DNA from: an uncultured Nitrospinota bacterium
Lineage (GTDB): Bacteria; Nitrospinota; Nitrospinia; Nitrospinales; JAJDAT01
Assembly: GCA_964344185.1 (NCBI GenBank)
Contig: CAYFMN010000014.1
Location: 1,384 to 65,383 of the forward strand
Length of the DNA stretch: 64,000 nucleotides
Direction: 5' to 3'
Positions 1-64,000 of the stretch are shown here, one piece after another (within the stretch, counting starts at the first letter, position 1; every line of letters starts with the position of its first letter). The position numbers and the translations under genes were made by a program. The notes beneath the pieces were generated by a model, which was given only the letters and a program-made list of their open reading frames with translations, had not been told where the DNA came from and ran no database searches.

Positions 1-1672
1 GCTGAACTCATCCAAAGGCCCGGCAGTGCAAGGTCCAAGAGCTCAGGCCGATAAAAAACTCTACCGTCAAGAAATGCGTAGGGTTTTAGAAAATCAACCA
101 GGTTTAGATATTGCACAAGAGCAAGCCGAAGAACTCATAATCGAAAATGGAACTTTAAAAGGATTGAAAACTTCTGAAGGCTCAGAATATCGTTGTAAGT
201 CCTTAGTTATAACAACAGGGACCTTTCTCAACGGCTTGATGCATATTGGAAACAAAAAAGTTGGCGGAGGCCGGTTTGGCGAAAAACCATCTTCAAAGCT
301 TTCGGAGTCTTTTTTAGCTTGTGGGTTTGATCTTGCCCGGTTAAAAACTGGAACGCCGCCCAGACTTTTAGCGGGTTCTATAAACTTTAATAAATGCGAA
401 ATACAGCGCGGAGATCCGGTTGCAAAACCTTTTTCATTTACCACTCCTTTTATAAATCGCCATCAGGTTCCATGTTATATCACGCATACAAACTCAAAAA
501 CCGCCGAAGTCATAAAAAATAATATGCACCTTTCTCCCCTTTATAGCGGTGAAATTCAAGGGGTGGGGCCTCGTTATTGCCCTTCCATAGAAGATAAAAT
601 AGTTAAATTTCCTGAAAAAAAATCGCACCAAATATTTTTAGAACCTGAGGGATTAGATACCGACTGGGTATATCCAAATGGAATTTCTACTAGTCTACCT
701 GAAGAGGTTCAAAAACAATATGTTCATACAATACCTGGCCTCGAAAACGCAGAAATCGTAAGACCGGGATATGCTGTTGAGTACGATTTTGTGCCGCCAA
801 CTCAATTAAAAGCAACGCTTGAAACTAAAAAAGTCAGAGGCTTGTTTCTCGCTGGACAAATAAACGGAACCTCAGGATATGAAGAAGCCGCAGGACAAGG
901 CCTCATTGCGGGAATAAACGCAGCGTGTTTTGTCAAAAAAATGCCTGAATTCATTTTATCTCGCATGGACGCTTATGTAGGCGTTTTGATTGACGATCTA
1001 ATTACAAAAGGCACTCGCGAACCTTATCGAATGTTTACTTCGCGCGCTGAATACAGATTACTTCTAAGACAAGACAATGCGGATTTAAGACTCACAGAAA
1101 AAGGATTTAAATTAGGGTTAATTGATCAAGAACGCTATGAAAAACTCCAAGAAAAAAAATCTTCTGTTGAAAACGAAATTAAAAGGTTAACTTCAGTCAC
1201 AATTGTTCCAAATAAAGAAACACTGGATCAATTATCTCGGTTGGGGATAAACGAACTACGGTCGCCCACAACACTAAGCGGTTTGCTTAAACGCCCAGAA
1301 ATTAATTATGAAGACTTGATAAAAACCTTCAATGGCTCTTCTTTAGATTCCGTTTGTGGCGAACAAGTAGAAATTCAAATTAAATATCAAGGATTTATCG
1401 ACCGTCAAAATCAAATGGTCGCTAAACAAAAGCAATTAGAAAATTATGCTATTCCTTCAGATTTTAACTTTGATTCAATAAGCAGTCTTTCGATTGAAGA
1501 AGCCCAAAAATTAAATGAAATTCGACCGCTCACTTTAGGGCAAGCATTAAGAATTTCGGGTGTTACTCCCTCGGCGATTAGCATATTAATGATAGAGCTA
1601 CAAAGGAAAAATAAAGGAAACAGTCAACATCACGATGAAGCTCTAACTCCTTCTACCCCCGTAAAAGCTTGA
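1..1672 (+). CDS. mnmG: tRNA uridine 5-carboxymethylaminomethyl modification enzyme MnmG/GidA, 5' end outside window
   Basis: The frame is open from base 2 ([18 protein letters not shown]...), so the GTG at 26 in the ORF track is internal. MnmG hallmarks are present: [43 protein letters not shown] and the C-terminal helical domain. Confidence 0.95.
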
Positions 1673-1680
1673 ACTTTTGA

Positions 1681-1908
1681 ATGCATAACGATTCTATAAA
1701 CTTTAAATACGAAGTTGATAAAAAAGATATAGCTTATATAGTTTCCCTGGTGGAAGCTTATGACAATTTAGCCGTAGTTAGGACCCTTGATCAAGGTCGA
1801 GGATTAATCGAAATGTTGATTTCTCCAGATTTTATCGACGACATAAACGAACTTGTCGAAAATCTGAAAAAAGAAATCCCAATTCGGAAGATAGATTTAC
1901 CAAGCTAA
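1681..1908 (+). CDS. small conserved hypothetical protein, DUF4911-like
   Basis: 75-aa ORF starting 9 nt after mnmG. The segment IAYIVSLVEAYDNLAVVRTLD resembles small DUF4911-type proteins as I recall them. Function unknown. Confidence 0.5.
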   Translation: MHNDSINFKYEVDKKDIAYIVSLVEAYDNLAVVRTLDQGRGLIEMLISPDFIDDINELVENLKKEIPIRKIDLPS

Positions 1909-1997
1909 ATAAACTAAAAAACCTTTCTTTCTTATACCTTCCCGTAAGGGCAAAATGTCCAAAAAGAAAACTTGCGACATTTAAAATCCATTCGCTC

Positions 1998-2930
1998 ATG
2001 TCCAGCCTAAAAAATATTCCAGTTTTTATCACAGGCGCTGGAGGAGTCATTGGCTCTCAACTCGCTAAAAAATTAACCGAACTTGAAGCTGACGTTTCTA
2101 TAGGATTAAGAGATCCTCAAAAAAATAATTTTTTAGATCCTGAAACTCTTCAAAAAGTAAAAACTTATAGCTTAGATACGCTTAATACCAAGCAAATCGA
2201 GGAAGTTTTCAAACAAGTTCAACCTCGTAAAGTTTTTCATCTGGCGGGTATAATTTCCCGAACGCGCGATCTTTCGGCATTAAAGCTAGTCTACGAAACA
2301 AATGTAAAAGGAACTTTAAATCTAATAGAATCCTTAGGCGAATACTGCGATTGCTTTATGCAATTTGGCACAGCCGGCGAATATGGGAATGGAGACGTCC
2401 CTTATTCGGAAAAATCTCCATTAAAACCTAACACTCCGTATGCCTATTCCAAAGCTTGCGCATCCATGCAAGCGGTCTTGCTATCGGACACTTACAAATT
2501 TCCAATAATCACCGCAAGATTATTTTCAGTTTACGGAGCGCAATGTTCGTTAAGCTTTGTCTCCGATTTAATTGAAGCCGCCAAGCAAAGCAAGAAATTT
2601 AAGATGACGCATGGTCGACAAACTCGTGATTTTATTTACATTGACGATGTAATTGAAGTCATTGTAAAGTTATCAACCAAGAAAGACGCCGTGGGAGAAA
2701 TATTTAATATTTGTACCGGTACGGAAACTGCCTTAAGAAATTTCGCCTTAGAATTTAACGACCAATTAAAAAATCCCATAGAAATTGAATTTTCTGGAAA
2801 AGAAGTTCCAAAAAACGAGATTTTGAGAAACTTAGGCGACGCATCAAAGATCAAACGTCTTCTAGACTGGGCTCCTTCTTTTAATCTTAAGCAAGGCATC
2901 AAAGACATGATCCATAAATTGGATCTATGA
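1998..2930 (+). CDS. NAD-dependent epimerase/dehydratase (extended SDR)
   Basis: Rossmann motif GAGGVIGSQL at the N-terminus and catalytic YxxxK (YAYSK). Size is typical of sugar epimerases. Confidence 0.85.
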   Translation: MSSLKNIPVFITGAGGVIGSQLAKKLTELEADVSIGLRDPQKNNFLDPETLQKVKTYSLDTLNTKQIEEVFKQVQPRKVFHLAGIISRTRDLSALKLVYETNVKGTLNLIESLGEYCDCFMQFGTAGEYGNGDVPYSEKSPLKPNTPYAYSKACASMQAVLLSDTYKFPIITARLFSVYGAQCSLSFVSDLIEAAKQSKKFKMTHGRQTRDFIYIDDVIEVIVKLSTKKDAVGEIFNICTGTETALRNFALEFNDQLKNPIEIEFSGKEVPKNEILRNLGDASKIKRLLDWAPSFNLKQGIKDMIHKLDL

Positions 2931-2948
2931 CTTGCTCCAATCTTCTAT

Positions 2949-4634
2949 TTGATGAAAATTTTCCTCGAAGATAAGTATTTCTTAATCGGCATTACCATTG
3001 CCGGAGCCTTCCTATATTTTTTTAATTTAAATAACTATTATCTTGGATTAGACCAAGCAGATTATTTAATTCATGGTACCCATATTTTAGAGTATGGAGT
3101 TCCCTATATATTAGGAGACACTCCGCCATTTTTTGACAGTCGGTTCGCAGTTGACGGAGTTTGGGGATACCATCCCTGGTTAAGTATGTATTTAATTGCC
3201 GGTTCCATCGCGATATTTGGACAAACAACTCTCGGAGGCGTATTTCCATCTGCGGTAAGCGGCCTATTAAGCATACCGGCTATATATTACCTAGCTCGCC
3301 TTATTTACAAAAATATTCATATATCTAGATTATCGGCAATATTTTTCACTTTCATGGTTCCATATATTTTATACATGAGGACCTCTAGATATTTCGGCCC
3401 GTCCATTTTGCTTGGGATATTAACTCTCATCTTTTTTATCCGGCTTTGGCAAAATAACGAAGAACGAATATACTTTTTTTGTATAAGCTCGATTCTTCTT
3501 TTTTATTCTATGTATTCTCAGTTTTTCGGCTTATTCACTGGGCTTACTTTGTTTTGCGCCATTGCAATTCGGAATAAAAATTTTTATCGAAAACTTATTA
3601 TATCTTACTGCTTAATCGCCGGCTTTACTCTACCTTGGTTCTTAAAATACTTTCTCCCAGTTAGAAAAAAAGTTAAAGAATTCTATTCCAATTATTTCAA
3701 TAAAGATTACGAAAAAAATACCGGAACCACCATCGAGTTTATTGTCGGTTACTTGAGCCAAATTAATTCTTATATCTTTCCTTTTATTTTGATAATAATA
3801 GTGTGGTCGTTAAACAGGTTTAATTCTCAATTTGAATTTAAATGGGATAAATTTAAAACTTTATTTTTTCTTTGTATAGGTTGCTCAATATTAGTAGCCA
3901 CATTACATACAATCCCATTATTTAACTACATATTAGGCACTGTTGCTATTTGGGCGATTCTTTTGGCGGAAATAGTTTATAAACTATCAAAATTAAATCT
4001 CATAGCAGGAAGTTCCACAGCGGCGATTCTATTATTTACTAACTGGCTTCACATTACTCCCTGGTTTGTTTACGACCAGATTATTTTTCCAAAAAATATC
4101 GCTAAAAATATAGATTTACACACTTTAAGTTCTGGATTGTTAGCCAGATGGGACACAAGTATTCGGGATAATAACGTCTCAAATTATTTATTGTGGGAAT
4201 ACGCTAAAGAATTAAGTGGGGAGTTTAATGGAGCCCTTAAAGATATCGCCACATACATCAAACAGCATGGTAGCGCAAATGACACTTTTGTAATCGCTCA
4301 CGAAGGAGACGCTTTAAGCTTTTACACAGGTATGAACTGGGGGAATGTGTATCCATTTAAGAATCCTCCTAAGTGGATTATTCCAAGACATAATAGGATG
4401 TATTCACTTAGGGGCAAGCAAAGCTCAAAAGAAGAAAAAATTCAAGCGACTAAATATGTTAATGACTACTTAAAATCACACGCGTATAAAAAAATTAATC
4501 GAAATAGTTGCGACACTGGATATTCCAATTCCTACAATATTTCGAATCATAACTTTAAGAGTTGCTACGGCTATTTCTCTAAAACCGTAATCTATAAATA
4601 TACAGGCAATCAAACAGGCGATCCTGTTGAATAA
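2949..4634 (+). CDS. polytopic membrane glycosyltransferase, ArnT/PMT (GT39/GT83)-like
   Basis: 561 aa with many hydrophobic helices in the N-terminal ~400 aa and a soluble C-terminal domain. It sits in a glycan-synthesis context. Start is ambiguous (TTG 2949 or ATG 2952). Confidence 0.55.
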   Translation: MMKIFLEDKYFLIGITIAGAFLYFFNLNNYYLGLDQADYLIHGTHILEYGVPYILGDTPPFFDSRFAVDGVWGYHPWLSMYLIAGSIAIFGQTTLGGVFPSAVSGLLSIPAIYYLARLIYKNIHISRLSAIFFTFMVPYILYMRTSRYFGPSILLGILTLIFFIRLWQNNEERIYFFCISSILLFYSMYSQFFGLFTGLTLFCAIAIRNKNFYRKLIISYCLIAGFTLPWFLKYFLPVRKKVKEFYSNYFNKDYEKNTGTTIEFIVGYLSQINSYIFPFILIIIVWSLNRFNSQFEFKWDKFKTLFFLCIGCSILVATLHTIPLFNYILGTVAIWAILLAEIVYKLSKLNLIAGSSTAAILLFTNWLHITPWFVYDQIIFPKNIAKNIDLHTLSSGLLARWDTSIRDNNVSNYLLWEYAKELSGEFNGALKDIATYIKQHGSANDTFVIAHEGDALSFYTGMNWGNVYPFKNPPKWIIPRHNRMYSLRGKQSSKEEKIQATKYVNDYLKSHAYKKINRNSCDTGYSNSYNISNHNFKSCYGYFSKTVIYKYTGNQTGDPVE

Positions 4635-4654
4635 AGTTCTGTCATTAAAACGTT

Positions 4655-5362
4655 ATGGATAAATTATCTAAAGTTGCTATTCTTTGCGGAGGGAAAGGGG
4701 TTCGACTCCGTCCTCTTACCGAGCAAATTCCAAAGCCGCTAATTGAACTTTCTGGAAAACCAATTATAGAAAGACTTTTAGAATTATACGTTGAAAAAGG
4801 ATTTAATGATTTTTATCTTTGCATTGGCCATCTCGGACAAAAAATTGTCGATTACTTTGAGCCTAAAAAACAATTTAATATTCGCTATATAGATTCTGGA
4901 GCCGAAGCCACTCCCCTTCAAAGAATCTACGATTTAAAGGATCTATTCGAAGAACGTATTTTACTTTCCTATGGAGATACTATTGCGGATATTAATTTCG
5001 AAGAATTTTTTAAAACACACGAAAAATCCGGGGCTGCCGCCACCATTTTAACCGCCCCGTTTGTTTCCCCTTTTGGACTCGTTAATTGGGCTGGTGAAGG
5101 TAATTTATTAGAGTCCTTTGAAGAAAAGCCTGTCTTTGATTATTATGTGGGTTATGTTATTCTCGAAAAAGAAGTTTTCAGTAAAATTACTCCTGAAATG
5201 CTGCAAGACCCCGTCGGATTGGTCTCCTTATTTAAACTCCTAATTGACGAAAAAAACCTTTCGGGATATAAACACGACGGCCCTAAAATTACCTTTAATA
5301 CGGACCACGAGCTGGAACGCGCCGAAAAATTAATTCTAGATTTTTACACTGTTAAAGAATGA
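4655..5362 (+). CDS. sugar-1-phosphate nucleotidylyltransferase (RfbF/RmlA-like)
   Basis: N-terminal signature LCGGKGVRLRPLTEQIPKPL of the nucleotidyltransferase fold; about 235 aa. Confidence 0.8.
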   Translation: MDKLSKVAILCGGKGVRLRPLTEQIPKPLIELSGKPIIERLLELYVEKGFNDFYLCIGHLGQKIVDYFEPKKQFNIRYIDSGAEATPLQRIYDLKDLFEERILLSYGDTIADINFEEFFKTHEKSGAAATILTAPFVSPFGLVNWAGEGNLLESFEEKPVFDYYVGYVILEKEVFSKITPEMLQDPVGLVSLFKLLIDEKNLSGYKHDGPKITFNTDHELERAEKLILDFYTVKE

Positions 5363-6342
5363 TGGAAAAAGAAAAAATACTCATTACTGGAGCCAGCGGC
5401 TTCATTGGATCTCATTTAACCCGGAGGTGCGTCGAGTCAGGCGCCGAGGTTTTTGTACTGACAAAGTATTTGAGCCAGGTTGAAAACGTTCGGCTTTTAG
5501 ATATTTGGGATAAAATCAAATTTATCGAAGGCGATATAAGAAACCTAGATTCCTTAGGCGCAATTCGTGAAAACCGTTTTGATAAAATTTTTCACTTAGC
5601 CGCTTACAATCATGTCGGAGATAGTTTTAGGCATATCAATGAAAACCTAGATACAAATGGCAAAGGAACCGCTAACTTGTTGGAAAGTTGCAAAGACTAC
5701 AAGCGTTTCGTTTACACCTCCTCCTCAGAAGTTTACGGCAAACAAGATTCCGTTCCTTTCCGTGAAGATTTTTTACCTAGACCGATTTCTCCTTACGCGG
5801 TTGGAAAATATACGGGCGAGTTGTACTGCAAAATGAAATACGAAGTTACCGGATTGCCGATAACGGTGCTAAGACCATTTAACACTTTTGGTCCTTATCA
5901 AAGCGAAAAAGCCGTTATACCTGAACTTATCATGAATTGTTTATTGGGCAAGGATATCGTAACTACGGAAGGTAAGCAAACTCGAGAATTCAATTTTGTT
6001 TCCAATATTATTGAGGGAATGATTATGGCGGCAGAATCTGAAGAAACGATCGGGAAAACGACTAATTTAGGCAGTAAAGAAGAGATAAGTATTAAAGACT
6101 TAACTTTAGCTATTCACGAACTCTCAGAATCTAAATCAACGCTTAAAATTGGCGAAATGCCATACAGACCGATTGAAATTTGGAGAATGAGCGCAGAAAA
6201 TCAATTGGCTTGGGAACGCTTCAAATGGAAACCGAAGGTTTTATTTAGAGAAGGTCTAAAAATCACAGTTGATTGGTACCGACGCTATGTCGAAACTTTC
6301 CGAAATCAAGAGTCTGGTTTATTGGGACTGGGGAAAATATAA
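5359..6342 (+). CDS. NAD-dependent sugar epimerase/4,6-dehydratase family protein
   Basis: GASGFIGSHL Rossmann motif and YAVGK catalytic motif. A 4-nt ATGA overlap with the upstream nucleotidyltransferase suggests translational coupling. Confidence 0.85.
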   Translation: MMEKEKILITGASGFIGSHLTRRCVESGAEVFVLTKYLSQVENVRLLDIWDKIKFIEGDIRNLDSLGAIRENRFDKIFHLAAYNHVGDSFRHINENLDTNGKGTANLLESCKDYKRFVYTSSSEVYGKQDSVPFREDFLPRPISPYAVGKYTGELYCKMKYEVTGLPITVLRPFNTFGPYQSEKAVIPELIMNCLLGKDIVTTEGKQTREFNFVSNIIEGMIMAAESEETIGKTTNLGSKEEISIKDLTLAIHELSESKSTLKIGEMPYRPIEIWRMSAENQLAWERFKWKPKVLFREGLKITVDWYRRYVETFRNQESGLLGLGKI

Positions 6343-6360
6343 ACGTCTTGAGCCAAATTA

Positions 6361-7050
6361 CTACTTAAATAATATATAACGCGTAAAATTAAATAAAAAT
6401 TCAAAAGCTGTTTTTATCTGTACGTTTGATTTTCCCTCCAGCCTTTCCTTAAATTGAATTGGGTAATCTATATAGCGCACATTAAGGCGGGTCGCTTTTA
6501 TCATGATTTCCGCGTCAATAAACCAATCTTTAGATTCTAAATTCAATTTCTCGAATAATTCTCTTTTAAAGATCTTAGGCTTGCAATTGATGCCTAATGT
6601 TTCTATGCGAAATAAGCTTGTAACAAATGCGTTATAAAACTTAGAAATATAACGCCGTATAAAACTTCCAGGAATTCCTCTTGGAAAACCTTTAGCTAAA
6701 TCAAATTGATCGCTAATAAGTAATTCTTTATAACATCCAAGAACAGCTTCTGGTTCAATCTGTCCGTCGCCGTCCATATACCCAATAAACCGACCTTTCG
6801 AAGCGTTTAATCCAGCAAGAATTCCATTACCATAGCCCTCATTCACTTCAATACGTAACGGTTTTATTTGGACATTTTTTTCGGCTATCTCCTTAATGAT
6901 TTCACCGGTCTGATCCGAAGATCCATTATCAACGGCGATGATTTCGAAATCTACGTCATTAGTCGTTAAGATCTGGATAGTATCTTCCAAAACTCGTCTG
7001 ACATTCGGTTCTTCGTTATAAAAAGGAATGGATACGCTCAAATCAGGCAT
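6361..7050 (-). CDS. family 2 glycosyltransferase
   Basis: GT-A motifs: SIPFYNEE, VDNGSSD and DGDGQ (DxD). Confidence 0.8.
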   Translation of the reverse strand: MPDLSVSIPFYNEEPNVRRVLEDTIQILTTNDVDFEIIAVDNGSSDQTGEIIKEIAEKNVQIKPLRIEVNEGYGNGILAGLNASKGRFIGYMDGDGQIEPEAVLGCYKELLISDQFDLAKGFPRGIPGSFIRRYISKFYNAFVTSLFRIETLGINCKPKIFKRELFEKLNLESKDWFIDAEIMIKATRLNVRYIDYPIQFKERLEGKSNVQIKTAFEFLFNFTRYILFK

Positions 7051-7078
7051 ACTGTTCTCTTAATCAAAGTTGAACCCT

Positions 7079-8353
7079 TCAAATATTTGATTCAGCTACC
7101 AGCTTCTCGTTTTCTATAATTTTTGCCAAACAGGGAGAAACAAGTTCGGCGACTCTATGAGATCCATTCAGCGTAAAATGACAATCATCATAAAAAATCG
7201 AAGAAGAAGGTTCTAAATCTTTTGCTATATCACAAATGGGAACTTTATTACGGATTGCAAAGTCTTTGAGATAATTATTGTACAAACGCGATATGTAGAT
7301 CATTGATTCAAAATCCAGAGTGTAATTCGCAAATGGAGGCGTCATCCAAAATAATCGTTTGTAATCTGGGCTTGCAGTTTCTTGGTAACCGCTTGGCTGA
7401 GTCAAAAGCACACAAGGGATTTTATGCCGCGAGCACACTTCCTGAATTTTATTCAAGTAAACTTTAAACTCTTCCACAACTTCTTCAGGTTTCCAAGAAA
7501 ACTTGTGCAATCTATTTAAAGAATCTTTCTTTTTCGTTTCCCGTAATTTCTTTGCTTTGCTTTCTAAATTCTCTTTTTTAATCTGGTTATCATTATTGCT
7601 AATTAATTTCCCTTTTAATGGCCCCCAAAAAAAAACATCCACCGCTTTAATCGCTTTTGCCAATAATGATTTCCTTAAAAAATAGGGTTCCATCTTATGA
7701 ACTCTAACTGAATCCGCTATTTGCTTATTCCAATCATTGATTCCGGCAAGAATGATAATCATATCCGGTTTGTATTGGATGAGATTTTTTAGCTTCGCAA
7801 AATGATTCCTAACTCGGGTTCCTGAGACGCCGGTGTTAATTATTTCGAATTTTTTCTGAAACCTGTTAGATAGTTCCAATTGCGTCAAGTGCGACCAGGT
7901 TTTTTGATCGTCCAAAAGTATTTGTTCCGTTGTAGACCCTCCTAAAGCAAATATCCTGAACCCTTTTTTATCGTTGTAATCAACTCGTGGATAAACTCGA
8001 AACCCCATTTCATCGGTCGTTATATTTTGAGTAACCCCTTCGGTTTCCTTTTCAGTATTTATATTTGCTTGCAGCGTTCTATATTCAATATGGTAATGGA
8101 CATAAGGTGTTAACAATGTCTGTAAAACCATAAATACTCCTAGCCACAAAGATCCAAACCGAATAAATGAGTTGCCAAAAAACTGACAACCTAATGGCAA
8201 AGCGTACAACAAAATAGTCGCTATCGACCACTCTAAAGAGTCTGGATCAATAGTAACGCTCCCAAACGCTAAAAATAAAAGCGCTAAGATCCAATTCCAT
8301 TGCAATTGAGTAATTTTTTCCAAAACGGGCGATAAATTATTGGTTTTAGGCAT
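7079..8353 (-). CDS. membrane-anchored SGNH/GDSL-type hydrolase
   Basis: N-terminal hydrophobic helices followed by SGNH blocks: ALGGSTT (block I), LAGINDW (block III) and DDCHFT (block V, DxxH). Confidence 0.65.
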   Translation of the reverse strand: MPKTNNLSPVLEKITQLQWNWILALLFLAFGSVTIDPDSLEWSIATILLYALPLGCQFFGNSFIRFGSLWLGVFMVLQTLLTPYVHYHIEYRTLQANINTEKETEGVTQNITTDEMGFRVYPRVDYNDKKGFRIFALGGSTTEQILLDDQKTWSHLTQLELSNRFQKKFEIINTGVSGTRVRNHFAKLKNLIQYKPDMIIILAGINDWNKQIADSVRVHKMEPYFLRKSLLAKAIKAVDVFFWGPLKGKLISNNDNQIKKENLESKAKKLRETKKKDSLNRLHKFSWKPEEVVEEFKVYLNKIQEVCSRHKIPCVLLTQPSGYQETASPDYKRLFWMTPPFANYTLDFESMIYISRLYNNYLKDFAIRNKVPICDIAKDLEPSSSIFYDDCHFTLNGSHRVAELVSPCLAKIIENEKLVAESNI

Positions 8354-8558
8354 TAGGAAAATGCGGATTTTTTTTTAAAAAAACTTGTTGGAGAGAAAAA
8401 GGTAGCTTGGATCTAAAAGGAATATTTTACTTTCCTCTCCATTTATGTCAAACCCTTTGTCCGCAATATGATAATATAAAGTCCATATCAAATTCCGGAG
8501 CCTCTAACTTCGGATCAGGTAAAAATATTTCCATCCAAGAATCTCGGTTCAATTTTTC

Positions 8559-9506
8559 GTGAAACTCATAATACAAATTCCCTGCTTAAACGAGGAAAAA
8601 ACGCTTCCAGAGACTTTAAAAGATATCCCAAAAGAAATAGAAGGGATAACTTCTGTAGAAATATTGGTTATAGACGACGGCAGTACGGACAAAACGATCG
8701 AAGTCGCAAAGGCTAATAATGTAAATCATATAATCAGCCTTTCAAGCAACAAAGGACTAGCCAAGGCATTCAAATACGGTATTGACGAATGCCTACGGTT
8801 GGGAGCCGACATTATCGTAAACACCGACGCTGACAATCAATACAATGGCGGAGATATTCCAAACCTTATTAAACCTATTCTCGAAAAACGGGCTGACATA
8901 GTCATAGGCGACCGACAAGTGGAAACTATAAAACATTTTTCTCCACAGAAAATTTTTCTCCAAAAATTTGGAAGCTGGGTTGTTCGCCGGGTATCGGGCA
9001 CTAAAGTTCCAGACGCAACCAGCGGTTTTCGCGCATATTCCAGAGAAGCCGCTATGCAAATTAACGTCGTTTCAGACTTCACTTACACACTAGAAACTAT
9101 TATCAGCGCAGGGAGAAAAAATTTAGCCATTGCGCACGCCCCAGTTAAAACAAATCCCAAAATGCGGGAGTCTCGTTTATTTCCTAACATCCGAACCTAC
9201 ATAATGAGATCCGTAGTTACGATTTTAAAAATTTATTCTATGTACAAACCTTTACGGGTTTTTACAATTGCAGGCGGTATATCTTTTGCGGCAGGCTTTC
9301 TAATCGGATGTAGATATTTATTTTATTTTTTTATGGGACAAACCGCAGGACATATACAATCGTTAATACTTTCCGCAATTTTGCTAATTGTTGGATTTCA
9401 AGTATTTATGATGGGAATAGCGGCTGAACTTATATCCATTAATCGTCAATTACTAGAAGATATCCAACTTAGAATCAAAAAAATCGAATTAGAAAATAAA
9501 GATTAA
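8559..9506 (+). CDS. polyprenyl-phosphate glycosyltransferase-type GT2 (GtrB/ArnC/DPM1-like)
   Basis: IPCLNEE, DDGSTD and TDADNQ motifs, with two C-terminal TM helices. GTG start. Confidence 0.8.
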   Translation: MKLIIQIPCLNEEKTLPETLKDIPKEIEGITSVEILVIDDGSTDKTIEVAKANNVNHIISLSSNKGLAKAFKYGIDECLRLGADIIVNTDADNQYNGGDIPNLIKPILEKRADIVIGDRQVETIKHFSPQKIFLQKFGSWVVRRVSGTKVPDATSGFRAYSREAAMQINVVSDFTYTLETIISAGRKNLAIAHAPVKTNPKMRESRLFPNIRTYIMRSVVTILKIYSMYKPLRVFTIAGGISFAAGFLIGCRYLFYFFMGQTAGHIQSLILSAILLIVGFQVFMMGIAAELISINRQLLEDIQLRIKKIELENKD

Positions 9507-9663
9507 AGAGGACCTCTAATAGTTGGCATTTTTACTGGTTTGCTATCGCCTAGCCCATGCATTTAAGGGCTAGGCTCCTGACAAATCTGAATTTTTAGAG
9601 TTTCCCTAAATAATAATCTCGCCCTAGTTCCACTTTTTCATCCTCACCAAACCTCAAAATTTA

Positions 9664-10917
9664 ATGTCAGACAACGATAAAAACAATCAACAAAACCTTT
9701 TGATTTTTACCTCAACCTTTCCCAGGTGGCCTGGAGACAAAATTCCAGCAGATTTTGTGTATTGCCTGGCGCGAGAGATGAGCAAATTTTACCCAACCCA
9801 TGTTTTAGCCCCTCACGACCCCGGCGCTGCTACTCATGAAAAAATGGAAAAGGTCTCTGTTTTTCGATTCCCGTTTTTTTGGCCTAAGTCCAAACAAATA
9901 TTAGCAAACGGCAAAGGGATGTTGGCCAATATGCGTCAAAGCCTTTTGGCTAAAGTACAAGTTCCATTTTTAATGCTTTCTGGAATGATCGCTTTTGTTC
10001 GAACTTTAAGAAAAACCAAAGCGTCTATCGTCAACTCTCACTGGCTAGTGCCGCAAGGCCTAATTTCAGCTTTTTTTAAAAAAAGATACGGTTATTTTCA
10101 TGCCATAACAATTCACGCTGCGGACGTTTTTTTATTAGCAAGAATTCCTTTTGGAAAGTTGTTGACCCACTTTATTGTCGATAACACAGATATTTTTCTG
10201 CCCGTAAGTAAAAGAAATCAAGAAGCTCTAGAATCTTTGGCTCCTAACAAAAAATTTCGATCTGTAATCTTGCCTATGGGAGTTCCTGTTCAATTTTTCG
10301 ATTCATCAGAAAAAGTTGCGCCCGAAGATTTAAACATTGATCCTAATAAAAAAAACGTGTTATTTGTCGGAAAAATCACAGAAAAGAAAGGACTGCCCTA
10401 TTTAATTCGAGCCTTTGCCGCCTGGTCTAAAGAAGAACCAGACGCTCGCTTGATAGTTGTTGGAGACGGCTTTATGAGATCTCAATGCGAAGAAGAAGCC
10501 AATCAACTTGGCGCTGCAGAAAAAATTAGCTTTGTTGGAATGAAATCAAAGGAAGAAGTAAAAAATTATTTAAAAAATTCCGACCTCCTCGTAGTTCCTT
10601 CTATAATCGATAGTCGTGGCGAAACTGAAGGAGCCCCCGTTGTAGTTATGGAAGCAATGGCTGCGGGAAAACCAATTATTGCAAGCGATGTTGGGGGTAT
10701 TTCCGATATGGTTGGCCACAATTTAAATGGGGTTATTGTTCAGGAAAAGGATGTAACCGCTTTAACTAAAGCATTCAAGATCCTTTATTCTAAAGACAAC
10801 TTACAAACAATGGGGAAAAAATCGCTTGAAATCATCCAAGATTACGACTGGAAATCCATTGGCCAAAAATATAAAAATTCTTTTTCTAATTCTGGATTTA
10901 TCTCCAAACAAAAATAA
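9664..10917 (+). CDS. family 4 (GT-B) glycosyltransferase
   Basis: C-terminal GT4 signature RGETEGAPVVVMEAMAAGKPIIASDVGG. Confidence 0.85.
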   Translation: MSDNDKNNQQNLLIFTSTFPRWPGDKIPADFVYCLAREMSKFYPTHVLAPHDPGAATHEKMEKVSVFRFPFFWPKSKQILANGKGMLANMRQSLLAKVQVPFLMLSGMIAFVRTLRKTKASIVNSHWLVPQGLISAFFKKRYGYFHAITIHAADVFLLARIPFGKLLTHFIVDNTDIFLPVSKRNQEALESLAPNKKFRSVILPMGVPVQFFDSSEKVAPEDLNIDPNKKNVLFVGKITEKKGLPYLIRAFAAWSKEEPDARLIVVGDGFMRSQCEEEANQLGAAEKISFVGMKSKEEVKNYLKNSDLLVVPSIIDSRGETEGAPVVVMEAMAAGKPIIASDVGGISDMVGHNLNGVIVQEKDVTALTKAFKILYSKDNLQTMGKKSLEIIQDYDWKSIGQKYKNSFSNSGFISKQK

Positions 10918-10961
10918 AACTTTCTCTCTTTTATAAAACGCTCTCTTGCGTTTTTTATATA

Positions 10962-13247
10962 ATGTTGATTCCTTCGCGATTCTTCCCAATCATTATTATC
11001 GTATTATCCTTAATCGTCCGAATCGTTTATTACTTCCAATTTCAAAGCAATCCATTTTTTGATTTTGTTCCACCTGCCTGGGATCAGGATATTTTTGATA
11101 AAGGCGGTAAAGAATTTGCGCATGGAAACTTTCTTGCAAAAGATCCAAATCAATCAGACGTTTTCTCGCCATTATATAAATATTTTCTCGGAATAATTTA
11201 TTGGCTATTCGGGGAAACATACAAAGCAGTATGGTCTGTTCAATTTTTATTGGGCACGGGGTCTGCTCTTTTAATTTTTTATACGTCTAACTTTTTTTTT
11301 AGACCAGTCATTGGATTTGTCGCCTCTCTTTTATTTACCTTCTATGGCCCAAATTGGCTCTACGAAGGATCTTTATATCGAGCCGCCTTAACGACCTTTT
11401 TAACAATTTCGTCCTGCTATGGAATACTTTGGGCCTCTCACAAACCCACCATAGTTAGACTAGCTTCAAGCGCTGCGTTACTATCTTTGGTCATGCAATG
11501 TAGATCCAATAATTTATTGTTAGTTCCTGTTGGATTTTTTTTTATTTGGAAGGCTATTGCAAAAAATGAAAATAAAAAAGTTTTAATTAGTTTATTTACA
11601 GCCGTCTTTATTTTATGCTCCCTACCGCTTCTTTATAGAGGATATCTAATACATAATCGTGTGGTTTTTTATGATCAAGGCGGCCCCGAAACCCTTCTCA
11701 TGTCAAATTTGCCAGATTATCCAGGGCGCGGCTACGGTCACTCGCCAGCCTTTGACTCTTTTCTTAAAAATCACCCTTTAACAACTTCATCCGTAGTAAA
11801 GTTTTTGATTCAAAGCGCTTGGGAAAATCCTAAAAGTTTTATCGAACTGTATTTAAGAAAATTATTTTTTCTGTTTAATAACTACGAAGCTCCGACAACT
11901 CTAAATTTTTATCTCTTCCAAGAAATTTCGCCAATTCTGAGCTGGGGATCAGTACCTTTTGCTTTTTTGGGATCATTTGGAATTTTAGGAATAATTTTAT
12001 TAGGAAGGAAAAGTAAAAGCTGGACATTACTACATGCGTATTTTTTTACTCATCTATTAATGTTTTTGCCATTTTATGCAGCTTCAAGATTTCGCCTGCC
12101 AGTCATTCCTTTTCTAGCAATTTTTTCCTCTTACGCTCTATTTTGGATATGGGAAAAATATAAACAAAAACAATGGTCTCTATGCATTCCTAGTTTAACA
12201 TTCGCTTTTATTTTAGCTCTAGCTATGAAAACATATCCCACTTCTGAAGGAAAAATTCGAATTTCAGATTACTCCCACATGGGCTCTGCATATCTCAAAA
12301 ATGCTAGAACTTTTGATCTCAACAAAGTAGAAAAAATTGCAGTAAAACTCTGGAACAAAGAAATTAATACTGATCTAAACCACACAAAGGGATCGCTTCT
12401 TTTAGCCACGGTTTACGATGTATATTCAGCAACTCTTTTAAAAAATAACCAACTTGTTGAAGCGGCTAAAAATGCAAATCTAGCATTTGAAATTAACCCT
12501 TTTCACTCCCTTCCATTCAAAATCTTATCTCTAATTTATGGAAAAACAGGAGATCAATCTAAAGAATTACGCACCTTGGTTATATCTTCTATTTTAGAAA
12601 CTGAAGACCCTAATATATATGCGTTGTTGGCAAAGTTTTATGATAAAACCGATAAAAATCAAGCTATCAAGATACCAATAATTCAACACTGGCTAAAAAT
12701 CGAAACAGATAAGAATAAAGTAGCGGCTTTACAATTGGAATTAGATCGATTATTGACGTTAGCCAAGAAAAAACAGGATCTATTTACGTCACAAAAAAAT
12801 ACGACACGGGATCATTTTTTAAATCATCGTTGGGAAAAAGCTGTTGGGGCTTATATAAATTTAAATCAATGGAATATAACAGATTCCTCACTTTATTTAG
12901 AATTAGGCGTTGCTTTGGGCAAACTACATCGATCAGAACAAGCCATCGATATTCTTTACTCTGGTCTCTTACTTGATCCAAATAATCCTTATATCCACAG
13001 AACACTATCTGATTATTATTTAAAGGTTGAAAACTCGCCCTATATGTCTGCCATTCATCTACGTCATTACTTAAAGAATGCAGAGAAAAAAAAAGGTGAA
13101 TACAAGGAAAAGGAAGCCACTTTCAATCAATTTCGATTCCAATATGGTTCGTTAAAAAGAAAACCTATCTTACCTACCCTTTCTATAAAGCATAACCTCG
13201 AAGCTTTAGAAGAATATAATCGAAATGTTGCGTCTCAAAAAAAATAA
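10962..13247 (+). CDS. large membrane protein, ArnT/PMT-like N-terminal domain fused to C-terminal TPR repeats
   Basis: About 430 aa of polytopic hydrophobic sequence, then a soluble region with TPR-like repeats (for example AIDILYSGLLLDPNNPYIHRTLSDYY). Confidence 0.5.
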   Translation: MLIPSRFFPIIIIVLSLIVRIVYYFQFQSNPFFDFVPPAWDQDIFDKGGKEFAHGNFLAKDPNQSDVFSPLYKYFLGIIYWLFGETYKAVWSVQFLLGTGSALLIFYTSNFFFRPVIGFVASLLFTFYGPNWLYEGSLYRAALTTFLTISSCYGILWASHKPTIVRLASSAALLSLVMQCRSNNLLLVPVGFFFIWKAIAKNENKKVLISLFTAVFILCSLPLLYRGYLIHNRVVFYDQGGPETLLMSNLPDYPGRGYGHSPAFDSFLKNHPLTTSSVVKFLIQSAWENPKSFIELYLRKLFFLFNNYEAPTTLNFYLFQEISPILSWGSVPFAFLGSFGILGIILLGRKSKSWTLLHAYFFTHLLMFLPFYAASRFRLPVIPFLAIFSSYALFWIWEKYKQKQWSLCIPSLTFAFILALAMKTYPTSEGKIRISDYSHMGSAYLKNARTFDLNKVEKIAVKLWNKEINTDLNHTKGSLLLATVYDVYSATLLKNNQLVEAAKNANLAFEINPFHSLPFKILSLIYGKTGDQSKELRTLVISSILETEDPNIYALLAKFYDKTDKNQAIKIPIIQHWLKIETDKNKVAALQLELDRLLTLAKKKQDLFTSQKNTTRDHFLNHRWEKAVGAYINLNQWNITDSSLYLELGVALGKLHRSEQAIDILYSGLLLDPNNPYIHRTLSDYYLKVENSPYMSAIHLRHYLKNAEKKKGEYKEKEATFNQFRFQYGSLKRKPILPTLSIKHNLEALEEYNRNVASQKK

Positions 13248-13314
13248 AAAAATCTTATAGAGTTTTTCTCAATAAGCAATAAAATATAAGGTTTACAACT
13301 TTCAAAACCAGATT

Positions 13315-15468
13315 ATGCAAAAGTTATTTTATTCTAAAAAACTGTTTGTAACGCTTACGTTATTAATTATTGGAATTCCGTTAAAAGCTTTTTCAGGCAA
13401 CCAATTCCCGTACAAAAATTTAGGCGACGGCCAAAAAGCAACTTCGGTAATTTTTACGCTAGTTGACGGAATAGCTGTGGATCCTAAAGGAAACATTTAT
13501 ATTTCCCATCGTTCCCAAAATAGAATTCGAAAAATTGATCAAAATGGAATTGTTTCTACCATTGCAGGTAATGGTCATGCCAAGTTTTCCGGAGATGGAG
13601 GTCCGGCTATCAACGCATCTTTAAACTTTCCAGCCGGCTTGGCTTTTGATTCAATAGGAAACCTTTTTATAGCCGATCGCAATAACCATCGAGTCAGAAA
13701 AATCGACGTAAACGGAATCATCACAACAGTTGCGGGTAACGGCATTCCGGATTATACAGAGGACAATATTAAAGCTACGGAAAGTAGTCTTCATTTTCCT
13801 TCCGACGTGGCAGTCGACAAATCAGGGCAAATTTATATTTCAGACAGATCTAATAACCGTATTAGAAAAGTTGACGCTAAAGGAATAATAACAACCTTTG
13901 CAGGAATGGGCGTCGCAAGTTATGGAGGCGATTTTGGACCCGCCGACGAAGCTTTTTTAAAATTTCCCTTCGGTCTTACTTTCGACAATCAAGGAAACTT
14001 ATTTGTAGCGGATCGGGGAAACAATCGTGTTCGAAAAATTGATCCTGATGGAACAATATATACCGTTGCGGGAACTGGGCTTTTTGCAATTCGAGGCGAT
14101 TATGGACCTGCAAATCAAGCAGATTTGGCCTTTCCAACCGACGTTGCCGCTGATAACAAAGGCAACATTTATATTACCGACCGCAATAATAATCGCATAA
14201 GAAAGGTAGATCCCGATGGAATCATTACTACTTTTATGGGAACTGGTTTAACCCACTATAATGGAGATCAAGGAGTAGCGTCCCAATCTAATCTTCATTT
14301 GCCATTTTCCATAACTATTAGTCACGATCAAAAAAGTTTGCTGATTGTCGACAGGTCCCACTTCCGTATCAGAAAAGTAGACTTTCTTACAGGCAGAGTA
14401 AAAACAATTGCGGGGAATGGGAAATCCTTGATGAAAGGAGACGGCGGCCCAGCCTTAGGAGCAACGCTAGAAGGTCCATCGGGAATCACAATCACTGATC
14501 GCGGAGAAATTATTTTCGCGGATCAAATGCATAATAGATTACGCAGAATAGACAATGAAGGAAATATCCACGCATTTGCAGGAAATGGAAAAAACAGTTC
14601 CAGCTTAATTTCAGGACCGGCTCTTGAAACATCTTTATTAAGACCTAACCTCGTCGCAAAGGGGAATAAAGACGATATCTATTCCGTAGAAAGGAATGGA
14701 AATGGATGGCGTATTGTTCATATTGATTCGAAAGGAATCATAAAACCTTTTGCCGGGAATGCATTGGCAGGCACGGATGGAGACGGAGGAAAGGCTTTAG
14801 AGGCTTCGTTTATCAGTATAAGAGCGATTGCGGTTGGACCTTTGGGAGAACTATATATAGCAGACAGATCTAATCGATTTGTGCGCAAAATCAATAACAA
14901 TGGAATTATTTCAAAAGTAGCGGAAAAAGCTTGGGATAAATTACCTGGAGATATTCATCCGAAAGGACTGACCATTGATTCTGCCGGTAATCTATACGTT
15001 TCAGATTCCGGCGCTGGGAAAATATACAAGGTCAGTTCTGAGGAAAAAGTTGAAGTTATTGCTGGGAATGGTGATTTTAAAGATCATGGAGACAACGGCC
15101 CCGCTCTTTTAGCGGGTATCAGATCTCCAGGAGCTTTAGCTCTATCTCCCGATAATGAATTATACATTTGCGAGCAACAAACACATCGTATTAGAAAAAT
15201 TGATAAAGCGGGTCGTATTATCCCCGTTGCGGGAACAGGAGAAAGCGGTTTTTCTGGAGACGGAGGCCCCGCAATTATCGCTCAATTTCAAAATCCTCGC
15301 GATATAGCATTTGATTCTTTAGGCAATCTATATGTGACTGACCGAGGGAATAACCGAATAAGAAAAATAGATTCTAAGGGCATAATCACGACAATTGCAG
15401 GGATCGGAAATTTTGGTTATTTACAAGACGGCTTGGAAGTAAACCTAATAGTCCACAATTTTCCTTAG
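13315..15468 (+). CDS. secreted NHL-repeat beta-propeller protein (about 12 repeats)
   Basis: N-terminal signal peptide (KLFVTLTLLIIGIPLKAFSG). About 12 repeats of the type GNIYI.DR.NNRIRKID.NGII.T.AG.G...GDGGPA. Confidence 0.85.
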   Translation: MQKLFYSKKLFVTLTLLIIGIPLKAFSGNQFPYKNLGDGQKATSVIFTLVDGIAVDPKGNIYISHRSQNRIRKIDQNGIVSTIAGNGHAKFSGDGGPAINASLNFPAGLAFDSIGNLFIADRNNHRVRKIDVNGIITTVAGNGIPDYTEDNIKATESSLHFPSDVAVDKSGQIYISDRSNNRIRKVDAKGIITTFAGMGVASYGGDFGPADEAFLKFPFGLTFDNQGNLFVADRGNNRVRKIDPDGTIYTVAGTGLFAIRGDYGPANQADLAFPTDVAADNKGNIYITDRNNNRIRKVDPDGIITTFMGTGLTHYNGDQGVASQSNLHLPFSITISHDQKSLLIVDRSHFRIRKVDFLTGRVKTIAGNGKSLMKGDGGPALGATLEGPSGITITDRGEIIFADQMHNRLRRIDNEGNIHAFAGNGKNSSSLISGPALETSLLRPNLVAKGNKDDIYSVERNGNGWRIVHIDSKGIIKPFAGNALAGTDGDGGKALEASFISIRAIAVGPLGELYIADRSNRFVRKINNNGIISKVAEKAWDKLPGDIHPKGLTIDSAGNLYVSDSGAGKIYKVSSEEKVEVIAGNGDFKDHGDNGPALLAGIRSPGALALSPDNELYICEQQTHRIRKIDKAGRIIPVAGTGESGFSGDGGPAIIAQFQNPRDIAFDSLGNLYVTDRGNNRIRKIDSKGIITTIAGIGNFGYLQDGLEVNLIVHNFP

Positions 15469-15485
15469 AAGTTAAAACTTAAAAG

Positions 15486-16493
15486 ATGCAAAAAATCACG
15501 AAAAAAAGTAGTTACTTTATTTTCATTTGTCTTATTACTTTTCCTGCCCTGGCCTACTCATTTGATATTAACCAATTTATATTTAATGGATTATCAAAAA
15601 ACAGAACCTCTTTAGATATGGGAGGAAGCGGCATCCTAAAAGATTCTGGAATAAAATCTTTAGCCCGATCAAAATTAATTCGCAATGTACAAAACCTTAG
15701 GCTGCAAACCCACGAAATCACAAGTATCGGAGCAAATGCTTTAGCCGTTTCTCCCTATCTTAGAAAGCTAAAATCCCTAGACCTATTCCAAAATAATATT
15801 GAACCTGACGGAATCATAGCCCTAGCTTTTTCCGATAATGTAAAAGGCTTAACCTATTTAAATCTGTGGGGTAATAAAGTTAGAGATAAAGGAATCATTA
15901 ACGGTATAGCCAAATCGGAAAAGTTAGTCCGCTTAGAATATTTGGATCTTTCTGGAAACCAAATCGGGCCTAATGGAGCTAAAGCGCTTGCAAACGCTGA
16001 TTTCAAAGCTTTAAAAGTATTACTGCTAGGAGATAATAATATTGGAGACGAAGGATTTGCCGCGATAGCAAAATCTTCTAATCTAACTAATTTAAAAATA
16101 CTAGACGTTTCTAAAAACCAAATAGGGTCTATCGGGTTAAAGCATTGGAAAACTTCCGCCAAAATTAACAGTTTAGTCGAACTGGTTCTAAAACAAAACC
16201 AATTAACGAACGAGGCAATCCAATACTTAACAAACTCAAAAAACTTTTCGAAACTAAAAAAATTAGACCTCCAGTGGAACAAATTTAGTTTTCAGGGAGC
16301 TAAACACCTGTCTCAATCAGCTCACCTTAAAACGTTGAAGATTCTAAAAGTTTGGGGAAACGAAATAGGCGATAAAGGAGTCCAAGCTATAAACGAATCT
16401 CCTTACCTAAAAAATTTGACTAACACTATTTTACCTTTTGATCGTGGAGAAGTTTCAACTGGCCGCGAATTAGAAGGTTTACAAGAAAATTAA
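15486..16493 (+). CDS. secreted leucine-rich repeat protein, ribonuclease-inhibitor (RNI) type
   Basis: Signal peptide (YFIFICLITFPALAYS). Repeats of the form L..LDLS.N.IG..GAKALA. Confidence 0.8.
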   Translation: MQKITKKSSYFIFICLITFPALAYSFDINQFIFNGLSKNRTSLDMGGSGILKDSGIKSLARSKLIRNVQNLRLQTHEITSIGANALAVSPYLRKLKSLDLFQNNIEPDGIIALAFSDNVKGLTYLNLWGNKVRDKGIINGIAKSEKLVRLEYLDLSGNQIGPNGAKALANADFKALKVLLLGDNNIGDEGFAAIAKSSNLTNLKILDVSKNQIGSIGLKHWKTSAKINSLVELVLKQNQLTNEAIQYLTNSKNFSKLKKLDLQWNKFSFQGAKHLSQSAHLKTLKILKVWGNEIGDKGVQAINESPYLKNLTNTILPFDRGEVSTGRELEGLQEN

Positions 16494-17582
16494 ATGAACG
16501 ATCAAAAATCTAGAAAAAGCTCGTTTCGATCAAAATCCTGGATTTGGATTTTAATTTGCTGTTTTTTTTCTTTGGGCGCTTCCGCTCCGATGTCTGTTGA
16601 AAAACTAGAAAAATACGTAAAGAAAAAAATCAGAAGAAATAAACACGCGTTGAGGATTAAATCAAAATTAATTGGAGTAGAGGGGGCAAAGTTTTTGGCG
16701 CAATCTACCTTACTTAAAGACATCAAAACTCTAGTTTTATATGGGACTGGCATTAGAGACGAGGGAGTTTCTGAATTGGCCAAATCTAAAGAGTTAGCGG
16801 GACTACAAACTCTGGAATTAGGCAACAACAATATTTCAGACATTGGAGTCGATATGATTTCAAAATCTCCTATTTTCTCGGAGTTAAAATCACTTAGTTT
16901 ATATAGAAATGAAATAGGCGATATAGGAGCTGCATCTTTGGCAAACTCAGATGTCTTATCAGCGCTTGAGGAAATAAATTTAAGCTATAACAATGTTGGC
17001 GACGATGGAGCTACTCGATTAACTTCTTCAAAAAAGCTAAACAATTTGCTGGAGTTATATCTTTCATACAACCCCGTTGGGGCAAGCGGTAAAAAAGCGT
17101 TATTAAAATTTGAACATAAAGTTAAGTTTTCAGATATGCAAAAAAAAGGAATCCTGAGCAACCTGGAAAGCCATTATATTGGGGATGCAGGCATTGAAGC
17201 TCTTTTGGAAACTCCATTTGCTTCCAATTTAATGGAATTGAATTTATCCCATAACGATCTTACAGACGCCGCTATCATTCAAATCGCAAATTCTCCACAG
17301 TTTTCTCAATTAAGATCTTTAAAATTATCAAATAATAAAATCGGGGACACTGGAGTCAAAGCATTGGTTGAATCTCAAACTCTAAAAAATCTAGAAATTC
17401 TCGACCTAAATTACAACTTCATTGGGGACAAAGGCGCTAAAGCGATTGCAAACTCTCCAAACTCGGCCAAGCTAAAAACTTTGACTTTAGAAGAAAATGA
17501 AATCAGCGCAACTGGAGCCGAGAATTTATCAAATACCCCATATTTGCAAAATCTTACAGAACCCATCTTTGGGTTTCATTAA
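16494..17582 (+). CDS. secreted leucine-rich repeat protein, RNI type (tandem paralog)
   Basis: Starts immediately after the TAA of the upstream LRR gene, in the same frame, but has its own signal peptide (WIWILICCFFSLGASAP). Repeats of the form L.L..N.IGD.GA.ALA.S. Confidence 0.8.
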   Translation: MNDQKSRKSSFRSKSWIWILICCFFSLGASAPMSVEKLEKYVKKKIRRNKHALRIKSKLIGVEGAKFLAQSTLLKDIKTLVLYGTGIRDEGVSELAKSKELAGLQTLELGNNNISDIGVDMISKSPIFSELKSLSLYRNEIGDIGAASLANSDVLSALEEINLSYNNVGDDGATRLTSSKKLNNLLELYLSYNPVGASGKKALLKFEHKVKFSDMQKKGILSNLESHYIGDAGIEALLETPFASNLMELNLSHNDLTDAAIIQIANSPQFSQLRSLKLSNNKIGDTGVKALVESQTLKNLEILDLNYNFIGDKGAKAIANSPNSAKLKTLTLEENEISATGAENLSNTPYLQNLTEPIFGFH

Positions 17583-17665
17583 TTTTTATAAGACTCTAAA
17601 AATAAACTGTTTGGGGTTTCAAATAATTTCGGGATATCATGTAAAAAAACATACTAAATTGACTA

Positions 17666-19117
17666 ATGAAATTGCTTTTCCAAATTACCTCAGTTATTTT
17701 GATTATTTTTTTGGGATGCGCCAACCCTAATTTGGAAAAGAACGCACCCTCCTTACCTAAATCAACAAAATCAAATATCCAAAGTCCTTTGGCAAATCGT
17801 GGAATCGTTCCTGTTCCAATCATTGACTCAGAAGGAAACACAGTTGGGTTATACAACGAGAGTCACGCTTTATTAATTGGCGTAAGCGACTATAAGGGGT
17901 TATGGCCTTCTTTACCTGGGGTTGTCTCGGACATAGAATCAGTCAAAGAAGCGCTTGAAGTATTAGGATTCGCGGTTGAAATTATTATGAATCCAACACG
18001 CGGAGAACTTAACAAAGCCTTTGAAAGCTTCATTGATCGATACGGTCTTGCAGAGGGAAATAGACTATTGTTTTATTTTGCAGGACATGGCCACACAATA
18101 GTTCCTCAATATGGCGGAAGAGAGATGGGTTTTATAATCCCCAAGGGGACGCCAAACCCAAACGTAGACAAAAGGGGCTTTCTACGTAAAGCCATGAGCA
18201 TGCAAAACGTTGAGGTATACGCTCGCGCCATTCAATCCAAACACGCTTTATTCATCTTTGATAGCTGCTTTGCTGGATCTATTTTCGCCACTAGCCGCAG
18301 CGTTCCACAAATTATTAAAGAAAAAACCGGCAAACCTGTCCGGCAATTTATTGCGGCTGGCCGCGCCAATCAATCGGTTCCAGACGAAAGTATATTTCGG
18401 CGACAGTTTGTGCGCGCTTTTAATGGAGATGGAGACTTAAACCGCGACGGTTATATTACCGGTTCCGAGCTTGGCCAATTTTTAGAAAATGTCGTCGCTA
18501 ATTATTCTAAAGGAAGTCAGGTTCCTCAATATGGCAAACTAAGAGACGCTGTTTTAGATCAAGGAGATTTCGTTTTTCCAATATCTATATCCGACCGCGT
18601 AACCCAGTTAACTAAACGACTGAAAATCAAAAAACAAAACCTTACGGAAAAACAAAAGGAAGAGTTAAAAAAACAGGAAAAACTGCTTCAGGAATTAGCT
18701 TTATTAAAACGCGAACTTCAAGAAGAAATTGAGTCTGTAAAACAAAGCCGTGAAAAAACCGAACGGATAAACCAACTCACACGACTTGAGATTAGAAAAA
18801 AGTTACAAGATCCTATAAAATATAGTTTGAAACTTCCTGAGAATAAAGCTGTTAAAGTATTAAAGGTGGAAGAAACTAAATGCGGCGCTCATAAATGCTT
18901 AAACGTAAGATTAATGTGTAAAATAGAATCGGGGTCAGGCTGGTTTATTAAGGGTAGACCCGGCGTTCGCCTTACGTTTTACGATGAAGATGGAATTCCT
19001 AAAGATTCTTATTTAGAATCAAAACCTTGTTTTCGAAAAGGCGATATTCTAAAACTTTCTATGGACTTATTATCAGCGACTCCAGATTACACTTGGGATT
19101 TATTTATTGAAAACTAA
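17666..19117 (+). CDS. caspase-family (peptidase C14) protein, probable lipoprotein, with coiled-coil and unknown C-terminal domain
   Basis: Signal or lipobox-like N-terminus (ILIIFLGC). The C14 catalytic dyad contexts YFAGHGH and FDSCFAGS are intact. A K/E-rich coiled coil spans about aa 310-380. Confidence 0.85.
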   Translation: MKLLFQITSVILIIFLGCANPNLEKNAPSLPKSTKSNIQSPLANRGIVPVPIIDSEGNTVGLYNESHALLIGVSDYKGLWPSLPGVVSDIESVKEALEVLGFAVEIIMNPTRGELNKAFESFIDRYGLAEGNRLLFYFAGHGHTIVPQYGGREMGFIIPKGTPNPNVDKRGFLRKAMSMQNVEVYARAIQSKHALFIFDSCFAGSIFATSRSVPQIIKEKTGKPVRQFIAAGRANQSVPDESIFRRQFVRAFNGDGDLNRDGYITGSELGQFLENVVANYSKGSQVPQYGKLRDAVLDQGDFVFPISISDRVTQLTKRLKIKKQNLTEKQKEELKKQEKLLQELALLKRELQEEIESVKQSREKTERINQLTRLEIRKKLQDPIKYSLKLPENKAVKVLKVEETKCGAHKCLNVRLMCKIESGSGWFIKGRPGVRLTFYDEDGIPKDSYLESKPCFRKGDILKLSMDLLSATPDYTWDLFIEN

Positions 19118-19129
19118 TCTTCTTTAATC

Positions 19130-19696
19130 ATGACAAAAGAATCAGAAACGACATCAGAAACAGATCCCAGAGAAAAAACTTCGCGAATTGTTAAGCGCAT
19201 CAAAAAAATTCGAGAAAAGAAAGGCGCTGCAGGAGTCGCTAAAGAACCATTAGTCATTTTGGTAATATTCGAAATCCGAGGGGCTTATTTCGCATTAAAA
19301 GGATTGGACGTCTCCGAAATTATTCCTATCAAAAAAATTAATCCGGTTCCTACCGCTCCTAAACACATACTTGGGTTAGTCAACATTCGAGGAGAAATTG
19401 AATCTGTTTTGGAAATTGGAAATTTCTTAGGACTACCTGCCGAAGAAAGAGACCCTAAAAATCGAATTATGATTTTGGAAAAAGAAGATATTCGCGCCGG
19501 AATACTTGCCAGCTCCGTATTAGACGTGGTTGATATTAAAAAAAGCCAAATAAGAGAAGCTGGATCAACCCTTTATCACGATTTTAAAGACTGGGTAGCC
19601 GGTGAATTAGATTATGATAACCATACGGTAACTCTTCTAAACTCTTTAAACGTTCTGCGTAAAACATTACCTAATCAGAAAAATATAAACTTGTGA
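19130..19696 (+). CDS. cheW: CheW-like coupling protein (orphan, with basic N-terminal extension)
   Basis: CheW domain pattern: LVIFEIRGAYFALKGLDVSEI...ILGLVNIRGEIESVLEI. Starts 13 nt after the caspase gene. Confidence 0.8.
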   Translation: MTKESETTSETDPREKTSRIVKRIKKIREKKGAAGVAKEPLVILVIFEIRGAYFALKGLDVSEIIPIKKINPVPTAPKHILGLVNIRGEIESVLEIGNFLGLPAEERDPKNRIMILEKEDIRAGILASSVLDVVDIKKSQIREAGSTLYHDFKDWVAGELDYDNHTVTLLNSLNVLRKTLPNQKNINL

Positions 19697-19705
19697 AAGC
19701 ATTAG

Positions 19706-20977
19706 TCACTTAAAACGATTGACCCACAATCTTCCCAATCCTCTTTTGGAATCCACTCCAAATATATCCAAGTGACCATCGCCATCGGCGTCTCCAAATG
19801 TCATTTCGTCGAATGTTGCGTTACTAGGAAGTCTCCTCAAAGTTTCATCTGAAAATTTCCAACCTCCATGACCGATTAAAAGATGAACGCCCTTTTCACT
19901 TAATATAATAATATCTGGGATATCGTTACCATCCGCATCTAATAAATAAACGCGAGTTGATGGATATCGAGGCAAAAGTTTTAAAGATCGCTTGGTAAAG
20001 CGCCCTTTACCATCGTTTTCTAGAAAAAAGTTATACTCTCCTGGAAACCTTGAAAATCGTTTTGCTATTCCCATACTTGCAACTAATAAATCATTATCTC
20101 CATCTTGATCAAAGTCCGCCCAATCTGCAAAAACATAACGTCCTGGAATATCTGGAAGAGAGTACGAGGAAACATCTTTGAACTTGCCCGAACCATTGTT
20201 TATCCACAACGTATTTCTACCATTTGGATTTAGAAAAAAAATATCAAAAACCTGATCGCCATCATAATCGGCAATAGAAACTCCAGAAATGCTATGAGTT
20301 ATTTTAGGAAATAGAAGTGAAGTTCTATCGACGAAACCCCTTTTTCCATTATTAACAATAAACTGGGCAGAATTAGGAGTCTTAGCTCCTTCGTTATTTT
20401 TTCGGGTAAATAGCATATCTAAATCCCCATCATAATCTAAATCGACCAGCATCCCCCGATCCATAGAGGGATTAATTTTCGGAAAGATCTTTTTAGGAGG
20501 ACGATAAAAATATCCTTTTTTATTATTATAAAATATCAGAGCGCGGTTCCCATTTCCCGTATTACCCATTAAAAGCAAATCGTCGGCTCGGTCTCTAGTT
20601 AAATCGCCTGGGGATATATCAAAATCTTTAACCTTTAGCGGCTTACTAAGACCTGTTCGAGTAATTCGCTGAAATCTTCCAGTATTTAAAAAAAAGTGAA
20701 GGTTAAAACTTCCTTGATTTGACTTCGTTAGAGCAAGCCAATCGATTCGTTTATCAGGGTTGGCAAAGAAAAAAAGCGCTTTTTTAATACCAGTCGGTAA
20801 ATCAGGAAAGTATTTTTCCGTTTGATCCATATAACGTTGGGAGTTTGGATCTGGGGCAAGTATCTTTTCTGTAGAAGAACAACTCTCTAAAAAAAGAATT
20901 AAAAAAATAAAAAACGAAAATTTAAGTAAACAAGGAATTCGTGATGGGCTTACCCACTTCAATTTCCAATCCTTCAT
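19706..20977 (-). CDS. FG-GAP/VCBS-repeat protein, probably secreted or lipoprotein
   Basis: Repeated Ca-binding-like DxDxDGxxD motifs (DLDYDGDLDMLF, ADYDGDQVFDIF, DFDQDGDNDLLV, DADGDGHLDIF). The track ORF starts at 21073, but the hydrophobic leader follows Met33, so ATG 20977 is my preferred start. That start overlaps the 3' end of the MBL gene by 56 nt. Confidence 0.75.
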   Translation of the reverse strand: MKDWKLKWVSPSRIPCLLKFSFFIFLILFLESCSSTEKILAPDPNSQRYMDQTEKYFPDLPTGIKKALFFFANPDKRIDWLALTKSNQGSFNLHFFLNTGRFQRITRTGLSKPLKVKDFDISPGDLTRDRADDLLLMGNTGNGNRALIFYNNKKGYFYRPPKKIFPKINPSMDRGMLVDLDYDGDLDMLFTRKNNEGAKTPNSAQFIVNNGKRGFVDRTSLLFPKITHSISGVSIADYDGDQVFDIFFLNPNGRNTLWINNGSGKFKDVSSYSLPDIPGRYVFADWADFDQDGDNDLLVASMGIAKRFSRFPGEYNFFLENDGKGRFTKRSLKLLPRYPSTRVYLLDADGNDIPDIIILSEKGVHLLIGHGGWKFSDETLRRLPSNATFDEMTFGDADGDGHLDIFGVDSKRGLGRLWVNRFK

Positions 20978-21782
20978 AAGCTGCAATGGAGTTTGGAAAA
21001 GTCTCCTTAGCATTCTGTTCAAGTTTGCCAATGAATTCATCGTTGTGGGTAGGGTCATGATGAAAAAGAACAAAATTTTTAATACCAGCGGCTTTAACTA
21101 GTTTTAAACCTTCTTCAGCAGTACTATGCCCCCAGGTCTTTTTAGACATTTGACCGTTTAAGCCATAGTATTCGTCTGGAGTGTATTGACAGTCGTAAAT
21201 TAAATAATCCGCCCCCTGGCACAACTTAACAAGATTTTCATCCAATCTATCTTCATAGTGCTCAGTATCAGTAGCAAATACTATAGCTTGGTTATCACAA
21301 TCAATCCTATATGCAAAAGAATTATTAGGATGATTCTGACTTGTTAGAGTGACTTGATAATTGTTTCCCTTAACAACGTCTCCCGGAGCTATATCATTAA
21401 ATGTAATCTTAGCTCCCATTATATCCATAGCAACTGGAAAACACGGAGCTGTCATTTGTTTTTTTAAGGTCTCTTCAATTGTGACAGGCATGCAAGAGCC
21501 GCCATATATTTCAAACTCATTGCCAGGAACGTAAAGCGGCGTAAAAAAAGGCAATCCTTGAATATGATCCCAATGAACATGGGAATAAAAAATTTTACCT
21601 TTTATAGGCAAACTTTTCATCAATTCGTTGCCCAAATATCGTATACCGGTACCGCTATCAAATATTAGCAATTCGTCTCCGCAACGAACTTCTAAGCAAG
21701 TGGTGTTGCCGCCAACCTTAGCGGTATCAGGACTCCCAGAAGGAACGCTACCTCTAACTCCCCAAAATTTAAACTTAATCAT
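20922..21782 (-). CDS. MBL-fold metallo-hydrolase
   Basis: HxHxDH motif (SHVHWDHIQG) and an N-terminal FWGVRGS pattern typical of the Lactamase_B_2 subgroup. Confidence 0.85.
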   Translation of the reverse strand: MIKFKFWGVRGSVPSGSPDTAKVGGNTTCLEVRCGDELLIFDSGTGIRYLGNELMKSLPIKGKIFYSHVHWDHIQGLPFFTPLYVPGNEFEIYGGSCMPVTIEETLKKQMTAPCFPVAMDIMGAKITFNDIAPGDVVKGNNYQVTLTSQNHPNNSFAYRIDCDNQAIVFATDTEHYEDRLDENLVKLCQGADYLIYDCQYTPDEYYGLNGQMSKKTWGHSTAEEGLKLVKAAGIKNFVLFHHDPTHNDEFIGKLEQNAKETFPNSIAAYEGLEIEVGKPITNSLFT

Positions 21783-21909
21783 TCTTTTACTGTATGAATA
21801 TGGGAAAAATACCCTCTTTAGGGTTTTCTATAAAGGGAGATAATTCCAAAAACGCTAATTGTAACATAACGTTATACAAAAAAAAACTTTCCTAAAAAAC
21901 GGCTAAAAC

Positions 21910-22749
21910 TCATAATCTGCATTTTTTTAACCATTGCTCGCTATACTCAATTTCTCTATTCGTCAGCGATCCCGGTATTAATTTACTTCGTAAAAAATTT
22001 GCAAACTCATCTTTAAAAACCTTAAGAGCTTGTTGAAATAAAATTGGCTTACCAAAATACTCATCAATAGAAATTGAAGATTCAGTCAGCTTTATTAGAT
22101 TTGCTTGGGCTAATTGAGAATTTTCAAAAAAAAGAAGGGAGTTTAAAAGAGGCCTGTCAAATTTCAAAATAAGGGATCCATGTTGTAAAAACGCTCGTTT
22201 CATTCGTCTTTGCGCGCTTCCAATTATTTTTTTACCTAGACAAGTTAATTCATAATGATTTGCTAAAGAAAAACAAGCTGGGCCATTGTAACTTCTGGAC
22301 TTTGATGGAAGAGCAAATTGAATAGCCTCCCTGGAACAACCCAAATTCACAAGACAATCAGTCAACATTTTAGAAATAACACACATAGAACTCCTCAGAT
22401 CTCCTGCAAAAAGTCGATAATCATTAGGAGCTATTAAACTATAAGTTAACTCCTCGCTATGCAAAAGAACTCTTCCACCCGTAGGTCTGCGAATAATTTG
22501 AATACCTAACTCTCGTGCTTTTTCTATATTTATTAATTTACTTGGCTGTTGAGAATACCCAATAGTTAAAGTAGGTTTTTTCCATCCATAAAGCTTAATC
22601 GTCGGAGGGGAGGCTCCTTGTTCACAGGATTGTAAACAAGCCATATCTTCAGCCATATTATGATCACCCTCAGCCAAATCCCCACCCAGAAAACGCCATT
22701 CTTCCTGGTTCGCCTCAAAATATTTTTGTTTTGACTCGCTTAATTCCAT
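21910..22749 (-). CDS. lipoate-protein ligase / octanoyltransferase family protein (BPL_LplA_LipB)
   Basis: RRPTGGRVLLH motif and the lysine-containing GKKIIGSAQRR motif. Confidence 0.75.
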   Translation of the reverse strand: MELSESKQKYFEANQEEWRFLGGDLAEGDHNMAEDMACLQSCEQGASPPTIKLYGWKKPTLTIGYSQQPSKLINIEKARELGIQIIRRPTGGRVLLHSEELTYSLIAPNDYRLFAGDLRSSMCVISKMLTDCLVNLGCSREAIQFALPSKSRSYNGPACFSLANHYELTCLGKKIIGSAQRRMKRAFLQHGSLILKFDRPLLNSLLFFENSQLAQANLIKLTESSISIDEYFGKPILFQQALKVFKDEFANFLRSKLIPGSLTNREIEYSEQWLKKCRL

Positions 22750-22808
22750 TTAATATCATTTATATATAAGCCATTATCCCACTATTGAAAATCAAAGTTC
22801 CTCTTTAA

Positions 22809-23891
22809 ATGTTAAATCAAATACGCTTAACTTTTTATATTTTTTTTATTTTTCTAATACTCTACGTTTTTGGAATTATGTTACCCGCCTTTGGCTTTGA
22901 AAACTTTTCTCACTTTGAGAATTCTGGTCAAACCTGCCAAACCAGTTGCCATCAACCAGAAAACATCGTCAAAATTAAAAAAAATAAGTTTGAATCTGCC
23001 GCTTGTAAACAATGCCATTTAGGGAAAAAAGAACTTATTCCAATATCGCCATTCAAATCTAAATTGCAAAATCAAACTCTTAAAAGGTTAGAAATCGCTT
23101 CTAACGAAGATCATGAAAATAATAAAATAGCTATAAAACAAAACCTTAAATCTACAAAAAAATCGAAGCAATCACCTTTCAAGGACATGGCCTTTGTTGC
23201 AAATGGCGAATTCATTATGGGATCAAACGACCGTTGGGACGACGAGGCTCCCGAGTTCATTTCTGAAACGGAAGCGTTTTATATAGATTTATATGAAACA
23301 ACAAACCAGGAATATAAAAAATATGTGGACGCGACTAAATCAGAACCACCTTACCACTGGATAAATGGAAAAATACCAAAAGGCAAAGAAAACCATCCTG
23401 TAATCTATGTTAATTGGTTTGACGCAACAAACTATTGCAAATGGAATGGAAAACGCTTGCCAACCGAAAAAGAATGGGAAAAAGCAGCTAGAGGCAAAGA
23501 TGGCTTGATTTATCCCTGGGGTAACGAGTGGACTTTAGATAAATCTAACAATCCCTATAATGGCTCAACAGGGACAAAACCCGTAGGCTCTTACCCAAAT
23601 GGGAGAAGTCCGTATGGATTATACGATATGTCGGGAAACGTTTGGGAGTGGGTCGATAGTTTTTACTTACCTCATGAAGGAAATACCATTCCTCGCCCTG
23701 AATACGGAAAAAGAAACCGCGTTTTAAAAGGGGGATCCTGGTTCGACTGCCTTTCCTATGGATGTGGATTAAGCGCGCCTACATTTAACCGCAGTTTTTT
23801 TACTCCAGAAGTACGTAACAATAGTTTTGGATTTCGTTGCGCAAAAGATTACAAAGAAAACGTTTCCCACTTAATTTCAAACCCAAAATAA
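22809..23891 (+). CDS. FGE/SUMF1-domain protein with N-terminal membrane anchor and two heme-c-type cysteine motifs
   Basis: C-terminal FGE-sulfatase domain (HPVIYVNWFDATNYCKW, GNVWEWV, LKGGSWF, FGFRCA). The N-terminus has a TM helix, then CQTSCH (CX3CH) and CKQCH (CXXCH). Confidence 0.8.
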   Translation: MLNQIRLTFYIFFIFLILYVFGIMLPAFGFENFSHFENSGQTCQTSCHQPENIVKIKKNKFESAACKQCHLGKKELIPISPFKSKLQNQTLKRLEIASNEDHENNKIAIKQNLKSTKKSKQSPFKDMAFVANGEFIMGSNDRWDDEAPEFISETEAFYIDLYETTNQEYKKYVDATKSEPPYHWINGKIPKGKENHPVIYVNWFDATNYCKWNGKRLPTEKEWEKAARGKDGLIYPWGNEWTLDKSNNPYNGSTGTKPVGSYPNGRSPYGLYDMSGNVWEWVDSFYLPHEGNTIPRPEYGKRNRVLKGGSWFDCLSYGCGLSAPTFNRSFFTPEVRNNSFGFRCAKDYKENVSHLISNPK

Positions 23892-23894
23892 AAA

Positions 23895-24074
23895 ATGGAA
23901 GAACAGTCCTATAAAAAACCTGAAATAAGCAGAACCCGTAAAATTCTTATTTGGGCTTTTATGATCAGTTTTTGGGTCTTTTTCTACTGGTACCACGACC
24001 CGGAAAGAACTTCAAAAACGGAATCAAGGGTTGATCAGGAAATGCGTGATATAAATTCACTGCCAAAAGAGTAG
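23895..24074 (+). CDS. possible 59-aa single-pass membrane protein (below the ORF-track cutoff)
   Basis: ATG lies 3 nt after the FGE gene stop. Translation: MEEQSYKKPEISRTRKILIWAFMISFWVFFYWYHDPERTSKTESRVDQEMRDINSLPKE, with one hydrophobic helix. No clear SD. Confidence 0.35.
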   Translation: MEEQSYKKPEISRTRKILIWAFMISFWVFFYWYHDPERTSKTESRVDQEMRDINSLPKE

Positions 24075-24090
24075 AAAATAAATAGAACTT

Positions 24091-24963
24091 TTACTGTTTT
24101 TGCCTAAAGCGGTCTTTAATAATGCTTGGGTTTTCTCTCAATAAATCCAAAGCATTTCTCTTGGGTCTTAATTGAATTAATTCCTCCGGATTCTTATTTA
24201 AATGAACTAAAGTTTCTGGAATTTTTCTCGCTTCCCCTAAGTTATCTTTATTATCTTTTTCTGTATTTTGCTCTTTCCTATTGCTTAAAGGCAAATCTAT
24301 TTCTAAATCGTTTAAAGCTGAAGACGAATTATGAAAAATTAAGCTTTTTTCTTCGGGTCGCAATTTTTGATTCATATCCTGAGGAATTTTAGAAGGAAGA
24401 TTCACAGGTTTTTCTCTTTCTGAATTTATATAAGTTGAAAAATCACCGCTTAGCTTTCCGTCATTTAATTTCTCAAAATCTCGTGTATCAAAACCCTTTC
24501 CACCAAAAATAAGTTTTTTATCAGCTACTCGCAATCGTTCAGGGATTCCAATAATTGGCCTAGCGTCCAAGGCGGCTTTATTCCTATAAGCTAAAGAGTC
24601 TTCAAAACGATCAAGATTAAGATAACTGCGGTTTATCTCAGATTCTGGAAGAATTTCTACATCTTCAGTGCGGCTTATCAAAAAACCCGTATCTTTTCCT
24701 TTAGAATCTTTGCCTTTCTTCGATTGGTCTTTCTTCAAATTTGGTTCAAAACTTATTTCTAAAACCATGTGATCGTAAGACAAATCTGCGGTTGTTTCTA
24801 ATTTCAATTCGGAAGCAACAACCACAATCTCTTGTTCGCTTGCGCCACAACCTACAAAAAAAGTGCAAACGAGTCCCATTCCTACTATTAAAAATAGGTT
24901 TTTTTTAAAATATTGGAGAATTACTAAAGCCTTTATTTCAAATAAAAAATGTCGTTTGTTCAT
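24091..24963 (-). CDS. hypothetical lipoprotein
   Basis: Signal peptide with lipobox-like FFVGC. K/E/D-rich with no recognisable domain. Confidence 0.55.
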   Translation of the reverse strand: MNKRHFLFEIKALVILQYFKKNLFLIVGMGLVCTFFVGCGASEQEIVVVASELKLETTADLSYDHMVLEISFEPNLKKDQSKKGKDSKGKDTGFLISRTEDVEILPESEINRSYLNLDRFEDSLAYRNKAALDARPIIGIPERLRVADKKLIFGGKGFDTRDFEKLNDGKLSGDFSTYINSEREKPVNLPSKIPQDMNQKLRPEEKSLIFHNSSSALNDLEIDLPLSNRKEQNTEKDNKDNLGEARKIPETLVHLNKNPEELIQLRPKRNALDLLRENPSIIKDRFRQKQ

Positions 24964-25347
24964 TTACTTAAACGAAATAGATCAAATTGACCAAATAAAA
25001 AATGGCATTGAGTTTGCACTTAATAATATTGATCGGAATATTGACGCAAAACGTTAAATCGGCAGGAAATAATGGCCAAATCAATAAACTTAAATACAAG
25101 GTTAAACCCTAAAGGAGTTCAGGGTTTAAAAAAGAAGTTGATTGCGGGAGAAATAACTGCAAAAACCTTTAAGGCTGTAATTAAACGTCAAATTTTAAAA
25201 CAAAATGATATTATCCCCAGCCGCCAAAGGTTAAAACCCTTGCGTCATTGCGTCAGAATAATACGAAAAAATTTTCAGTTATTTGTAAATAACGCTTCCT
25301 GGTCAATATTAAAGAAAAAATTTAAATTTCTTTCAAAAAACCTAAAT

Positions 25348-27783
25348 TTAATCCAATTTAAACCTACTAACCAACTCATTAAGTTTTTCCGACATTTCAG
25401 ATAATTTATGAGTCACATTTGAAGTTTGCTTAATCGCTGTGGAAGATTGCCTAGTTCCATTAACAATTTCTTTCAAAGCGGAAAGCACTTGTTCAGTTCC
25501 GGTTTTTTGCTGCTTTGTTGAAAGAGAAATCTGAGATGCAGCATCGGCTGCACTTTTAGCCCTATCCACCAATCTTTCTAACTCTTCTATTGTTTGGCCA
25601 GCTAATACATTTCCTTCCTTAATTCTATTGGACCCTTGCTCTGAGTTTATTACCAGCCGATTGATCGCTTGCTGAATTTCATCAATCTTACTTTGGATTT
25701 CACCGGTCGAATCCATAACATTATCGGCTAATTGGCGGATTTCAACCGCTACAACTCCAAAGCGTTTTCCAGCTTCCCCTGCGCTTGAAGCTTCAATCGC
25801 CGCATTAAATGCAATTAGTTTGGTCTGATCGGCAATATTATTAATAATCTCCATAACCTTACCAATTTCATTTGATTTTCTACCTAATTCTACAATTTCC
25901 TTCATTCCCACCTGATTATCTTCAGAAATTTCATCCATCTTAAGCTTTAATGATCCGATTGCTCTCATGCCACGTTCAGAATCATGTAATGAATCGGCAG
26001 AAATTTTGGCTACAGAATCCGCATTTTCCGCCACCTGATTGGACGAAGCGGAAAGCTCCTCAACGGTAGAAGAAATTTCTGTTACGGACGCAGACTGCTC
26101 AGCTGAAACTGAGGCTTGATCTTGTACTGTGCTAGAAATTTCTTTAGAGGATAGAGCCAAATCATTGGCCATATTTGCTATTCCTTTCATGTTCTTTGAT
26201 AAATTCGCAAAGAACATTTCAAGGCCTTCTCCCATTTGCCCAATAGCGGATTCTCCTCTTACTTCTATATTTTTAGTCAAATCCCCCTTGGCCGCAGCGC
26301 TAACGCATTCTAATATGGCGTCAACTTTATTTTTCAAATCCTCTGCCTGGGTTTCCCGTTCTGTCGCCATTTCTTTAAACTCAATATCCGCTTTTTGTTT
26401 ATCTCTAAGCTCATGAGTCATTTTTCCAAAAGCTATCGATAACTCGCCTTTTAATTCATAGGTTTTTGATAAATCGCCTTCCGCAATATCCTTTGCCTGA
26501 TTAACTATCTCCCTCATGGTATCTAACATAGTGTTGTATGTATTGGACAACACTCCAATTTCATCTTCAGAAGTAACCGGCAAGTTTTCTTGCATAAAAT
26601 TTCCTTTGGAAATTTCTTTCATCACCCCAGAAACTTTACGAATAGGTTTTACAACGGAAGTCGAAAAAAAGTAAGCTATGCAAATTAAAGCCGCTAAAGT
26701 CAAAGTGACAAAAACCACGACCGTACTTTTTATACCTTTTTGATTTGCATTTGCGAGACGATTATATAAATCCACAATTTTATTACTTTTATCGCGCAAC
26801 TCATTAGATAAAACCAAAATTTCTTGTTGCGCATCTCTATATTTTGGGGAGTCAACTTCTGAAGTAAGAAGTTTATCTACAGCGGCTAAAAATTTGACAA
26901 AAACTTTGTCAACATCTTCGAGATTATCTTGAATTGTTTCATCGGTTATCGGATTTACAGAAATCGTGTTCTTATATGCCATGTCTGTAGGATATTTTCC
27001 TCCCTTCCTCATAGCCCTTAAGGTATCTTCAAAAATTTTCTTAGCCCTATCGAATTCTATTAAGCTTGCGTTCAACTCTCTCTTACCTCTTGCGATATCG
27101 GCTGAAAACAATAAATTATATTTTCTAATACCCAATATATCTCCAATGGCAAACTTTTTGCCGCTTTTCAATGCAGTATGACAATTGACACAAGCTTGAA
27201 CCGTGGCTTTATCCGAAGTATATAATCTAATATAGAGCTTGTTATCTTGCTCCAGAGTTTTTGTATAAACCCGCTTGGCTTTCTTTGTTAGAAACTCATA
27301 CGCTTCTCTATCCATATCAGTCATCAAACCCTTATTAGGATTAACTGGATCTGGAGAAATAATGTCTATAGTAAAATCTCTTCCTGCTCCGAATTTTGCG
27401 TTCACCATTCGAGTCAAGGTAGCGGGAAATGGAATTGCAGGATGCTCTTCGGATTCTGGATCCATACTAATCGTAAGATCTTTTTCTTTAGCGGGCCCAA
27501 TTACCTCCTTAGTATACGTTCCTCTCATTTGAGTAATATAACGATCCAAAGACATAACGCGTTGAACAATATTTTGTTTGCGGCTTTTAGCCATCGCATT
27601 CCCTAAAGCGGCTTTACCCATGGCTTGACTCAACATTCTTTGCCTTCCTAGAGCATTGGTAATATCCGCATCTTTTTGGGCCGAACTTAAAGAATCAAAA
27701 ATGACGTAGGCGCAAACTCCCATAACTACGATCATCAAACTAAATACAAATATCGCTTTTTTGTTTAAAGACCAGTTCTTCAT
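25348..27783 (-). CDS. methyl-accepting chemotaxis protein with periplasmic PilJ-like plus DUF3365/Tll0287-like CxxCH sensor region
   Basis: TM1 at about aa 12-29. GRQRMLSQ (PilJ/NarX-type box), then IPFPAT...NPN...CVNCH (the heme-c motif lies at 27178-27192). TM2, HAMP, and a canonical signalling domain IADQTKLIAFNAAIEASSAGEAGKRFGVVAVEIRQLAD. Confidence 0.9.
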   Translation of the reverse strand: MKNWSLNKKAIFVFSLMIVVMGVCAYVIFDSLSSAQKDADITNALGRQRMLSQAMGKAALGNAMAKSRKQNIVQRVMSLDRYITQMRGTYTKEVIGPAKEKDLTISMDPESEEHPAIPFPATLTRMVNAKFGAGRDFTIDIISPDPVNPNKGLMTDMDREAYEFLTKKAKRVYTKTLEQDNKLYIRLYTSDKATVQACVNCHTALKSGKKFAIGDILGIRKYNLLFSADIARGKRELNASLIEFDRAKKIFEDTLRAMRKGGKYPTDMAYKNTISVNPITDETIQDNLEDVDKVFVKFLAAVDKLLTSEVDSPKYRDAQQEILVLSNELRDKSNKIVDLYNRLANANQKGIKSTVVVFVTLTLAALICIAYFFSTSVVKPIRKVSGVMKEISKGNFMQENLPVTSEDEIGVLSNTYNTMLDTMREIVNQAKDIAEGDLSKTYELKGELSIAFGKMTHELRDKQKADIEFKEMATERETQAEDLKNKVDAILECVSAAAKGDLTKNIEVRGESAIGQMGEGLEMFFANLSKNMKGIANMANDLALSSKEISSTVQDQASVSAEQSASVTEISSTVEELSASSNQVAENADSVAKISADSLHDSERGMRAIGSLKLKMDEISEDNQVGMKEIVELGRKSNEIGKVMEIINNIADQTKLIAFNAAIEASSAGEAGKRFGVVAVEIRQLADNVMDSTGEIQSKIDEIQQAINRLVINSEQGSNRIKEGNVLAGQTIEELERLVDRAKSAADAASQISLSTKQQKTGTEQVLSALKEIVNGTRQSSTAIKQTSNVTHKLSEMSEKLNELVSRFKLD

Positions 27784-27948
27784 TGAACGTCCTCCCGGAC
27801 CATTTCGTTATTAATCAAACGACGGTTTACTGTCTGCGAATCAGAATAGAAACGACTTTGGTAAAAGTTTTTGACCGCAATATTGCAGGCTTTGAAAAAT
27901 TTGCGCGCTGTCGTCAAGATTCACTCATCAATTACTATATTTACTAAC

Positions 27949-28440
27949 TTAATTCGATTCCCCTTCGCCATCTTCAACATTTTCCAGCAACTCCTGATTT
28001 TCTAACTTAGGCAAAGAGTCTTGAAGTCGATAAAAATCTACTAATAAGGCTAAATCATCATCTATAAATACTGCCGCCCATATAGCGTCAGCCGTTTTAT
28101 GGCTTTCCAGAAGAGGCGGTAATAATCTTATCGATTGAATGTTAATATTTACGATATTATCCGGTTGATCAATGACAATACCAACATCCTGATCGCTATC
28201 TTTTATCAAAATCACCTTTGGTTTTTTATATTCAACTTTGATATCTCTAAATGAAATTGCTTCTGTAAAGTTTCTTATATCCCAATCTTCACGCTGTGCT
28301 TGAGAGAAATCAACCATCTCTTCTATTTGTTCCATATCCGCGCCAAAGCACACGCCCATAATCTTGAAAATCAATAAACGAATTTCGTCATCGGCAACTC
28401 TATCAAACTCTTTATTTGCTTTAATATTGACTTCGCTCAT
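27949..28440 (-). CDS. CheW-like protein (divergent)
   Basis: CheW-like pattern LLIFKIMGVCFGADMEQIEEM. 4-nt overlap with the upstream cheW. Acidic C-terminus. Confidence 0.6.
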   Translation of the reverse strand: MSEVNIKANKEFDRVADDEIRLLIFKIMGVCFGADMEQIEEMVDFSQAQREDWDIRNFTEAISFRDIKVEYKKPKVILIKDSDQDVGIVIDQPDNIVNINIQSIRLLPPLLESHKTADAIWAAVFIDDDLALLVDFYRLQDSLPKLENQELLENVEDGEGESN

Positions 28441-28997
28441 TTGTTTGGAATGTCAGCCGAAGGTTCTATTTTACCCTCGGATATTTTTTCAAAAACTTTC
28501 CCAATATCCAGCAAAACAACATTATTGTTTTTATATGTTGTCTCTCCCACAACAAAATAACGAATTTCTTCATTTAAGGTTGAAATCGCTTGTTTAATGG
28601 ATTCTTCTGGAACTTCAACAACATCCACGACAGAGTCAACTAAAACCCCTGATCTCACTCCAGCTTTTTCGGCAATGACAATTCTACCTTTGCCTCCAGT
28701 TGATTCCTTTTCCGTAATATTTAAAAACGTTCTGATATTTAACACAGATTGAATATCGCCACGCACATTGACAATCCCTAAAATATACTCTGGAGTTCCG
28801 GGCACAAAATAAATGGTTAATACCGAAAGTATTTCTTTGACGTCTTTTCCATAAAATGCATAAAAAGAATCGTTTAAAGTAAACACGACTAGTTCAACTT
28901 TTTTTTCTTCGACTTGGATAGTTTGTTTCTCATCCAGACGTTTTTTTATTGCCTCAAGGATTCGATCGCTTTTCCTTTTTTCAATTTCCTCACCCAC
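28437..28997 (-). CDS. cheW: chemotaxis coupling protein CheW
   Basis: LVVFTLNDSFYAFYGKDVKEIL...ILGIVNVRGDIQSVLNIR. Confidence 0.85.
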   Translation of the reverse strand: MGEEIEKRKSDRILEAIKKRLDEKQTIQVEEKKVELVVFTLNDSFYAFYGKDVKEILSVLTIYFVPGTPEYILGIVNVRGDIQSVLNIRTFLNITEKESTGGKGRIVIAEKAGVRSGVLVDSVVDVVEVPEESIKQAISTLNEEIRYFVVGETTYKNNNVVLLDIGKVFEKISEGKIEPSADIPNK

Positions 28998-29057
28998 AGC
29001 AATCCTCCATACCCTTCGGGCTAAAATTAGTTATCAATATAATTTATTGCAAAATTA

Positions 29058-29357
29058 CTACTTAGTAGTCATCACGTAAGAACCGTCCCAGTCTTCGGCT
29101 GGGGGATTCTCTTTATAAAGACGCGATCTCTCAATATATAGCGACGCTGGCTTATCGTTTGGATTAAGCGTTAGAACTTCTTCAAAATACATTACGCCTT
29201 CATCCCATTCTCGTCGGTGAAAACAACTATATCCTTCGTTAAATATTTCTATACATTCTTTCATTTTAGGGAAAGTTGATTCATCATGAAAATCTAAAAT
29301 CTCAAAAACGCTAACTGGTTTCGTTTTTCCTTTTACAATTAATTTGTCAACTTCGCG
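29058..29357 (-). other. in-frame 3' continuation of the cyclase gene beyond an internal TAG (includes the 68-aa track ORF 29058..29264)
   Basis: The 31 codons after the TAG read REVDKLIVKGKTKPVSVFEILDFHDESTFPK without a stop and run into MKECIEIF.... The VKGK..PV..FEIL stretch is the last conserved block of class III cyclases, followed by a TPR-like tail ending PPAEDWDGSY. Confidence 0.75.
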
Positions 29358-31325
29358 CTATTTATGGTCTTTAACCAATTTATTTTTGGTGGATTCGCTA
29401 ATCAAAACCTTTGCCCCATAAGCCTTGGTGGCCCCTTCTAATCTCGAAGCTAAATTAACTCCATCCCCGATAACGGTATAATCCATCCTTTTTTCAGACC
29501 CGATATTTCCAGCTAAAACAGTATCTGTATTGACCCCTACGCCAATATCAATAGCGTCTTTACCCTCTAAAATTCTTTTTGCATTGAACTCTTTTAGGGA
29601 TTTCACCATTCCTATAGCAGCATTTACGGCATTTTCAGGATCTAGCTGGTTCGTAAAAGGAACTCCAAAAACGGCCAGAATCGCGTCCCCAATATATTTA
29701 TCAAGAATTCCTTTGTATTTAAAAATGTACTCCACCATTTCCGTGAAATATTCATTCAACATAGCAACAGTTCCGGCAGGACCCAATTTTTCCGTAAGAG
29801 TCGTAAAACTCCGAATATCAGAAAATAAAACCGAGGCCTCTTGACTCTGCCCGCCAAGCATATCTTCGCCGCCTTCCATTAATTGTTCAGCCACATCTTT
29901 ATCCATATACCTCGCAAGAGTTCCTTTCATCCTTTTTTCAGAGGTAATATCCTCCATCACTAACATAGATCCAATCAATTCCGATTTTGCATTTTTTAAA
30001 GGCACCGCAGTCAGATTTAAAGGCACTGCCCGCCCGTTGTCAAAAATCAATTCAGTGTCCATAACTATGGCGGGAGATCCCATTTGGATAACCCGCTTTA
30101 AGTTATCCAAAACCCATCGATTATTTTGCGCAAAAAATTTCTGAGCTGACTGATTAACTATTTGATCTTCTTTAGTCTCTAAAATTCTTAAAACAGCGGC
30201 GTTGCATTTAATAATTTGATTATTGGCGTCCAAAGTAATAACGCCATTAGTAAGACTCTCAAGAATGCTTTCATTATAGTTTTTGATATCTAAAATTTCT
30301 TCGAACAGTTTTTCCGCTTTCGCTTCAAGCAATAAGTTGTTAACCGAGACTGCAGCCTGAGATCCTAAAGCTTTAATATATTCTTCAGAACTTGCCGAAA
30401 ATGTAACTACTTCTCCCGTATCAGGATCTTTCGAGTTCAGTAACTGAAGTACGCCAACTACTTCATTAGTTCTATTTACCATCGGCACGACCAACATCGA
30501 CTTTGATCTATAGTTAGAAGTCTGATCAAATTTTTTAGGCCCTGTAAAATCAAACAGCTCGGAAGAATAAACATCTGGAATATTAACAACTTCTTTTTTC
30601 AAAGCTGAATAACCTGAGACATTAGACTCCTTAATTTCAACTGGAGGAAACTTTATTTCCTCGCTTGATTTCCCTCCCAAATGAATCTTTAACGTATCGT
30701 TTTGGACTATTTTAAAGGATAGTTTTCCATTTTCGATCAGATATAAGGTGCCTGCATCAGCACGAGTTAATTCGCGGGCGTTAGAAACAATAATTTCCAT
30801 TAAATTTTGAAAGTTTTTTTCCGCCGAAAGAGCGGTGCCTAACTCTGTCATGCGATGAATAATACCCTTCATCTCTTCATTTTTTTCGGTAATATCCTTA
30901 AGCAAATTACGATTTTCATCGACGATTCGTTTTTTCTCTAGGGCCTTGTTAATGGCCAGAACAATTGTCTCCTGTAAATTTTCATCTTTCAAAATATATT
31001 CGCTAGCGCCGCTATTAATAGCGTCTATTGCAATCGCAACTTCGTTATTTCCAGACAAAACAACAACTGGAATTTCAGATTGAATGTCATTACGAAGCGC
31101 CTTAATCAAATCCACTCCACCCATAATCGGCATATTAATATCCGAAACAATCAAATCAAATTTAGAAGCGTCTTGTTTATATTGGTTAAGCGCATCTAAG
31201 CCATTTTCCGCCGTTTCGGCTTTAAAATCTTCGGACTCTAAAATATCGACCAGTATTTCACGTACGAAACTATCGTCGTCCACAATTAATATGTTGGTAG
31301 GATTCATTCTTTCTCCAATTTCCAA
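29358..31325 (-). CDS. response regulator REC-GAF-PAS-class III adenylate/guanylate cyclase, truncated by an in-frame TAG
   Basis: REC domain (ILIVDDDSFVR, SDINMP). GAF and PAS regions. Cyclase motifs VLFSDIRSFT, DKYIGDAILAVFG and IGDGVNLASRLE. It ends at a TAG (29358-29360) inside the catalytic domain. Confidence 0.85.
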   Translation of the reverse strand: MEIGERMNPTNILIVDDDSFVREILVDILESEDFKAETAENGLDALNQYKQDASKFDLIVSDINMPIMGGVDLIKALRNDIQSEIPVVVLSGNNEVAIAIDAINSGASEYILKDENLQETIVLAINKALEKKRIVDENRNLLKDITEKNEEMKGIIHRMTELGTALSAEKNFQNLMEIIVSNARELTRADAGTLYLIENGKLSFKIVQNDTLKIHLGGKSSEEIKFPPVEIKESNVSGYSALKKEVVNIPDVYSSELFDFTGPKKFDQTSNYRSKSMLVVPMVNRTNEVVGVLQLLNSKDPDTGEVVTFSASSEEYIKALGSQAAVSVNNLLLEAKAEKLFEEILDIKNYNESILESLTNGVITLDANNQIIKCNAAVLRILETKEDQIVNQSAQKFFAQNNRWVLDNLKRVIQMGSPAIVMDTELIFDNGRAVPLNLTAVPLKNAKSELIGSMLVMEDITSEKRMKGTLARYMDKDVAEQLMEGGEDMLGGQSQEASVLFSDIRSFTTLTEKLGPAGTVAMLNEYFTEMVEYIFKYKGILDKYIGDAILAVFGVPFTNQLDPENAVNAAIGMVKSLKEFNAKRILEGKDAIDIGVGVNTDTVLAGNIGSEKRMDYTVIGDGVNLASRLEGATKAYGAKVLISESTKNKLVKDHK

Positions 31326-31393
31326 TTCATTTTCTTAATTTTAGCTAAGCTAAAAACATTCGCTCACAACCGAAACTTTGACATATCGATAAA

Positions 31394-33751
31394 TTAATGT
31401 ATCAAATTTTGAACCATCTTTAATAGTTTTGACTGATCAAATCCGCTTTTTACAATAAATGCATTAGCTCCGGCTTGCATTCCTTTTCTTTTATAAAGCT
31501 CTTCATTGCGAGAACTAACTACAATAACCGGCGTGTGCTTATAGGAATCTTCCATTTTCAATTTCTTGATGAAATCAAAGCCGTTCATTCTTGGCATTTC
31601 AATATCGGATATAACTAAATCGAATTGTTTTTCTTGAGCAACTTTATATCCATCTATACCGTCCACTGCAATAGCAACTGCATAACCAAACGACTCTAAA
31701 ATACTTCTTTGGACTTCTCTCGCGCTTTCGGAATCATCAACAACTAATATATTACGCTTTGGCTCTCCAATTAATTTGGTCTCTGGATCTGGAACTAATT
31801 TCTGGGGATTCTCATCTTTGGCTATAAAAAATAATTTGGGAACGTGTAAAGCCAAAACAACTTCGTTTTTACCCGATAACGTAACGCCTGAAACTATTTC
31901 ATTATTTTTCATATGATTAGGTAACGATTTAATTTCCATATCCTCTTCGCTCAAGATTGAATCCACCACTAACCCTAAACAATCGTTTCCCATTTCCACA
32001 AGAACGACATTAATTTCTTCAGATCGATTTTTGCTTTTTTCAGGCAAATCTAAAGCAAAATCTAAATTTACAATAGGAATAATCTCGTCTCTCAGAGAAA
32101 TAGCCCTTTTGTCGACGACCGTGATAATTTGACTTTTATTAGCTTTAACTATTTCTTTAACAGAATTTAATGGGAGCGCAAATTTATACTTTGAAACGGA
32201 AATCAATAAAACACGCATCACGGCAAGCGTTAACGGTAATCTTATAAAAAAACAAGTCCCCTTTCCTTCAACTGTTTCAACTTGAATCGATCCTTTTAGA
32301 TTCATAACAATGTTTTCCCGAACAACGTCCATTCCAACTCCGCGCCCGGAAACATCAGTAATCGAAGCGCTTGTGCTAAACCCTGGTCTGAAAATTAAAT
32401 TCACAATTTCATTTTCGGTCATATTATTCAGGGTTTCTTCTCCGAATAAATTTTTTGCCTTGGCTTTTTCTTTAATTTTATTAATCGGAATCCCACGACC
32501 ATCGTCGCGTAATTCAATTAAGACATTACCTCCTTCATAAGAAGCTTTTAACCTAATGGTTCCCGCTTCCGGTTTGCCGCTTCTGATTCTGTCCTCAGGG
32601 GCTTCGATGCCATGATCAACGCTGTTTCGGATCATATGTAACAAAGGATCTCCAATTTTCTCGATAATTTTTTTATCTAATTCGGTTTCTCCCCCTTCGA
32701 CTAAAAAATTTACCTCTTTTCCGCATGTAGAGGAAATGTCACGAACCATTCTGGGAAACGCATCCAAAACAGTAGACAAAGGCAACATTCTCATTTTCAA
32801 AACCTTTTCACGTAATTGATCAGTCAATAAGGTTTGAAAATTTAGAACGTCTTTGGTCCAAACTGAAAGTTGCCTTAACTTTCCATAAATACCTTGAAAT
32901 TGTTCGAAAAGTTCTCGACTATCCTCTGGGCTTAATTTTCCATCCTCATAAGTAAACCCTGAAAAAGTTTCCAAATATTTTTTCGATATTTTTCCAATCT
33001 CATTTATATCAACCCAGTTCTGCTTTAAGCGAATATGGTTAGAAACAATTTCTCCCATCAAATTAACCGTCTCATCAAGTTTTTCTGTTTTGACTCTGAC
33101 TGTTTCAGAAGTTCGGGGTTTTTTTAAGGGCTTTTGAACCTGCGGCTTTGGAGATGGCGAAGGAGGCGAAACCTCTTTAGGTTGCGACAAACCTGATGGG
33201 GAAGATTCTTGTTTTAAAGAAACTTGTTCTGATTCTTTTTTTATTTGGGAAATTTGTTTTTCTTCAACAGATTCAACTTTTTCTTCTGTAGGGAGGTCTT
33301 CTTCGCTTTCAACTTTTTCAACTAATTTTTCTGAAGAAACTGGAGCGGCAGTGTCCGCTTCTAATTCACCTAAGGCGGCCTTTTCTAAACGCTCACAAAT
33401 CTCTGTTGTATCATCTTCAACTTCTTCTCCCTCTTGAACTCTCTGGACAAATTCTGAAATTAAATCCACGGCTTTAAAAAGCAAATTAAACAAAACTTTG
33501 CTTTGATTAATTTTTCCGTCTCTTAGAGCAGAGAGAGCATCTTCTAGTTTATGCGCAACCACGCTTATTGAAATTAATCCCAAAATCCTAGAAGAGCCTT
33601 TAATTGTATGTGCGGATCTAAAGATCTCACTTACGGTCTCTTGATCTCCTGGACTAGATTCTAAACTAACCAAACCATCGTTCAGCTTGTCTATGTGGTC
33701 GTTGGCTTCATCGACGAATTTATTTATGAATTTTTTCTTATCAAAGCCCAT
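31394..33751 (-). CDS. cheA: chemotaxis histidine kinase CheA with C-terminal receiver domain
   Basis: Hpt domain (SAHTIKGSSRILG). Kinase N box (HMIRNSVDHGIE), G1 (DDGRGI) and G2 (GRGVGMD). CheW-like P5 domain. C-terminal REC (VVDDSESAR, SDIEMP). Confidence 0.92.
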   Translation of the reverse strand: MGFDKKKFINKFVDEANDHIDKLNDGLVSLESSPGDQETVSEIFRSAHTIKGSSRILGLISISVVAHKLEDALSALRDGKINQSKVLFNLLFKAVDLISEFVQRVQEGEEVEDDTTEICERLEKAALGELEADTAAPVSSEKLVEKVESEEDLPTEEKVESVEEKQISQIKKESEQVSLKQESSPSGLSQPKEVSPPSPSPKPQVQKPLKKPRTSETVRVKTEKLDETVNLMGEIVSNHIRLKQNWVDINEIGKISKKYLETFSGFTYEDGKLSPEDSRELFEQFQGIYGKLRQLSVWTKDVLNFQTLLTDQLREKVLKMRMLPLSTVLDAFPRMVRDISSTCGKEVNFLVEGGETELDKKIIEKIGDPLLHMIRNSVDHGIEAPEDRIRSGKPEAGTIRLKASYEGGNVLIELRDDGRGIPINKIKEKAKAKNLFGEETLNNMTENEIVNLIFRPGFSTSASITDVSGRGVGMDVVRENIVMNLKGSIQVETVEGKGTCFFIRLPLTLAVMRVLLISVSKYKFALPLNSVKEIVKANKSQIITVVDKRAISLRDEIIPIVNLDFALDLPEKSKNRSEEINVVLVEMGNDCLGLVVDSILSEEDMEIKSLPNHMKNNEIVSGVTLSGKNEVVLALHVPKLFFIAKDENPQKLVPDPETKLIGEPKRNILVVDDSESAREVQRSILESFGYAVAIAVDGIDGYKVAQEKQFDLVISDIEMPRMNGFDFIKKLKMEDSYKHTPVIVVSSRNEELYKRKGMQAGANAFIVKSGFDQSKLLKMVQNLIH

Positions 33752-33767
33752 AGTCTTACTATAAAAT

Positions 33768-35258
33768 TTAGCGTTTTTGTAATTCGCTTAATTTGCGCTC
33801 ACAGTGATGAACTAATTGCTCCTGATTAAATGAAAGAGGAAAGAGCATCAAGCCGCAATCAGAATTACCCAACTCCAATAATAACTTCCGCGATATGGCA
33901 TACTCTCTTTTTGCATCTCTAAAATTCTTTGTTTCTATAAATATTTCAGCAAGATAAAAATGGGACAACCAACAAGTTGATTCAATGTATATAGCTCCCT
34001 TAAAACGTTTAACCGCTTCTGGAATATCTTTTTTCAAACGAGAAATAATTCCTAAGAGCAAATATGCTTGGCGATTCCATTCCTCGATTTCCAAAACGCT
34101 TAAACAATCGCTAAAAGCTTGATCTAACCTTTCCAAACTAACTAAAATATTAGCTCGTAATAAATAATCGTTAGCGTTAGGGATCTGTTTTGAAAAAATA
34201 TTTTCAACAATATTTAATGCCTTTTTCCTTTGTCCACTCTTAGCTAAACTCAAGGCTTCCTGAAAAAAATTTTCATAAGAATCTTCCTTAGTTTCTTTTT
34301 TTATTGGAACTTTTTTCTCAATTTTCTTTTCTTGACTTACAGGAGATACCCCTGAAGTCTTCTTTTGAGCATACGAGTTTTTATTAACTCTCTCAAGTTT
34401 CTCAGGTTTTACGTTATTCTTTTCAAAAATTCCGCTTTCATTACTAAATAAATAATGGTCGTTAATTTCTTTCAATGGCAGAATGCCAGAGTTGTGATGG
34501 CTTGTTTCAACAATTCCCGTAAATAAATATCCTGGTTTTTTTAAAGCTTTTGCTAGCTTATTAAATATTTCTTTTCTAATTTCCATCACAAAATAAATCG
34601 AAACATTGCGATAGAAAATCACGTTCCACTTTGAATCCAATGAAAAATTTGATTCTGCAAGATTAATATTGGTAAAAGTTGCAGAATTAATGAAGCTATC
34701 GTTAATTTTATAAAGTTCTCCTTGTTCCGTGAAAAAAGCGTCAATAAAGTAAGCGTCGACATTTCTAAAGGAGTTTTTAAAATAAAGCCCTTTTCTGGCC
34801 TTTTTCAAAATTTCAGAATCTATATCAACACCTTCGGCATGTATCGTTCTTAATATTTCTTTACCAAATTTTAAGGTTAAAGCAATTAAAGCAGAATATA
34901 ATTCTTCCCCAGAAGAGCATCCCGCGCTTAATATTTTAAACTTTTCGGCGCCTTTCTTATTTTTTATAAACTCTGGGAATAAATGATCGGCCAAAATATT
35001 AAAATGACCCTGCTCTCGCATAAAATAGGTTTCATTTACCGTCAGCAAACTAACTAATTTTGCAAACTCAGCATTATCCCTTTCGATCAGAAAAAAATAA
35101 TCAGCTGGTTTATTTATATGATTCGCCTCCATACGGTGAGTTATCGCCGTAGGTAATTGACTCAATGTATCTTCTTTATATCCTGTAGAAACCCTATCAA
35201 ATATAAGCTGTCTAAAAGGCAAAACGTCTATTGCTTGATTGGTTGCGTCAATAGTCAT
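33768..35258 (-). CDS. cheR: chemotaxis methyltransferase CheR fused to C-terminal TPR repeats
   Basis: SAM-MTase core (ILSAGCSSGEELYS, IFYRNVSIYF) followed by about 170 aa of TPR-like repeats. Confidence 0.88.
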   Translation of the reverse strand: MTIDATNQAIDVLPFRQLIFDRVSTGYKEDTLSQLPTAITHRMEANHINKPADYFFLIERDNAEFAKLVSLLTVNETYFMREQGHFNILADHLFPEFIKNKKGAEKFKILSAGCSSGEELYSALIALTLKFGKEILRTIHAEGVDIDSEILKKARKGLYFKNSFRNVDAYFIDAFFTEQGELYKINDSFINSATFTNINLAESNFSLDSKWNVIFYRNVSIYFVMEIRKEIFNKLAKALKKPGYLFTGIVETSHHNSGILPLKEINDHYLFSNESGIFEKNNVKPEKLERVNKNSYAQKKTSGVSPVSQEKKIEKKVPIKKETKEDSYENFFQEALSLAKSGQRKKALNIVENIFSKQIPNANDYLLRANILVSLERLDQAFSDCLSVLEIEEWNRQAYLLLGIISRLKKDIPEAVKRFKGAIYIESTCWLSHFYLAEIFIETKNFRDAKREYAISRKLLLELGNSDCGLMLFPLSFNQEQLVHHCERKLSELQKR

Positions 35259-35261
35259 TAA

Positions 35262-36287
35262 CTATCTCTTAGCTATTTGATTGAGATACATAGCGATTTC
35301 ATTTAACGGTAAAACCTTTTCGATCGCTCCAGCATTTATTGCCCGTGAGTTCATACCAAATACAACGCTACTTTCTTTATCTTGGGCAATAGTCGTTCCA
35401 CCGCTAGATTTGATTTTTTCGATCCCTGCTACTCCGTCATCCGCCATTCCAGATAATATTAAACCAACGCTTTTTTCTCGAAACGAATAGGCCAAAGACG
35501 CTAATAAAATATCGCACGACGGCCTAAAAGAATTCGTCTCATTAGGTACAAGAAAGCTTATTTTACCGTCCGCTTCAATTTGCATATTAGATTCTGGAGG
35601 GCAAATATATACTTTTCCAGATGCCAAATAATCGCCTTCTTTCGCTTCTAAAACGGGATTAGTTGAAAGATCGTTTAACCAAGCGGCAAACCCAGCCCCA
35701 AAACCGTTTTCCATGTGCTGAGCTACTACTATTGGAAAAGGATATTTGGGACTTAATTCTGATAAGATAACTGAAAGAGCTTTTGGCCCTCCTGTAGAAC
35801 AAGCTATAGCGACGACTTTTTCAAATCTCGATATGGCTGTCGGAGATCCATTAAATTCTTGAGCTATGATTTTACTTTTTCTCTTTTTAAAGCGGCGAAT
35901 AACCTTGATTTTGGACAATAGCTTAACTTTATGGATTAAAACTTCCGCCCTAGCGGCGTCTAATTTACTTTTAGGAAACACCTCTAAAGCGCCTCTGGAA
36001 CAGGCGTCAAAAGCGGTTTTAGCGTCTTCTGAGCTAGAAACGACTAAAATAGGAACCGGTTCGCTGCCCATTATTTCCTCGATAGCTTCCAAACCATTCA
36101 TTATTGGCATATTAATATCAAGAGTAATAATATCCGGTTTATATTTTGCGGCTTTATGAACTCCTTCTTGTCCATTCCCGGCAACTCCAACTATCTCAAT
36201 TTCTGGATCGGAAGAAAGTATATCCTTCAAAATTTCCTGAACCATTGGGCTATCTTCTACTATCAAAACTTTTAAACTAGACATCAA
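35262..36287 (-). CDS. cheB: chemotaxis response regulator protein-glutamate methylesterase CheB
   Basis: REC domain (LIVEDSP, LDINMP) plus methylesterase domain (ACSTGGPKAL, QHMENGF, GMADDG). Confidence 0.92.
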   Translation of the reverse strand: MMSSLKVLIVEDSPMVQEILKDILSSDPEIEIVGVAGNGQEGVHKAAKYKPDIITLDINMPIMNGLEAIEEIMGSEPVPILVVSSSEDAKTAFDACSRGALEVFPKSKLDAARAEVLIHKVKLLSKIKVIRRFKKRKSKIIAQEFNGSPTAISRFEKVVAIACSTGGPKALSVILSELSPKYPFPIVVAQHMENGFGAGFAAWLNDLSTNPVLEAKEGDYLASGKVYICPPESNMQIEADGKISFLVPNETNSFRPSCDILLASLAYSFREKSVGLILSGMADDGVAGIEKIKSSGGTTIAQDKESSVVFGMNSRAINAGAIEKVLPLNEIAMYLNQIAKR

Positions 36288-36667
36288 TCCTCTAATTTAT
36301 TGACGGAAATACGCGCATAAAGTTAGCTCCAGCGTTTTTATCGAAAATTAACCTCGATCTTTTCCATTAATATTTCTTTATTTTATGAAAATAACAGATA
36401 AAACCTTGAAATACCATTAATTTTGAATCCTTATGTTAATGTTTAAAATTCAATTTTTATTAATTTAAATAAGGTTAAAAATTGAGCCATAATTCCCTTG
36501 CCATTTAGCATTTCGAAAGCTATAACTTGAATGAGATGTCTTGCGTCGTCTCAATTTTAAATCTTTATTTTTTGCGACTAATAAGGAAGGTTGCAAACAA
36601 TCCCAAAAACAATAGTTTTAAAACTTCCTTAATTGTAAGAACATCAAAGTCCTTTTCAGTTTTTCAA

Positions 36668-37243
36668 GTGGAAACCATTCGGGTTTTTATCGCTGTTAGT
36701 TTCAACCCAAAATTGACAAATAAATTAAGAAACCTACAAGGTATATTTAAGCGACTTAGTTTAAATGCCTCTTGGGTTAAACCTGAAAATATTCATCTAA
36801 CCCTCAAGTTTCTAGGCGATATCGAAACAAATCGCATTTCGCAAATTTTTGATCCTATGGTAAAAACAGCGTCGAAATTCGCTTGCTTCAATACAAAACT
36901 TTCCAATTTAGGAGTTTTCCCAAATTGGAATCGGCCTAGAGTTTTTTGGATAGGATTAGATGATAAGGAAGAAATTTTTAAAAAACTTAAAGAGCAATTA
37001 GAATTAGAATTATTTAACGTTGGGTTTCCAAGAGATAAAAAACCATTTTCTCCTCATCTCACATTAGCAAGACTCAGGTCTCCCGATAACAAAAATCAAT
37101 TAAAAAAAGAAATTGAAAAGTTTGACATTCCAAGCGATTACTCAATTAAAATTTCAGATATCAAACTTTACAAAAGCTTGTTAACTCCAAAAGGCGCAGA
37201 ATACACTAAACTTTTTGATTGCTCATTAAAACACTTAACTTGA
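36668..37243 (+). CDS. thpR: RNA 2',3'-cyclic phosphodiesterase / 2'-5' RNA ligase family (ThpR/LigT)
   Basis: Two HxT motifs ([17 protein letters not shown]). The track ORF begins at 36527, but family members start near the (M/V)..IRVFIAV segment, so GTG 36668 is preferred. The start is uncertain. Confidence 0.8.
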
Positions 37244-37277
37244 ATTCGCATTACAGCGTGTAAATAGGAGGTTAAAG

Positions 37278-38363
37278 GTGGCGGCGGACGATAATAAAAG
37301 CAAAGCTTTGGAAATGGCATTTATGCAAATTGAAAAGCAATTCGGCAAAGGTTCCATAATGAAATTAGGAAAAGCTGAAGCGCAAAAAGGAATCGCAACG
37401 ATTTCCACGGGATCCATTTCCTTAGATTCTGCATTAGGCGTTGGCGGAGTTCCAAAAGGAAGAATTACCGAAATTTTTGGTCCAGAATCTTCTGGGAAAA
37501 CCAGTCTTACGCTTCATATAATTGCCGAAGCGCAAAAAGCGGGGGGGGTTGCCGCTTTTATAGACGCTGAACACGCTCTAGATCCAAATTATGCTCAAAA
37601 ACTGGGAGTTAATTTGGATGATTTACTATTATCCCAACCAGACACAGGTGAACAAACTCTTGAAATAGCCGAAGTTTTAGTCAGAAGCGGAGCAGTCGAC
37701 GTAGTAGTAGTAGATTCCGTTGCCGCGTTAGTGCCAAAAGCCGAACTTGATGGCGATATGGGAGATTCCCATATGGGATTACAAGCTCGATTAATGTCCC
37801 AAGCCATGCGAAAACTAACGGGTGTTGTTAATAAATCTCACGCCTCTCTTATTTTTATTAATCAGATACGAATGAAAATTGGTGTCATGTTTGGGAACCC
37901 TGAAACCACTACCGGTGGAAACGCTCTAAAGTTTTATAGTTCCGTCAGGTTAGATATCCGTCGGATTGCGGCATTAAAAGATGGAGATAATGTTATTGGT
38001 AACCGAACTAGAGTAAAAGTAGTAAAAAACAAAGTCGCCCCTCCCTTTAGAGATTGCGAATTTGACATACTTTATGGACAAGGCATTTCAAAAGAAGGGG
38101 ATATTTTAGACCTTGGCGTAACTCATGGTTTAATTAAAAAAAGCGGTACCTGGTACTCATATAATGAAACACGAATAGGCCAGGGAAGAGAAAACGCTAA
38201 AAATTTTCTTAAAGAAAACAAAGATATTTTAAACGAGGTAGAAACAACAATTCGTCAAAAATTAAATATTTCATCGCGTAACGGTTCTGGAGACAGCGGC
38301 TCGCCAGAAAAGGAACCATCAGAAACATCAGGGGCAAAGAAAAAAGGTAAAAAAGAAAGTTAA
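37278..38363 (+). CDS. recA: recombinase RecA
   Basis: Walker [10 protein letters not shown]. Full-length RecA similarity ([39 protein letters not shown]). GTG start preceded by AGGAGG. Confidence 0.98.
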
Positions 38364-38435
38364 ATCAAATTTTAATTGTTCTTGAAAAGAGATATACCTT
38401 TGGCTATCGAAATCAAATCCAATTTTTGATATCAA

Positions 38436-38927
38436 ATGAGGAACAGTTCAGATTTCAATAAAAGTAAAAACCTGGCTTTGAAATATCTTGCTAGAAAAGC
38501 GCGATCTGAAAAGGAAATAATAAACTATCTAATTCAAAAAGGATTTGATCAAACTAGCATAGAGGATACTTTAAGATATCTTGTAAACTTCGATTATATA
38601 AACGATAAAAAACTAGCGTTAAGTTACGCTGAATATCGCAAAAACTTTAAAAAAGAAGGAAAGTTAAGAATTGAGAGAGAATTAACCCTCAGAGGATTGT
38701 CGATTAAAAACACCTCATATGCGTTAGCAACTTTATTTCAAGAAAAAGAAGAACAGGATCAGGCCCAGTCTTTTGCCGAAAAATTACTAAATCAAACTAG
38801 TATTCAGGAACCAGAAAAATTAAAACGGAAACTAATAAACAAACTAAAGCGAAAAGGATATTGCGACAATATTGTTTTGTCCGTCTTAAAAAATTTATCT
38901 AACCTGACGCAGTATCCGAAATGCTAA
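38436..38927 (+). CDS. recX: recombination regulator RecX
   Basis: Lies downstream of recA. RecX pattern ALKYLARKARSEKEIINYLIQKGF with three-helix repeats. Confidence 0.85.
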   Translation: MRNSSDFNKSKNLALKYLARKARSEKEIINYLIQKGFDQTSIEDTLRYLVNFDYINDKKLALSYAEYRKNFKKEGKLRIERELTLRGLSIKNTSYALATLFQEKEEQDQAQSFAEKLLNQTSIQEPEKLKRKLINKLKRKGYCDNIVLSVLKNLSNLTQYPKC

Positions 38928-39059
38928 ACTCCAAAACTTAAGTCTCTAAACTTTTACTCAGGGTAATCTTTATAAAAATTTCACCTTTGATGTTTCTAAT
39001 GAAACCCATCAATAACTGGATTGAAACTATCAATCTAAAAAAAACTTTCGCTACGTAAA

Positions 39060-39833
39060 ATGGAATTTATCAGTTCCCTTCCTACGTGGCTTTTAACAAT
39101 TTACTTTTTTATATTTGGGCTAGCGGTAGGCAGTTTTTGCAACGTTTGCATTTACCGGTTGCCGCGCGAAGAATCTATCGTTTTTCCGTCATCTCATTGC
39201 GTAGCTTGCCAACACCCAATCGCCTGGAGAGATAACATTCCTGTTTTAGGATATTTGGCTCTGTTTGGCAAATGTAGAAATTGTAACTCCAGGATTTCAA
39301 TTATTTATCCGATAATAGAGTTAATAACTGGAGTTTTGTTAGCGGCAGTCTACTTAAGATTTGGAATTAGTTGGGAAACTATAATTTTTTCAATAGTTGT
39401 ACCCGCTCTCGTAGTGATAACAATTATCGACTGGCAACATCAAATTATCCCAGATTTAATCACGCTTCCAGGAATCCTATTTGGTTTTGCAGCAGGCTCA
39501 TACATGAATGGATTTCTTCCATCTCTTATCGGTTTTCTAGTTGGAGGAGGTCTTTTTTACTTAATAGCAGTTTTTAGCGGCGGGAAAGGAATGGGAGGAG
39601 GAGATATAAAATATATGGCGGCTGCAGGAGCGTTATTAGCCTGGAAAAAGACTCTATTAGTTATATTTTCAGGTTCTTTATTAGGCACAATTTATGGGCT
39701 GCCTTTGGTTCTTTTAGGAAAAAAAGGACGAAAAAGCAAAGTGCCATTCGGTCCTTTTCTAGCAGGCGCCACTCTTATTGCAATTTTTTCCGGCGACCAA
39801 TTAATATGGATTTATTTAAGCTCAATGGCATAA
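39060..39833 (+). CDS. pilD: type IV prepilin leader peptidase (A24 family)
   Basis: N-terminal Cys cluster (CVAC...CRNC), polytopic membrane protein, GGGDIKYMAAAG (GxGD) active-site motif. Confidence 0.9.
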   Translation: MEFISSLPTWLLTIYFFIFGLAVGSFCNVCIYRLPREESIVFPSSHCVACQHPIAWRDNIPVLGYLALFGKCRNCNSRISIIYPIIELITGVLLAAVYLRFGISWETIIFSIVVPALVVITIIDWQHQIIPDLITLPGILFGFAAGSYMNGFLPSLIGFLVGGGLFYLIAVFSGGKGMGGGDIKYMAAAGALLAWKKTLLVIFSGSLLGTIYGLPLVLLGKKGRKSKVPFGPFLAGATLIAIFSGDQLIWIYLSSMA

Positions 39834-39907
39834 TTAGATTATCACCCCTAAAAAGCTTGTGTATATAAATTTAGACATTACGTAACCTTTCTAATTTTCC
39901 ATAAAAA

Positions 39908-40432
39908 ATGAAAAACGACTTTTCTGAAATTCAAAAATCAATCGAAAAACTAGATCAAGAAATTCAAGAAAGGAAAAAGGAATATGTTTCGCTAAAAATT
40001 CTTTTATATGCAGGAATTTTTCTTTTATTGGCGGGAGGTCTGTACTCCAACTCCACGCTGCAAAAAGTACAATTAGAAAGTTTAGAAAAAAGTTTTTCGA
40101 GTTTCCAGAGTAAACTTAACCAGGATATTGGAAATATAGAAGTTGCTTTATATAATTCTCTTCAACAACAAGGAAAAGAATTGGAAAAACTAATCTCTAA
40201 AAATGAAAAACACCGCAAGCTAGTAAAAACAAGATCCCAATTTGAAAAACTAAAGAAATCTTTTCAAAAGGCGGAAAATGAACTAAATAAATTAAAAAAC
40301 GTAGATCCTCAAACCGAAAAAGCGATTTCAGAATATCGAAAAATAACCGCGCTTATTTTAAACTTTTATTCTCAATCAATTCATCCGCCTATAAAATCTG
40401 AGTCGAAATCTTCTCCGCCATCAAAAAAATAA
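39908..40432 (+). CDS. hypothetical coiled-coil protein with one TM helix
   Basis: K/E/Q-rich heptad-like sequence and a hydrophobic segment (LLYAGIFLLLAGGLY). No recognisable family. Confidence 0.5.
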   Translation: MKNDFSEIQKSIEKLDQEIQERKKEYVSLKILLYAGIFLLLAGGLYSNSTLQKVQLESLEKSFSSFQSKLNQDIGNIEVALYNSLQQQGKELEKLISKNEKHRKLVKTRSQFEKLKKSFQKAENELNKLKNVDPQTEKAISEYRKITALILNFYSQSIHPPIKSESKSSPPSKK

Positions 40433-40927
40433 TTCGCGTGAATTAAGAAAACTTTTAATAGTATTTAGTTTCCTCGTTTTAAACTTAGCGCGTACGTTTT
40501 GCCTTTTCCCTTTTACCTCCGCTTGAGATTCAGTTAAACCTGTTTGTACAAAACTTGGAATTGAAACTACTAAAATGAAAAACAATATTCCTATGAGAAT
40601 ATCCATCAACTTGGCTTACATGTAACGAACTTCCTACTGGAAAAAATGGGAGCTTTGTAAGCTCCAAAAAAACTAAAAACCACTAAGGCATTGCTTTTTA
40701 GAAACAACCTTTTCCCTTAACAATCAAAACAACCTTCATTTCAATAAAAAACATAACTCCCCCAACATAACACTTTGATTTATAGTTAGTTGCAAAACGA
40801 AAAACTCTTAACAATTTAACTTTATAAAGATAGTTCTCTTTGGAGGAATTTTTCTCAATAACAAATAGTGGTAGGAATTATTACCAAACCTTAACCTCTT
40901 ATAAGTTTGTGGATAATTTAAAAACGC

Positions 40928-41848
40928 TTGAAATCAAAATCCATTCGAGAGAGAATATGGGTTTTCAATGAATACAACTTAATTATGCTCGCTTTTGCAA
41001 AAGATATAACAAAGACGGATCACATTCACCCTGAAGAGTCCAATGATCCTAAATTAAAAGAATATATGGACTATCAAAGAAAACTAAACCATGAAATGTT
41101 GGTTTATCATTCTTTGGACCACGCTAAAATATACCTTCAAAGAGCTCTGGATGGCGAGAAAGAAGAGGAAATAAAAGATTTCGTAAAATCAGCTTTCCCC
41201 ATGTCTCATACTTACGCTAATTCAGATAAAATTCTGTTGATGCTACGCAAATTAATTAACGGACACAACTCAACCAATAACTGGTACAGAATGAATTCGT
41301 TTTATCAAACAATCGTGTACGAGTGTATTGAGCGATTTTGCAAAATATACAACCAGTTATTAAAAGAGGACCCGGATAAAGCTGAAAGCTATAATGTCTC
41401 GAAAAATGTAGAAGTCGATTTTGACGACTGGGTCCAACTCCATTTTTTCAATCTTGATTTTATGGTAGGCCGTCCTCCGCAATATACTCATTACTTATTC
41501 ATTCGGAGAAACCGAGCAATAGAAGGTTCACTTAAAAAGGAAATGGAAAATGGTTCTTCCAAAAAAGACGCCTTGGATACAATAAAAGACAATTTTTCAA
41601 TAGAAGAAGACGCCATTAAAACGATCCTGAATCAGCCAATAACCGATAAAGATCTAGAGTTATTTTATACTTCTGTTGAAAACCCCATTTATGAATATTT
41701 GTACGATGTAGACCAAGCGGGTATGGGCGAAGATGAAACGTTGATAGATCACTCCTATTTCATGGGCTGTCAGTTTAAAGGTTTAAATTACCAAGAAGCC
41801 GAAAAAACAATGGAGTCCATTCTTAATTCGCAAAAAAATATCAATTAA
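40928..41848 (+). CDS. hypothetical protein
   Basis: Long ORF with a coding-like composition and no recognisable motifs. The TTG start is uncertain; an internal ATG at 40985 is possible. Confidence 0.5.
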   Translation: MKSKSIRERIWVFNEYNLIMLAFAKDITKTDHIHPEESNDPKLKEYMDYQRKLNHEMLVYHSLDHAKIYLQRALDGEKEEEIKDFVKSAFPMSHTYANSDKILLMLRKLINGHNSTNNWYRMNSFYQTIVYECIERFCKIYNQLLKEDPDKAESYNVSKNVEVDFDDWVQLHFFNLDFMVGRPPQYTHYLFIRRNRAIEGSLKKEMENGSSKKDALDTIKDNFSIEEDAIKTILNQPITDKDLELFYTSVENPIYEYLYDVDQAGMGEDETLIDHSYFMGCQFKGLNYQEAEKTMESILNSQKNIN

Positions 41849-41926
41849 AACTAACATTATAAAAGTTTGACAATATTTTATCGGTTTGTTAGCGTACCAG
41901 CCTCACAATAATTAAGGAAATGTACT

Positions 41927-42979
41927 ATGCCGTGGGATGATTTACACGATCCAAAAGGACCTACCGGAGGTTCTGGAGGCGGCCCGAAAAAAAGTCCATC
42001 GGGCGGTCCTCAAATGGAAATACCTCAAATTAAAATTCCAAATTTAAAGCCTTCGTCTTTTTTCGGAATAGGACTACTTCTATTAGTTATTTGGTTGGTT
42101 CCAGGGATATTTTATACCGTTCAACCAGACGAAGAAGGAGTTGTTACTCGTTTTGGGAAATACGTAAGGTCAACCGGACCAGGTCTCCATTTTAAATTAC
42201 CATCTCCTTTTGAACACGTTCGTACTCCAAAAGTTAAAAAAGTTAGAAGGATAGAAGTCGGGTTTCGAATCTTAAATTCGGGTCCTCCTCAAAAGGTCCG
42301 AGACGTGCCAGTAGAATCCTTAATGCTAACAGGCGATCAAAACATAGTCGATATCGATTTAGTGGTTCAATACCAAATCCGAAACGCTCCTGACTATCTT
42401 TTTAATATTAAATCTCGAGACAAATTAGTTAGGAACTCAGCGGAAACAGTAATTCGTGGAATTGTCGGCAGCAAAAATATTGACGAGGCTTTAACGACAG
42501 GAAAAGATGAAATACAGATTTTAGCCAAAGAACAAATTCAGACACTGCTAGACAAATATGAAGCAGGAATGCAGATTGTAACTACCCAGCTTCAAGACGT
42601 ACATCCACCGCAACAAGTTGCAGCGGCTTTTAAAGATGTTGTAAGCGCGCGCGAAGATAAAGAACGTATGATCAATCAGGCTCAGGGTTATAGAAAAGCC
42701 GTCATTCCTGAAACGAGAGGTAAATCGGCTCAGATAGTGAGACAAGCGGAAGCTTACAGAGAAGAAAAAATTAAAAGAGCTCAAGGCGACACGCAGGGAT
42801 TTTTAGCTTTATATGAAGAGTATAGAAAAGCTCCGGAAATTACGCGCAAAAGGCTTTATTTAGAAACTATGGAAGAAATTTTACCAGACATGAAAAAAGT
42901 TGTTGTTGGCAAAAGCACAGGAAATGTCTTACCAATTTTACCTTTGGGACAAACGCCTCAGGCATTGCAAGGAAAATAA
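41927..42979 (+). CDS. hflK: FtsH protease modulator HflK (SPFH family)
   Basis: G/P-rich N-terminus, TM helix, SPFH domain (VQPDEEGVVTRFGKY...GPGLHFKLP). Adjacent to hflC. Confidence 0.9.
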   Translation: MPWDDLHDPKGPTGGSGGGPKKSPSGGPQMEIPQIKIPNLKPSSFFGIGLLLLVIWLVPGIFYTVQPDEEGVVTRFGKYVRSTGPGLHFKLPSPFEHVRTPKVKKVRRIEVGFRILNSGPPQKVRDVPVESLMLTGDQNIVDIDLVVQYQIRNAPDYLFNIKSRDKLVRNSAETVIRGIVGSKNIDEALTTGKDEIQILAKEQIQTLLDKYEAGMQIVTTQLQDVHPPQQVAAAFKDVVSAREDKERMINQAQGYRKAVIPETRGKSAQIVRQAEAYREEKIKRAQGDTQGFLALYEEYRKAPEITRKRLYLETMEEILPDMKKVVVGKSTGNVLPILPLGQTPQALQGK

Positions 42980-43009
42980 ACCGATAATCTTAATTGCTGG
43001 ATAAAAACT

Positions 43010-43861
43010 ATGGCACAAAAAGGGATATTAATTGTTTTAGGGGCCTTTTTCTTAATCGTCTATTATTCCGTCTTCACCGTACATATGACCAAAACAGCCG
43101 TGCTGCTGCAAATGGGAAGGCCCGTAAAGACGGTTACGAATCCAGGTCTGCATTTTAAGATCCCTTTTATACAACAAGTCGAATATTTTCCGAGTATTTT
43201 ACTTTCCCATGATTCAGCTCCCGCAGAATTAATTACCAAAGACAAAAAAAATCTTTTAATTGATAGTTTTGCTATGTGGAGAGTTGTTGACCCATTAAAG
43301 TTTCTTCAAACCGTCCGGGACCAAAGAGGCGCTCGGTCTCGACTAGACGATATTATATATTCTGAATTACGAGTTGAAATGGGTACCCATGACTTGATTG
43401 ATATCATCCTAAAAACGCGCGAAGCAATTATGGATATAGTAACTAAAAAATCTAACGAAAAAGCGGGCGAGTACGGTATTGAAGTCGTAGACGTTAGAAT
43501 TAAAAGAGCCGACCTACCTCCTGAAATTGCTAATTCAATTTTTGATCGAATGCGCACCGAACGAGAAAGAATTGCTAAAGAATATCGCTCAGAAGGCACC
43601 GAGGAAGCTACAAAAATTCGAGCTCAAACCGATAAAGAAAAAGTTATTTTGATTGCCGATGCTTATAAACAAGAACAAAAGCTTAAAGGCGAAGGCGACG
43701 GTATTGCCGCTAAAATATATGCGGAAGCTTTTAATAAAGACCCCAAGTTTTACGAATTTATTCGGTCCATGCAGGCATATAAAAATTCTCTTAAAACAGA
43801 AACCACTATTATGCTTTCTGAGAATTCAGAGTTTTTAGAGTTTTTAAACCCTAATCGGTAA
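43010..43861 (+). CDS. hflC: FtsH protease modulator HflC (SPFH family)
   Basis: N-terminal TM helix and SPFH domain (PGLHFKIPFIQQV, EYGIEVVDVRIKRADLP). Confidence 0.9.
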   Translation: MAQKGILIVLGAFFLIVYYSVFTVHMTKTAVLLQMGRPVKTVTNPGLHFKIPFIQQVEYFPSILLSHDSAPAELITKDKKNLLIDSFAMWRVVDPLKFLQTVRDQRGARSRLDDIIYSELRVEMGTHDLIDIILKTREAIMDIVTKKSNEKAGEYGIEVVDVRIKRADLPPEIANSIFDRMRTERERIAKEYRSEGTEEATKIRAQTDKEKVILIADAYKQEQKLKGEGDGIAAKIYAEAFNKDPKFYEFIRSMQAYKNSLKTETTIMLSENSEFLEFLNPNR

Positions 43862-44027
43862 AACTTTTAAACTTTCAACTTTAAAGTGGTCATTTTTTTA
43901 AATAAACTGTTGAAAATTGTAAACGCGCAGATTTTCGAAACTCCCATTTAATTATAATGGCCTCCAAGCCTCATTTAATTTTCCCGTTACAACTTATTGA
44001 CCTTAGATTTCATTTCAGGAAGAAGTT

Positions 44028-45386
44028 ATGAATATAGTCATAGTTGGAGCGGGGGTAGTCGGCTTTAACCTTGCTGAAGAGTTATCTCAGGAAGGTCACG
44101 ACATTTCTATAATTGACGCCCACCCTGAAAAAATAAAGCAAATTAGCGATAAGCTCGACGTTTTAAGCGTACAAGGAAACGCTTGTTTCCCAAGCGTTCT
44201 TTTGCGTGCGGGAATAAAACAAGCGGAAATGGTTATCGCCGTCACAAACAAAGACGAAATCAATCTTTTTGTTTGTATGCTAGCCCACAAATTTTCGGTT
44301 GAAAAGCGATTTGCCCGGTTTCAAACAATGGAGTTTACCTCGGAAAACTCTGTGTTTCCTCCTGATCAATTATTCATTGACCAAGCCATAACTCCCGGGC
44401 AGATTATTGTGGATTTTATCCAGAAAATATTAGCTACTCCAGGAGCTGTCAATGTAGCCGAGTTTGCCGACGGCGAAATTTTATTGAGAGGGTTCGAAGT
44501 CCACGAGGAAGCTCCTTTAGCTAATAAAAAAATTGAAGAACTAAAAGCAGTCAACGAATTCAATTCTTTTTTGATCGTCGCTATTGTCCGAGATGGCAAC
44601 CTTATAATTCCAAAAGAAACCGATGAAATTCATGCTGGCGATAAGATTTATATGCTTGTTCAGAAGGAATTCATGCCTCTTATCCTTCCAATGTTAAATA
44701 AAAAAATAGAGGAAACAAATAAGATCGTAATTGTTGGAGCTAATTCAGTATCTATCGACCTAGCCAAAAAATTGGAAGAAAACTTTAACGATATTTCAAT
44801 AATAGAACCTTCAATTGAGAAAGCCGATTTAGCGGTGGATGAGCTTTCTAAGACGGTGGTTCTTCATGGAAGCGGAACAGACCCTGATCTATTTAATGAA
44901 ATAAACGTCCAAGATGCCGATTTTTTTATGGCTCTTACCGAGGATGACGAACATAACATCCTTTCAGCTTTGTTAGCCAAAAAGCAGGGAGCTAAACGGG
45001 TATTGGTAATTACCAATGACCCGGGCTATATTCCAATTTTAGACTCAATAGGAATGGACATTGCTATTAATCCGCGCTTGATAACAGTCGGAGCAATTTT
45101 AAAACATTTGCGAAAAGGACAAGTTCGCTCCGTTTATAAGCTCCTTGAAAACGAAGCCGAGGTTTTAGAGATCGTAGCAAACCCTAAGTCTTCCATAATC
45201 GATAAAAAAATTGAGAAAATCAAATTTCCCGAAGACGCAATTATCGGAGCCATTTTGCGTAATGGGGAAATGATCGTTCCCGATCAAGAGTGTTCGATTC
45301 AATCGGGCGACTCTGTTATTGTAGTCGCTCTTCCAAACTCTATTGATAAAATAGAAAAACTCTTTGGAAAACGAAGGTTTTTTTAG
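44028..45386 (+). CDS. trkA: Trk potassium uptake system NAD-binding subunit TrkA
   Basis: Two RCK/TrkA-N modules (MNIVIVGAGVVGFNLA and KIVIVGANSVSIDLA), each followed by a TrkA-C domain. Confidence 0.9.
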   Translation: MNIVIVGAGVVGFNLAEELSQEGHDISIIDAHPEKIKQISDKLDVLSVQGNACFPSVLLRAGIKQAEMVIAVTNKDEINLFVCMLAHKFSVEKRFARFQTMEFTSENSVFPPDQLFIDQAITPGQIIVDFIQKILATPGAVNVAEFADGEILLRGFEVHEEAPLANKKIEELKAVNEFNSFLIVAIVRDGNLIIPKETDEIHAGDKIYMLVQKEFMPLILPMLNKKIEETNKIVIVGANSVSIDLAKKLEENFNDISIIEPSIEKADLAVDELSKTVVLHGSGTDPDLFNEINVQDADFFMALTEDDEHNILSALLAKKQGAKRVLVITNDPGYIPILDSIGMDIAINPRLITVGAILKHLRKGQVRSVYKLLENEAEVLEIVANPKSSIIDKKIEKIKFPEDAIIGAILRNGEMIVPDQECSIQSGDSVIVVALPNSIDKIEKLFGKRRFF

Positions 45387-45391
45387 GACTA

Positions 45392-46864
45392 ATGAACCTA
45401 AAAGCCGTATTCAACGTTGTTGGCATTCTCTTAATACTACTGTCGGGGATTTTTCTAATCCCTTTAGCGGTTTCCGTTGGTTTCGGCGAAAATGGAACAA
45501 ATGGAAATATGTCCTCGGTACAAGCTTTTTCATGGACATTTATCCTGACATTTTCGCTTGGAATCTCCATGTGGAAACTACTTCCCTCAGGCCTGGACAA
45601 CTTAAGGGATCGAGAAGGTTTTGCTATCGTCTCGTTTTCCTGGGTATGTATTTCCTTAATTGGCGCAATTCCCTATTATTTAACCGGAGTTTGTCCGGAG
45701 TTTATCGACGCTTTTTTTGAAAGCATGAGTGGCTTTACCACCACTGGAGCCACAATATTTAAAGATATAGATCCTCTTCCCAAGGGAATTTTATTTTGGC
45801 GCAACCTTACTCAATGGCTAGGGGGAATGGGAATCATTATGCTTTCTCTAGCTATTTTCCCCGCTCTTGGCATAGGCAGTTTTCACTTATTTAAAGCGGA
45901 AGTGCCTGGGGGAGCGGCTGTCGAAAGAGTACAACCAAGATTAGCGGAAACAGCGAAAATTCTCTGGAAAGTTTATTTAGCTTTAACGGTTGTAGAAATT
46001 TTGTTTTTAAAATTTGGCGGAATTGGATGGTTTGACGCAATTTGCCACACTTTTTCCACCGTAGCAACCGGTGGATTTTCACCTCATACTGCTAGCGTTG
46101 CTGCCTTTAATAGTTTGTATGTTGAATGCGTTGTTATGCTGTTTATGTTCTTAGGCGGTATTAACTTTGCTATTCAATACGACGCAATACATGGAAATTT
46201 CAACTCCGCCCTTAAAAACCCTGAATTAAGATTTTACGTAGGATTAATTCTTTTCGGCATCGTCTTCGTTTCTTTTGGGCTTTGGCAAACAAACCCAGAA
46301 TCTGGCTTTGGGTCGGCGTTACGGAAAGCTTCATTTCAAACGGTTTCCATAAATACGACCACCGGATTTGCTACAGACGACTTTAACGTTTGGCCCAACT
46401 TTTTAAAAATCTTTTTGTTGGGACTAATGATGATTGGCGGGTGCGTAGGCTCTACTAGTGGTTCGTTAAAATCAATAAGAATCTTAGTAATTTTCAAAGT
46501 AATTATCCGTGAATTACAAAAAATTGTTCAACCTAGAGGAGTTTTTCACGTTAAAGTTGGCTCCAAAACTGTGGATAATAATCAATTACTAAATGTGGTT
46601 GGCTTGGCTGGGCTTTATATGGGAATCTTTTTTATGGTCTCCATTTTTCTATCAATGCTAGGCTGTGATCCAACAACATCTATTTCCGCTACTATTGCAT
46701 CCCTATTTAATATAGGGCCTGGATTAGGACAGGTTGGAGCAACAGGCAATTATGCCGATATACCCAACTTGGGAAAATGGGCTATTATTTTTTGTATGTT
46801 TATTGGAAGGCTAGAAATTTATGGCGTTTTAGCTTTATTTATGCCATTTACATGGCGTAAATAA
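45392..46864 (+). CDS. trkH: Trk/Ktr-type potassium transporter membrane subunit TrkH
   Basis: Polytopic protein with repeated selectivity-filter-like motifs (SGFTTTGAT, TVATGGFS, NTTTGFAT, VGSTSGSLK). Confidence 0.9.
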   Translation: MNLKAVFNVVGILLILLSGIFLIPLAVSVGFGENGTNGNMSSVQAFSWTFILTFSLGISMWKLLPSGLDNLRDREGFAIVSFSWVCISLIGAIPYYLTGVCPEFIDAFFESMSGFTTTGATIFKDIDPLPKGILFWRNLTQWLGGMGIIMLSLAIFPALGIGSFHLFKAEVPGGAAVERVQPRLAETAKILWKVYLALTVVEILFLKFGGIGWFDAICHTFSTVATGGFSPHTASVAAFNSLYVECVVMLFMFLGGINFAIQYDAIHGNFNSALKNPELRFYVGLILFGIVFVSFGLWQTNPESGFGSALRKASFQTVSINTTTGFATDDFNVWPNFLKIFLLGLMMIGGCVGSTSGSLKSIRILVIFKVIIRELQKIVQPRGVFHVKVGSKTVDNNQLLNVVGLAGLYMGIFFMVSIFLSMLGCDPTTSISATIASLFNIGPGLGQVGATGNYADIPNLGKWAIIFCMFIGRLEIYGVLALFMPFTWRK

Positions 46865-47036
46865 TATTTGATTTTCATTTTTTTATATTTTAATATCCTC
46901 CAATCCCTACCCAGTCAATTAGATAATGGCTATCTGCTAGATACTTGGAGATTGGTTAAACTTTTTTGAATAAATTTCATATTAAAACTTTTTTAACGTT
47001 ATAAAAATAAAACGATTTTATTAAAGGATTTAAGCG

Positions 47037-48848
47037 ATGGGAAGCGAAACTAAGCCGCTTAAAATTACAGACACAATACTGAGAGACGCTCATCAATCGT
47101 TATTGGCCACTCGCATGCGTACCGAAGACATGCTTCCAATAGCTGCAAAACTGGATCAAGTGGGTTATTTTTCGCTTGAAAATTGGGGAGGAGCTACTTT
47201 TGATAGCTGCATCCGTTTTTTAAACGAAAGCCCATGGGATCGAGCAAGAGAATTAAAAAAACGTATGCCTAAAACACCTTTTCAAATGTTACTACGAGGG
47301 CAAAACTTATTAGGCTATCGGCATTATGCAGACGATGTAGTAGAACGTTTTGTAAAAAAATCAGTCGATGTAGGTATTAATATTTTTAGAATTTTCGACG
47401 CGCTTAATGATTTCCGCAACATTCGAAAAGCGATGGAAACCGTTAAGAAATGTGGAGAGATGGTAGAAGGAACCATAAGCTATACAGTCAGCCCAGTCCA
47501 TAATATTGAGCTTTACCTTAAAATGGCCAAACAATTAGAAGATATGGGCGCCGATATAATCTGTATTAAGGATATGGCAGGACTTTTAACCCCTCAAATT
47601 ACGCGTTCCTTAGTTAGAGAAATAAAAAGTAACATCAACCTACCAGTTCACTTGCATACCCACGCAACTACCGGATTAGTAGGAATGAATCTGCAATGCG
47701 CTATTGATGAAGGAGTTGATATAGTTGATACGGCAATTTCCGCATTAGCAATGGGCACTTCTCAGTTTGCTACCGAATGTGTTGTTGCATCCCTTAAAGG
47801 AACCGAACGAGACACTGGTTTAGATATCAATCTCCTTCACGAGATTGCCGACTACTTTAAAGATGTCAAAAAACACTACGCACAATTCGAAAGCAATTTT
47901 AAAGGCGTTGATATTAAAATCTTAGATTCCCAAATTCCAGGCGGCATGATTTCCAATATGGAAAATCAATTAAAAGAGCAAAATGCTTCAGATAAAATTC
48001 AAGAAGTTTTAAAGGAGGTTCCAAGAGTCAGAAAAGATATGGGTTATCCTCCATTGGTAACGCCAACAAGCCAAATCGTTGGTTCCCAAGCTACCCTTAA
48101 TGTATTAACAGGAGAGCGTTACAAAATAATTACCAAAGAAACACGAGAATGTTTATTAGGAAAATACGGCAAACTTCCCGGTGAATTGAATCAAGAACTC
48201 TTTGAAAAAGTATCTGCAGATGCAAAAATAATCGACTGTAGACCCGCAGATTTATTAGAACCAGAATGGGAACAAGTTAAAAAAGAATGCGAAGGTAAAG
48301 TAAGCGAAGAAGAAGACTTACTTACATATGCTATGTTTCCGAAAGTTGCTCTAAAGTTTTTTGAAACTCGAAACGACCCAACTGTAACGGAAAAGGCTAG
48401 AGCTTTAGCCGCAAAACCAAAATCAACAAATGGATCAACTTCAACTACTGTAGCGTCGGCTCCTTCCGGACCTGCAAACTATACGGTCAACGTAAATGGC
48501 AAAGCTTATTCAGTTGAAGTTGTCCCTGCTGGATCAGCTCCAACAGCGCCTGCGCCGACTGCAACCCCAGCCGCTCCTGCTGCGGCTCCTCAACCAGCAA
48601 CGTCATCGACAGCTCCAGCAACACCAACCGGTTCAGGTAATATACTTGAGGCAAAATTACCGGGAACTATTGTTTCTATAAAGGTTCAAGTTGGTTCGGC
48701 TATTTCTGAAGGCGACACTGTTTTAGTAATTGAAGCCATGAAAATGGAAACGGAAGTTAAGTCAACCTTTACAGGAACCATCCAAACAATTCACGTTCAA
48801 GAAGGCAACAACGTGAGCGCTGGAGATCCGCTGGTAACGATTGGATAA
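47037..48848 (+). CDS. oadA: oxaloacetate decarboxylase alpha subunit (carboxyltransferase plus biotinyl carrier domain)
   Basis: HMGL-like carboxyltransferase ([21 protein letters not shown]), a Pro/Ala-rich linker, and a biotinyl domain with EAMKMETE. Followed by beta and gamma subunit genes. Confidence 0.88.
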
Positions 48849-50044
48849 TGGAAAGTTCCTTAGGAGATACTTTTTCTAAAATCGTCGGAATGACGGGTTT
48901 TATGGCGATGACGCCTGGTCATTTAATAATGATCGGGGTTTCTTGCGTATTGCTGTATCTTGCTATTTGGAAAAAATTTGAGCCTTTACTGCTTCTTCCA
49001 ATCGGATTTGGCTGCCTCTTAGCAAACTTACCCTTAAGTAATATGGCTTCCGATGCCGAAGGCGGTCTTTTAAATATCTTTTATTTTGGCGTCAAACACG
49101 AAGTTTTACCGCCTTTGATTTTTTTAGGGGTTGGAGCCCTTACTGATTTCGGCCCTTTATTAGCTAATCCCAGCACTTTACTTTTAGGAGCGGCGGCTCA
49201 AATTGGAATTTACTCCACATTAGTTGGCGCCGTAATGCTTGGGTTTAACTTACAGGAAGCAAGCGCCATCGGTATCATAGGCGGAGCCGACGGACCGACT
49301 TCTATTTTTCTAGCTAGTAAATTAGCTCCACACTTATTAGGCCCTATAGCTGTAGCGGCATATTCTTATATGTCCTTGGTGCCTTTGATTCAACCGCCAA
49401 TTATGAGATGGCTTACAACTCCCGAAGAAAGAAAAATTCGGATGGAGCAACTAAAACCCATTTCACAAAACGTTAAAGTCATATTCCCAGTCGCTACTAC
49501 AATTTTATGCACTATGATATTACCCGGTGTAGCTCCATTATTGGGAATGCTCATGTTAGGAAATTTATTCAGGGAATCTGGCGTCACAGGAAGACTTCAT
49601 GAAACCTCGGAAACACACTTGATAAACATTGTTACTATTTTACTTGCCCTTTCCGTGGGTGGGTCCATGACAGCCGAATCTTTTCTCAAATTAGAGACCA
49701 TAAAGATTATTATTCTAGGTTTGTTAGCGTTTGTAGTCGCTACCGCAGGAGGCGTCTTGTTTGGCAAACTTATGTGTAAACTTAGCGGAGGAAAGGTGAA
49801 TCCTTTAATTGGATCCGCAGGAGTTTCTGCAGTTCCTATGGCTGCTAGAGTTTCTCAAAAAGTTGGTTCTGAAGAAGACCATGGTAATTTTTTATTGATG
49901 CATGCTATGGGTCCAAACGTTGCTGGAGTAATCGGTAGCGCCGTCGCTGCTGGAGTATTTGTGTCGTTATTTGGAACTCCTGATCCAGTATCACATGCGG
50001 CTTTGCAAACAGCTTCTAATTTAATAAATCCTTTAGCTCCTTAA
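48848..50044 (+). CDS. oadB: sodium-translocating decarboxylase beta subunit
   Basis: Polytopic OadB-family protein ([27 protein letters not shown]). 1-nt overlap (TAATG) with oadA. Confidence 0.9.
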
Positions 50045-50048
50045 TTCA

Positions 50049-50300
50049 ATGTCACCGATAAATTCCGCTGTCTTCGTATCTTTAATATCGATTTCGGTAA
50101 TTTTTATCATCCTATCAAGCTTAATTTTTGTTATTAAGGTCCTAGTAAAATGGATGCCTTATGAACCGCCTCCAAAACCAATCCCCGCTTCTGATAACTC
50201 AGAAACATCCGAACACGTAGTGGCAATTCATTCCGCACTGGCTCACTATTTAGGAAAAGCTCCTAACGAAATACAAATTACAAATATTCGGTCTTTATAA
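50049..50300 (+). CDS. oadG: OadG-family small membrane subunit (gamma)
   Basis: 83 aa with a single N-terminal TM helix, located immediately after oadB. Confidence 0.7.
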   Translation: MSPINSAVFVSLISISVIFIILSSLIFVIKVLVKWMPYEPPPKPIPASDNSETSEHVVAIHSALAHYLGKAPNEIQITNIRSL

Positions 50301-50319
50301 TTTCTTTAAGCCTTGAAGA

Positions 50320-51165
50320 TCAAATAGGCTTTATTTTAAATCTAGCTGTTGGAGATAACGTTCCCATTCTTAATCCTCCCATCCTTAAGCCTGTTAAAAC
50401 GTCTATTGAAGGAACAAAAGCATAGGAGCCAAATTCCAAAAACGAGAAAAAATCAGACTCAATTTGGCTAAATTCTTCTAGCAAGTTTTCAAGTTTTTGA
50501 GGAGTTCCGCTTAAAATCGTTAATAACAATCTATTTTCACTTTGAAAAACAAAAGAACGCGCTGAAAATTGCTTCAGGATATGTTGGAAACTTTCTGACT
50601 CAATAAATTTTTTAAATTTTTTTGCTAAAAAAATTTCAGATTTATCGTTTTTATTCCACAAAAAATTTAATCTTAAAGTAAAAGATCCTCCTAAAAACTC
50701 AGGATCTTCAGAACTTATTAAAGTTTTCCGGTTATCGTTTAAATTAGTTGAAAAAACTAAAGAGCCTTCGAAATGATCTGCAGTCTCCGTCAACTCGCTT
50801 AGATTAGTTTCAATTTCAGAAAGTAATCTTGCATTCCATTCTGGATTTTGCGAACTAAAAGAGATAAAAAAATCACCGCCCGTTTCAGCGGGATCTAATT
50901 TTTTTAACATGGAATTACGGAAATTCTCAAATGCCTTTGGTAAGTTTAAATGAAAAACTAAACTCCAAAACCTGAACCCAAAACCGATCATATAATCTAT
51001 TCTAGCTTCTTGACCAAACTTTCCTTGCTCTTCAGCCAAACCGGCAATCATTGCGGCAATTTTAGCGACACTCATAGCGTTTACGCCAAGGTCTTCGATA
51101 AAATAAACCAACGAAACGTTCCGGTCTTGTGGGTGAAAAATAGCGCCAGATTGGGGACGAACCAT
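50320..51165 (-). CDS. Dyp-type peroxidase-like protein (divergent)
   Basis: The N-terminus RPQSGAIFHPQ and the C-terminus GSYAFVPSIDVL resemble the start and end of the DyP/YfeX/EfeB fold. I could not find the canonical GxxDG motif, so the call is tentative. Confidence 0.4.
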   Translation of the reverse strand: MVRPQSGAIFHPQDRNVSLVYFIEDLGVNAMSVAKIAAMIAGLAEEQGKFGQEARIDYMIGFGFRFWSLVFHLNLPKAFENFRNSMLKKLDPAETGGDFFISFSSQNPEWNARLLSEIETNLSELTETADHFEGSLVFSTNLNDNRKTLISSEDPEFLGGSFTLRLNFLWNKNDKSEIFLAKKFKKFIESESFQHILKQFSARSFVFQSENRLLLTILSGTPQKLENLLEEFSQIESDFFSFLEFGSYAFVPSIDVLTGLRMGGLRMGTLSPTARFKIKPI

Positions 51166-51234
51166 AAAGACGTCACAAATTTAAAAATTAAGAAAATGCG
51201 GTAGGAAGTTATATCAGAAATAGGAAAAACAAAA

Positions 51235-51314
51235 TAGCGAAAAAACTGGTAGGCACTCCCGGATGATATTCAATCCCTGGTTTACTGAATCCATCCGGGG
51301 TAAGGAGGTGTGCC
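51235..51314 (-). promoter_or_regulatory. long imperfect hairpin plus T-tract in the leader of the Dyp-like gene (attenuator, riboswitch-like element or small RNA candidate)
   Basis: Minus-strand sequence: GGCAC-ACCTCCTTA-CCCGGATG-G-ATTCA-GTAAACCAGGGAT-TGAAT-AT-CATCCGGG-A-GTGCC, followed by TACCAGTTTTTCGCTATTTTGTTTTT. It lies 70-150 nt upstream of ATG 51165. Confidence 0.35.
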
Positions 51315-51490
51315 TGTCCGAATCTTCAGTTATATTAAAGCAAATAACATGCCAGATAAAAAAATAAAAAAACTCCTTTATTTATAAACAGTTAAAGACT
51401 CATCATAAAAAAGTTTTGGTACATATCCGTGAAAAAACAACCGACTTTGAAAAAATTGCCTAGTAGTCAAACTCTTCAAAGAAATATATA

Positions 51491-52309
51491 ATGTCGTTTA
51501 TTCAAAATCTAAGTGGGGCTTTTTGCATGAAAAATATAAACTCCTTATCGCGTAAATTTATATTAACCTGCATCTTTACATTTGCAATCAGTTTAATCAT
51601 CCCCCAAATTGCTCTAGGGTCTCCAAAAACTTTAAAAGAATGGGGAATACCAAACTGGAAGGGAAAGCGAAATATCTTCTCTAGTTTAGAAGAGCGATCT
51701 TCAAAAGTTCCAGGTAAAGAAACTAGATTTAGAGTTTATGAAGTTGGGAAAGTCTCTGTCGGAGTTTATACCATAGGTGGAAAAGCATATGCCGTTACTG
51801 CAGACTTTGACGGCAAAGAGCCTTTAGACCTTGCCGTAATGGATTTTTCGGGTGAAGGTTTATTTGAAGAAATTTCACCAGGAAGTTCCTTTCAAGCTCC
51901 ATTCTGGGTTTTAAACCTGGGAGAAACGATTCCGGACAAAGATTTAAAATTTGATGAACTAGCCAAAGAAGCTAAAAAATTGAATCCTTACAAAAATCCC
52001 GATTCAATTATTATTCTTTTAGAACCATATAAGAATAAACCCTTGATAGATAGCCCAGAGTTTTTTAACCAACTTGGCTTGGCATATCAAAATAAAAAAA
52101 GAACTCTTGAAGCAATTGAAATGTATCAAAAAGGATTAGCCTTAAATCCTAATCACCCAAATTTAAATTTTAATTTAGGAGTGTCTCATACATTTAACGC
52201 GGATTATGGATCGGCAATAAAACAGTTTGAGTTCTACAAAAAATTAAAACCCAAAAGTTCCCGTACAGAAAAATGGATCGCCTATATCCAAAATCAAGTT
52301 AATCAGTAG
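51491..52309 (+). CDS. secreted TPR-repeat protein
   Basis: Signal peptide after the internal Met at 51527 (MKNINSLSRKFILTCIFTFAISLIIPQIALG). C-terminal TPRs (LGLAYQNKKRTLEAIEMYQKGLALNPNHPNLNFNLG). Confidence 0.7.
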   Translation: MSFIQNLSGAFCMKNINSLSRKFILTCIFTFAISLIIPQIALGSPKTLKEWGIPNWKGKRNIFSSLEERSSKVPGKETRFRVYEVGKVSVGVYTIGGKAYAVTADFDGKEPLDLAVMDFSGEGLFEEISPGSSFQAPFWVLNLGETIPDKDLKFDELAKEAKKLNPYKNPDSIIILLEPYKNKPLIDSPEFFNQLGLAYQNKKRTLEAIEMYQKGLALNPNHPNLNFNLGVSHTFNADYGSAIKQFEFYKKLKPKSSRTEKWIAYIQNQVNQ

Positions 52310-52326
52310 ATGTTCCTCTTTCAAAT

Positions 52327-52368
52327 GTCTCAAAACGTCTAAAATAGTTTCAATCTGAGACTTTTTTT
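52327..52368 (+). terminator. rho-independent terminator of the TPR gene
   Basis: GTCTCA (52327-52332) pairs with TGAGAC (52356-52361), with an inner AAAC/GTTT pairing, followed by T7. Confidence 0.6.
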
Positions 52369-52651
52369 CTTGCTAGTGTTAAGAGCCTATCTTTATTTTT
52401 TTTCATCACCCAACCCAATCGTATAAACAACTGAAAAAAATATACTTAAAAAGCAATCAAATCGAAATATATTTTGGAACAAAAAATGCTTACCTAAATT
52501 AGGTAGTTTGAAAAAACTAGATTAAAAACCGCAATGCTATTTAAGCAATTTTTTGCATGAAGGGTTGGCATTCCCCCCTCGTCAACCCTAACGTTCAAGC
52601 GGACCATTCCAGGTCCGTTTGAACGCTTGTAAACCTGTATAACTAGAAAAA

Positions 52652-53041
52652 ATGGAACTCGACCAGAACCAAGTAAATGAACTCTTAAATTCAAAAAGGA
52701 TCGATGAAGGGGTTCCTGAAAAATCTTCGATAGCTTCAAAACTTGATCCATTGAGAAACTTTCGAAGCTTTATCAAAAAAAATAGAAAAAAGTTAGGTAA
52801 GCATTTTTATCTACTAAAAGATAAAGAAATCCAATTAATAAAACTTCATCAACAAAATGTTGAACAAATCAAATCAACTAAAAAGGTTTGTTTGGATTCA
52901 ATTCAGTTTTTTAAAGAAAGAATGAAAGACTACGATGCAATGGTCTATTTCGCATTAAAATCATTAAAAAGCGGACTTGTCCTAAATCTCCCTCCCTTTG
53001 GTTCTCCTGCCCTAAGGAAAATCGATTTAATCTCCACCTAA
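52652..53041 (+). CDS. hypothetical protein
   Basis: 129-aa K-rich ORF with no recognisable motifs, preceded by two stem-loops. Confidence 0.45.
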   Translation: MELDQNQVNELLNSKRIDEGVPEKSSIASKLDPLRNFRSFIKKNRKKLGKHFYLLKDKEIQLIKLHQQNVEQIKSTKKVCLDSIQFFKERMKDYDAMVYFALKSLKSGLVLNLPPFGSPALRKIDLIST

Positions 53042-53147
53042 CTTTTCTGCGACTAAAGTATCTTTAATACATAGATTTTAGAAAATATCTTGAATCTTAT
53101 CAATTCTTGAAAGAAGATTTAAAAATTATCGCCAATTTTTGGAAAAG

Positions 53148-53708
53148 TTATTCGCCAGAATCTTCTGGTTTTTTCTCATACTTGACCCCATACACCTTTG
53201 CGATAATTTCATTAATAATATCCTTGCCAAGGATATTATAAACAACATTTGCCGATTTAAAATGTTGACTAGTGAAAAGACTGAGCACCTTTTTACTGGA
53301 ATAACCTAACATCATAAATTCGTGGGCATAATTTTCTGCCACTAATCGTAAAGTCTTTTCATCAGCGTCTTCATCTCCGGTAGGAGGACCGGCATCTGGA
53401 TCGGCATCCTCTTTAACTTCATAAACATAAATCAAATGCCAACCAAACTCTGTTTTTACCGGATCGGTGACCGATCCTTCTTCAGCGGAAAAAGCAGCCA
53501 CCTCAAAAGGGCGGACCATAGCCCCCTTACCAAACCATCCCAAATCTCCGCCACGTTTTTTAGAAGGACATTCGCTGTGTAGCTGCGCTAACTCCGCAAA
53601 ATCTTCGCCATCCTCATATCGTTTCTTTAATTCAAGAGCTAATTCCTTATTAGAAACTAAAATGTGCCTAGCTTGCACTTTTTTAACTTTTCTTACCTTT
53701 GAAGACAT
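53148..53708 (-). CDS. parvulin-type peptidyl-prolyl isomerase (PpiC-like) with acidic linker and ~70-aa C-terminal extension
   Basis: Rotamase pattern ARHILV...DFAELAQLHSECPSKKRGGDLGWFGKGAMVRPFE...FGWHLIYV. Confidence 0.85.
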   Translation of the reverse strand: MSSKVRKVKKVQARHILVSNKELALELKKRYEDGEDFAELAQLHSECPSKKRGGDLGWFGKGAMVRPFEVAAFSAEEGSVTDPVKTEFGWHLIYVYEVKEDADPDAGPPTGDEDADEKTLRLVAENYAHEFMMLGYSSKKVLSLFTSQHFKSANVVYNILGKDIINEIIAKVYGVKYEKKPEDSGE

Positions 53709-53777
53709 AACACTTCTCGTAAAGATTAAGTTAATTCATACGGTTTTTTTGAAAAAGAAAAATAACCAATTATTTTT

Positions 53778-54377
53778 TTAAGCGCTTTTTCTTAACAATT
53801 CTTCGCCAATATTTTTGGCGTCTCTATAGCGATCTTTCAATAAATTTCTTAGATTTGGAATACATTCATTCAACGCAATTACTAAAGCGCCCTGATCATC
53901 AGGAATTTTATTATCCTCCGCCACTCTCAGCTCTTCTTTAAAATAGTAAGTATAATTGAAAATAGGAGGTTTATTTTCCTCTTCTAAATCCAACTTATAA
54001 AATGCTAATCGGACGGTTCTATTTTTACTATTAGGATCGATGTCATACGAATCTTCAACCAAATATTTAATTTTATCTAAAGAAAATTCTAATGGTTTAT
54101 TAGCTTTAGGAAAAAGTTCAACATAAGTAAAATATCGGCCAGACTCAAATTCCAAATAAGACATTGGGTTCTTTTCACCGTAAGCTTTCGCCTCAAAGTA
54201 ACGTTGTTTGAACAAAACCATTAACTCATCTGGTATCTCTTTAACAAACCGCTTAACAATTTCTGTTTGTACGTTTGTCAATGTAGGCTGATTCGGAGGA
54301 AGCGTATAGGTTTTTTTAAATCCCAATAAAAAGGAAATTCGATTCTCTGAGTTTTCTGTATCTCTAAAAGAAATCAA
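53778..54377 (-). CDS. hypothetical protein (frame stays open upstream to 54521; possible non-canonical start at 54518)
   Basis: The track start is a TTG. The 48 codons upstream in the same frame contain no stop and look like coding sequence. No recognisable family. Confidence 0.55.
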   Translation of the reverse strand: MISFRDTENSENRISFLLGFKKTYTLPPNQPTLTNVQTEIVKRFVKEIPDELMVLFKQRYFEAKAYGEKNPMSYLEFESGRYFTYVELFPKANKPLEFSLDKIKYLVEDSYDIDPNSKNRTVRLAFYKLDLEEENKPPIFNYTYYFKEELRVAEDNKIPDDQGALVIALNECIPNLRNLLKDRYRDAKNIGEELLRKSA

Positions 54378-54547
54378 TGCGTTCTGATAATCGCAAAACG
54401 GATTGGTATGATAATAATCCTCTAAAACGTAGAGATTTTCAAAGTCTTCCTCTTCAAATCTGTATGTTAGAACAGAGTTTTGACTCTCTTGTGGATTAAT
54501 ATTTCGATAAGATTCGATGGCTTAATTCCTTCTTAAAAAAATTGCGA

Positions 54548-54970
54548 CTATCCTATTGAACGAACGGCTCTGACACTACATTTATTATAAGCGCCGAATT
54601 TTTGAGCAAGATCTTCATAGCCATATCTATAATAAAAAACTATAGCGTTATCAAAGGGTTTTTCTTCGTTAGTCCAGATTGTATAAGAACCTCCAGGAGA
54701 AAAACTTGAATCAATGAAAATTTCAAATCTGTCCATATCGCGAATTCTTCTCTCAGGGTCATAAAGGCTTTGAGCTTCTTCTAAAGTAGGTAATCGCCAG
54801 TCAGAATAGCCGGCAAACTCATCAATATTCAGGTTTCTTAAATACTTTTGGGAATCATACCAACTCATGAATTCTCCATCATCTTGAAAACCGTCGGTTT
54901 GTTTCCACATTAACCTCGTTTCTTGATCTGTGACCGTGCCATCACCATTATCCTTAAATCTTTTTTCCAT
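54548..54970 (-). CDS. DUF1566 (Lcl C-terminal-like) domain protein, no signal peptide
   Basis: FKDNGDGTVTDQETRLMWKQ, GYSDWRLPTLEEAQSLY, IWTNEE and a C-terminal VRAVRSIG. Confidence 0.85.
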   Translation of the reverse strand: MEKRFKDNGDGTVTDQETRLMWKQTDGFQDDGEFMSWYDSQKYLRNLNIDEFAGYSDWRLPTLEEAQSLYDPERRIRDMDRFEIFIDSSFSPGGSYTIWTNEEKPFDNAIVFYYRYGYEDLAQKFGAYNKCSVRAVRSIG

Positions 54971-54982
54971 GGTTAAAAAAAC

Positions 54983-55891
54983 TTATCCTCTTATAGGTCT
55001 AACAGGTCTTATTCCATGACTTCGGAGGCCGCGCTTATACCACTTAAAATCGCCATTATAGTAAAACACTCTCATAGCCAAACGTTCGTCATTTTTATTT
55101 AAGGTTCTTGTCCAGGTAGTAACACCACATCCTGCTGGAAAAACTCTCGGTAAGTAAACAGTGTCGCCATAAACATCGGTGGTTGCATGGCCTGGACAAT
55201 AAATACTTAAGGCTTCTTTCTTTGTGGGCATTCTCCAATCTCCAAATTTAGCAAATTTATTTCTACATAATTCTTTAACATAAACTTTTGCTTCATCCCA
55301 ACTAACCCATTTATCCAGTTCTAATAAAGAATCCAGCTTTGCCCACATCAAATTTGTTTTTAAGTCGCTCACAGTCCCGTCTCGATTATCCACAAAACGA
55401 CTAACCTCCTCTATCCCACCCTGACCATCGTCCACGGTAATAACCATCGAATTTTCAGCCCCAACGCTACGAACCAAACGGACATTACTTGACGAAGAAT
55501 CATGATCTTTATCTAACCAATACTCATAATCGTCGCGAAAATCAAAACCCATGGCTTGTTTTGCGGCGCGCGTTTCGCTAGTCCAAGTAGTATATCCACA
55601 ACCCGAAGAAAACGACTTATCAATATGAACTTCGCATCCATCTTTGTCTGTGTTAATCGACTCGTATACGTAAAGAGTCTTAGCTTCTTTCGCATTTGGA
55701 ACGCGCCAATCTGAATACCCTGCAAGTTTTTCTTTGTTTTTTTCTTTAACAAATTCTTGAGCCTCAACCCAAGTAATATATTTTTCTAATTCCAACCAGG
55801 AATCTCCTTTTGTCCACATAAGAGAAGACTCCATATCGGTTATAGTGCCGTCGCCGTTATCAACGAATCTATTTTTTTGCGTTATTTCCAA
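54983..55891 (-). CDS. tandem double DUF1566 domain protein, no signal peptide
   Basis: Two copies of the signature: FVDNGDGTITD...LMWTK...YSDWRVPNAKEAKTLY...TWTSE...VRLVRSVG, and FVDNRDGTVSD...LMWAK...FGDWRMPTKKEALSIY...TWTR...IRPVRPIRG. Confidence 0.88.
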   Translation of the reverse strand: MEITQKNRFVDNGDGTITDMESSLMWTKGDSWLELEKYITWVEAQEFVKEKNKEKLAGYSDWRVPNAKEAKTLYVYESINTDKDGCEVHIDKSFSSGCGYTTWTSETRAAKQAMGFDFRDDYEYWLDKDHDSSSSNVRLVRSVGAENSMVITVDDGQGGIEEVSRFVDNRDGTVSDLKTNLMWAKLDSLLELDKWVSWDEAKVYVKELCRNKFAKFGDWRMPTKKEALSIYCPGHATTDVYGDTVYLPRVFPAGCGVTTWTRTLNKNDERLAMRVFYYNGDFKWYKRGLRSHGIRPVRPIRG

Positions 55892-55906
55892 ACCACCCTC
55901 ATTTTT

Positions 55907-56356
55907 TTAACCGTCTTTTTGTAAATTTCTTACGAAACGAGTCGCGCCTCGAGAAGTTCGATAAACGTCGTCATACATAGTTCCGCCTTTTCTATAACTA
56001 AATCTCACCGCTTGAATTTTGTTTCTGACGTCGCTAGTCCAACACATAAAACCAAAACCCGGATTAAAAGCTTTATGCAGCCAAGCTATTTGCCCCATAT
56101 GATCTTTATTGGATTGGCCTTTTTCGTAAATACTTTTCGCTTCAGCCACAGTGGGAACTCTCCAGTTCGCAAATCCCGAAACCTTATTTTGGTTTTGTTC
56201 TTCTGCAAAGTCTCGACATTGAACCCAGTTCATCCATTTACCGCTTAATTGCCAAGTATCTTTCTTAAACCACATTAGTCGGGTTTTGACATCAAAAACG
56301 GTATTTTCATCGCAGTCAATAAACCGTTGTGAATCGGAATCTTTGGCGCTCGTCAT
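55907..56356 (-). CDS. DUF1566 domain protein (degenerate N-terminal motif), no signal peptide
   Basis: FIDCDENTVFDVKTRLMWFKK, FANWRVPTVAEAKSIY, CWTSD, TRFVRNL. Confidence 0.8.
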   Translation of the reverse strand: MTSAKDSDSQRFIDCDENTVFDVKTRLMWFKKDTWQLSGKWMNWVQCRDFAEEQNQNKVSGFANWRVPTVAEAKSIYEKGQSNKDHMGQIAWLHKAFNPGFGFMCWTSDVRNKIQAVRFSYRKGGTMYDDVYRTSRGATRFVRNLQKDG

Positions 56357-56379
56357 TGAAAATAATCTTAAACTTATTA

Positions 56380-56883
56380 CTATCTACGTTTTAAAGAACG
56401 GCGTTCTTTACCAACAACATCTTTCCTACACAACCGCACGCTTCCAAAACTATATTCTTCCGCCGTTAACAGCTTCCCCTCGGCAAAATCAAATCGCGGT
56501 CTTTTAGTTGACGTATCGCCATTAACCCAGCAGGTTTTAAAAGCTCCTTCCGGGAAAGCTGGATCCAAGTGAAGAGTTACTCCACCTTTGCCAGGAATCT
56601 CTTTATCTTTTATAAATAAAGTTTGGATCTCATCGGCTAAAGGCAATCGCCAGTCGTCAAATTTACCAATCTTTCGAATATTTTTAGTGTCTGCATAATC
56701 TCTAGATTCATGCCAATTAAAAAACTTTCCTTTATCTTGCCAAGAATCCTTTTTCATCCAGGAAATCCCAGTTTCCGTATCATAAACAACAAATGGACCT
56801 TTGGGTATAAAACGTTTAGGACCTTCATCTTCAACTTTTTCAACTTGTTCGCCGGTTTTTTTTACTTCTGGTAAATCGCTCAT
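56380..56883 (-). CDS. DUF1566 domain protein (divergent), no signal peptide
   Basis: VVYDTETGISWMKKD, FDDWRLPLADEIQTLF, CWVNGD, VRLCRKD, with a charged N-terminal tail. Confidence 0.75.
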   Translation of the reverse strand: MSDLPEVKKTGEQVEKVEDEGPKRFIPKGPFVVYDTETGISWMKKDSWQDKGKFFNWHESRDYADTKNIRKIGKFDDWRLPLADEIQTLFIKDKEIPGKGGVTLHLDPAFPEGAFKTCWVNGDTSTKRPRFDFAEGKLLTAEEYSFGSVRLCRKDVVGKERRSLKRR

Positions 56884-56959
56884 ACAATTATGGCCTCCAC
56901 ATTAAAAGTCGAAAAAACCTTAGATCCAGTTTGATATTTCATAAACCGTAAAGCAGGCT

Positions 56960-57178
56960 TTAATCGCCTGTATAACCAATCTCTACATTTCCTTCATCCA
57001 CGTTAACAATCACGGGAACAATATATTTTCCATTCGAATATTCCAACAACTGCTCTAAACCACGCTCGTTATTATCAACGTCGATAAAAATAAAAGATTT
57101 TAAGTTTTTTTTATAGTCGGCCAGCGCTTTCTGGGTGTGCGGGCAATCTCTTTTTCCAAAAATCATATAATTACTCAT
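56960..57178 (-). CDS. glutaredoxin/NrdH-like thioredoxin-fold protein with CPHT (monothiol) motif
   Basis: 72 aa. MIFGKRDCPHTQKA aligns with the CPxC position of small glutaredoxin-like proteins, and VPVIV...IGYTG is the cis-Pro/GG-like end. Confidence 0.7.
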   Translation of the reverse strand: MSNYMIFGKRDCPHTQKALADYKKNLKSFIFIDVDNNERGLEQLLEYSNGKYIVPVIVNVDEGNVEIGYTGD

Positions 57179-57255
57179 GCGCTATGTTCCGATAAAATTA
57201 TTTTTGATTTGAAAGAACCTATAAAAGAACTTCTCTTAATTTCACCCAATAAAAA

Positions 57256-57891
57256 TTATCCATCGAACTTCCTAGAGTCTTTCCTCCATTCAGGCTCCCA
57301 TTCCTCTTTCTGTTCGTCTCGAACGGCTCTTATGTGAGAATATTCATTATCTTTATTTTCCCACATTTCATTTCCTGTAACATAACTGAACTTCATAGCA
57401 TATTGGTGGTAGTCCGGTTTTTCTTCATATGTCCATGTATTATGTCCACCGTTAGACTCGAAAATTGGGTCAATATGAATTTCAGCGTCATCTTTATCAT
57501 AGTTTGATTTTTCAAAAGAAAATAAAGTCTTGGCCTCGTCGAACCCTGGTAACCTCCAATCATCATAACCTGCAAATTTTTTCTCATTTAAGGCTTCACA
57601 ATAATCATGAGCTTCATACCAGTTAATTCCATAGCCAAACTCTTCGAATGAATCTGATTTAGTCCACATAATATTGTGACGAGAATCGCTAACAGTTCCA
57701 TTCTCATTATCTACGTATATTGGGACATCAGGCTCTACAAGAGAATCCTCATCGTCATCTTCTTCGTCCCAACCTTCGTCGCCTTCCCACTCATCAACTA
57801 TATAATCTTCGTCTTCTGTGGAATCTTCCTCAGTTTGGTCGATTTTATCAAGCTCGTTTTCCTCCTGATCTACCATGTTTTCATCGCCCAT
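57256..57891 (-). CDS. DUF1566 domain protein with ~60-aa poly-acidic N-terminal extension
   Basis: The N-terminus is rich in D/E (EDSTEDEDYIVDEWEGDEGWDEEDDDEDS). Then VDNENGTVSDSRHNIMWTK, YDDWRLPGFDEAKTLF, TWTYEE, IRAVRDE. Confidence 0.85.
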   Translation of the reverse strand: MGDENMVDQEENELDKIDQTEEDSTEDEDYIVDEWEGDEGWDEEDDDEDSLVEPDVPIYVDNENGTVSDSRHNIMWTKSDSFEEFGYGINWYEAHDYCEALNEKKFAGYDDWRLPGFDEAKTLFSFEKSNYDKDDAEIHIDPIFESNGGHNTWTYEEKPDYHQYAMKFSYVTGNEMWENKDNEYSHIRAVRDEQKEEWEPEWRKDSRKFDG

Positions 57892-57942
57892 AAAGCCACC
57901 TATTGATTCTATAATTGGTACGGTTACTAAAAATATAACTAC

Positions 57943-58380
57943 TTAAATATCTCTAACCAGGCGTACCGAAGTACCTGTAGTTGCAACGCTTTGATCAACA
58001 CAAACTTCTTTACCAGACGGGAAGTATGACTTCCACGCATACGACCCATAACGAGTCTCTGAACTCCAAAGACTTTGTTCTCCTCCCGATTTATAATCCG
58101 AAACCTTACGATTCGCTTTAGGAGGTTCATTCAAAAATATTTGCCTATAATCTTCTTTATTTTTGAGTAACGACCGTAATTCACTTTTAGTCGGTATTCT
58201 CCAATCTCCAAAACCTAAATAGTTTTGTTCGTTACATACGCGAACATACTCCATAGCTTCATCCCAGTTGAGCCATTTTTCTAATTCGGCCCTAGAATCT
58301 TTTTTGGACCAACAGAGGTCTTCTTCAAGATCAGTAACAGTACCATCGTTATTATCTTTAAAACTCGACGTTTGAGTCAT
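57943..58380 (-). CDS. DUF1566 domain protein, no signal peptide (first gene of the array)
   Basis: FKDNNDGTVTDLEEDLCWSKKD, FGDWRIPTKSELRSLL, LWSSE, VRLVRDI. ATG 58380 is preferred over the TTG at 58392 in the track. Confidence 0.85.
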   Translation of the reverse strand: MTQTSSFKDNNDGTVTDLEEDLCWSKKDSRAELEKWLNWDEAMEYVRVCNEQNYLGFGDWRIPTKSELRSLLKNKEDYRQIFLNEPPKANRKVSDYKSGGEQSLWSSETRYGSYAWKSYFPSGKEVCVDQSVATTGTSVRLVRDI

Positions 58381-58565
58381 AATTAAAACCAAACAAATAG
58401 CTTAAAATAAAAAAAACACTCCTATCGACGGTTCTCCCGGAAATAACATACTTTTCGACTCCTCTGATAAAGAGTCAAACTTCCCAAGACAAACATATGC
58501 CAATAATTAGAGTGTTTCCCTAGAAAGATTCAATCAAAAATAAAATCGAATCTTGATAAAATACC

Positions 58566-58591
58566 ATCAGCAAAGGTAATTTTCAAGGCAA
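58566..58591 (-). repeat. copy B of a bipartite direct repeat in the region upstream of the DUF1566 operon
   Basis: Plus strand: ATCAGCAAA-GGTAAT-TTTCAAGGCAA. Minus strand: TTGCCTTGAAA-N6-TTTGCTGAT. On the minus strand TTGAAA-N17-TATTTT forms a plausible sigma70-type promoter here. Confidence 0.4.
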
Positions 58592-58751
58592 AACCTTTCA
58601 AAAGTCTACTGTTTAGCGGAAAACCGATTACTCTCATACGGTATTAAAATGAACTTCTATCATATAAATATAATACCTATTTTTCTCCCTTAAAAGATAG
58701 AAATAACATCTTCCCTATGGGTTTTTCTTTCTCAAGATCTACATTCCTTTG

Positions 58752-58779
58752 ATCAGCAAATATAACAGTTTCAAGGCAA
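58752..58779 (-). repeat. copy A of the same bipartite direct repeat
   Basis: Plus strand: ATCAGCAAA-TATAACAG-TTTCAAGGCAA. The 9-nt and 11-nt half-elements are identical to copy B and the spacer is 8 nt instead of 6. Confidence 0.4.
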
Positions 58780-58800
58780 TCTTAGTAAAAAGTTTAAGAC

Positions 58801-58838
58801 AAAAAAAAAGCCGGAGGGGAAATCCCCTCCGGCTTTTA
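58801..58838 (-). terminator. strong rho-independent terminator of the 163-aa secreted-protein gene
   Basis: Perfect 10-bp GC-rich stem GCCGGAGGGG/CCCCTCCGGC with an AAAT loop. It is followed on the minus strand by T9. TTTTA on the other side gives partial bidirectional character. Confidence 0.85.
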
Positions 58839-58854
58839 TAAAACTAAATACGAC

Positions 58855-59346
58855 TTATCTTTGATATTCTGGCTTTTGATTTTGGTTAGAGAAAATTCCT
58901 CTTTCCGTACCTTCTGGTAATCCTAAACCAGGCTCAATGTAAGTACCAGGTCGAACGTGATCCATATGGTAATCACTTTGGTAAGTTTTACCGGAACCTG
59001 CATCAATCTTCCAGTCGTTCCGATCAAAACGTTGGCGTTGGCAGTTAATTTGGATATCGCCAGGGCCATTGTTTTTAAAATCGGTTCTTACAGCAATAGC
59101 ATTAGTTTGGTATCCACCAGGTGGCAAGTCTCTTTTGTACCATTTACCCCAACCATAAGCATGAGGACCAATGTCAAATTGAACATTAGTCTCTTGGGAC
59201 TCACTCACGTTGTAGATAATCCAAGAAGCGTCTTCACATACACTCGTGTCGCCAGCTTTTAAGGTAGAAACATTAGCGGCAGCAATCGAGGTAAGCGCAA
59301 AAAACGCTAAGGCCGTGAAAATCACGGTACTCGTCCTTCTCATCAT
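58855..59346 (-). CDS. secreted hypothetical protein
   Basis: Clear signal peptide (RRTSTVIFTALAFFALTSIAAA). Strong SD (GGGGGAG) 3 nt before the ATG. No recognisable domain. Confidence 0.7.
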   Translation of the reverse strand: MMRRTSTVIFTALAFFALTSIAAANVSTLKAGDTSVCEDASWIIYNVSESQETNVQFDIGPHAYGWGKWYKRDLPPGGYQTNAIAVRTDFKNNGPGDIQINCQRQRFDRNDWKIDAGSGKTYQSDYHMDHVRPGTYIEPGLGLPEGTERGIFSNQNQKPEYQR

Positions 59347-59471
59347 GGTCTCCCCCTTTCAAAAAATTGAAAAGTTAACTAACTCCAAAAATCCTTAACA
59401 AATATTCAAATGGCTAAGAACCCTAATATTCGTTTATAAGGCCCGGGTTTTTGGGCTTTGATTGTGGACCG

Positions 59472-59500
59472 AAAATATCAAAACAGGGAAAATAAGTCAA
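59472..59500 (-). promoter_or_regulatory. putative sigma70-type promoter for the secreted-protein gene
   Basis: Minus strand: TTGACT (59500-59495), a 17-nt spacer, then TATTTT (59477-59472). It lies about 125 nt upstream of the ATG. Confidence 0.45.
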
Positions 59501-59594
59501 GCGCTATTTTACTATTTTCAAAACACAACATAACCACATAATAAAACAATAGGTTATAAATCAACAATTCTCTTGATTTTATAAAAAAATTTAC

Positions 59595-59990
59595 TCAAAC
59601 TCGGAATTTTAAGGAAGTCAAATTTGTTAGGCTTTTGGAATTTATTAATAGTTTTTCGCCTTTTTCCGAAATATCATTTACTACTAATTGTAAGCTTTTT
59701 AAGCTTTTTAATGTTTTTGAGTTTGCCAAGTATTCAGCGCCAATGTCGGTAATCCCATTAGATTTCAAATTTAAAGTTCTAACTTTTGATAAAAAAGGCG
59801 ATTCAGCGATAGCTTTTACTCCATCGTCACCAATAGCGTTTTGCGTTAAATCCAACGCTCTTAGATTAGAAAGAGCTTCACATTCGGCTAATTTTTTCGC
59901 CCCTACTTCGCGAATAAACTGAGCTTTTAAGTTTAAAACCTGACCGTCTTTGCTTAATCGGTCCTCGATCAATTCTAAAACGTCTGCCAT
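59595..59990 (-). CDS. small cytoplasmic RNI-type leucine-rich repeat protein
   Basis: No signal peptide. Repeats LRALDLTQNAIGDDGVKAIAESPFLSKVRTLNLKSNGITDIGAEYLANS are of the same type as the two secreted LRR proteins at 15.5-17.6 kb. Confidence 0.8.
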   Translation of the reverse strand: MADVLELIEDRLSKDGQVLNLKAQFIREVGAKKLAECEALSNLRALDLTQNAIGDDGVKAIAESPFLSKVRTLNLKSNGITDIGAEYLANSKTLKSLKSLQLVVNDISEKGEKLLINSKSLTNLTSLKFRV

Positions 59991-60021
59991 AAAAATTCCC
60001 TTATCTTTTTCTTAGCAACGT

Positions 60022-60816
60022 TCATCCGAGCCCCTGGATATTCTTCGCCTCAAACCCATAATCATCATAGATAGTCCATCCTTCCGCCAACATCTTTTTT
60101 CCCAGTTTTTCCAAGAGAGCCGCCGGAGAATTATTGGGATCTATTTCGAGAACTTTTTTTAAATGTCTCAAAGCTTTTTTTACGTCATTGATCTCGTCAC
60201 CGTAATGAGTCAGCTGGCGCGATTTATCAACTAAATCCGACGCCCATTTGTAATAGACGTTCGCTATACACAACGGCGCGTTTTCCGAAATATATTCCGC
60301 TAAATCATCATCTGCTTTTAGCATTGGTAAACATTTCAACGCTTGCTCAAATTCATTAATGGGATTTTCATAATCTTCAGATAATACTTTTGTAATTGAA
60401 TCTTTTTCCTTATGCTCATTTAGCAAACCAATAGAACTTTTAACTACATCCGAAGAAGTTCCACCCATCAGTTTATTGTAATATAAATTACCTAAGCCAA
60501 AATGAATCACTCCGCCAAATGCATTATCTTCATCGCATTCAAGAGCGATCTGAAACTGTTCCATGGCTTCGTCATAATGCCTGAGTTCCTCTAAGGCCTC
60601 GCCCAAATTATAGTGATGAATACAATTATCTGGCTCTTCTTCAATTTGTTGCTTAAATAATTCAATTTGAGCTTCAAGGTCAAACTCAACTTCCTCGTCG
60701 TCAAGTTCTTCCTGTAAATCTGGCTCCTCATCTTCCAGAGCTTCGTTTTCCTCAGATTCTGGGCTACTTTTCTCTTGCTCTTCCTCTTGCTCTTCTAAAT
60801 TATTTTGATCGCTCAT
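60022..60816 (-). CDS. TPR-repeat protein with poly-acidic N-terminal extension
   Basis: The N-terminal ~55 aa are D/E-rich (EEQEEEQEKSSPESEENEALEDEEPDLQEELDDEE). Then TPR-like helices (HHYNLGEALEELRHYDEAMEQFQIALECD). Confidence 0.7.
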   Translation of the reverse strand: MSDQNNLEEQEEEQEKSSPESEENEALEDEEPDLQEELDDEEVEFDLEAQIELFKQQIEEEPDNCIHHYNLGEALEELRHYDEAMEQFQIALECDEDNAFGGVIHFGLGNLYYNKLMGGTSSDVVKSSIGLLNEHKEKDSITKVLSEDYENPINEFEQALKCLPMLKADDDLAEYISENAPLCIANVYYKWASDLVDKSRQLTHYGDEINDVKKALRHLKKVLEIDPNNSPAALLEKLGKKMLAEGWTIYDDYGFEAKNIQGLG

Positions 60817-61430
60817 TTTGAGACTGACTTATTAGTTATAGTTCTCACAGGACGTATTACAGTTAATGATTGCATAATACCCCCCTTAAGGCTCAGGTAT
60901 GCTTGTCCTCTAATAAAGTTAAAACCGTACGCATATTTCTCTTTATATTCCTCGCTAGTCCAAAAACAACAACTCGTATCGCCGAAAATAGGATCAATGT
61001 GCACTACGTTTTCTGTCCAATAATATTTCCATGGAACTTCTTTTTCCTCTTCGTATAGAGATCTTAATTCTTTTTTTAGCGGTAAACGCCAATCTGAATG
61101 ATCTGCAAACTTTTTATCATTCATCTCTTTAATATATTTTTGCGCATCGTGCCAATTTAACCACTTTTTTCTTTCTTGGTATGAATCCCGGGCTTTCCAC
61201 ATCAAGTTTTCTTTGTGGTCCGTTACTGTTCCATCGCCATTATCCGTAAACCTTTCGGGCAAAGGAGTTCCATCTGGACCTAATTTGGGTTTCGAGGGTT
61301 TGACTTCTACTTTATGCCCATAATAGTACCCTTCGTCGCCAAAGGCGACTGTTCCTACCCCTCCAAAACACAAAACCATAGTTAGGGCAAGCAAATATAC
61401 GATAAAAAGTCTAAATTGTATATTTTTCAA
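60813..61430 (-). CDS. DUF1566 domain protein with signal peptide (the only exported paralog)
   Basis: Hydrophobic leader FRLFIVYLLALTMVLCFGGVGTVAFG. Then FTDNGDGTVTDHKENLMWKA, HSDWRLPLKKELRSLY, FWTSEE, IRPVRTI. 4-nt overlap with the downstream TPR gene. Confidence 0.85.
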   Translation of the reverse strand: MKNIQFRLFIVYLLALTMVLCFGGVGTVAFGDEGYYYGHKVEVKPSKPKLGPDGTPLPERFTDNGDGTVTDHKENLMWKARDSYQERKKWLNWHDAQKYIKEMNDKKFADHSDWRLPLKKELRSLYEEEKEVPWKYYWTENVVHIDPIFGDTSCCFWTSEEYKEKYAYGFNFIRGQAYLSLKGGIMQSLTVIRPVRTITNKSVSK

Positions 61431-61469
61431 AATACCTCTGGAATATAATTTTCCATATTGACAAAAAAC

Positions 61470-62462
61470 TTATTCGTCTTTTGGAGCCCAATCTGGCTCC
61501 CAAGTAAGGCAAATTCCTGCGGGATCCTTCAGTTGTCCAGGTTCTCTTCCAATTGACCCCCACTTACCAACAAAATTAAACTCTTTATCCAACTTCTGAA
61601 TCCGGTTATTAAGCGTATCCACTACAAATAGAAAACCATATGGGTCCTGGGCCAAACACATCGGACAGTTAAACTGTCCTTCACGTTTACCAAGCTCTCC
61701 AAAACTTGCAATAAAATTTCCCTCATTATCAAAAACCTGACAACGATTTTGACTTTTCTCCGAAACAATTATTGTGCCATCTTTACGCACCACAATGCCA
61801 TTCGGAAAATTGAAAAACCCTTCCTCAAAACCATATTGTCCAAATTTTGAAACATACTGGCCGTCTTCGTTAAAAATCTGAACACGCTGGTTGTCTCTAT
61901 CCGCCACATAAATATTTCCTTCACGATCTAAAGCAACGCCTGTAGGGTATTTTAGAAAACCGTCAAAATCTCCAGAAAACCCAAAACCTAAAAGAAATTC
62001 TCCATCATCGTCAAAACGTTTAAAGCAATGGTTTGCCGTATCAGCTACAAGAATGGTTCCAGCAGCCTCTACCACTATGCCTTCTGGCATATAAAACTTG
62101 TCCGGCCCCCAACCTTCTTGCCCAAACTCCAAAAGAAAATTTCCTTCCTCGTCGAACTTTTGTATCCGATGACACCCCGTATCGGCAACCCAAATATTAC
62201 CATACGAGTCGACGGCAACTCCCATTGGGGTTTTAAACTCTCCAGGATTATAAGGAGCGCGCGTACCGGCTGGTCGGCCAAATTGCATTAAAAACTTCCC
62301 ATTTCCGTCGAATTTTTGAATACGATTATTTCCTGCATCGGCCACCCAAACATATAATTTAGAATGGTCGACAACCGGTATTTCCTCGGGTAAAGCCTCT
62401 TCTACCTCAACTAGTTCCTGCCCAATCTCTAACTCTTCTGTTTCAGTTTTTTCTTTTTCCAT
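61470..62462 (-). CDS. cytoplasmic six-bladed NHL-repeat protein of TRIM-NHL-like type with acidic N-terminus
   Basis: Six repeats of G.F..P.G[IV].V...G.I.VAD..N.R[IV]Q.FD..G.F...FG. No signal peptide. The N-terminal 30 aa are E-rich. Confidence 0.85.
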   Translation of the reverse strand: MEKEKTETEELEIGQELVEVEEALPEEIPVVDHSKLYVWVADAGNNRIQKFDGNGKFLMQFGRPAGTRAPYNPGEFKTPMGVAVDSYGNIWVADTGCHRIQKFDEEGNFLLEFGQEGWGPDKFYMPEGIVVEAAGTILVADTANHCFKRFDDDGEFLLGFGFSGDFDGFLKYPTGVALDREGNIYVADRDNQRVQIFNEDGQYVSKFGQYGFEEGFFNFPNGIVVRKDGTIIVSEKSQNRCQVFDNEGNFIASFGELGKREGQFNCPMCLAQDPYGFLFVVDTLNNRIQKLDKEFNFVGKWGSIGREPGQLKDPAGICLTWEPDWAPKDE

Positions 62463-62688
62463 TTTTCTCAGGCAATAATTATTAATAAAAATATATAGGA
62501 ATTTTTTTAACTGAGGGAAATAAGGACAGCATAAACCGCCCAGGAAGGAAAACTCTTGGAGGTTTCAGGAAATAGTCAAAAATAAACGCAACTATAACCA
62601 CGGCAATTTAATTTCGCATGATATTCAATCAACTTTTCGCGAAATAGCCACCCTCCAAGCAGTTCAAAACTCAATAAACAAATATTAG

Positions 62689-63315
62689 TTATTTAATCTG
62701 GAAATTTTTTACATCTAAAATCTGGTATTCAAAATCGCAAACCTTTTGAAAATCAAGCAGTCTTTCATTCCAATTTTCTTTGAATGTATCCAGGTTTTCC
62801 ATTTTAGGCTTTTTTTTCATAAGCTTAACTTCCTTAAAAAGCGGCTTTACCAAATTCTTATGAACCTGTTGGAGACAGTTTCTCAATTTCACAACACATT
62901 CTTTGGTAACTTGCTCACGTGTAACCCCATCAACTTTTTCCAATAGTCTTAAGAAACTTTGGATGGTAACTAATTGGGTCGTATAACTCTCAACCAAACG
63001 ATGATCATATTTCAGACCACAGTCGATGTATGAAGGCATCAAAAACATACCTAAATGATGATCAAATTTTATAGTTAAATTAATTAGCTTTTGAAGATAA
63101 TCGGCTTCTCTAGCGTCCTCGTCTTCGTCCTCTTCACCCTCTTCAAGTTCTTGAGCCGCTTTTACCTTTTCAAGCTCTAGTTCTTTTTTAATTTTCTCCA
63201 ACTCGCTAAGATCGGCCACCCCGCCTTCTTTAGAGGAGTCTCCTCTAAGGGATTCTTCATCGCCTTCGGCTTCGGTTCCTGATTGTTCTGCCGGATTAGT
63301 TTCTTTTTCGCTCAA
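62689..63315 (-). CDS. hypothetical protein with acidic coiled-coil N-terminal half
   Basis: EAEGDEESLRGD...ELEEGEEDEDEDAREAD, followed by a ~130-aa helical domain with no recognisable family. Confidence 0.55.
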   Translation of the reverse strand: MSEKETNPAEQSGTEAEGDEESLRGDSSKEGGVADLSELEKIKKELELEKVKAAQELEEGEEDEDEDAREADYLQKLINLTIKFDHHLGMFLMPSYIDCGLKYDHRLVESYTTQLVTIQSFLRLLEKVDGVTREQVTKECVVKLRNCLQQVHKNLVKPLFKEVKLMKKKPKMENLDTFKENWNERLLDFQKVCDFEYQILDVKNFQIK

Positions 63316-63498
63316 TGGATTAGCTCCTCAAAATACCCAGTTTAACACTGGGCAATAAATTGAAATTTCTTTCAGGTCTGATTATGTGAATTTTGGAGTA
63401 TATTATTTTAGCTCAATAGTGTCAAGGTTTTGTAAATGGAGAGCTAACCCAGGTAAACACAAAGAGGAGTTATTTTTGAAGTGGGGAGAAACAAACTT

Positions 63499-63534
63499 AA
63501 AGCCTCCTAAAACGAAAATACTTAAGGAGGCTTT
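63499..63534 (-). terminator. possible terminator hairpin downstream of nrdJ
   Basis: 10-bp stem AAAGCCTCCT/AGGAGGCTTT with a 16-nt loop, 30 nt after the nrdJ stop. On the minus strand it is followed by TTTAAGTTTGTTT, a weak T-tract. Confidence 0.4.
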
Positions 63535-63564
63535 ATATAAAGGATTGATACAACTAGTCAAATA

Positions 63565-64000
63565 TTAAGAACAACCGGAAGTTGCGCCGCAAGATAAGCA
63601 TTTCAAGCAAGTTCCATTACGCACAAGGGTCATCTGACCGCACTCATTACAGGGGTCTCCTTCATATCCTTTCATCCTAGCTATCTCAAAAGCCGAAACC
63701 TTTGGCTGAGCTAATCCTACAGCGGCATCCTGTTTTTGCAATGAAGCTCCATTTCCATTTCCATTAGTTTTCGGAGCTACCTTCGGAGCCCCTGAAACTG
63801 TTTTTGTTTTTTCAATGGCAACATTCGACTCTTGCGCAGATTCGGTAACTGGCTCGTCATCTTCGGGGCTACACTCAGAATCTTTTTGGATGGCATCCGC
63901 GCGTAAATCTTCAGGAGTAACTTGGGATAAATCATTACGATCCAAATAAGAAATTGCAAGATCTCGAAAAATATAATCAATAATAGATGTCGACATACTT
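63565..64000 (-). CDS. nrdJ: class II (B12-dependent) ribonucleotide reductase, C-terminal end only (gene continues beyond the window)
   Basis: The frame is open to the window edge. SIIDYIFRDLAISYL, then a low-complexity linker and the terminal Cys cluster CNECGQMTLVRNGTCLKCLSCGATSGCS typical of NrdJ C-termini. Confidence 0.8.
   Translation of the reverse strand, partial: SMSTSIIDYIFRDLAISYLDRNDLSQVTPEDLRADAIQKDSECSPEDDEPVTESAQESNVAIEKTKTVSGAPKVAPKTNGNGNGASLQKQDAAVGLAQPKVSAFEIARMKGYEGDPCNECGQMTLVRNGTCLKCLSCGATSGCS

Follow-up and report, generated by a model that had tools for sequence, protein, structure and literature searches.

What might a set of leaderless lectin-fold paralogs do in a bacterial cell when they are encoded together with a glutaredoxin-like protein, a YecA-annotated protein, and a parvulin? 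We analyzed this question for an array found in a 64-kb stretch of DNA from an uncultured Nitrospinota bacterium; the whole stretch is hereafter called the window.

Organization of the array

Nine consecutive open reading frames (ORFs) lie on the minus strand between positions 58392 and 53148. They are preceded by a hairpin and are listed here in the direction of transcription:

58806..58837, minus strand: strong intrinsic-terminator-like hairpin (14-bp stem with 9 GC pairs, T-run)
57943..58392, minus strand: L1, leaderless single-module Lcl_C protein, 149 aa (maximal ORF); PF07603, 76 bits; dN/dS 0.03-0.05; orthogroup monophyletic (200/200)
57256..57891, minus strand: L2, Lcl_C protein of 211 aa, N-terminal segment acidic, C-terminal WEPEW; Pfam, 75 bits
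56960..57178, minus strand: glutaredoxin-like protein, 72 aa, motif C-P-H-T; PF00462, 26 bits; NF041114, 72.8 bits
56380..56883, minus strand: L3, leaderless Lcl_C protein, 167 aa, basic (pI 9.0); Pfam, 46 bits
55907..56356, minus strand: L4, leaderless Lcl_C protein, 149 aa, basic (pI 9.5); Pfam, 57 bits
54983..55891, minus strand: L5, two-module Lcl_C protein (L5a and L5b), 302 aa; Pfam, 133 bits over two stretches
54548..54970, minus strand: L6, leaderless Lcl_C protein, 140 aa; Pfam, 74 bits; AlphaFold pLDDT 94
53778..54470 (from TTG, 53778..54377), minus strand: YecA-annotated homolog of the SEC-C family, Nitrospinota-specific; AlphaFold pLDDT 84
53148..53708, minus strand: cytoplasmic parvulin-type peptidyl-prolyl isomerase (PPIase), 186 aa; PF00639, 80 bits

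The successive intergenic gaps are 51, 77, 76, 23, 15, 12, 170, and 69 nt. Both the coordinates and the spacing proposed in an earlier reading of the sequence alone (nine minus-strand ORFs, gaps of 12-77 nt and one of about 170 nt) were reproduced and, in agreement with that sequence-only reading, no convincing terminator was seen inside the array. The hairpin just upstream of the array probably ends the preceding transcription unit, and the gene spacing suggests that the array itself is co-transcribed.

Family and fold of the Lcl_C modules

The six Lcl_C ORFs contain seven modules, all of which are assigned to PF07603 by profile search with scores of 46-133 bits (the Pfam gathering cut-off is 34.9 bits), the same ORFs and DUF1566 copies that had been counted from the sequence alone. 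A module HMM applied to the whole window detected exactly eight modules, the eighth belonging to the signal-peptide-bearing gene 60813..61430. The seven leaderless modules are, on average, 32.7% identical to one another (25-42% for individual pairs), close to the earlier estimate of a quarter to a third, and the previously noted motifs agree with the invariant alignment columns, namely D, W, D, W, WR-P, E, W, and R-VR. Residues W35, W56, R57, P59, and E63 are invariant across all eight window modules.

The AlphaFold model of L6 (pLDDT 94, pTM 0.88) has the C-terminal domain of the Legionella adhesin Lcl (8q4e_A) as its best Foldseek neighbor in PDB, with an E-value of 4.6e-4, a probability of 1.0, and a TM-score of 0.55-0.58, which bears out the lectin fold expected from the sequence. 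The FGE-like domains of cytoplasmic EgtB follow, and then PorK and C-type lectins; also ranking below Lcl are the FGE-like domain of SenA (like EgtB a sulfoxide synthase), CarF, and one FGE paralog. The modules are ancient paralogs of a mini C-type-lectin/FGE fold. In Lcl, Trp315 lies at the trimer interface and Arg338 forms a salt bridge with Glu344 (PMC11162425); in the modules, these residues correspond to the invariant Trp and to the Arg and Glu of the W-R-x-P-x-x-x-E motif.

The array modules share with Lcl of Legionella pneumophila the Pfam family, the fold, and the structural-core residues, and, like Lcl, they have neither disulfides nor a Ca2+/carbohydrate motif. However, Lcl is a secreted homotrimeric adhesin with a collagen stalk that binds sulphated glycosaminoglycans, whereas the array modules form free-standing leaderless proteins of 140-300 aa, as eight divergent paralogs per operon with cytoplasmic partners co-encoded. 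No hydrophobic N-terminus or collagen repeats were found in the array proteins, and the adhesin_Lcl profile (NF046116) yields 15.7 bits against a cut-off of 500. With EgtB/SenA, FGE paralogs, and PorK/GldK the modules share an R-L-P-T-x-x-E helix motif, and EgtB is a precedent for this fold working in the bacterial cytoplasm. These FGE-like domains, however, are about twice the size of the module and occur as fusions with catalytic or lipoprotein parts; unlike them, the modules conserve no catalytic or metal-binding residues.

History and individuality of the paralogs

Each of the nine orthogroups is monophyletic in the tree (200/200), and L3 and L4 are sister groups (190/200). Across the block genes dN/dS is 0.01-0.08 (0.014-0.075), with dS near or above 1, as expected from the earlier suggestion of old, maintained paralogs. 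Nine of ten positions that are fixed within orthogroups but differ between paralogs fall in the C-terminal 45% of the module. The two-module form of L5, the sole fusion seen, is retained in 67 loci. An acidic segment of 57 aa (53% D/E) precedes the L2 module; it had been described as a poly-D/E tail of about 60 aa but is in fact N-terminal. In L3, the N-terminal segment is charged and the C-terminal tail is basic. Most other lineages have seven proteins with eight modules, and one paralog, L0, was lost in the window clade. Since this clade also has no SEC-C motif (see below), not every part of the system is indispensable.

Predicted location

Signal peptides were sought by a hydropathy scan with the ORFs taken as maximal; because the listed ORFs are maximal, upstream extension is impossible. 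The scan detected no hydrophobic N-terminus in the six array Lcl_C proteins or in the 58-73 orthologs per group, and it scored two secreted neighbors from the same block, used as positive controls, as positive. The leaderless character noted from the sequence thus extends to the maximal ORFs and to the orthologs of every group. The evidence favors a cytoplasmic location of the Lcl_C array proteins, and their partners (the glutaredoxin-like protein, the leaderless Par10-like parvulin, and the SEC-C zinc motif) belong to cytoplasmic types. In the Lcl_C family elsewhere, 113 of the 145 top-scoring representatives have a hydrophobic N-terminus. Other lineages also possess stand-alone leaderless Lcl_C genes (about 140 aa) without the partners, which means that the module can work alone and that single-domain Lcl_C proteins of the cytoplasm exist outside the Nitrospinota system as well.

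Partner proteins

The glutaredoxin-like protein exceeds the cut-offs of both PF00462 (22.9 bits) and NF041114 (72 bits), in accord with the CxxT gene of glutaredoxin/thioredoxin fold recognized previously. Its active-site Cys is at the N-terminus of helix 1 and a cis-Pro loop is present, as in PF00462; D-C-P-[HY]-T and V-P-V-I-V are kept in 48 orthologs. With a single Cys, the protein is monothiol. The redox motif of the NF041114 family is UxxT (PMC13188914). The array protein has the xxT part in common with this family, but CPHT replaces UxxT: the motif is encoded by gat tgc ccg cac acc, where TGC specifies Cys and selenocysteine is absent. The U-x-x-stop tail that defines the family is missing as well, since the protein ends in GYTGD-TAA and its reading frame contains no TGA. 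The match to the profile extends just from position 2 to 66 of 70, and the orthologs end in IGYTD-stop or IGYTGD-stop-stop. Cysteines vary between the Lcl_C paralogs in the alignment, so these offer no obvious common substrate for the glutaredoxin-like protein.

The gene previously left as unknown is identifiable as a Nitrospinota-specific member of a YecA/SEC-C-annotated family that has lost its SEC-C motif. Its frame runs about 90 nt upstream of the TTG codon, to about 54470, and encodes a conserved N-terminus with no canonical start codon. Other Nitrospinota orthologs end in the canonical zinc-binding motif CPCGSGKKxKxCC and are annotated as YecA family; this motif is found in 262-aa orthologs (e.g., P0014, 33.9 bits with PF02810), but the 215-aa forms of the window clade, the window protein among them, lack it at the C-terminus. 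The window clade has also lost a Cys and the His of the N-terminal C-x4-C-x-C-x-H, a motif of zinc-finger type, with CTNPFCDCNH changed to HTNPFCDYQN. Unlike the SEC-C/YecA family, the core of about 200 aa contains no UPF0149/YecA domain; no other Pfam or NCBIfam domain was found in it, and the AlphaFold model (pLDDT 84) has no significant PDB neighbor.

The parvulin exceeds the PF00639 cut-off (21.7 bits) by far, and its residues 9-100, to which PDB matches are confined, align with the structures of PrsA, Par10, and Pin1 over the whole catalytic domain, so that the earlier assignment stands. The protein is predicted to be a leaderless PPIase with a Par10/PrsA-like catalytic domain; Par10/PpiC-type cytoplasmic parvulins likewise combine a canonical catalytic domain with the lack of a signal peptide. 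With a dN/dS of 0.014-0.016, it is encoded by the most conserved gene in the block. Like NifM, a dedicated parvulin, it is encoded in the operon of its presumed clients, but the NifM model scores it far below cut-off (57 versus 168 bits). Unlike Par10 and NifM, it has a unique C-terminal extension of about 85 aa, which is near-invariant and has no PDB match.

The larger conserved block

The array forms the distal end of a block of 15-16 genes, a larger unit than originally stated. Upstream of the array, the block comprises:

62689..63315, minus strand: first gene of the block, 208-aa protein with an acidic N-terminal half; syntenic in 38 loci
61470..62462, minus strand: leaderless NHL-repeat beta-propeller, 330 aa, N-terminus acidic, C-terminal WEPDW; PF01436, 133 bits
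60813..61430, minus strand: secreted Lcl_C paralog, 205 aa, with a hydrophobic, signal-like N-terminal segment; Pfam, 77 bits
60022..60816, minus strand: TPR protein, 264 aa, N-terminal segment acidic (47% D/E); TPR Pfam matches
59595..59990, minus strand: RNI-type leucine-rich-repeat (LRR) protein, 131 aa; PF13516 (LRR_6), 52 bits; synteny
58855..59346, minus strand: conserved secreted 163-aa protein with a hydrophobic N-terminus; syntenic in 52 loci

The block order is therefore acidic protein, NHL, secreted Lcl_C, TPR, LRR, secreted 163-aa protein, array, and parvulin. The secreted Lcl_C gene and the TPR gene that follows it share 4 nt, in which the stop of the one overlaps the start of the other. 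Neither the 208-aa nor the 163-aa protein has a Pfam, NCBIfam, or PDB match. From the NHL gene to the parvulin gene, the order is kept gene for gene in 46 Nitrospinota loci, including those of N. gracilis and Ca. Nitrohelix, whereas the flanking genes differ. The sequence-only reading had left gene order in related genomes to be checked, and the outcome is the opposite of genes never linked elsewhere. In two loci (L009 and L010), only the L4/L5/L6-YecA-like-parvulin part occupies the corresponding position; thus, the array can be split. No comparable Lcl_C array turned up outside Nitrospinota, and no published description was found in the searchable literature, consistent with the earlier remark that no described system matches.

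Two proteins of the block are linked by a short motif. WEPxW occurs in 44 of 45 NHL orthologs and in 53 of 55 L2 orthologs (in the window, WEPDW at 61488..61502 and WEPEW at 57286..57300, respectively) and in no other ORF across 72 loci. The six-frame translation of the window contains it twice versus 0.01 expected.

Possible functions of the system

We favor, at a probability of about 0.4, the inference that the paralogs form hetero-oligomers in the cytoplasm, which would serve for binding or as a scaffold and would have a foldase of their own. The L5 fusion and the conserved Lcl interface residues would count for physical association of the paralogs. The gene order kept across loci, the low dN/dS, and the short gaps speak for a functional unit, and the separately conserved C-terminal positions for a distinct fixed role of each paralog. 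The split arrays in L009 and L010, the losses in the window clade, the variable cysteines, and the stand-alone leaderless genes of other lineages count against this reading. The sequence-only reading had proposed either a scaffold or ligand-binding assembly or substrates of a non-classical export route; the evidence favors the former and proves neither.

The paralogs could instead be independent cytoplasmic receptors, each for a different metabolite, glycan, or protein, that are co-regulated and form no complex. Their individually conserved C-terminal surfaces, the stand-alone genes of other lineages, the split array in L009 and L010, and the dispensability of L0 in the window clade are all compatible with such receptors. 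Nevertheless, we regard them as an improbable, if serious, explanation given the rigid gene order throughout the phylum, the very short gaps, the stable L5 fusion, and the conservation of the Lcl trimer-interface residues.

It is still less likely that the array encodes adhesins or surface proteins exported by a non-classical route, with the SEC-C protein, the parvulin, and the glutaredoxin-like protein as export chaperones. Most of the Lcl_C family is exported, as are two proteins of the block, and the SEC-C motif also occurs in the tail of SecA, where it binds SecB and the ribosome. However, none of the 58-73 orthologs per paralog has a signal peptide, a transporter or secretion gene was not found in the block, the window clade dropped the SEC-C motif while keeping all else, and glutaredoxin-type proteins and Par10-type parvulins are cytoplasmic.

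Two further explanations seem quite improbable. According to the first, the paralogs would provide a redox pathway with catalytic or substrate-binding subunits in the manner of FGE/EgtB, and the glutaredoxin-like protein would be the thiol partner. The structural neighbors ranking after Lcl (EgtB/SenA FGE-like domains, CarF, and the FGE paralog) and the thiol-redox protein embedded in the array point in this direction, but the invariant residues form the structural-core set, no Cys/His metal or catalytic site is common to the paralogs, and the module of only about 130 aa lacks the DinB-type partner domain of EgtB. According to the second, the genes share no function and are neighbors by descent only, as the partial arrays in L009 and L010 might suggest; against this, the order persists in 46 loci with differing flanks despite saturated synonymous divergence, and WEPxW occurs in two block proteins of unrelated fold and nowhere else.

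Diversity-generating retroelements (DGRs) often target DUF1566 and C-type-lectin folds (PMC4159848, PMC5758913), but the view that the array consists of such targets or is an anti-phage defense island is effectively refuted, as no template/variable repeat pair is present (the sole direct repeats are paralogous motifs, 61-74% identical), a crude YxDD-type motif scan of the window found no reverse-transcriptase-like ORF, dN/dS of 0.02-0.07 indicates no hypervariation, and PADLOC yielded nothing beyond a generic SEC-C tail. In PADLOC-DB, the SEC-C tail of an ortholog weakly matches E2-type models, the NHL (17.1 bits) and TPR (15.6 bits) proteins give sub-threshold, chance-level scores, and the Lcl_C, glutaredoxin-like, parvulin, 208-aa, LRR, and secreted 163-aa proteins have no match.

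In the favored cytoplasmic assembly, the paralogs would combine a common structural core with a C-terminal surface conserved separately in each of them. The C-terminal surface is the ligand-binding part in this fold; hence, each subunit would add a distinct fixed specificity or always occupy one place in the complex. The dedicated foldase may be the parvulin; a plausible site of its action is the W-R-x-P turn, which is invariant in the modules. The glutaredoxin-like and zinc-motif proteins may be accessory redox and adaptor factors. WEPxW might dock L2 and the NHL propeller onto a common partner, either the TPR protein, a candidate WEPxW receptor, or the LRR protein. Such docking would connect the array with the upstream sub-block, from which two proteins are also exported. 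The block is specific to Nitrospinota and almost universal in this phylum, which includes marine nitrite-oxidizing bacteria.

Architecture of the array and its leaderless paralogs

The sequence-only reading had placed nine consecutive minus-strand ORFs in an operon-like array, and their positions proved exact. In transcription order the array encodes two Lcl_C (DUF1566) paralogs (L1 and L2), a glutaredoxin (Grx)-like protein, four further paralogs (L3 to L6, L5 having two modules, L5a and L5b), a YecA-like protein of 199 aa and a parvulin. The short spacing claimed for these genes was recovered as gaps of 51, 77, 76, 23, 15, 12, 170, and 69 nt, and the reported lack of an internal terminator holds in a consensus scan, which found only weak hairpins within coding sequence. 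The array and features upstream of it lie in the window as follows:

53148-58392 (-), nine-gene array
58393-58854, intergenic gap of 462 nt upstream of L1
58806-58837 (-), strong terminator immediately upstream of the array, with a 14-bp stem, 9 GC pairs, and a T-run
60813-61430, gene of a secreted Lcl_C protein

The six ORFs described as DUF1566 paralogs score 46-133 bits with PF07603 (gathering score 34.9), and Pfam likewise finds the seven claimed modules, two of them in the 302-aa protein. An HMM built from these modules detects eight copies, no more, in the 64 kb of the window; the additional one belongs to the protein with a signal-like N-terminus at 60813-61430. The low pairwise identity estimated by eye was confirmed by calculation, the seven leaderless modules averaging 32.7% (range 25-42%), and the proposed sequence motifs reappear as the invariant columns D, W, D, W, W-R-x-P, E, W, and R-x-x-R. 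The acidic tail ascribed to one paralog was misplaced: the D/E-rich stretch of the 211-aa protein (L2) is N-terminal, covering residues 1-57, of which 53% are acidic.

The absence of an N-terminal hydrophobic segment was assessed over residues 1-40 by a hydropathy scan with an 11-residue span and internal controls rather than by a dedicated signal-peptide predictor. All six proteins lack such a segment, as do essentially all of their orthologs (58-73 per group, with one L1 exception), while for the two secreted neighbours, used as positive controls, the scan was positive in 64% and 85% of orthologs. Since the ORFs were called at their longest possible extent, no upstream correction of a start could add a signal peptide; hidden signal peptides are excluded by these maximal ORFs and the agreement of orthologs.

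Conservation of the block across Nitrospinota

The 67 species-level genomes in which the YecA-like marker was detected all belong to Nitrospinota; two of them are MAGs labelled Nitrospirae. Metagenome assemblies from ENA project PRJEB17505 contain matches to the window itself. Window proteins were compared by BLAST with the maximal ORFs of 72 loci. This comparison revealed a larger block with a fixed gene order: a 208-aa acidic protein, an NHL propeller, the secreted Lcl_C protein, a TPR protein, a 131-aa LRR protein, and a secreted 163-aa protein, followed by [L0], L1, L2, Grx-like, L3, L5, L4, L6, YecA-like, and parvulin. The linkage extends well beyond this genome, the order being complete from NHL to parvulin in 46 loci; it holds in Nitrospina gracilis, Ca. 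Nitrohelix vancouverensis, and other lineages, with flanks that differ between lineages. The contrast between the variable flanks and the unvarying block is illustrated by the Ca. Nitrohelix vancouverensis locus (L073, CP048620.1), where a HigB-like toxin/HTH antitoxin pair lies just upstream of the block at 1303-1892.

The view of these genes as old, maintained paralogs is borne out by the module trees: the nine module types are each monophyletic in 200/200 bootstrap trees, and L3+L4 (190/200) and L2+L5a (159/200) form sister pairs. A single in-situ radiation of all Nitrospinota modules was not supported, their joint monophyly being recovered in 68/200 trees. Across the phylum each paralog has an ortholog of its own, at 50-75% identity. 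All 15 genes show dN/dS of 0.014-0.075 against two close relatives, with dS near or above 1.

L0, a further leaderless paralog of about 165 aa, occurs in most Nitrospinota between the secreted 163-aa gene and L1 (at about 5.1-5.8 kb in loci L001, L003, and L011), at the place of the gap 58393-58854 in the window. It is missing from the window and five related loci (L004-L008, together the window clade); no L0 relic was found in the 462-nt gap, where the weak tblastn matches correspond to the N-terminus of L1 itself. The order of L4 and L5 is swapped, L4 coming first in the window clade and L5 in most lineages. Loci L009 and L010 (CP070799.1, Nitrospinaceae bin1391) contain, at this position, only the L4/L5/L6-YecA-like-parvulin part, preceded by 6.8-10 kb of unrelated genes; here the array is possibly divided between two sub-operons.

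Fold and surfaces of the Lcl_C modules

An AlphaFold model of L6, built from 73 sequences, reached a pLDDT of 94 and a pTM of 0.88. Its top PDB neighbour is the C-terminal domain of Legionella Lcl (8q4e, probability 1.0), followed by the FGE-like domains of EgtB and SenA and then by CarF, Bd2740, PorK, and classical C-type lectins. EgtB and SenA are cytoplasmic sulfoxide synthases, and Bd2740 is a Bdellovibrio fibre tip. These neighbours uphold the assignment to a lectin fold, in the form of a lectin/FGE superfold.

The ligand-binding surface in folds of the lectin/FGE type is formed by the C-terminal region. Every orthogroup has its own strongly conserved C-terminal segment. Ten positions are conserved to 85% or more within orthogroups yet differ between paralogs, and nine of them fall in the C-terminal 45% of the module. 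The residues common to all modules are a structural-core set, including a Trp and an Arg-Glu pair that match Lcl; in the Lcl structure the Trp contributes to the trimer interface and the Arg-Glu pair forms an internal salt bridge (PMC11162425). No Cys/His catalytic or metal site common to the modules was found in their alignments. The two-module L5 protein is the only fusion and is stable in 67 loci. By profile score, fold, and core residues the modules belong to the Lcl_C family, whereas the array proteins lack the export and the collagen stalk that define the Lcl adhesin.

The Grx-like, YecA-like, and parvulin genes

The gene predicted to encode a glutaredoxin-like CxxT protein was verified as such, its 72-aa product passing the Pfam Glutaredoxin model. 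The product also reaches the cut-off of the NCBIfam model 'UXX-star selenoprotein family 1' (72.8 vs 72 bits). A 2026 review names this family 'distant Grx-like protein 1' and gives UxxT as its motif and two as its number of Sec residues (PMC13188914). The motif here is C-P-H-T, with the Cys codon TGC. A selenoprotein reading was rejected: the gene ends in GYTGD-TAA without an in-frame TGA, and its orthologs are alike. Judged by its sequence, the protein is the Cys form of UXX-star family 1 without the second, C-terminal Sec.

The YecA-like gene, left as unknown in the sequence-only reading, has 45 homologs, without exception in Nitrospinota and mostly of 262 aa. Most of them terminate in a canonical SEC-C zinc motif and bear the annotation 'YecA family'; the window clade has lost this motif together with one Cys and the His of an N-terminal C-x4-C-x-C-x-H motif. 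No Pfam domain was found in the core, and nothing in PDB matches its model (pLDDT 84) significantly, the best hit being the PUR repeats of PURA (E 0.11); the duplicated beta-beta-beta-beta-alpha topology of the model, reminiscent of the PUR-repeat fold, is a weak lead. In the window, the gene is called from a TTG (53778-54377), and its reading frame extends upstream past that codon. Most Nitrospinota start at ATG-T-Y-R-F-E-E-E, where the window clade has CTA or CTC (window 54470-54468). About 30 codons after this position (TYRFEEEDFENLYVLEDYYHTNPFCDYQN) are conserved, with only synonymous differences among clade members, and the frame contains no ATG, GTG, or TTG between the upstream stop (54524-54522) and 54377 (-). 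This pattern suggests non-canonical initiation in the window clade, with the in-frame ATC at 54518 and ATT at 54500 as candidate starts.

The parvulin call also stands: residues 9-100 form a canonical Par10/PrsA-type catalytic domain. A C-terminal extension of about 85 aa is near-invariant and has no counterpart in solved structures.

The upstream sub-block and the WEPxW motif

Two block proteins of unrelated fold, the NHL propeller and L2, share a C-terminal WEPxW motif (44/45 and 53/55 orthologs, respectively). The C-terminal peptides read …TWEPDWAPKDE in NHL and …EEWEPEWRKD… in L2. No other ORF of 55 aa or more in the 72 loci has the motif, and a six-frame translation of the window contains it exactly twice, compared with an expectation of 0.01 from shuffled sequence. 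Four proteins of the block (the 208-aa protein, NHL, TPR, and L2) start with strongly acidic segments that are probably disordered. Neither the 208-aa nor the 163-aa protein had a match in sequence searches of Pfam, NCBIfam, and PDB. The secreted Lcl_C gene and the TPR gene share 4 nt (window 60813-60816), the stop of the former running into the ATG of the latter; this overlap suggests translational coupling in the upstream sub-block.

Several other genes of the window were noted:

13315-15468 (+), larger second NHL/teneurin-type propeller protein, 717 aa, without WEPxW
17666-19117 (+), caspase-domain (Peptidase_C14) protein, without WEPxW
25348-36287 (-), chemosensory cluster: MCP with HAMP, response-regulator-GAF-PAS-adenylate/guanylate cyclase, CheA-CheW-receiver hybrid kinase, CheR, and CheB; the cluster lies where the GC skew of the window is most strongly negative
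50320-51165 (-), 281-aa ORF weakly matching the N-terminal domain of Dyp-type peroxidases (20.7 bits vs cut-off 20.4), conserved beside the block in the close relative L004
63565-63996 (-), ORF with the Cys-rich end CNECG...CLKCLSCG

At the position of the last ORF, L004 encodes a class II ribonucleotide reductase of 1200 aa that includes a TSCPD domain; the ORF is therefore probably the 3' end of that gene, truncated by the window edge.

Lcl_C genes outside Nitrospinota

To our knowledge, the Lcl_C/DUF1566 fold has so far been described in adhesins that are secreted, in fimbrial tips, in phage fibres, and in DGR targets. The family comprises more than 32,000 clusters at 50% identity. An exhaustive search of representatives with the module profile returned giant multi-repeat proteins as its top 150, and of 145 top-scoring representatives, 113 are hydrophobic at the N-terminus, so that Lcl_C proteins elsewhere are mostly exported. 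Word-indexed homolog searches with the Grx-like protein and the module profile gave Nitrospinota matches only and are uninformative on other phyla.

A metagenome scan queried with a three-module alignment yielded 80 Lcl_C loci, 34 Nitrospinota blocks and 46 others. About 12 of these 46 are stand-alone leaderless Lcl_C genes of about 140-165 aa, without recurring partners, on contigs of GC 0.38-0.56:

L093, L098, L104, L108-L110, L112, L114, L116-L118 (metagenome contigs), stand-alone leaderless Lcl_C loci

Their products begin directly with M..ERF.DNGDGT and share 34-47% identity with the paralogs of the window; the surrounding genes are unrelated. L117 and L118 additionally contain, at a distance of about 4 kb, an LRR gene with 32% identity to the LRR protein of the block. 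A cytoplasmic location of leaderless Lcl_C proteins would therefore not be unique to Nitrospinota. Arrays of three or more Lcl_C genes were absent from this small sample of 46 non-Nitrospinota loci, and the eight-module array with fixed partners was not seen outside Nitrospinota in the metagenome sample. Literature searches gave no mention of the N. gracilis locus tags or of a Nitrospina DUF1566 cluster. The fold family is known; what is new is its conserved multi-paralog cytoplasmic context.

Proposed mechanism and alternatives

On sequence evidence, L1 to L6 are ancient, non-redundant, leaderless lectin-fold paralogs. Their genes are strongly constrained and share an operon-like array with those of a monothiol Grx-like protein, a zinc-motif protein, and a parvulin. 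We infer that the paralogs are cytoplasmic, co-transcribed, and interacting. They would form a hetero-oligomeric binding or scaffold assembly in which each subunit presents a fixed, distinct surface; the parvulin would serve as a dedicated foldase, plausibly acting at the invariant W-R-x-P turn, and WEPxW would dock L2 and the NHL propeller onto a common partner. Certain eukaryotic TPR domains bind C-terminal or Trp-acidic peptides, and by analogy the co-encoded TPR or LRR proteins are candidates for this partner. To the mechanism as a whole, combining paralog assembly, parvulin foldase, and WEPxW docking, we assign a probability of about 0.4. Its fullest version is less likely: a hitherto unrecognised cytoplasmic, Nitrospinota-specific machine of eight non-redundant lectin-fold subunits, NHL, and TPR/LRR adaptors, assembled through the short linear motifs WEPxW and acidic tails, matured by the parvulin, and functionally coupled to two exported proteins.

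The paralogs might instead act as independent soluble receptors, an alternative that we consider unlikely. Non-classical export of the paralogs is disfavoured to a greater degree, because the block has no transporter gene, the co-encoded partners are cytoplasmic-type proteins, and the window clade has lost the SEC-C motif. An FGE/EgtB-like enzymatic role is very improbable, since the modules lack common catalytic residues, and just as little weight is given to mere synteny, in which the genes would be neighbours and nothing more. The genes are almost certainly neither DGR targets (the window has no template repeat, a crude YxDD-type motif scan of it gave no RT-like ORF, and there is no hypervariation) nor a defence system (PADLOC gave no match apart from the generic SEC-C tail of an ortholog).

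Significance

Most marine nitrite oxidation is carried out by Nitrospinota, and much of their conserved gene content is without an assigned function. About 16 genes are kept gene-for-gene across the phylum under strong purifying selection, and the block is therefore likely important for Nitrospinota biology. If the fullest version of the mechanism is true, the dominant nitrite oxidisers of the ocean would possess a scaffold built on short motifs, a style of organization more familiar from eukaryotes. The block would be a clear example of an intracellular role for the Lcl_C/DUF1566 fold, and it is directly open to testing through its defined paralogs, whose specificity surfaces are fixed, through the prolyl isomerase encoded with them, and through the docking motif that two of its proteins share. 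Solving its function would assign a role to a large 'domain of unknown function' family.
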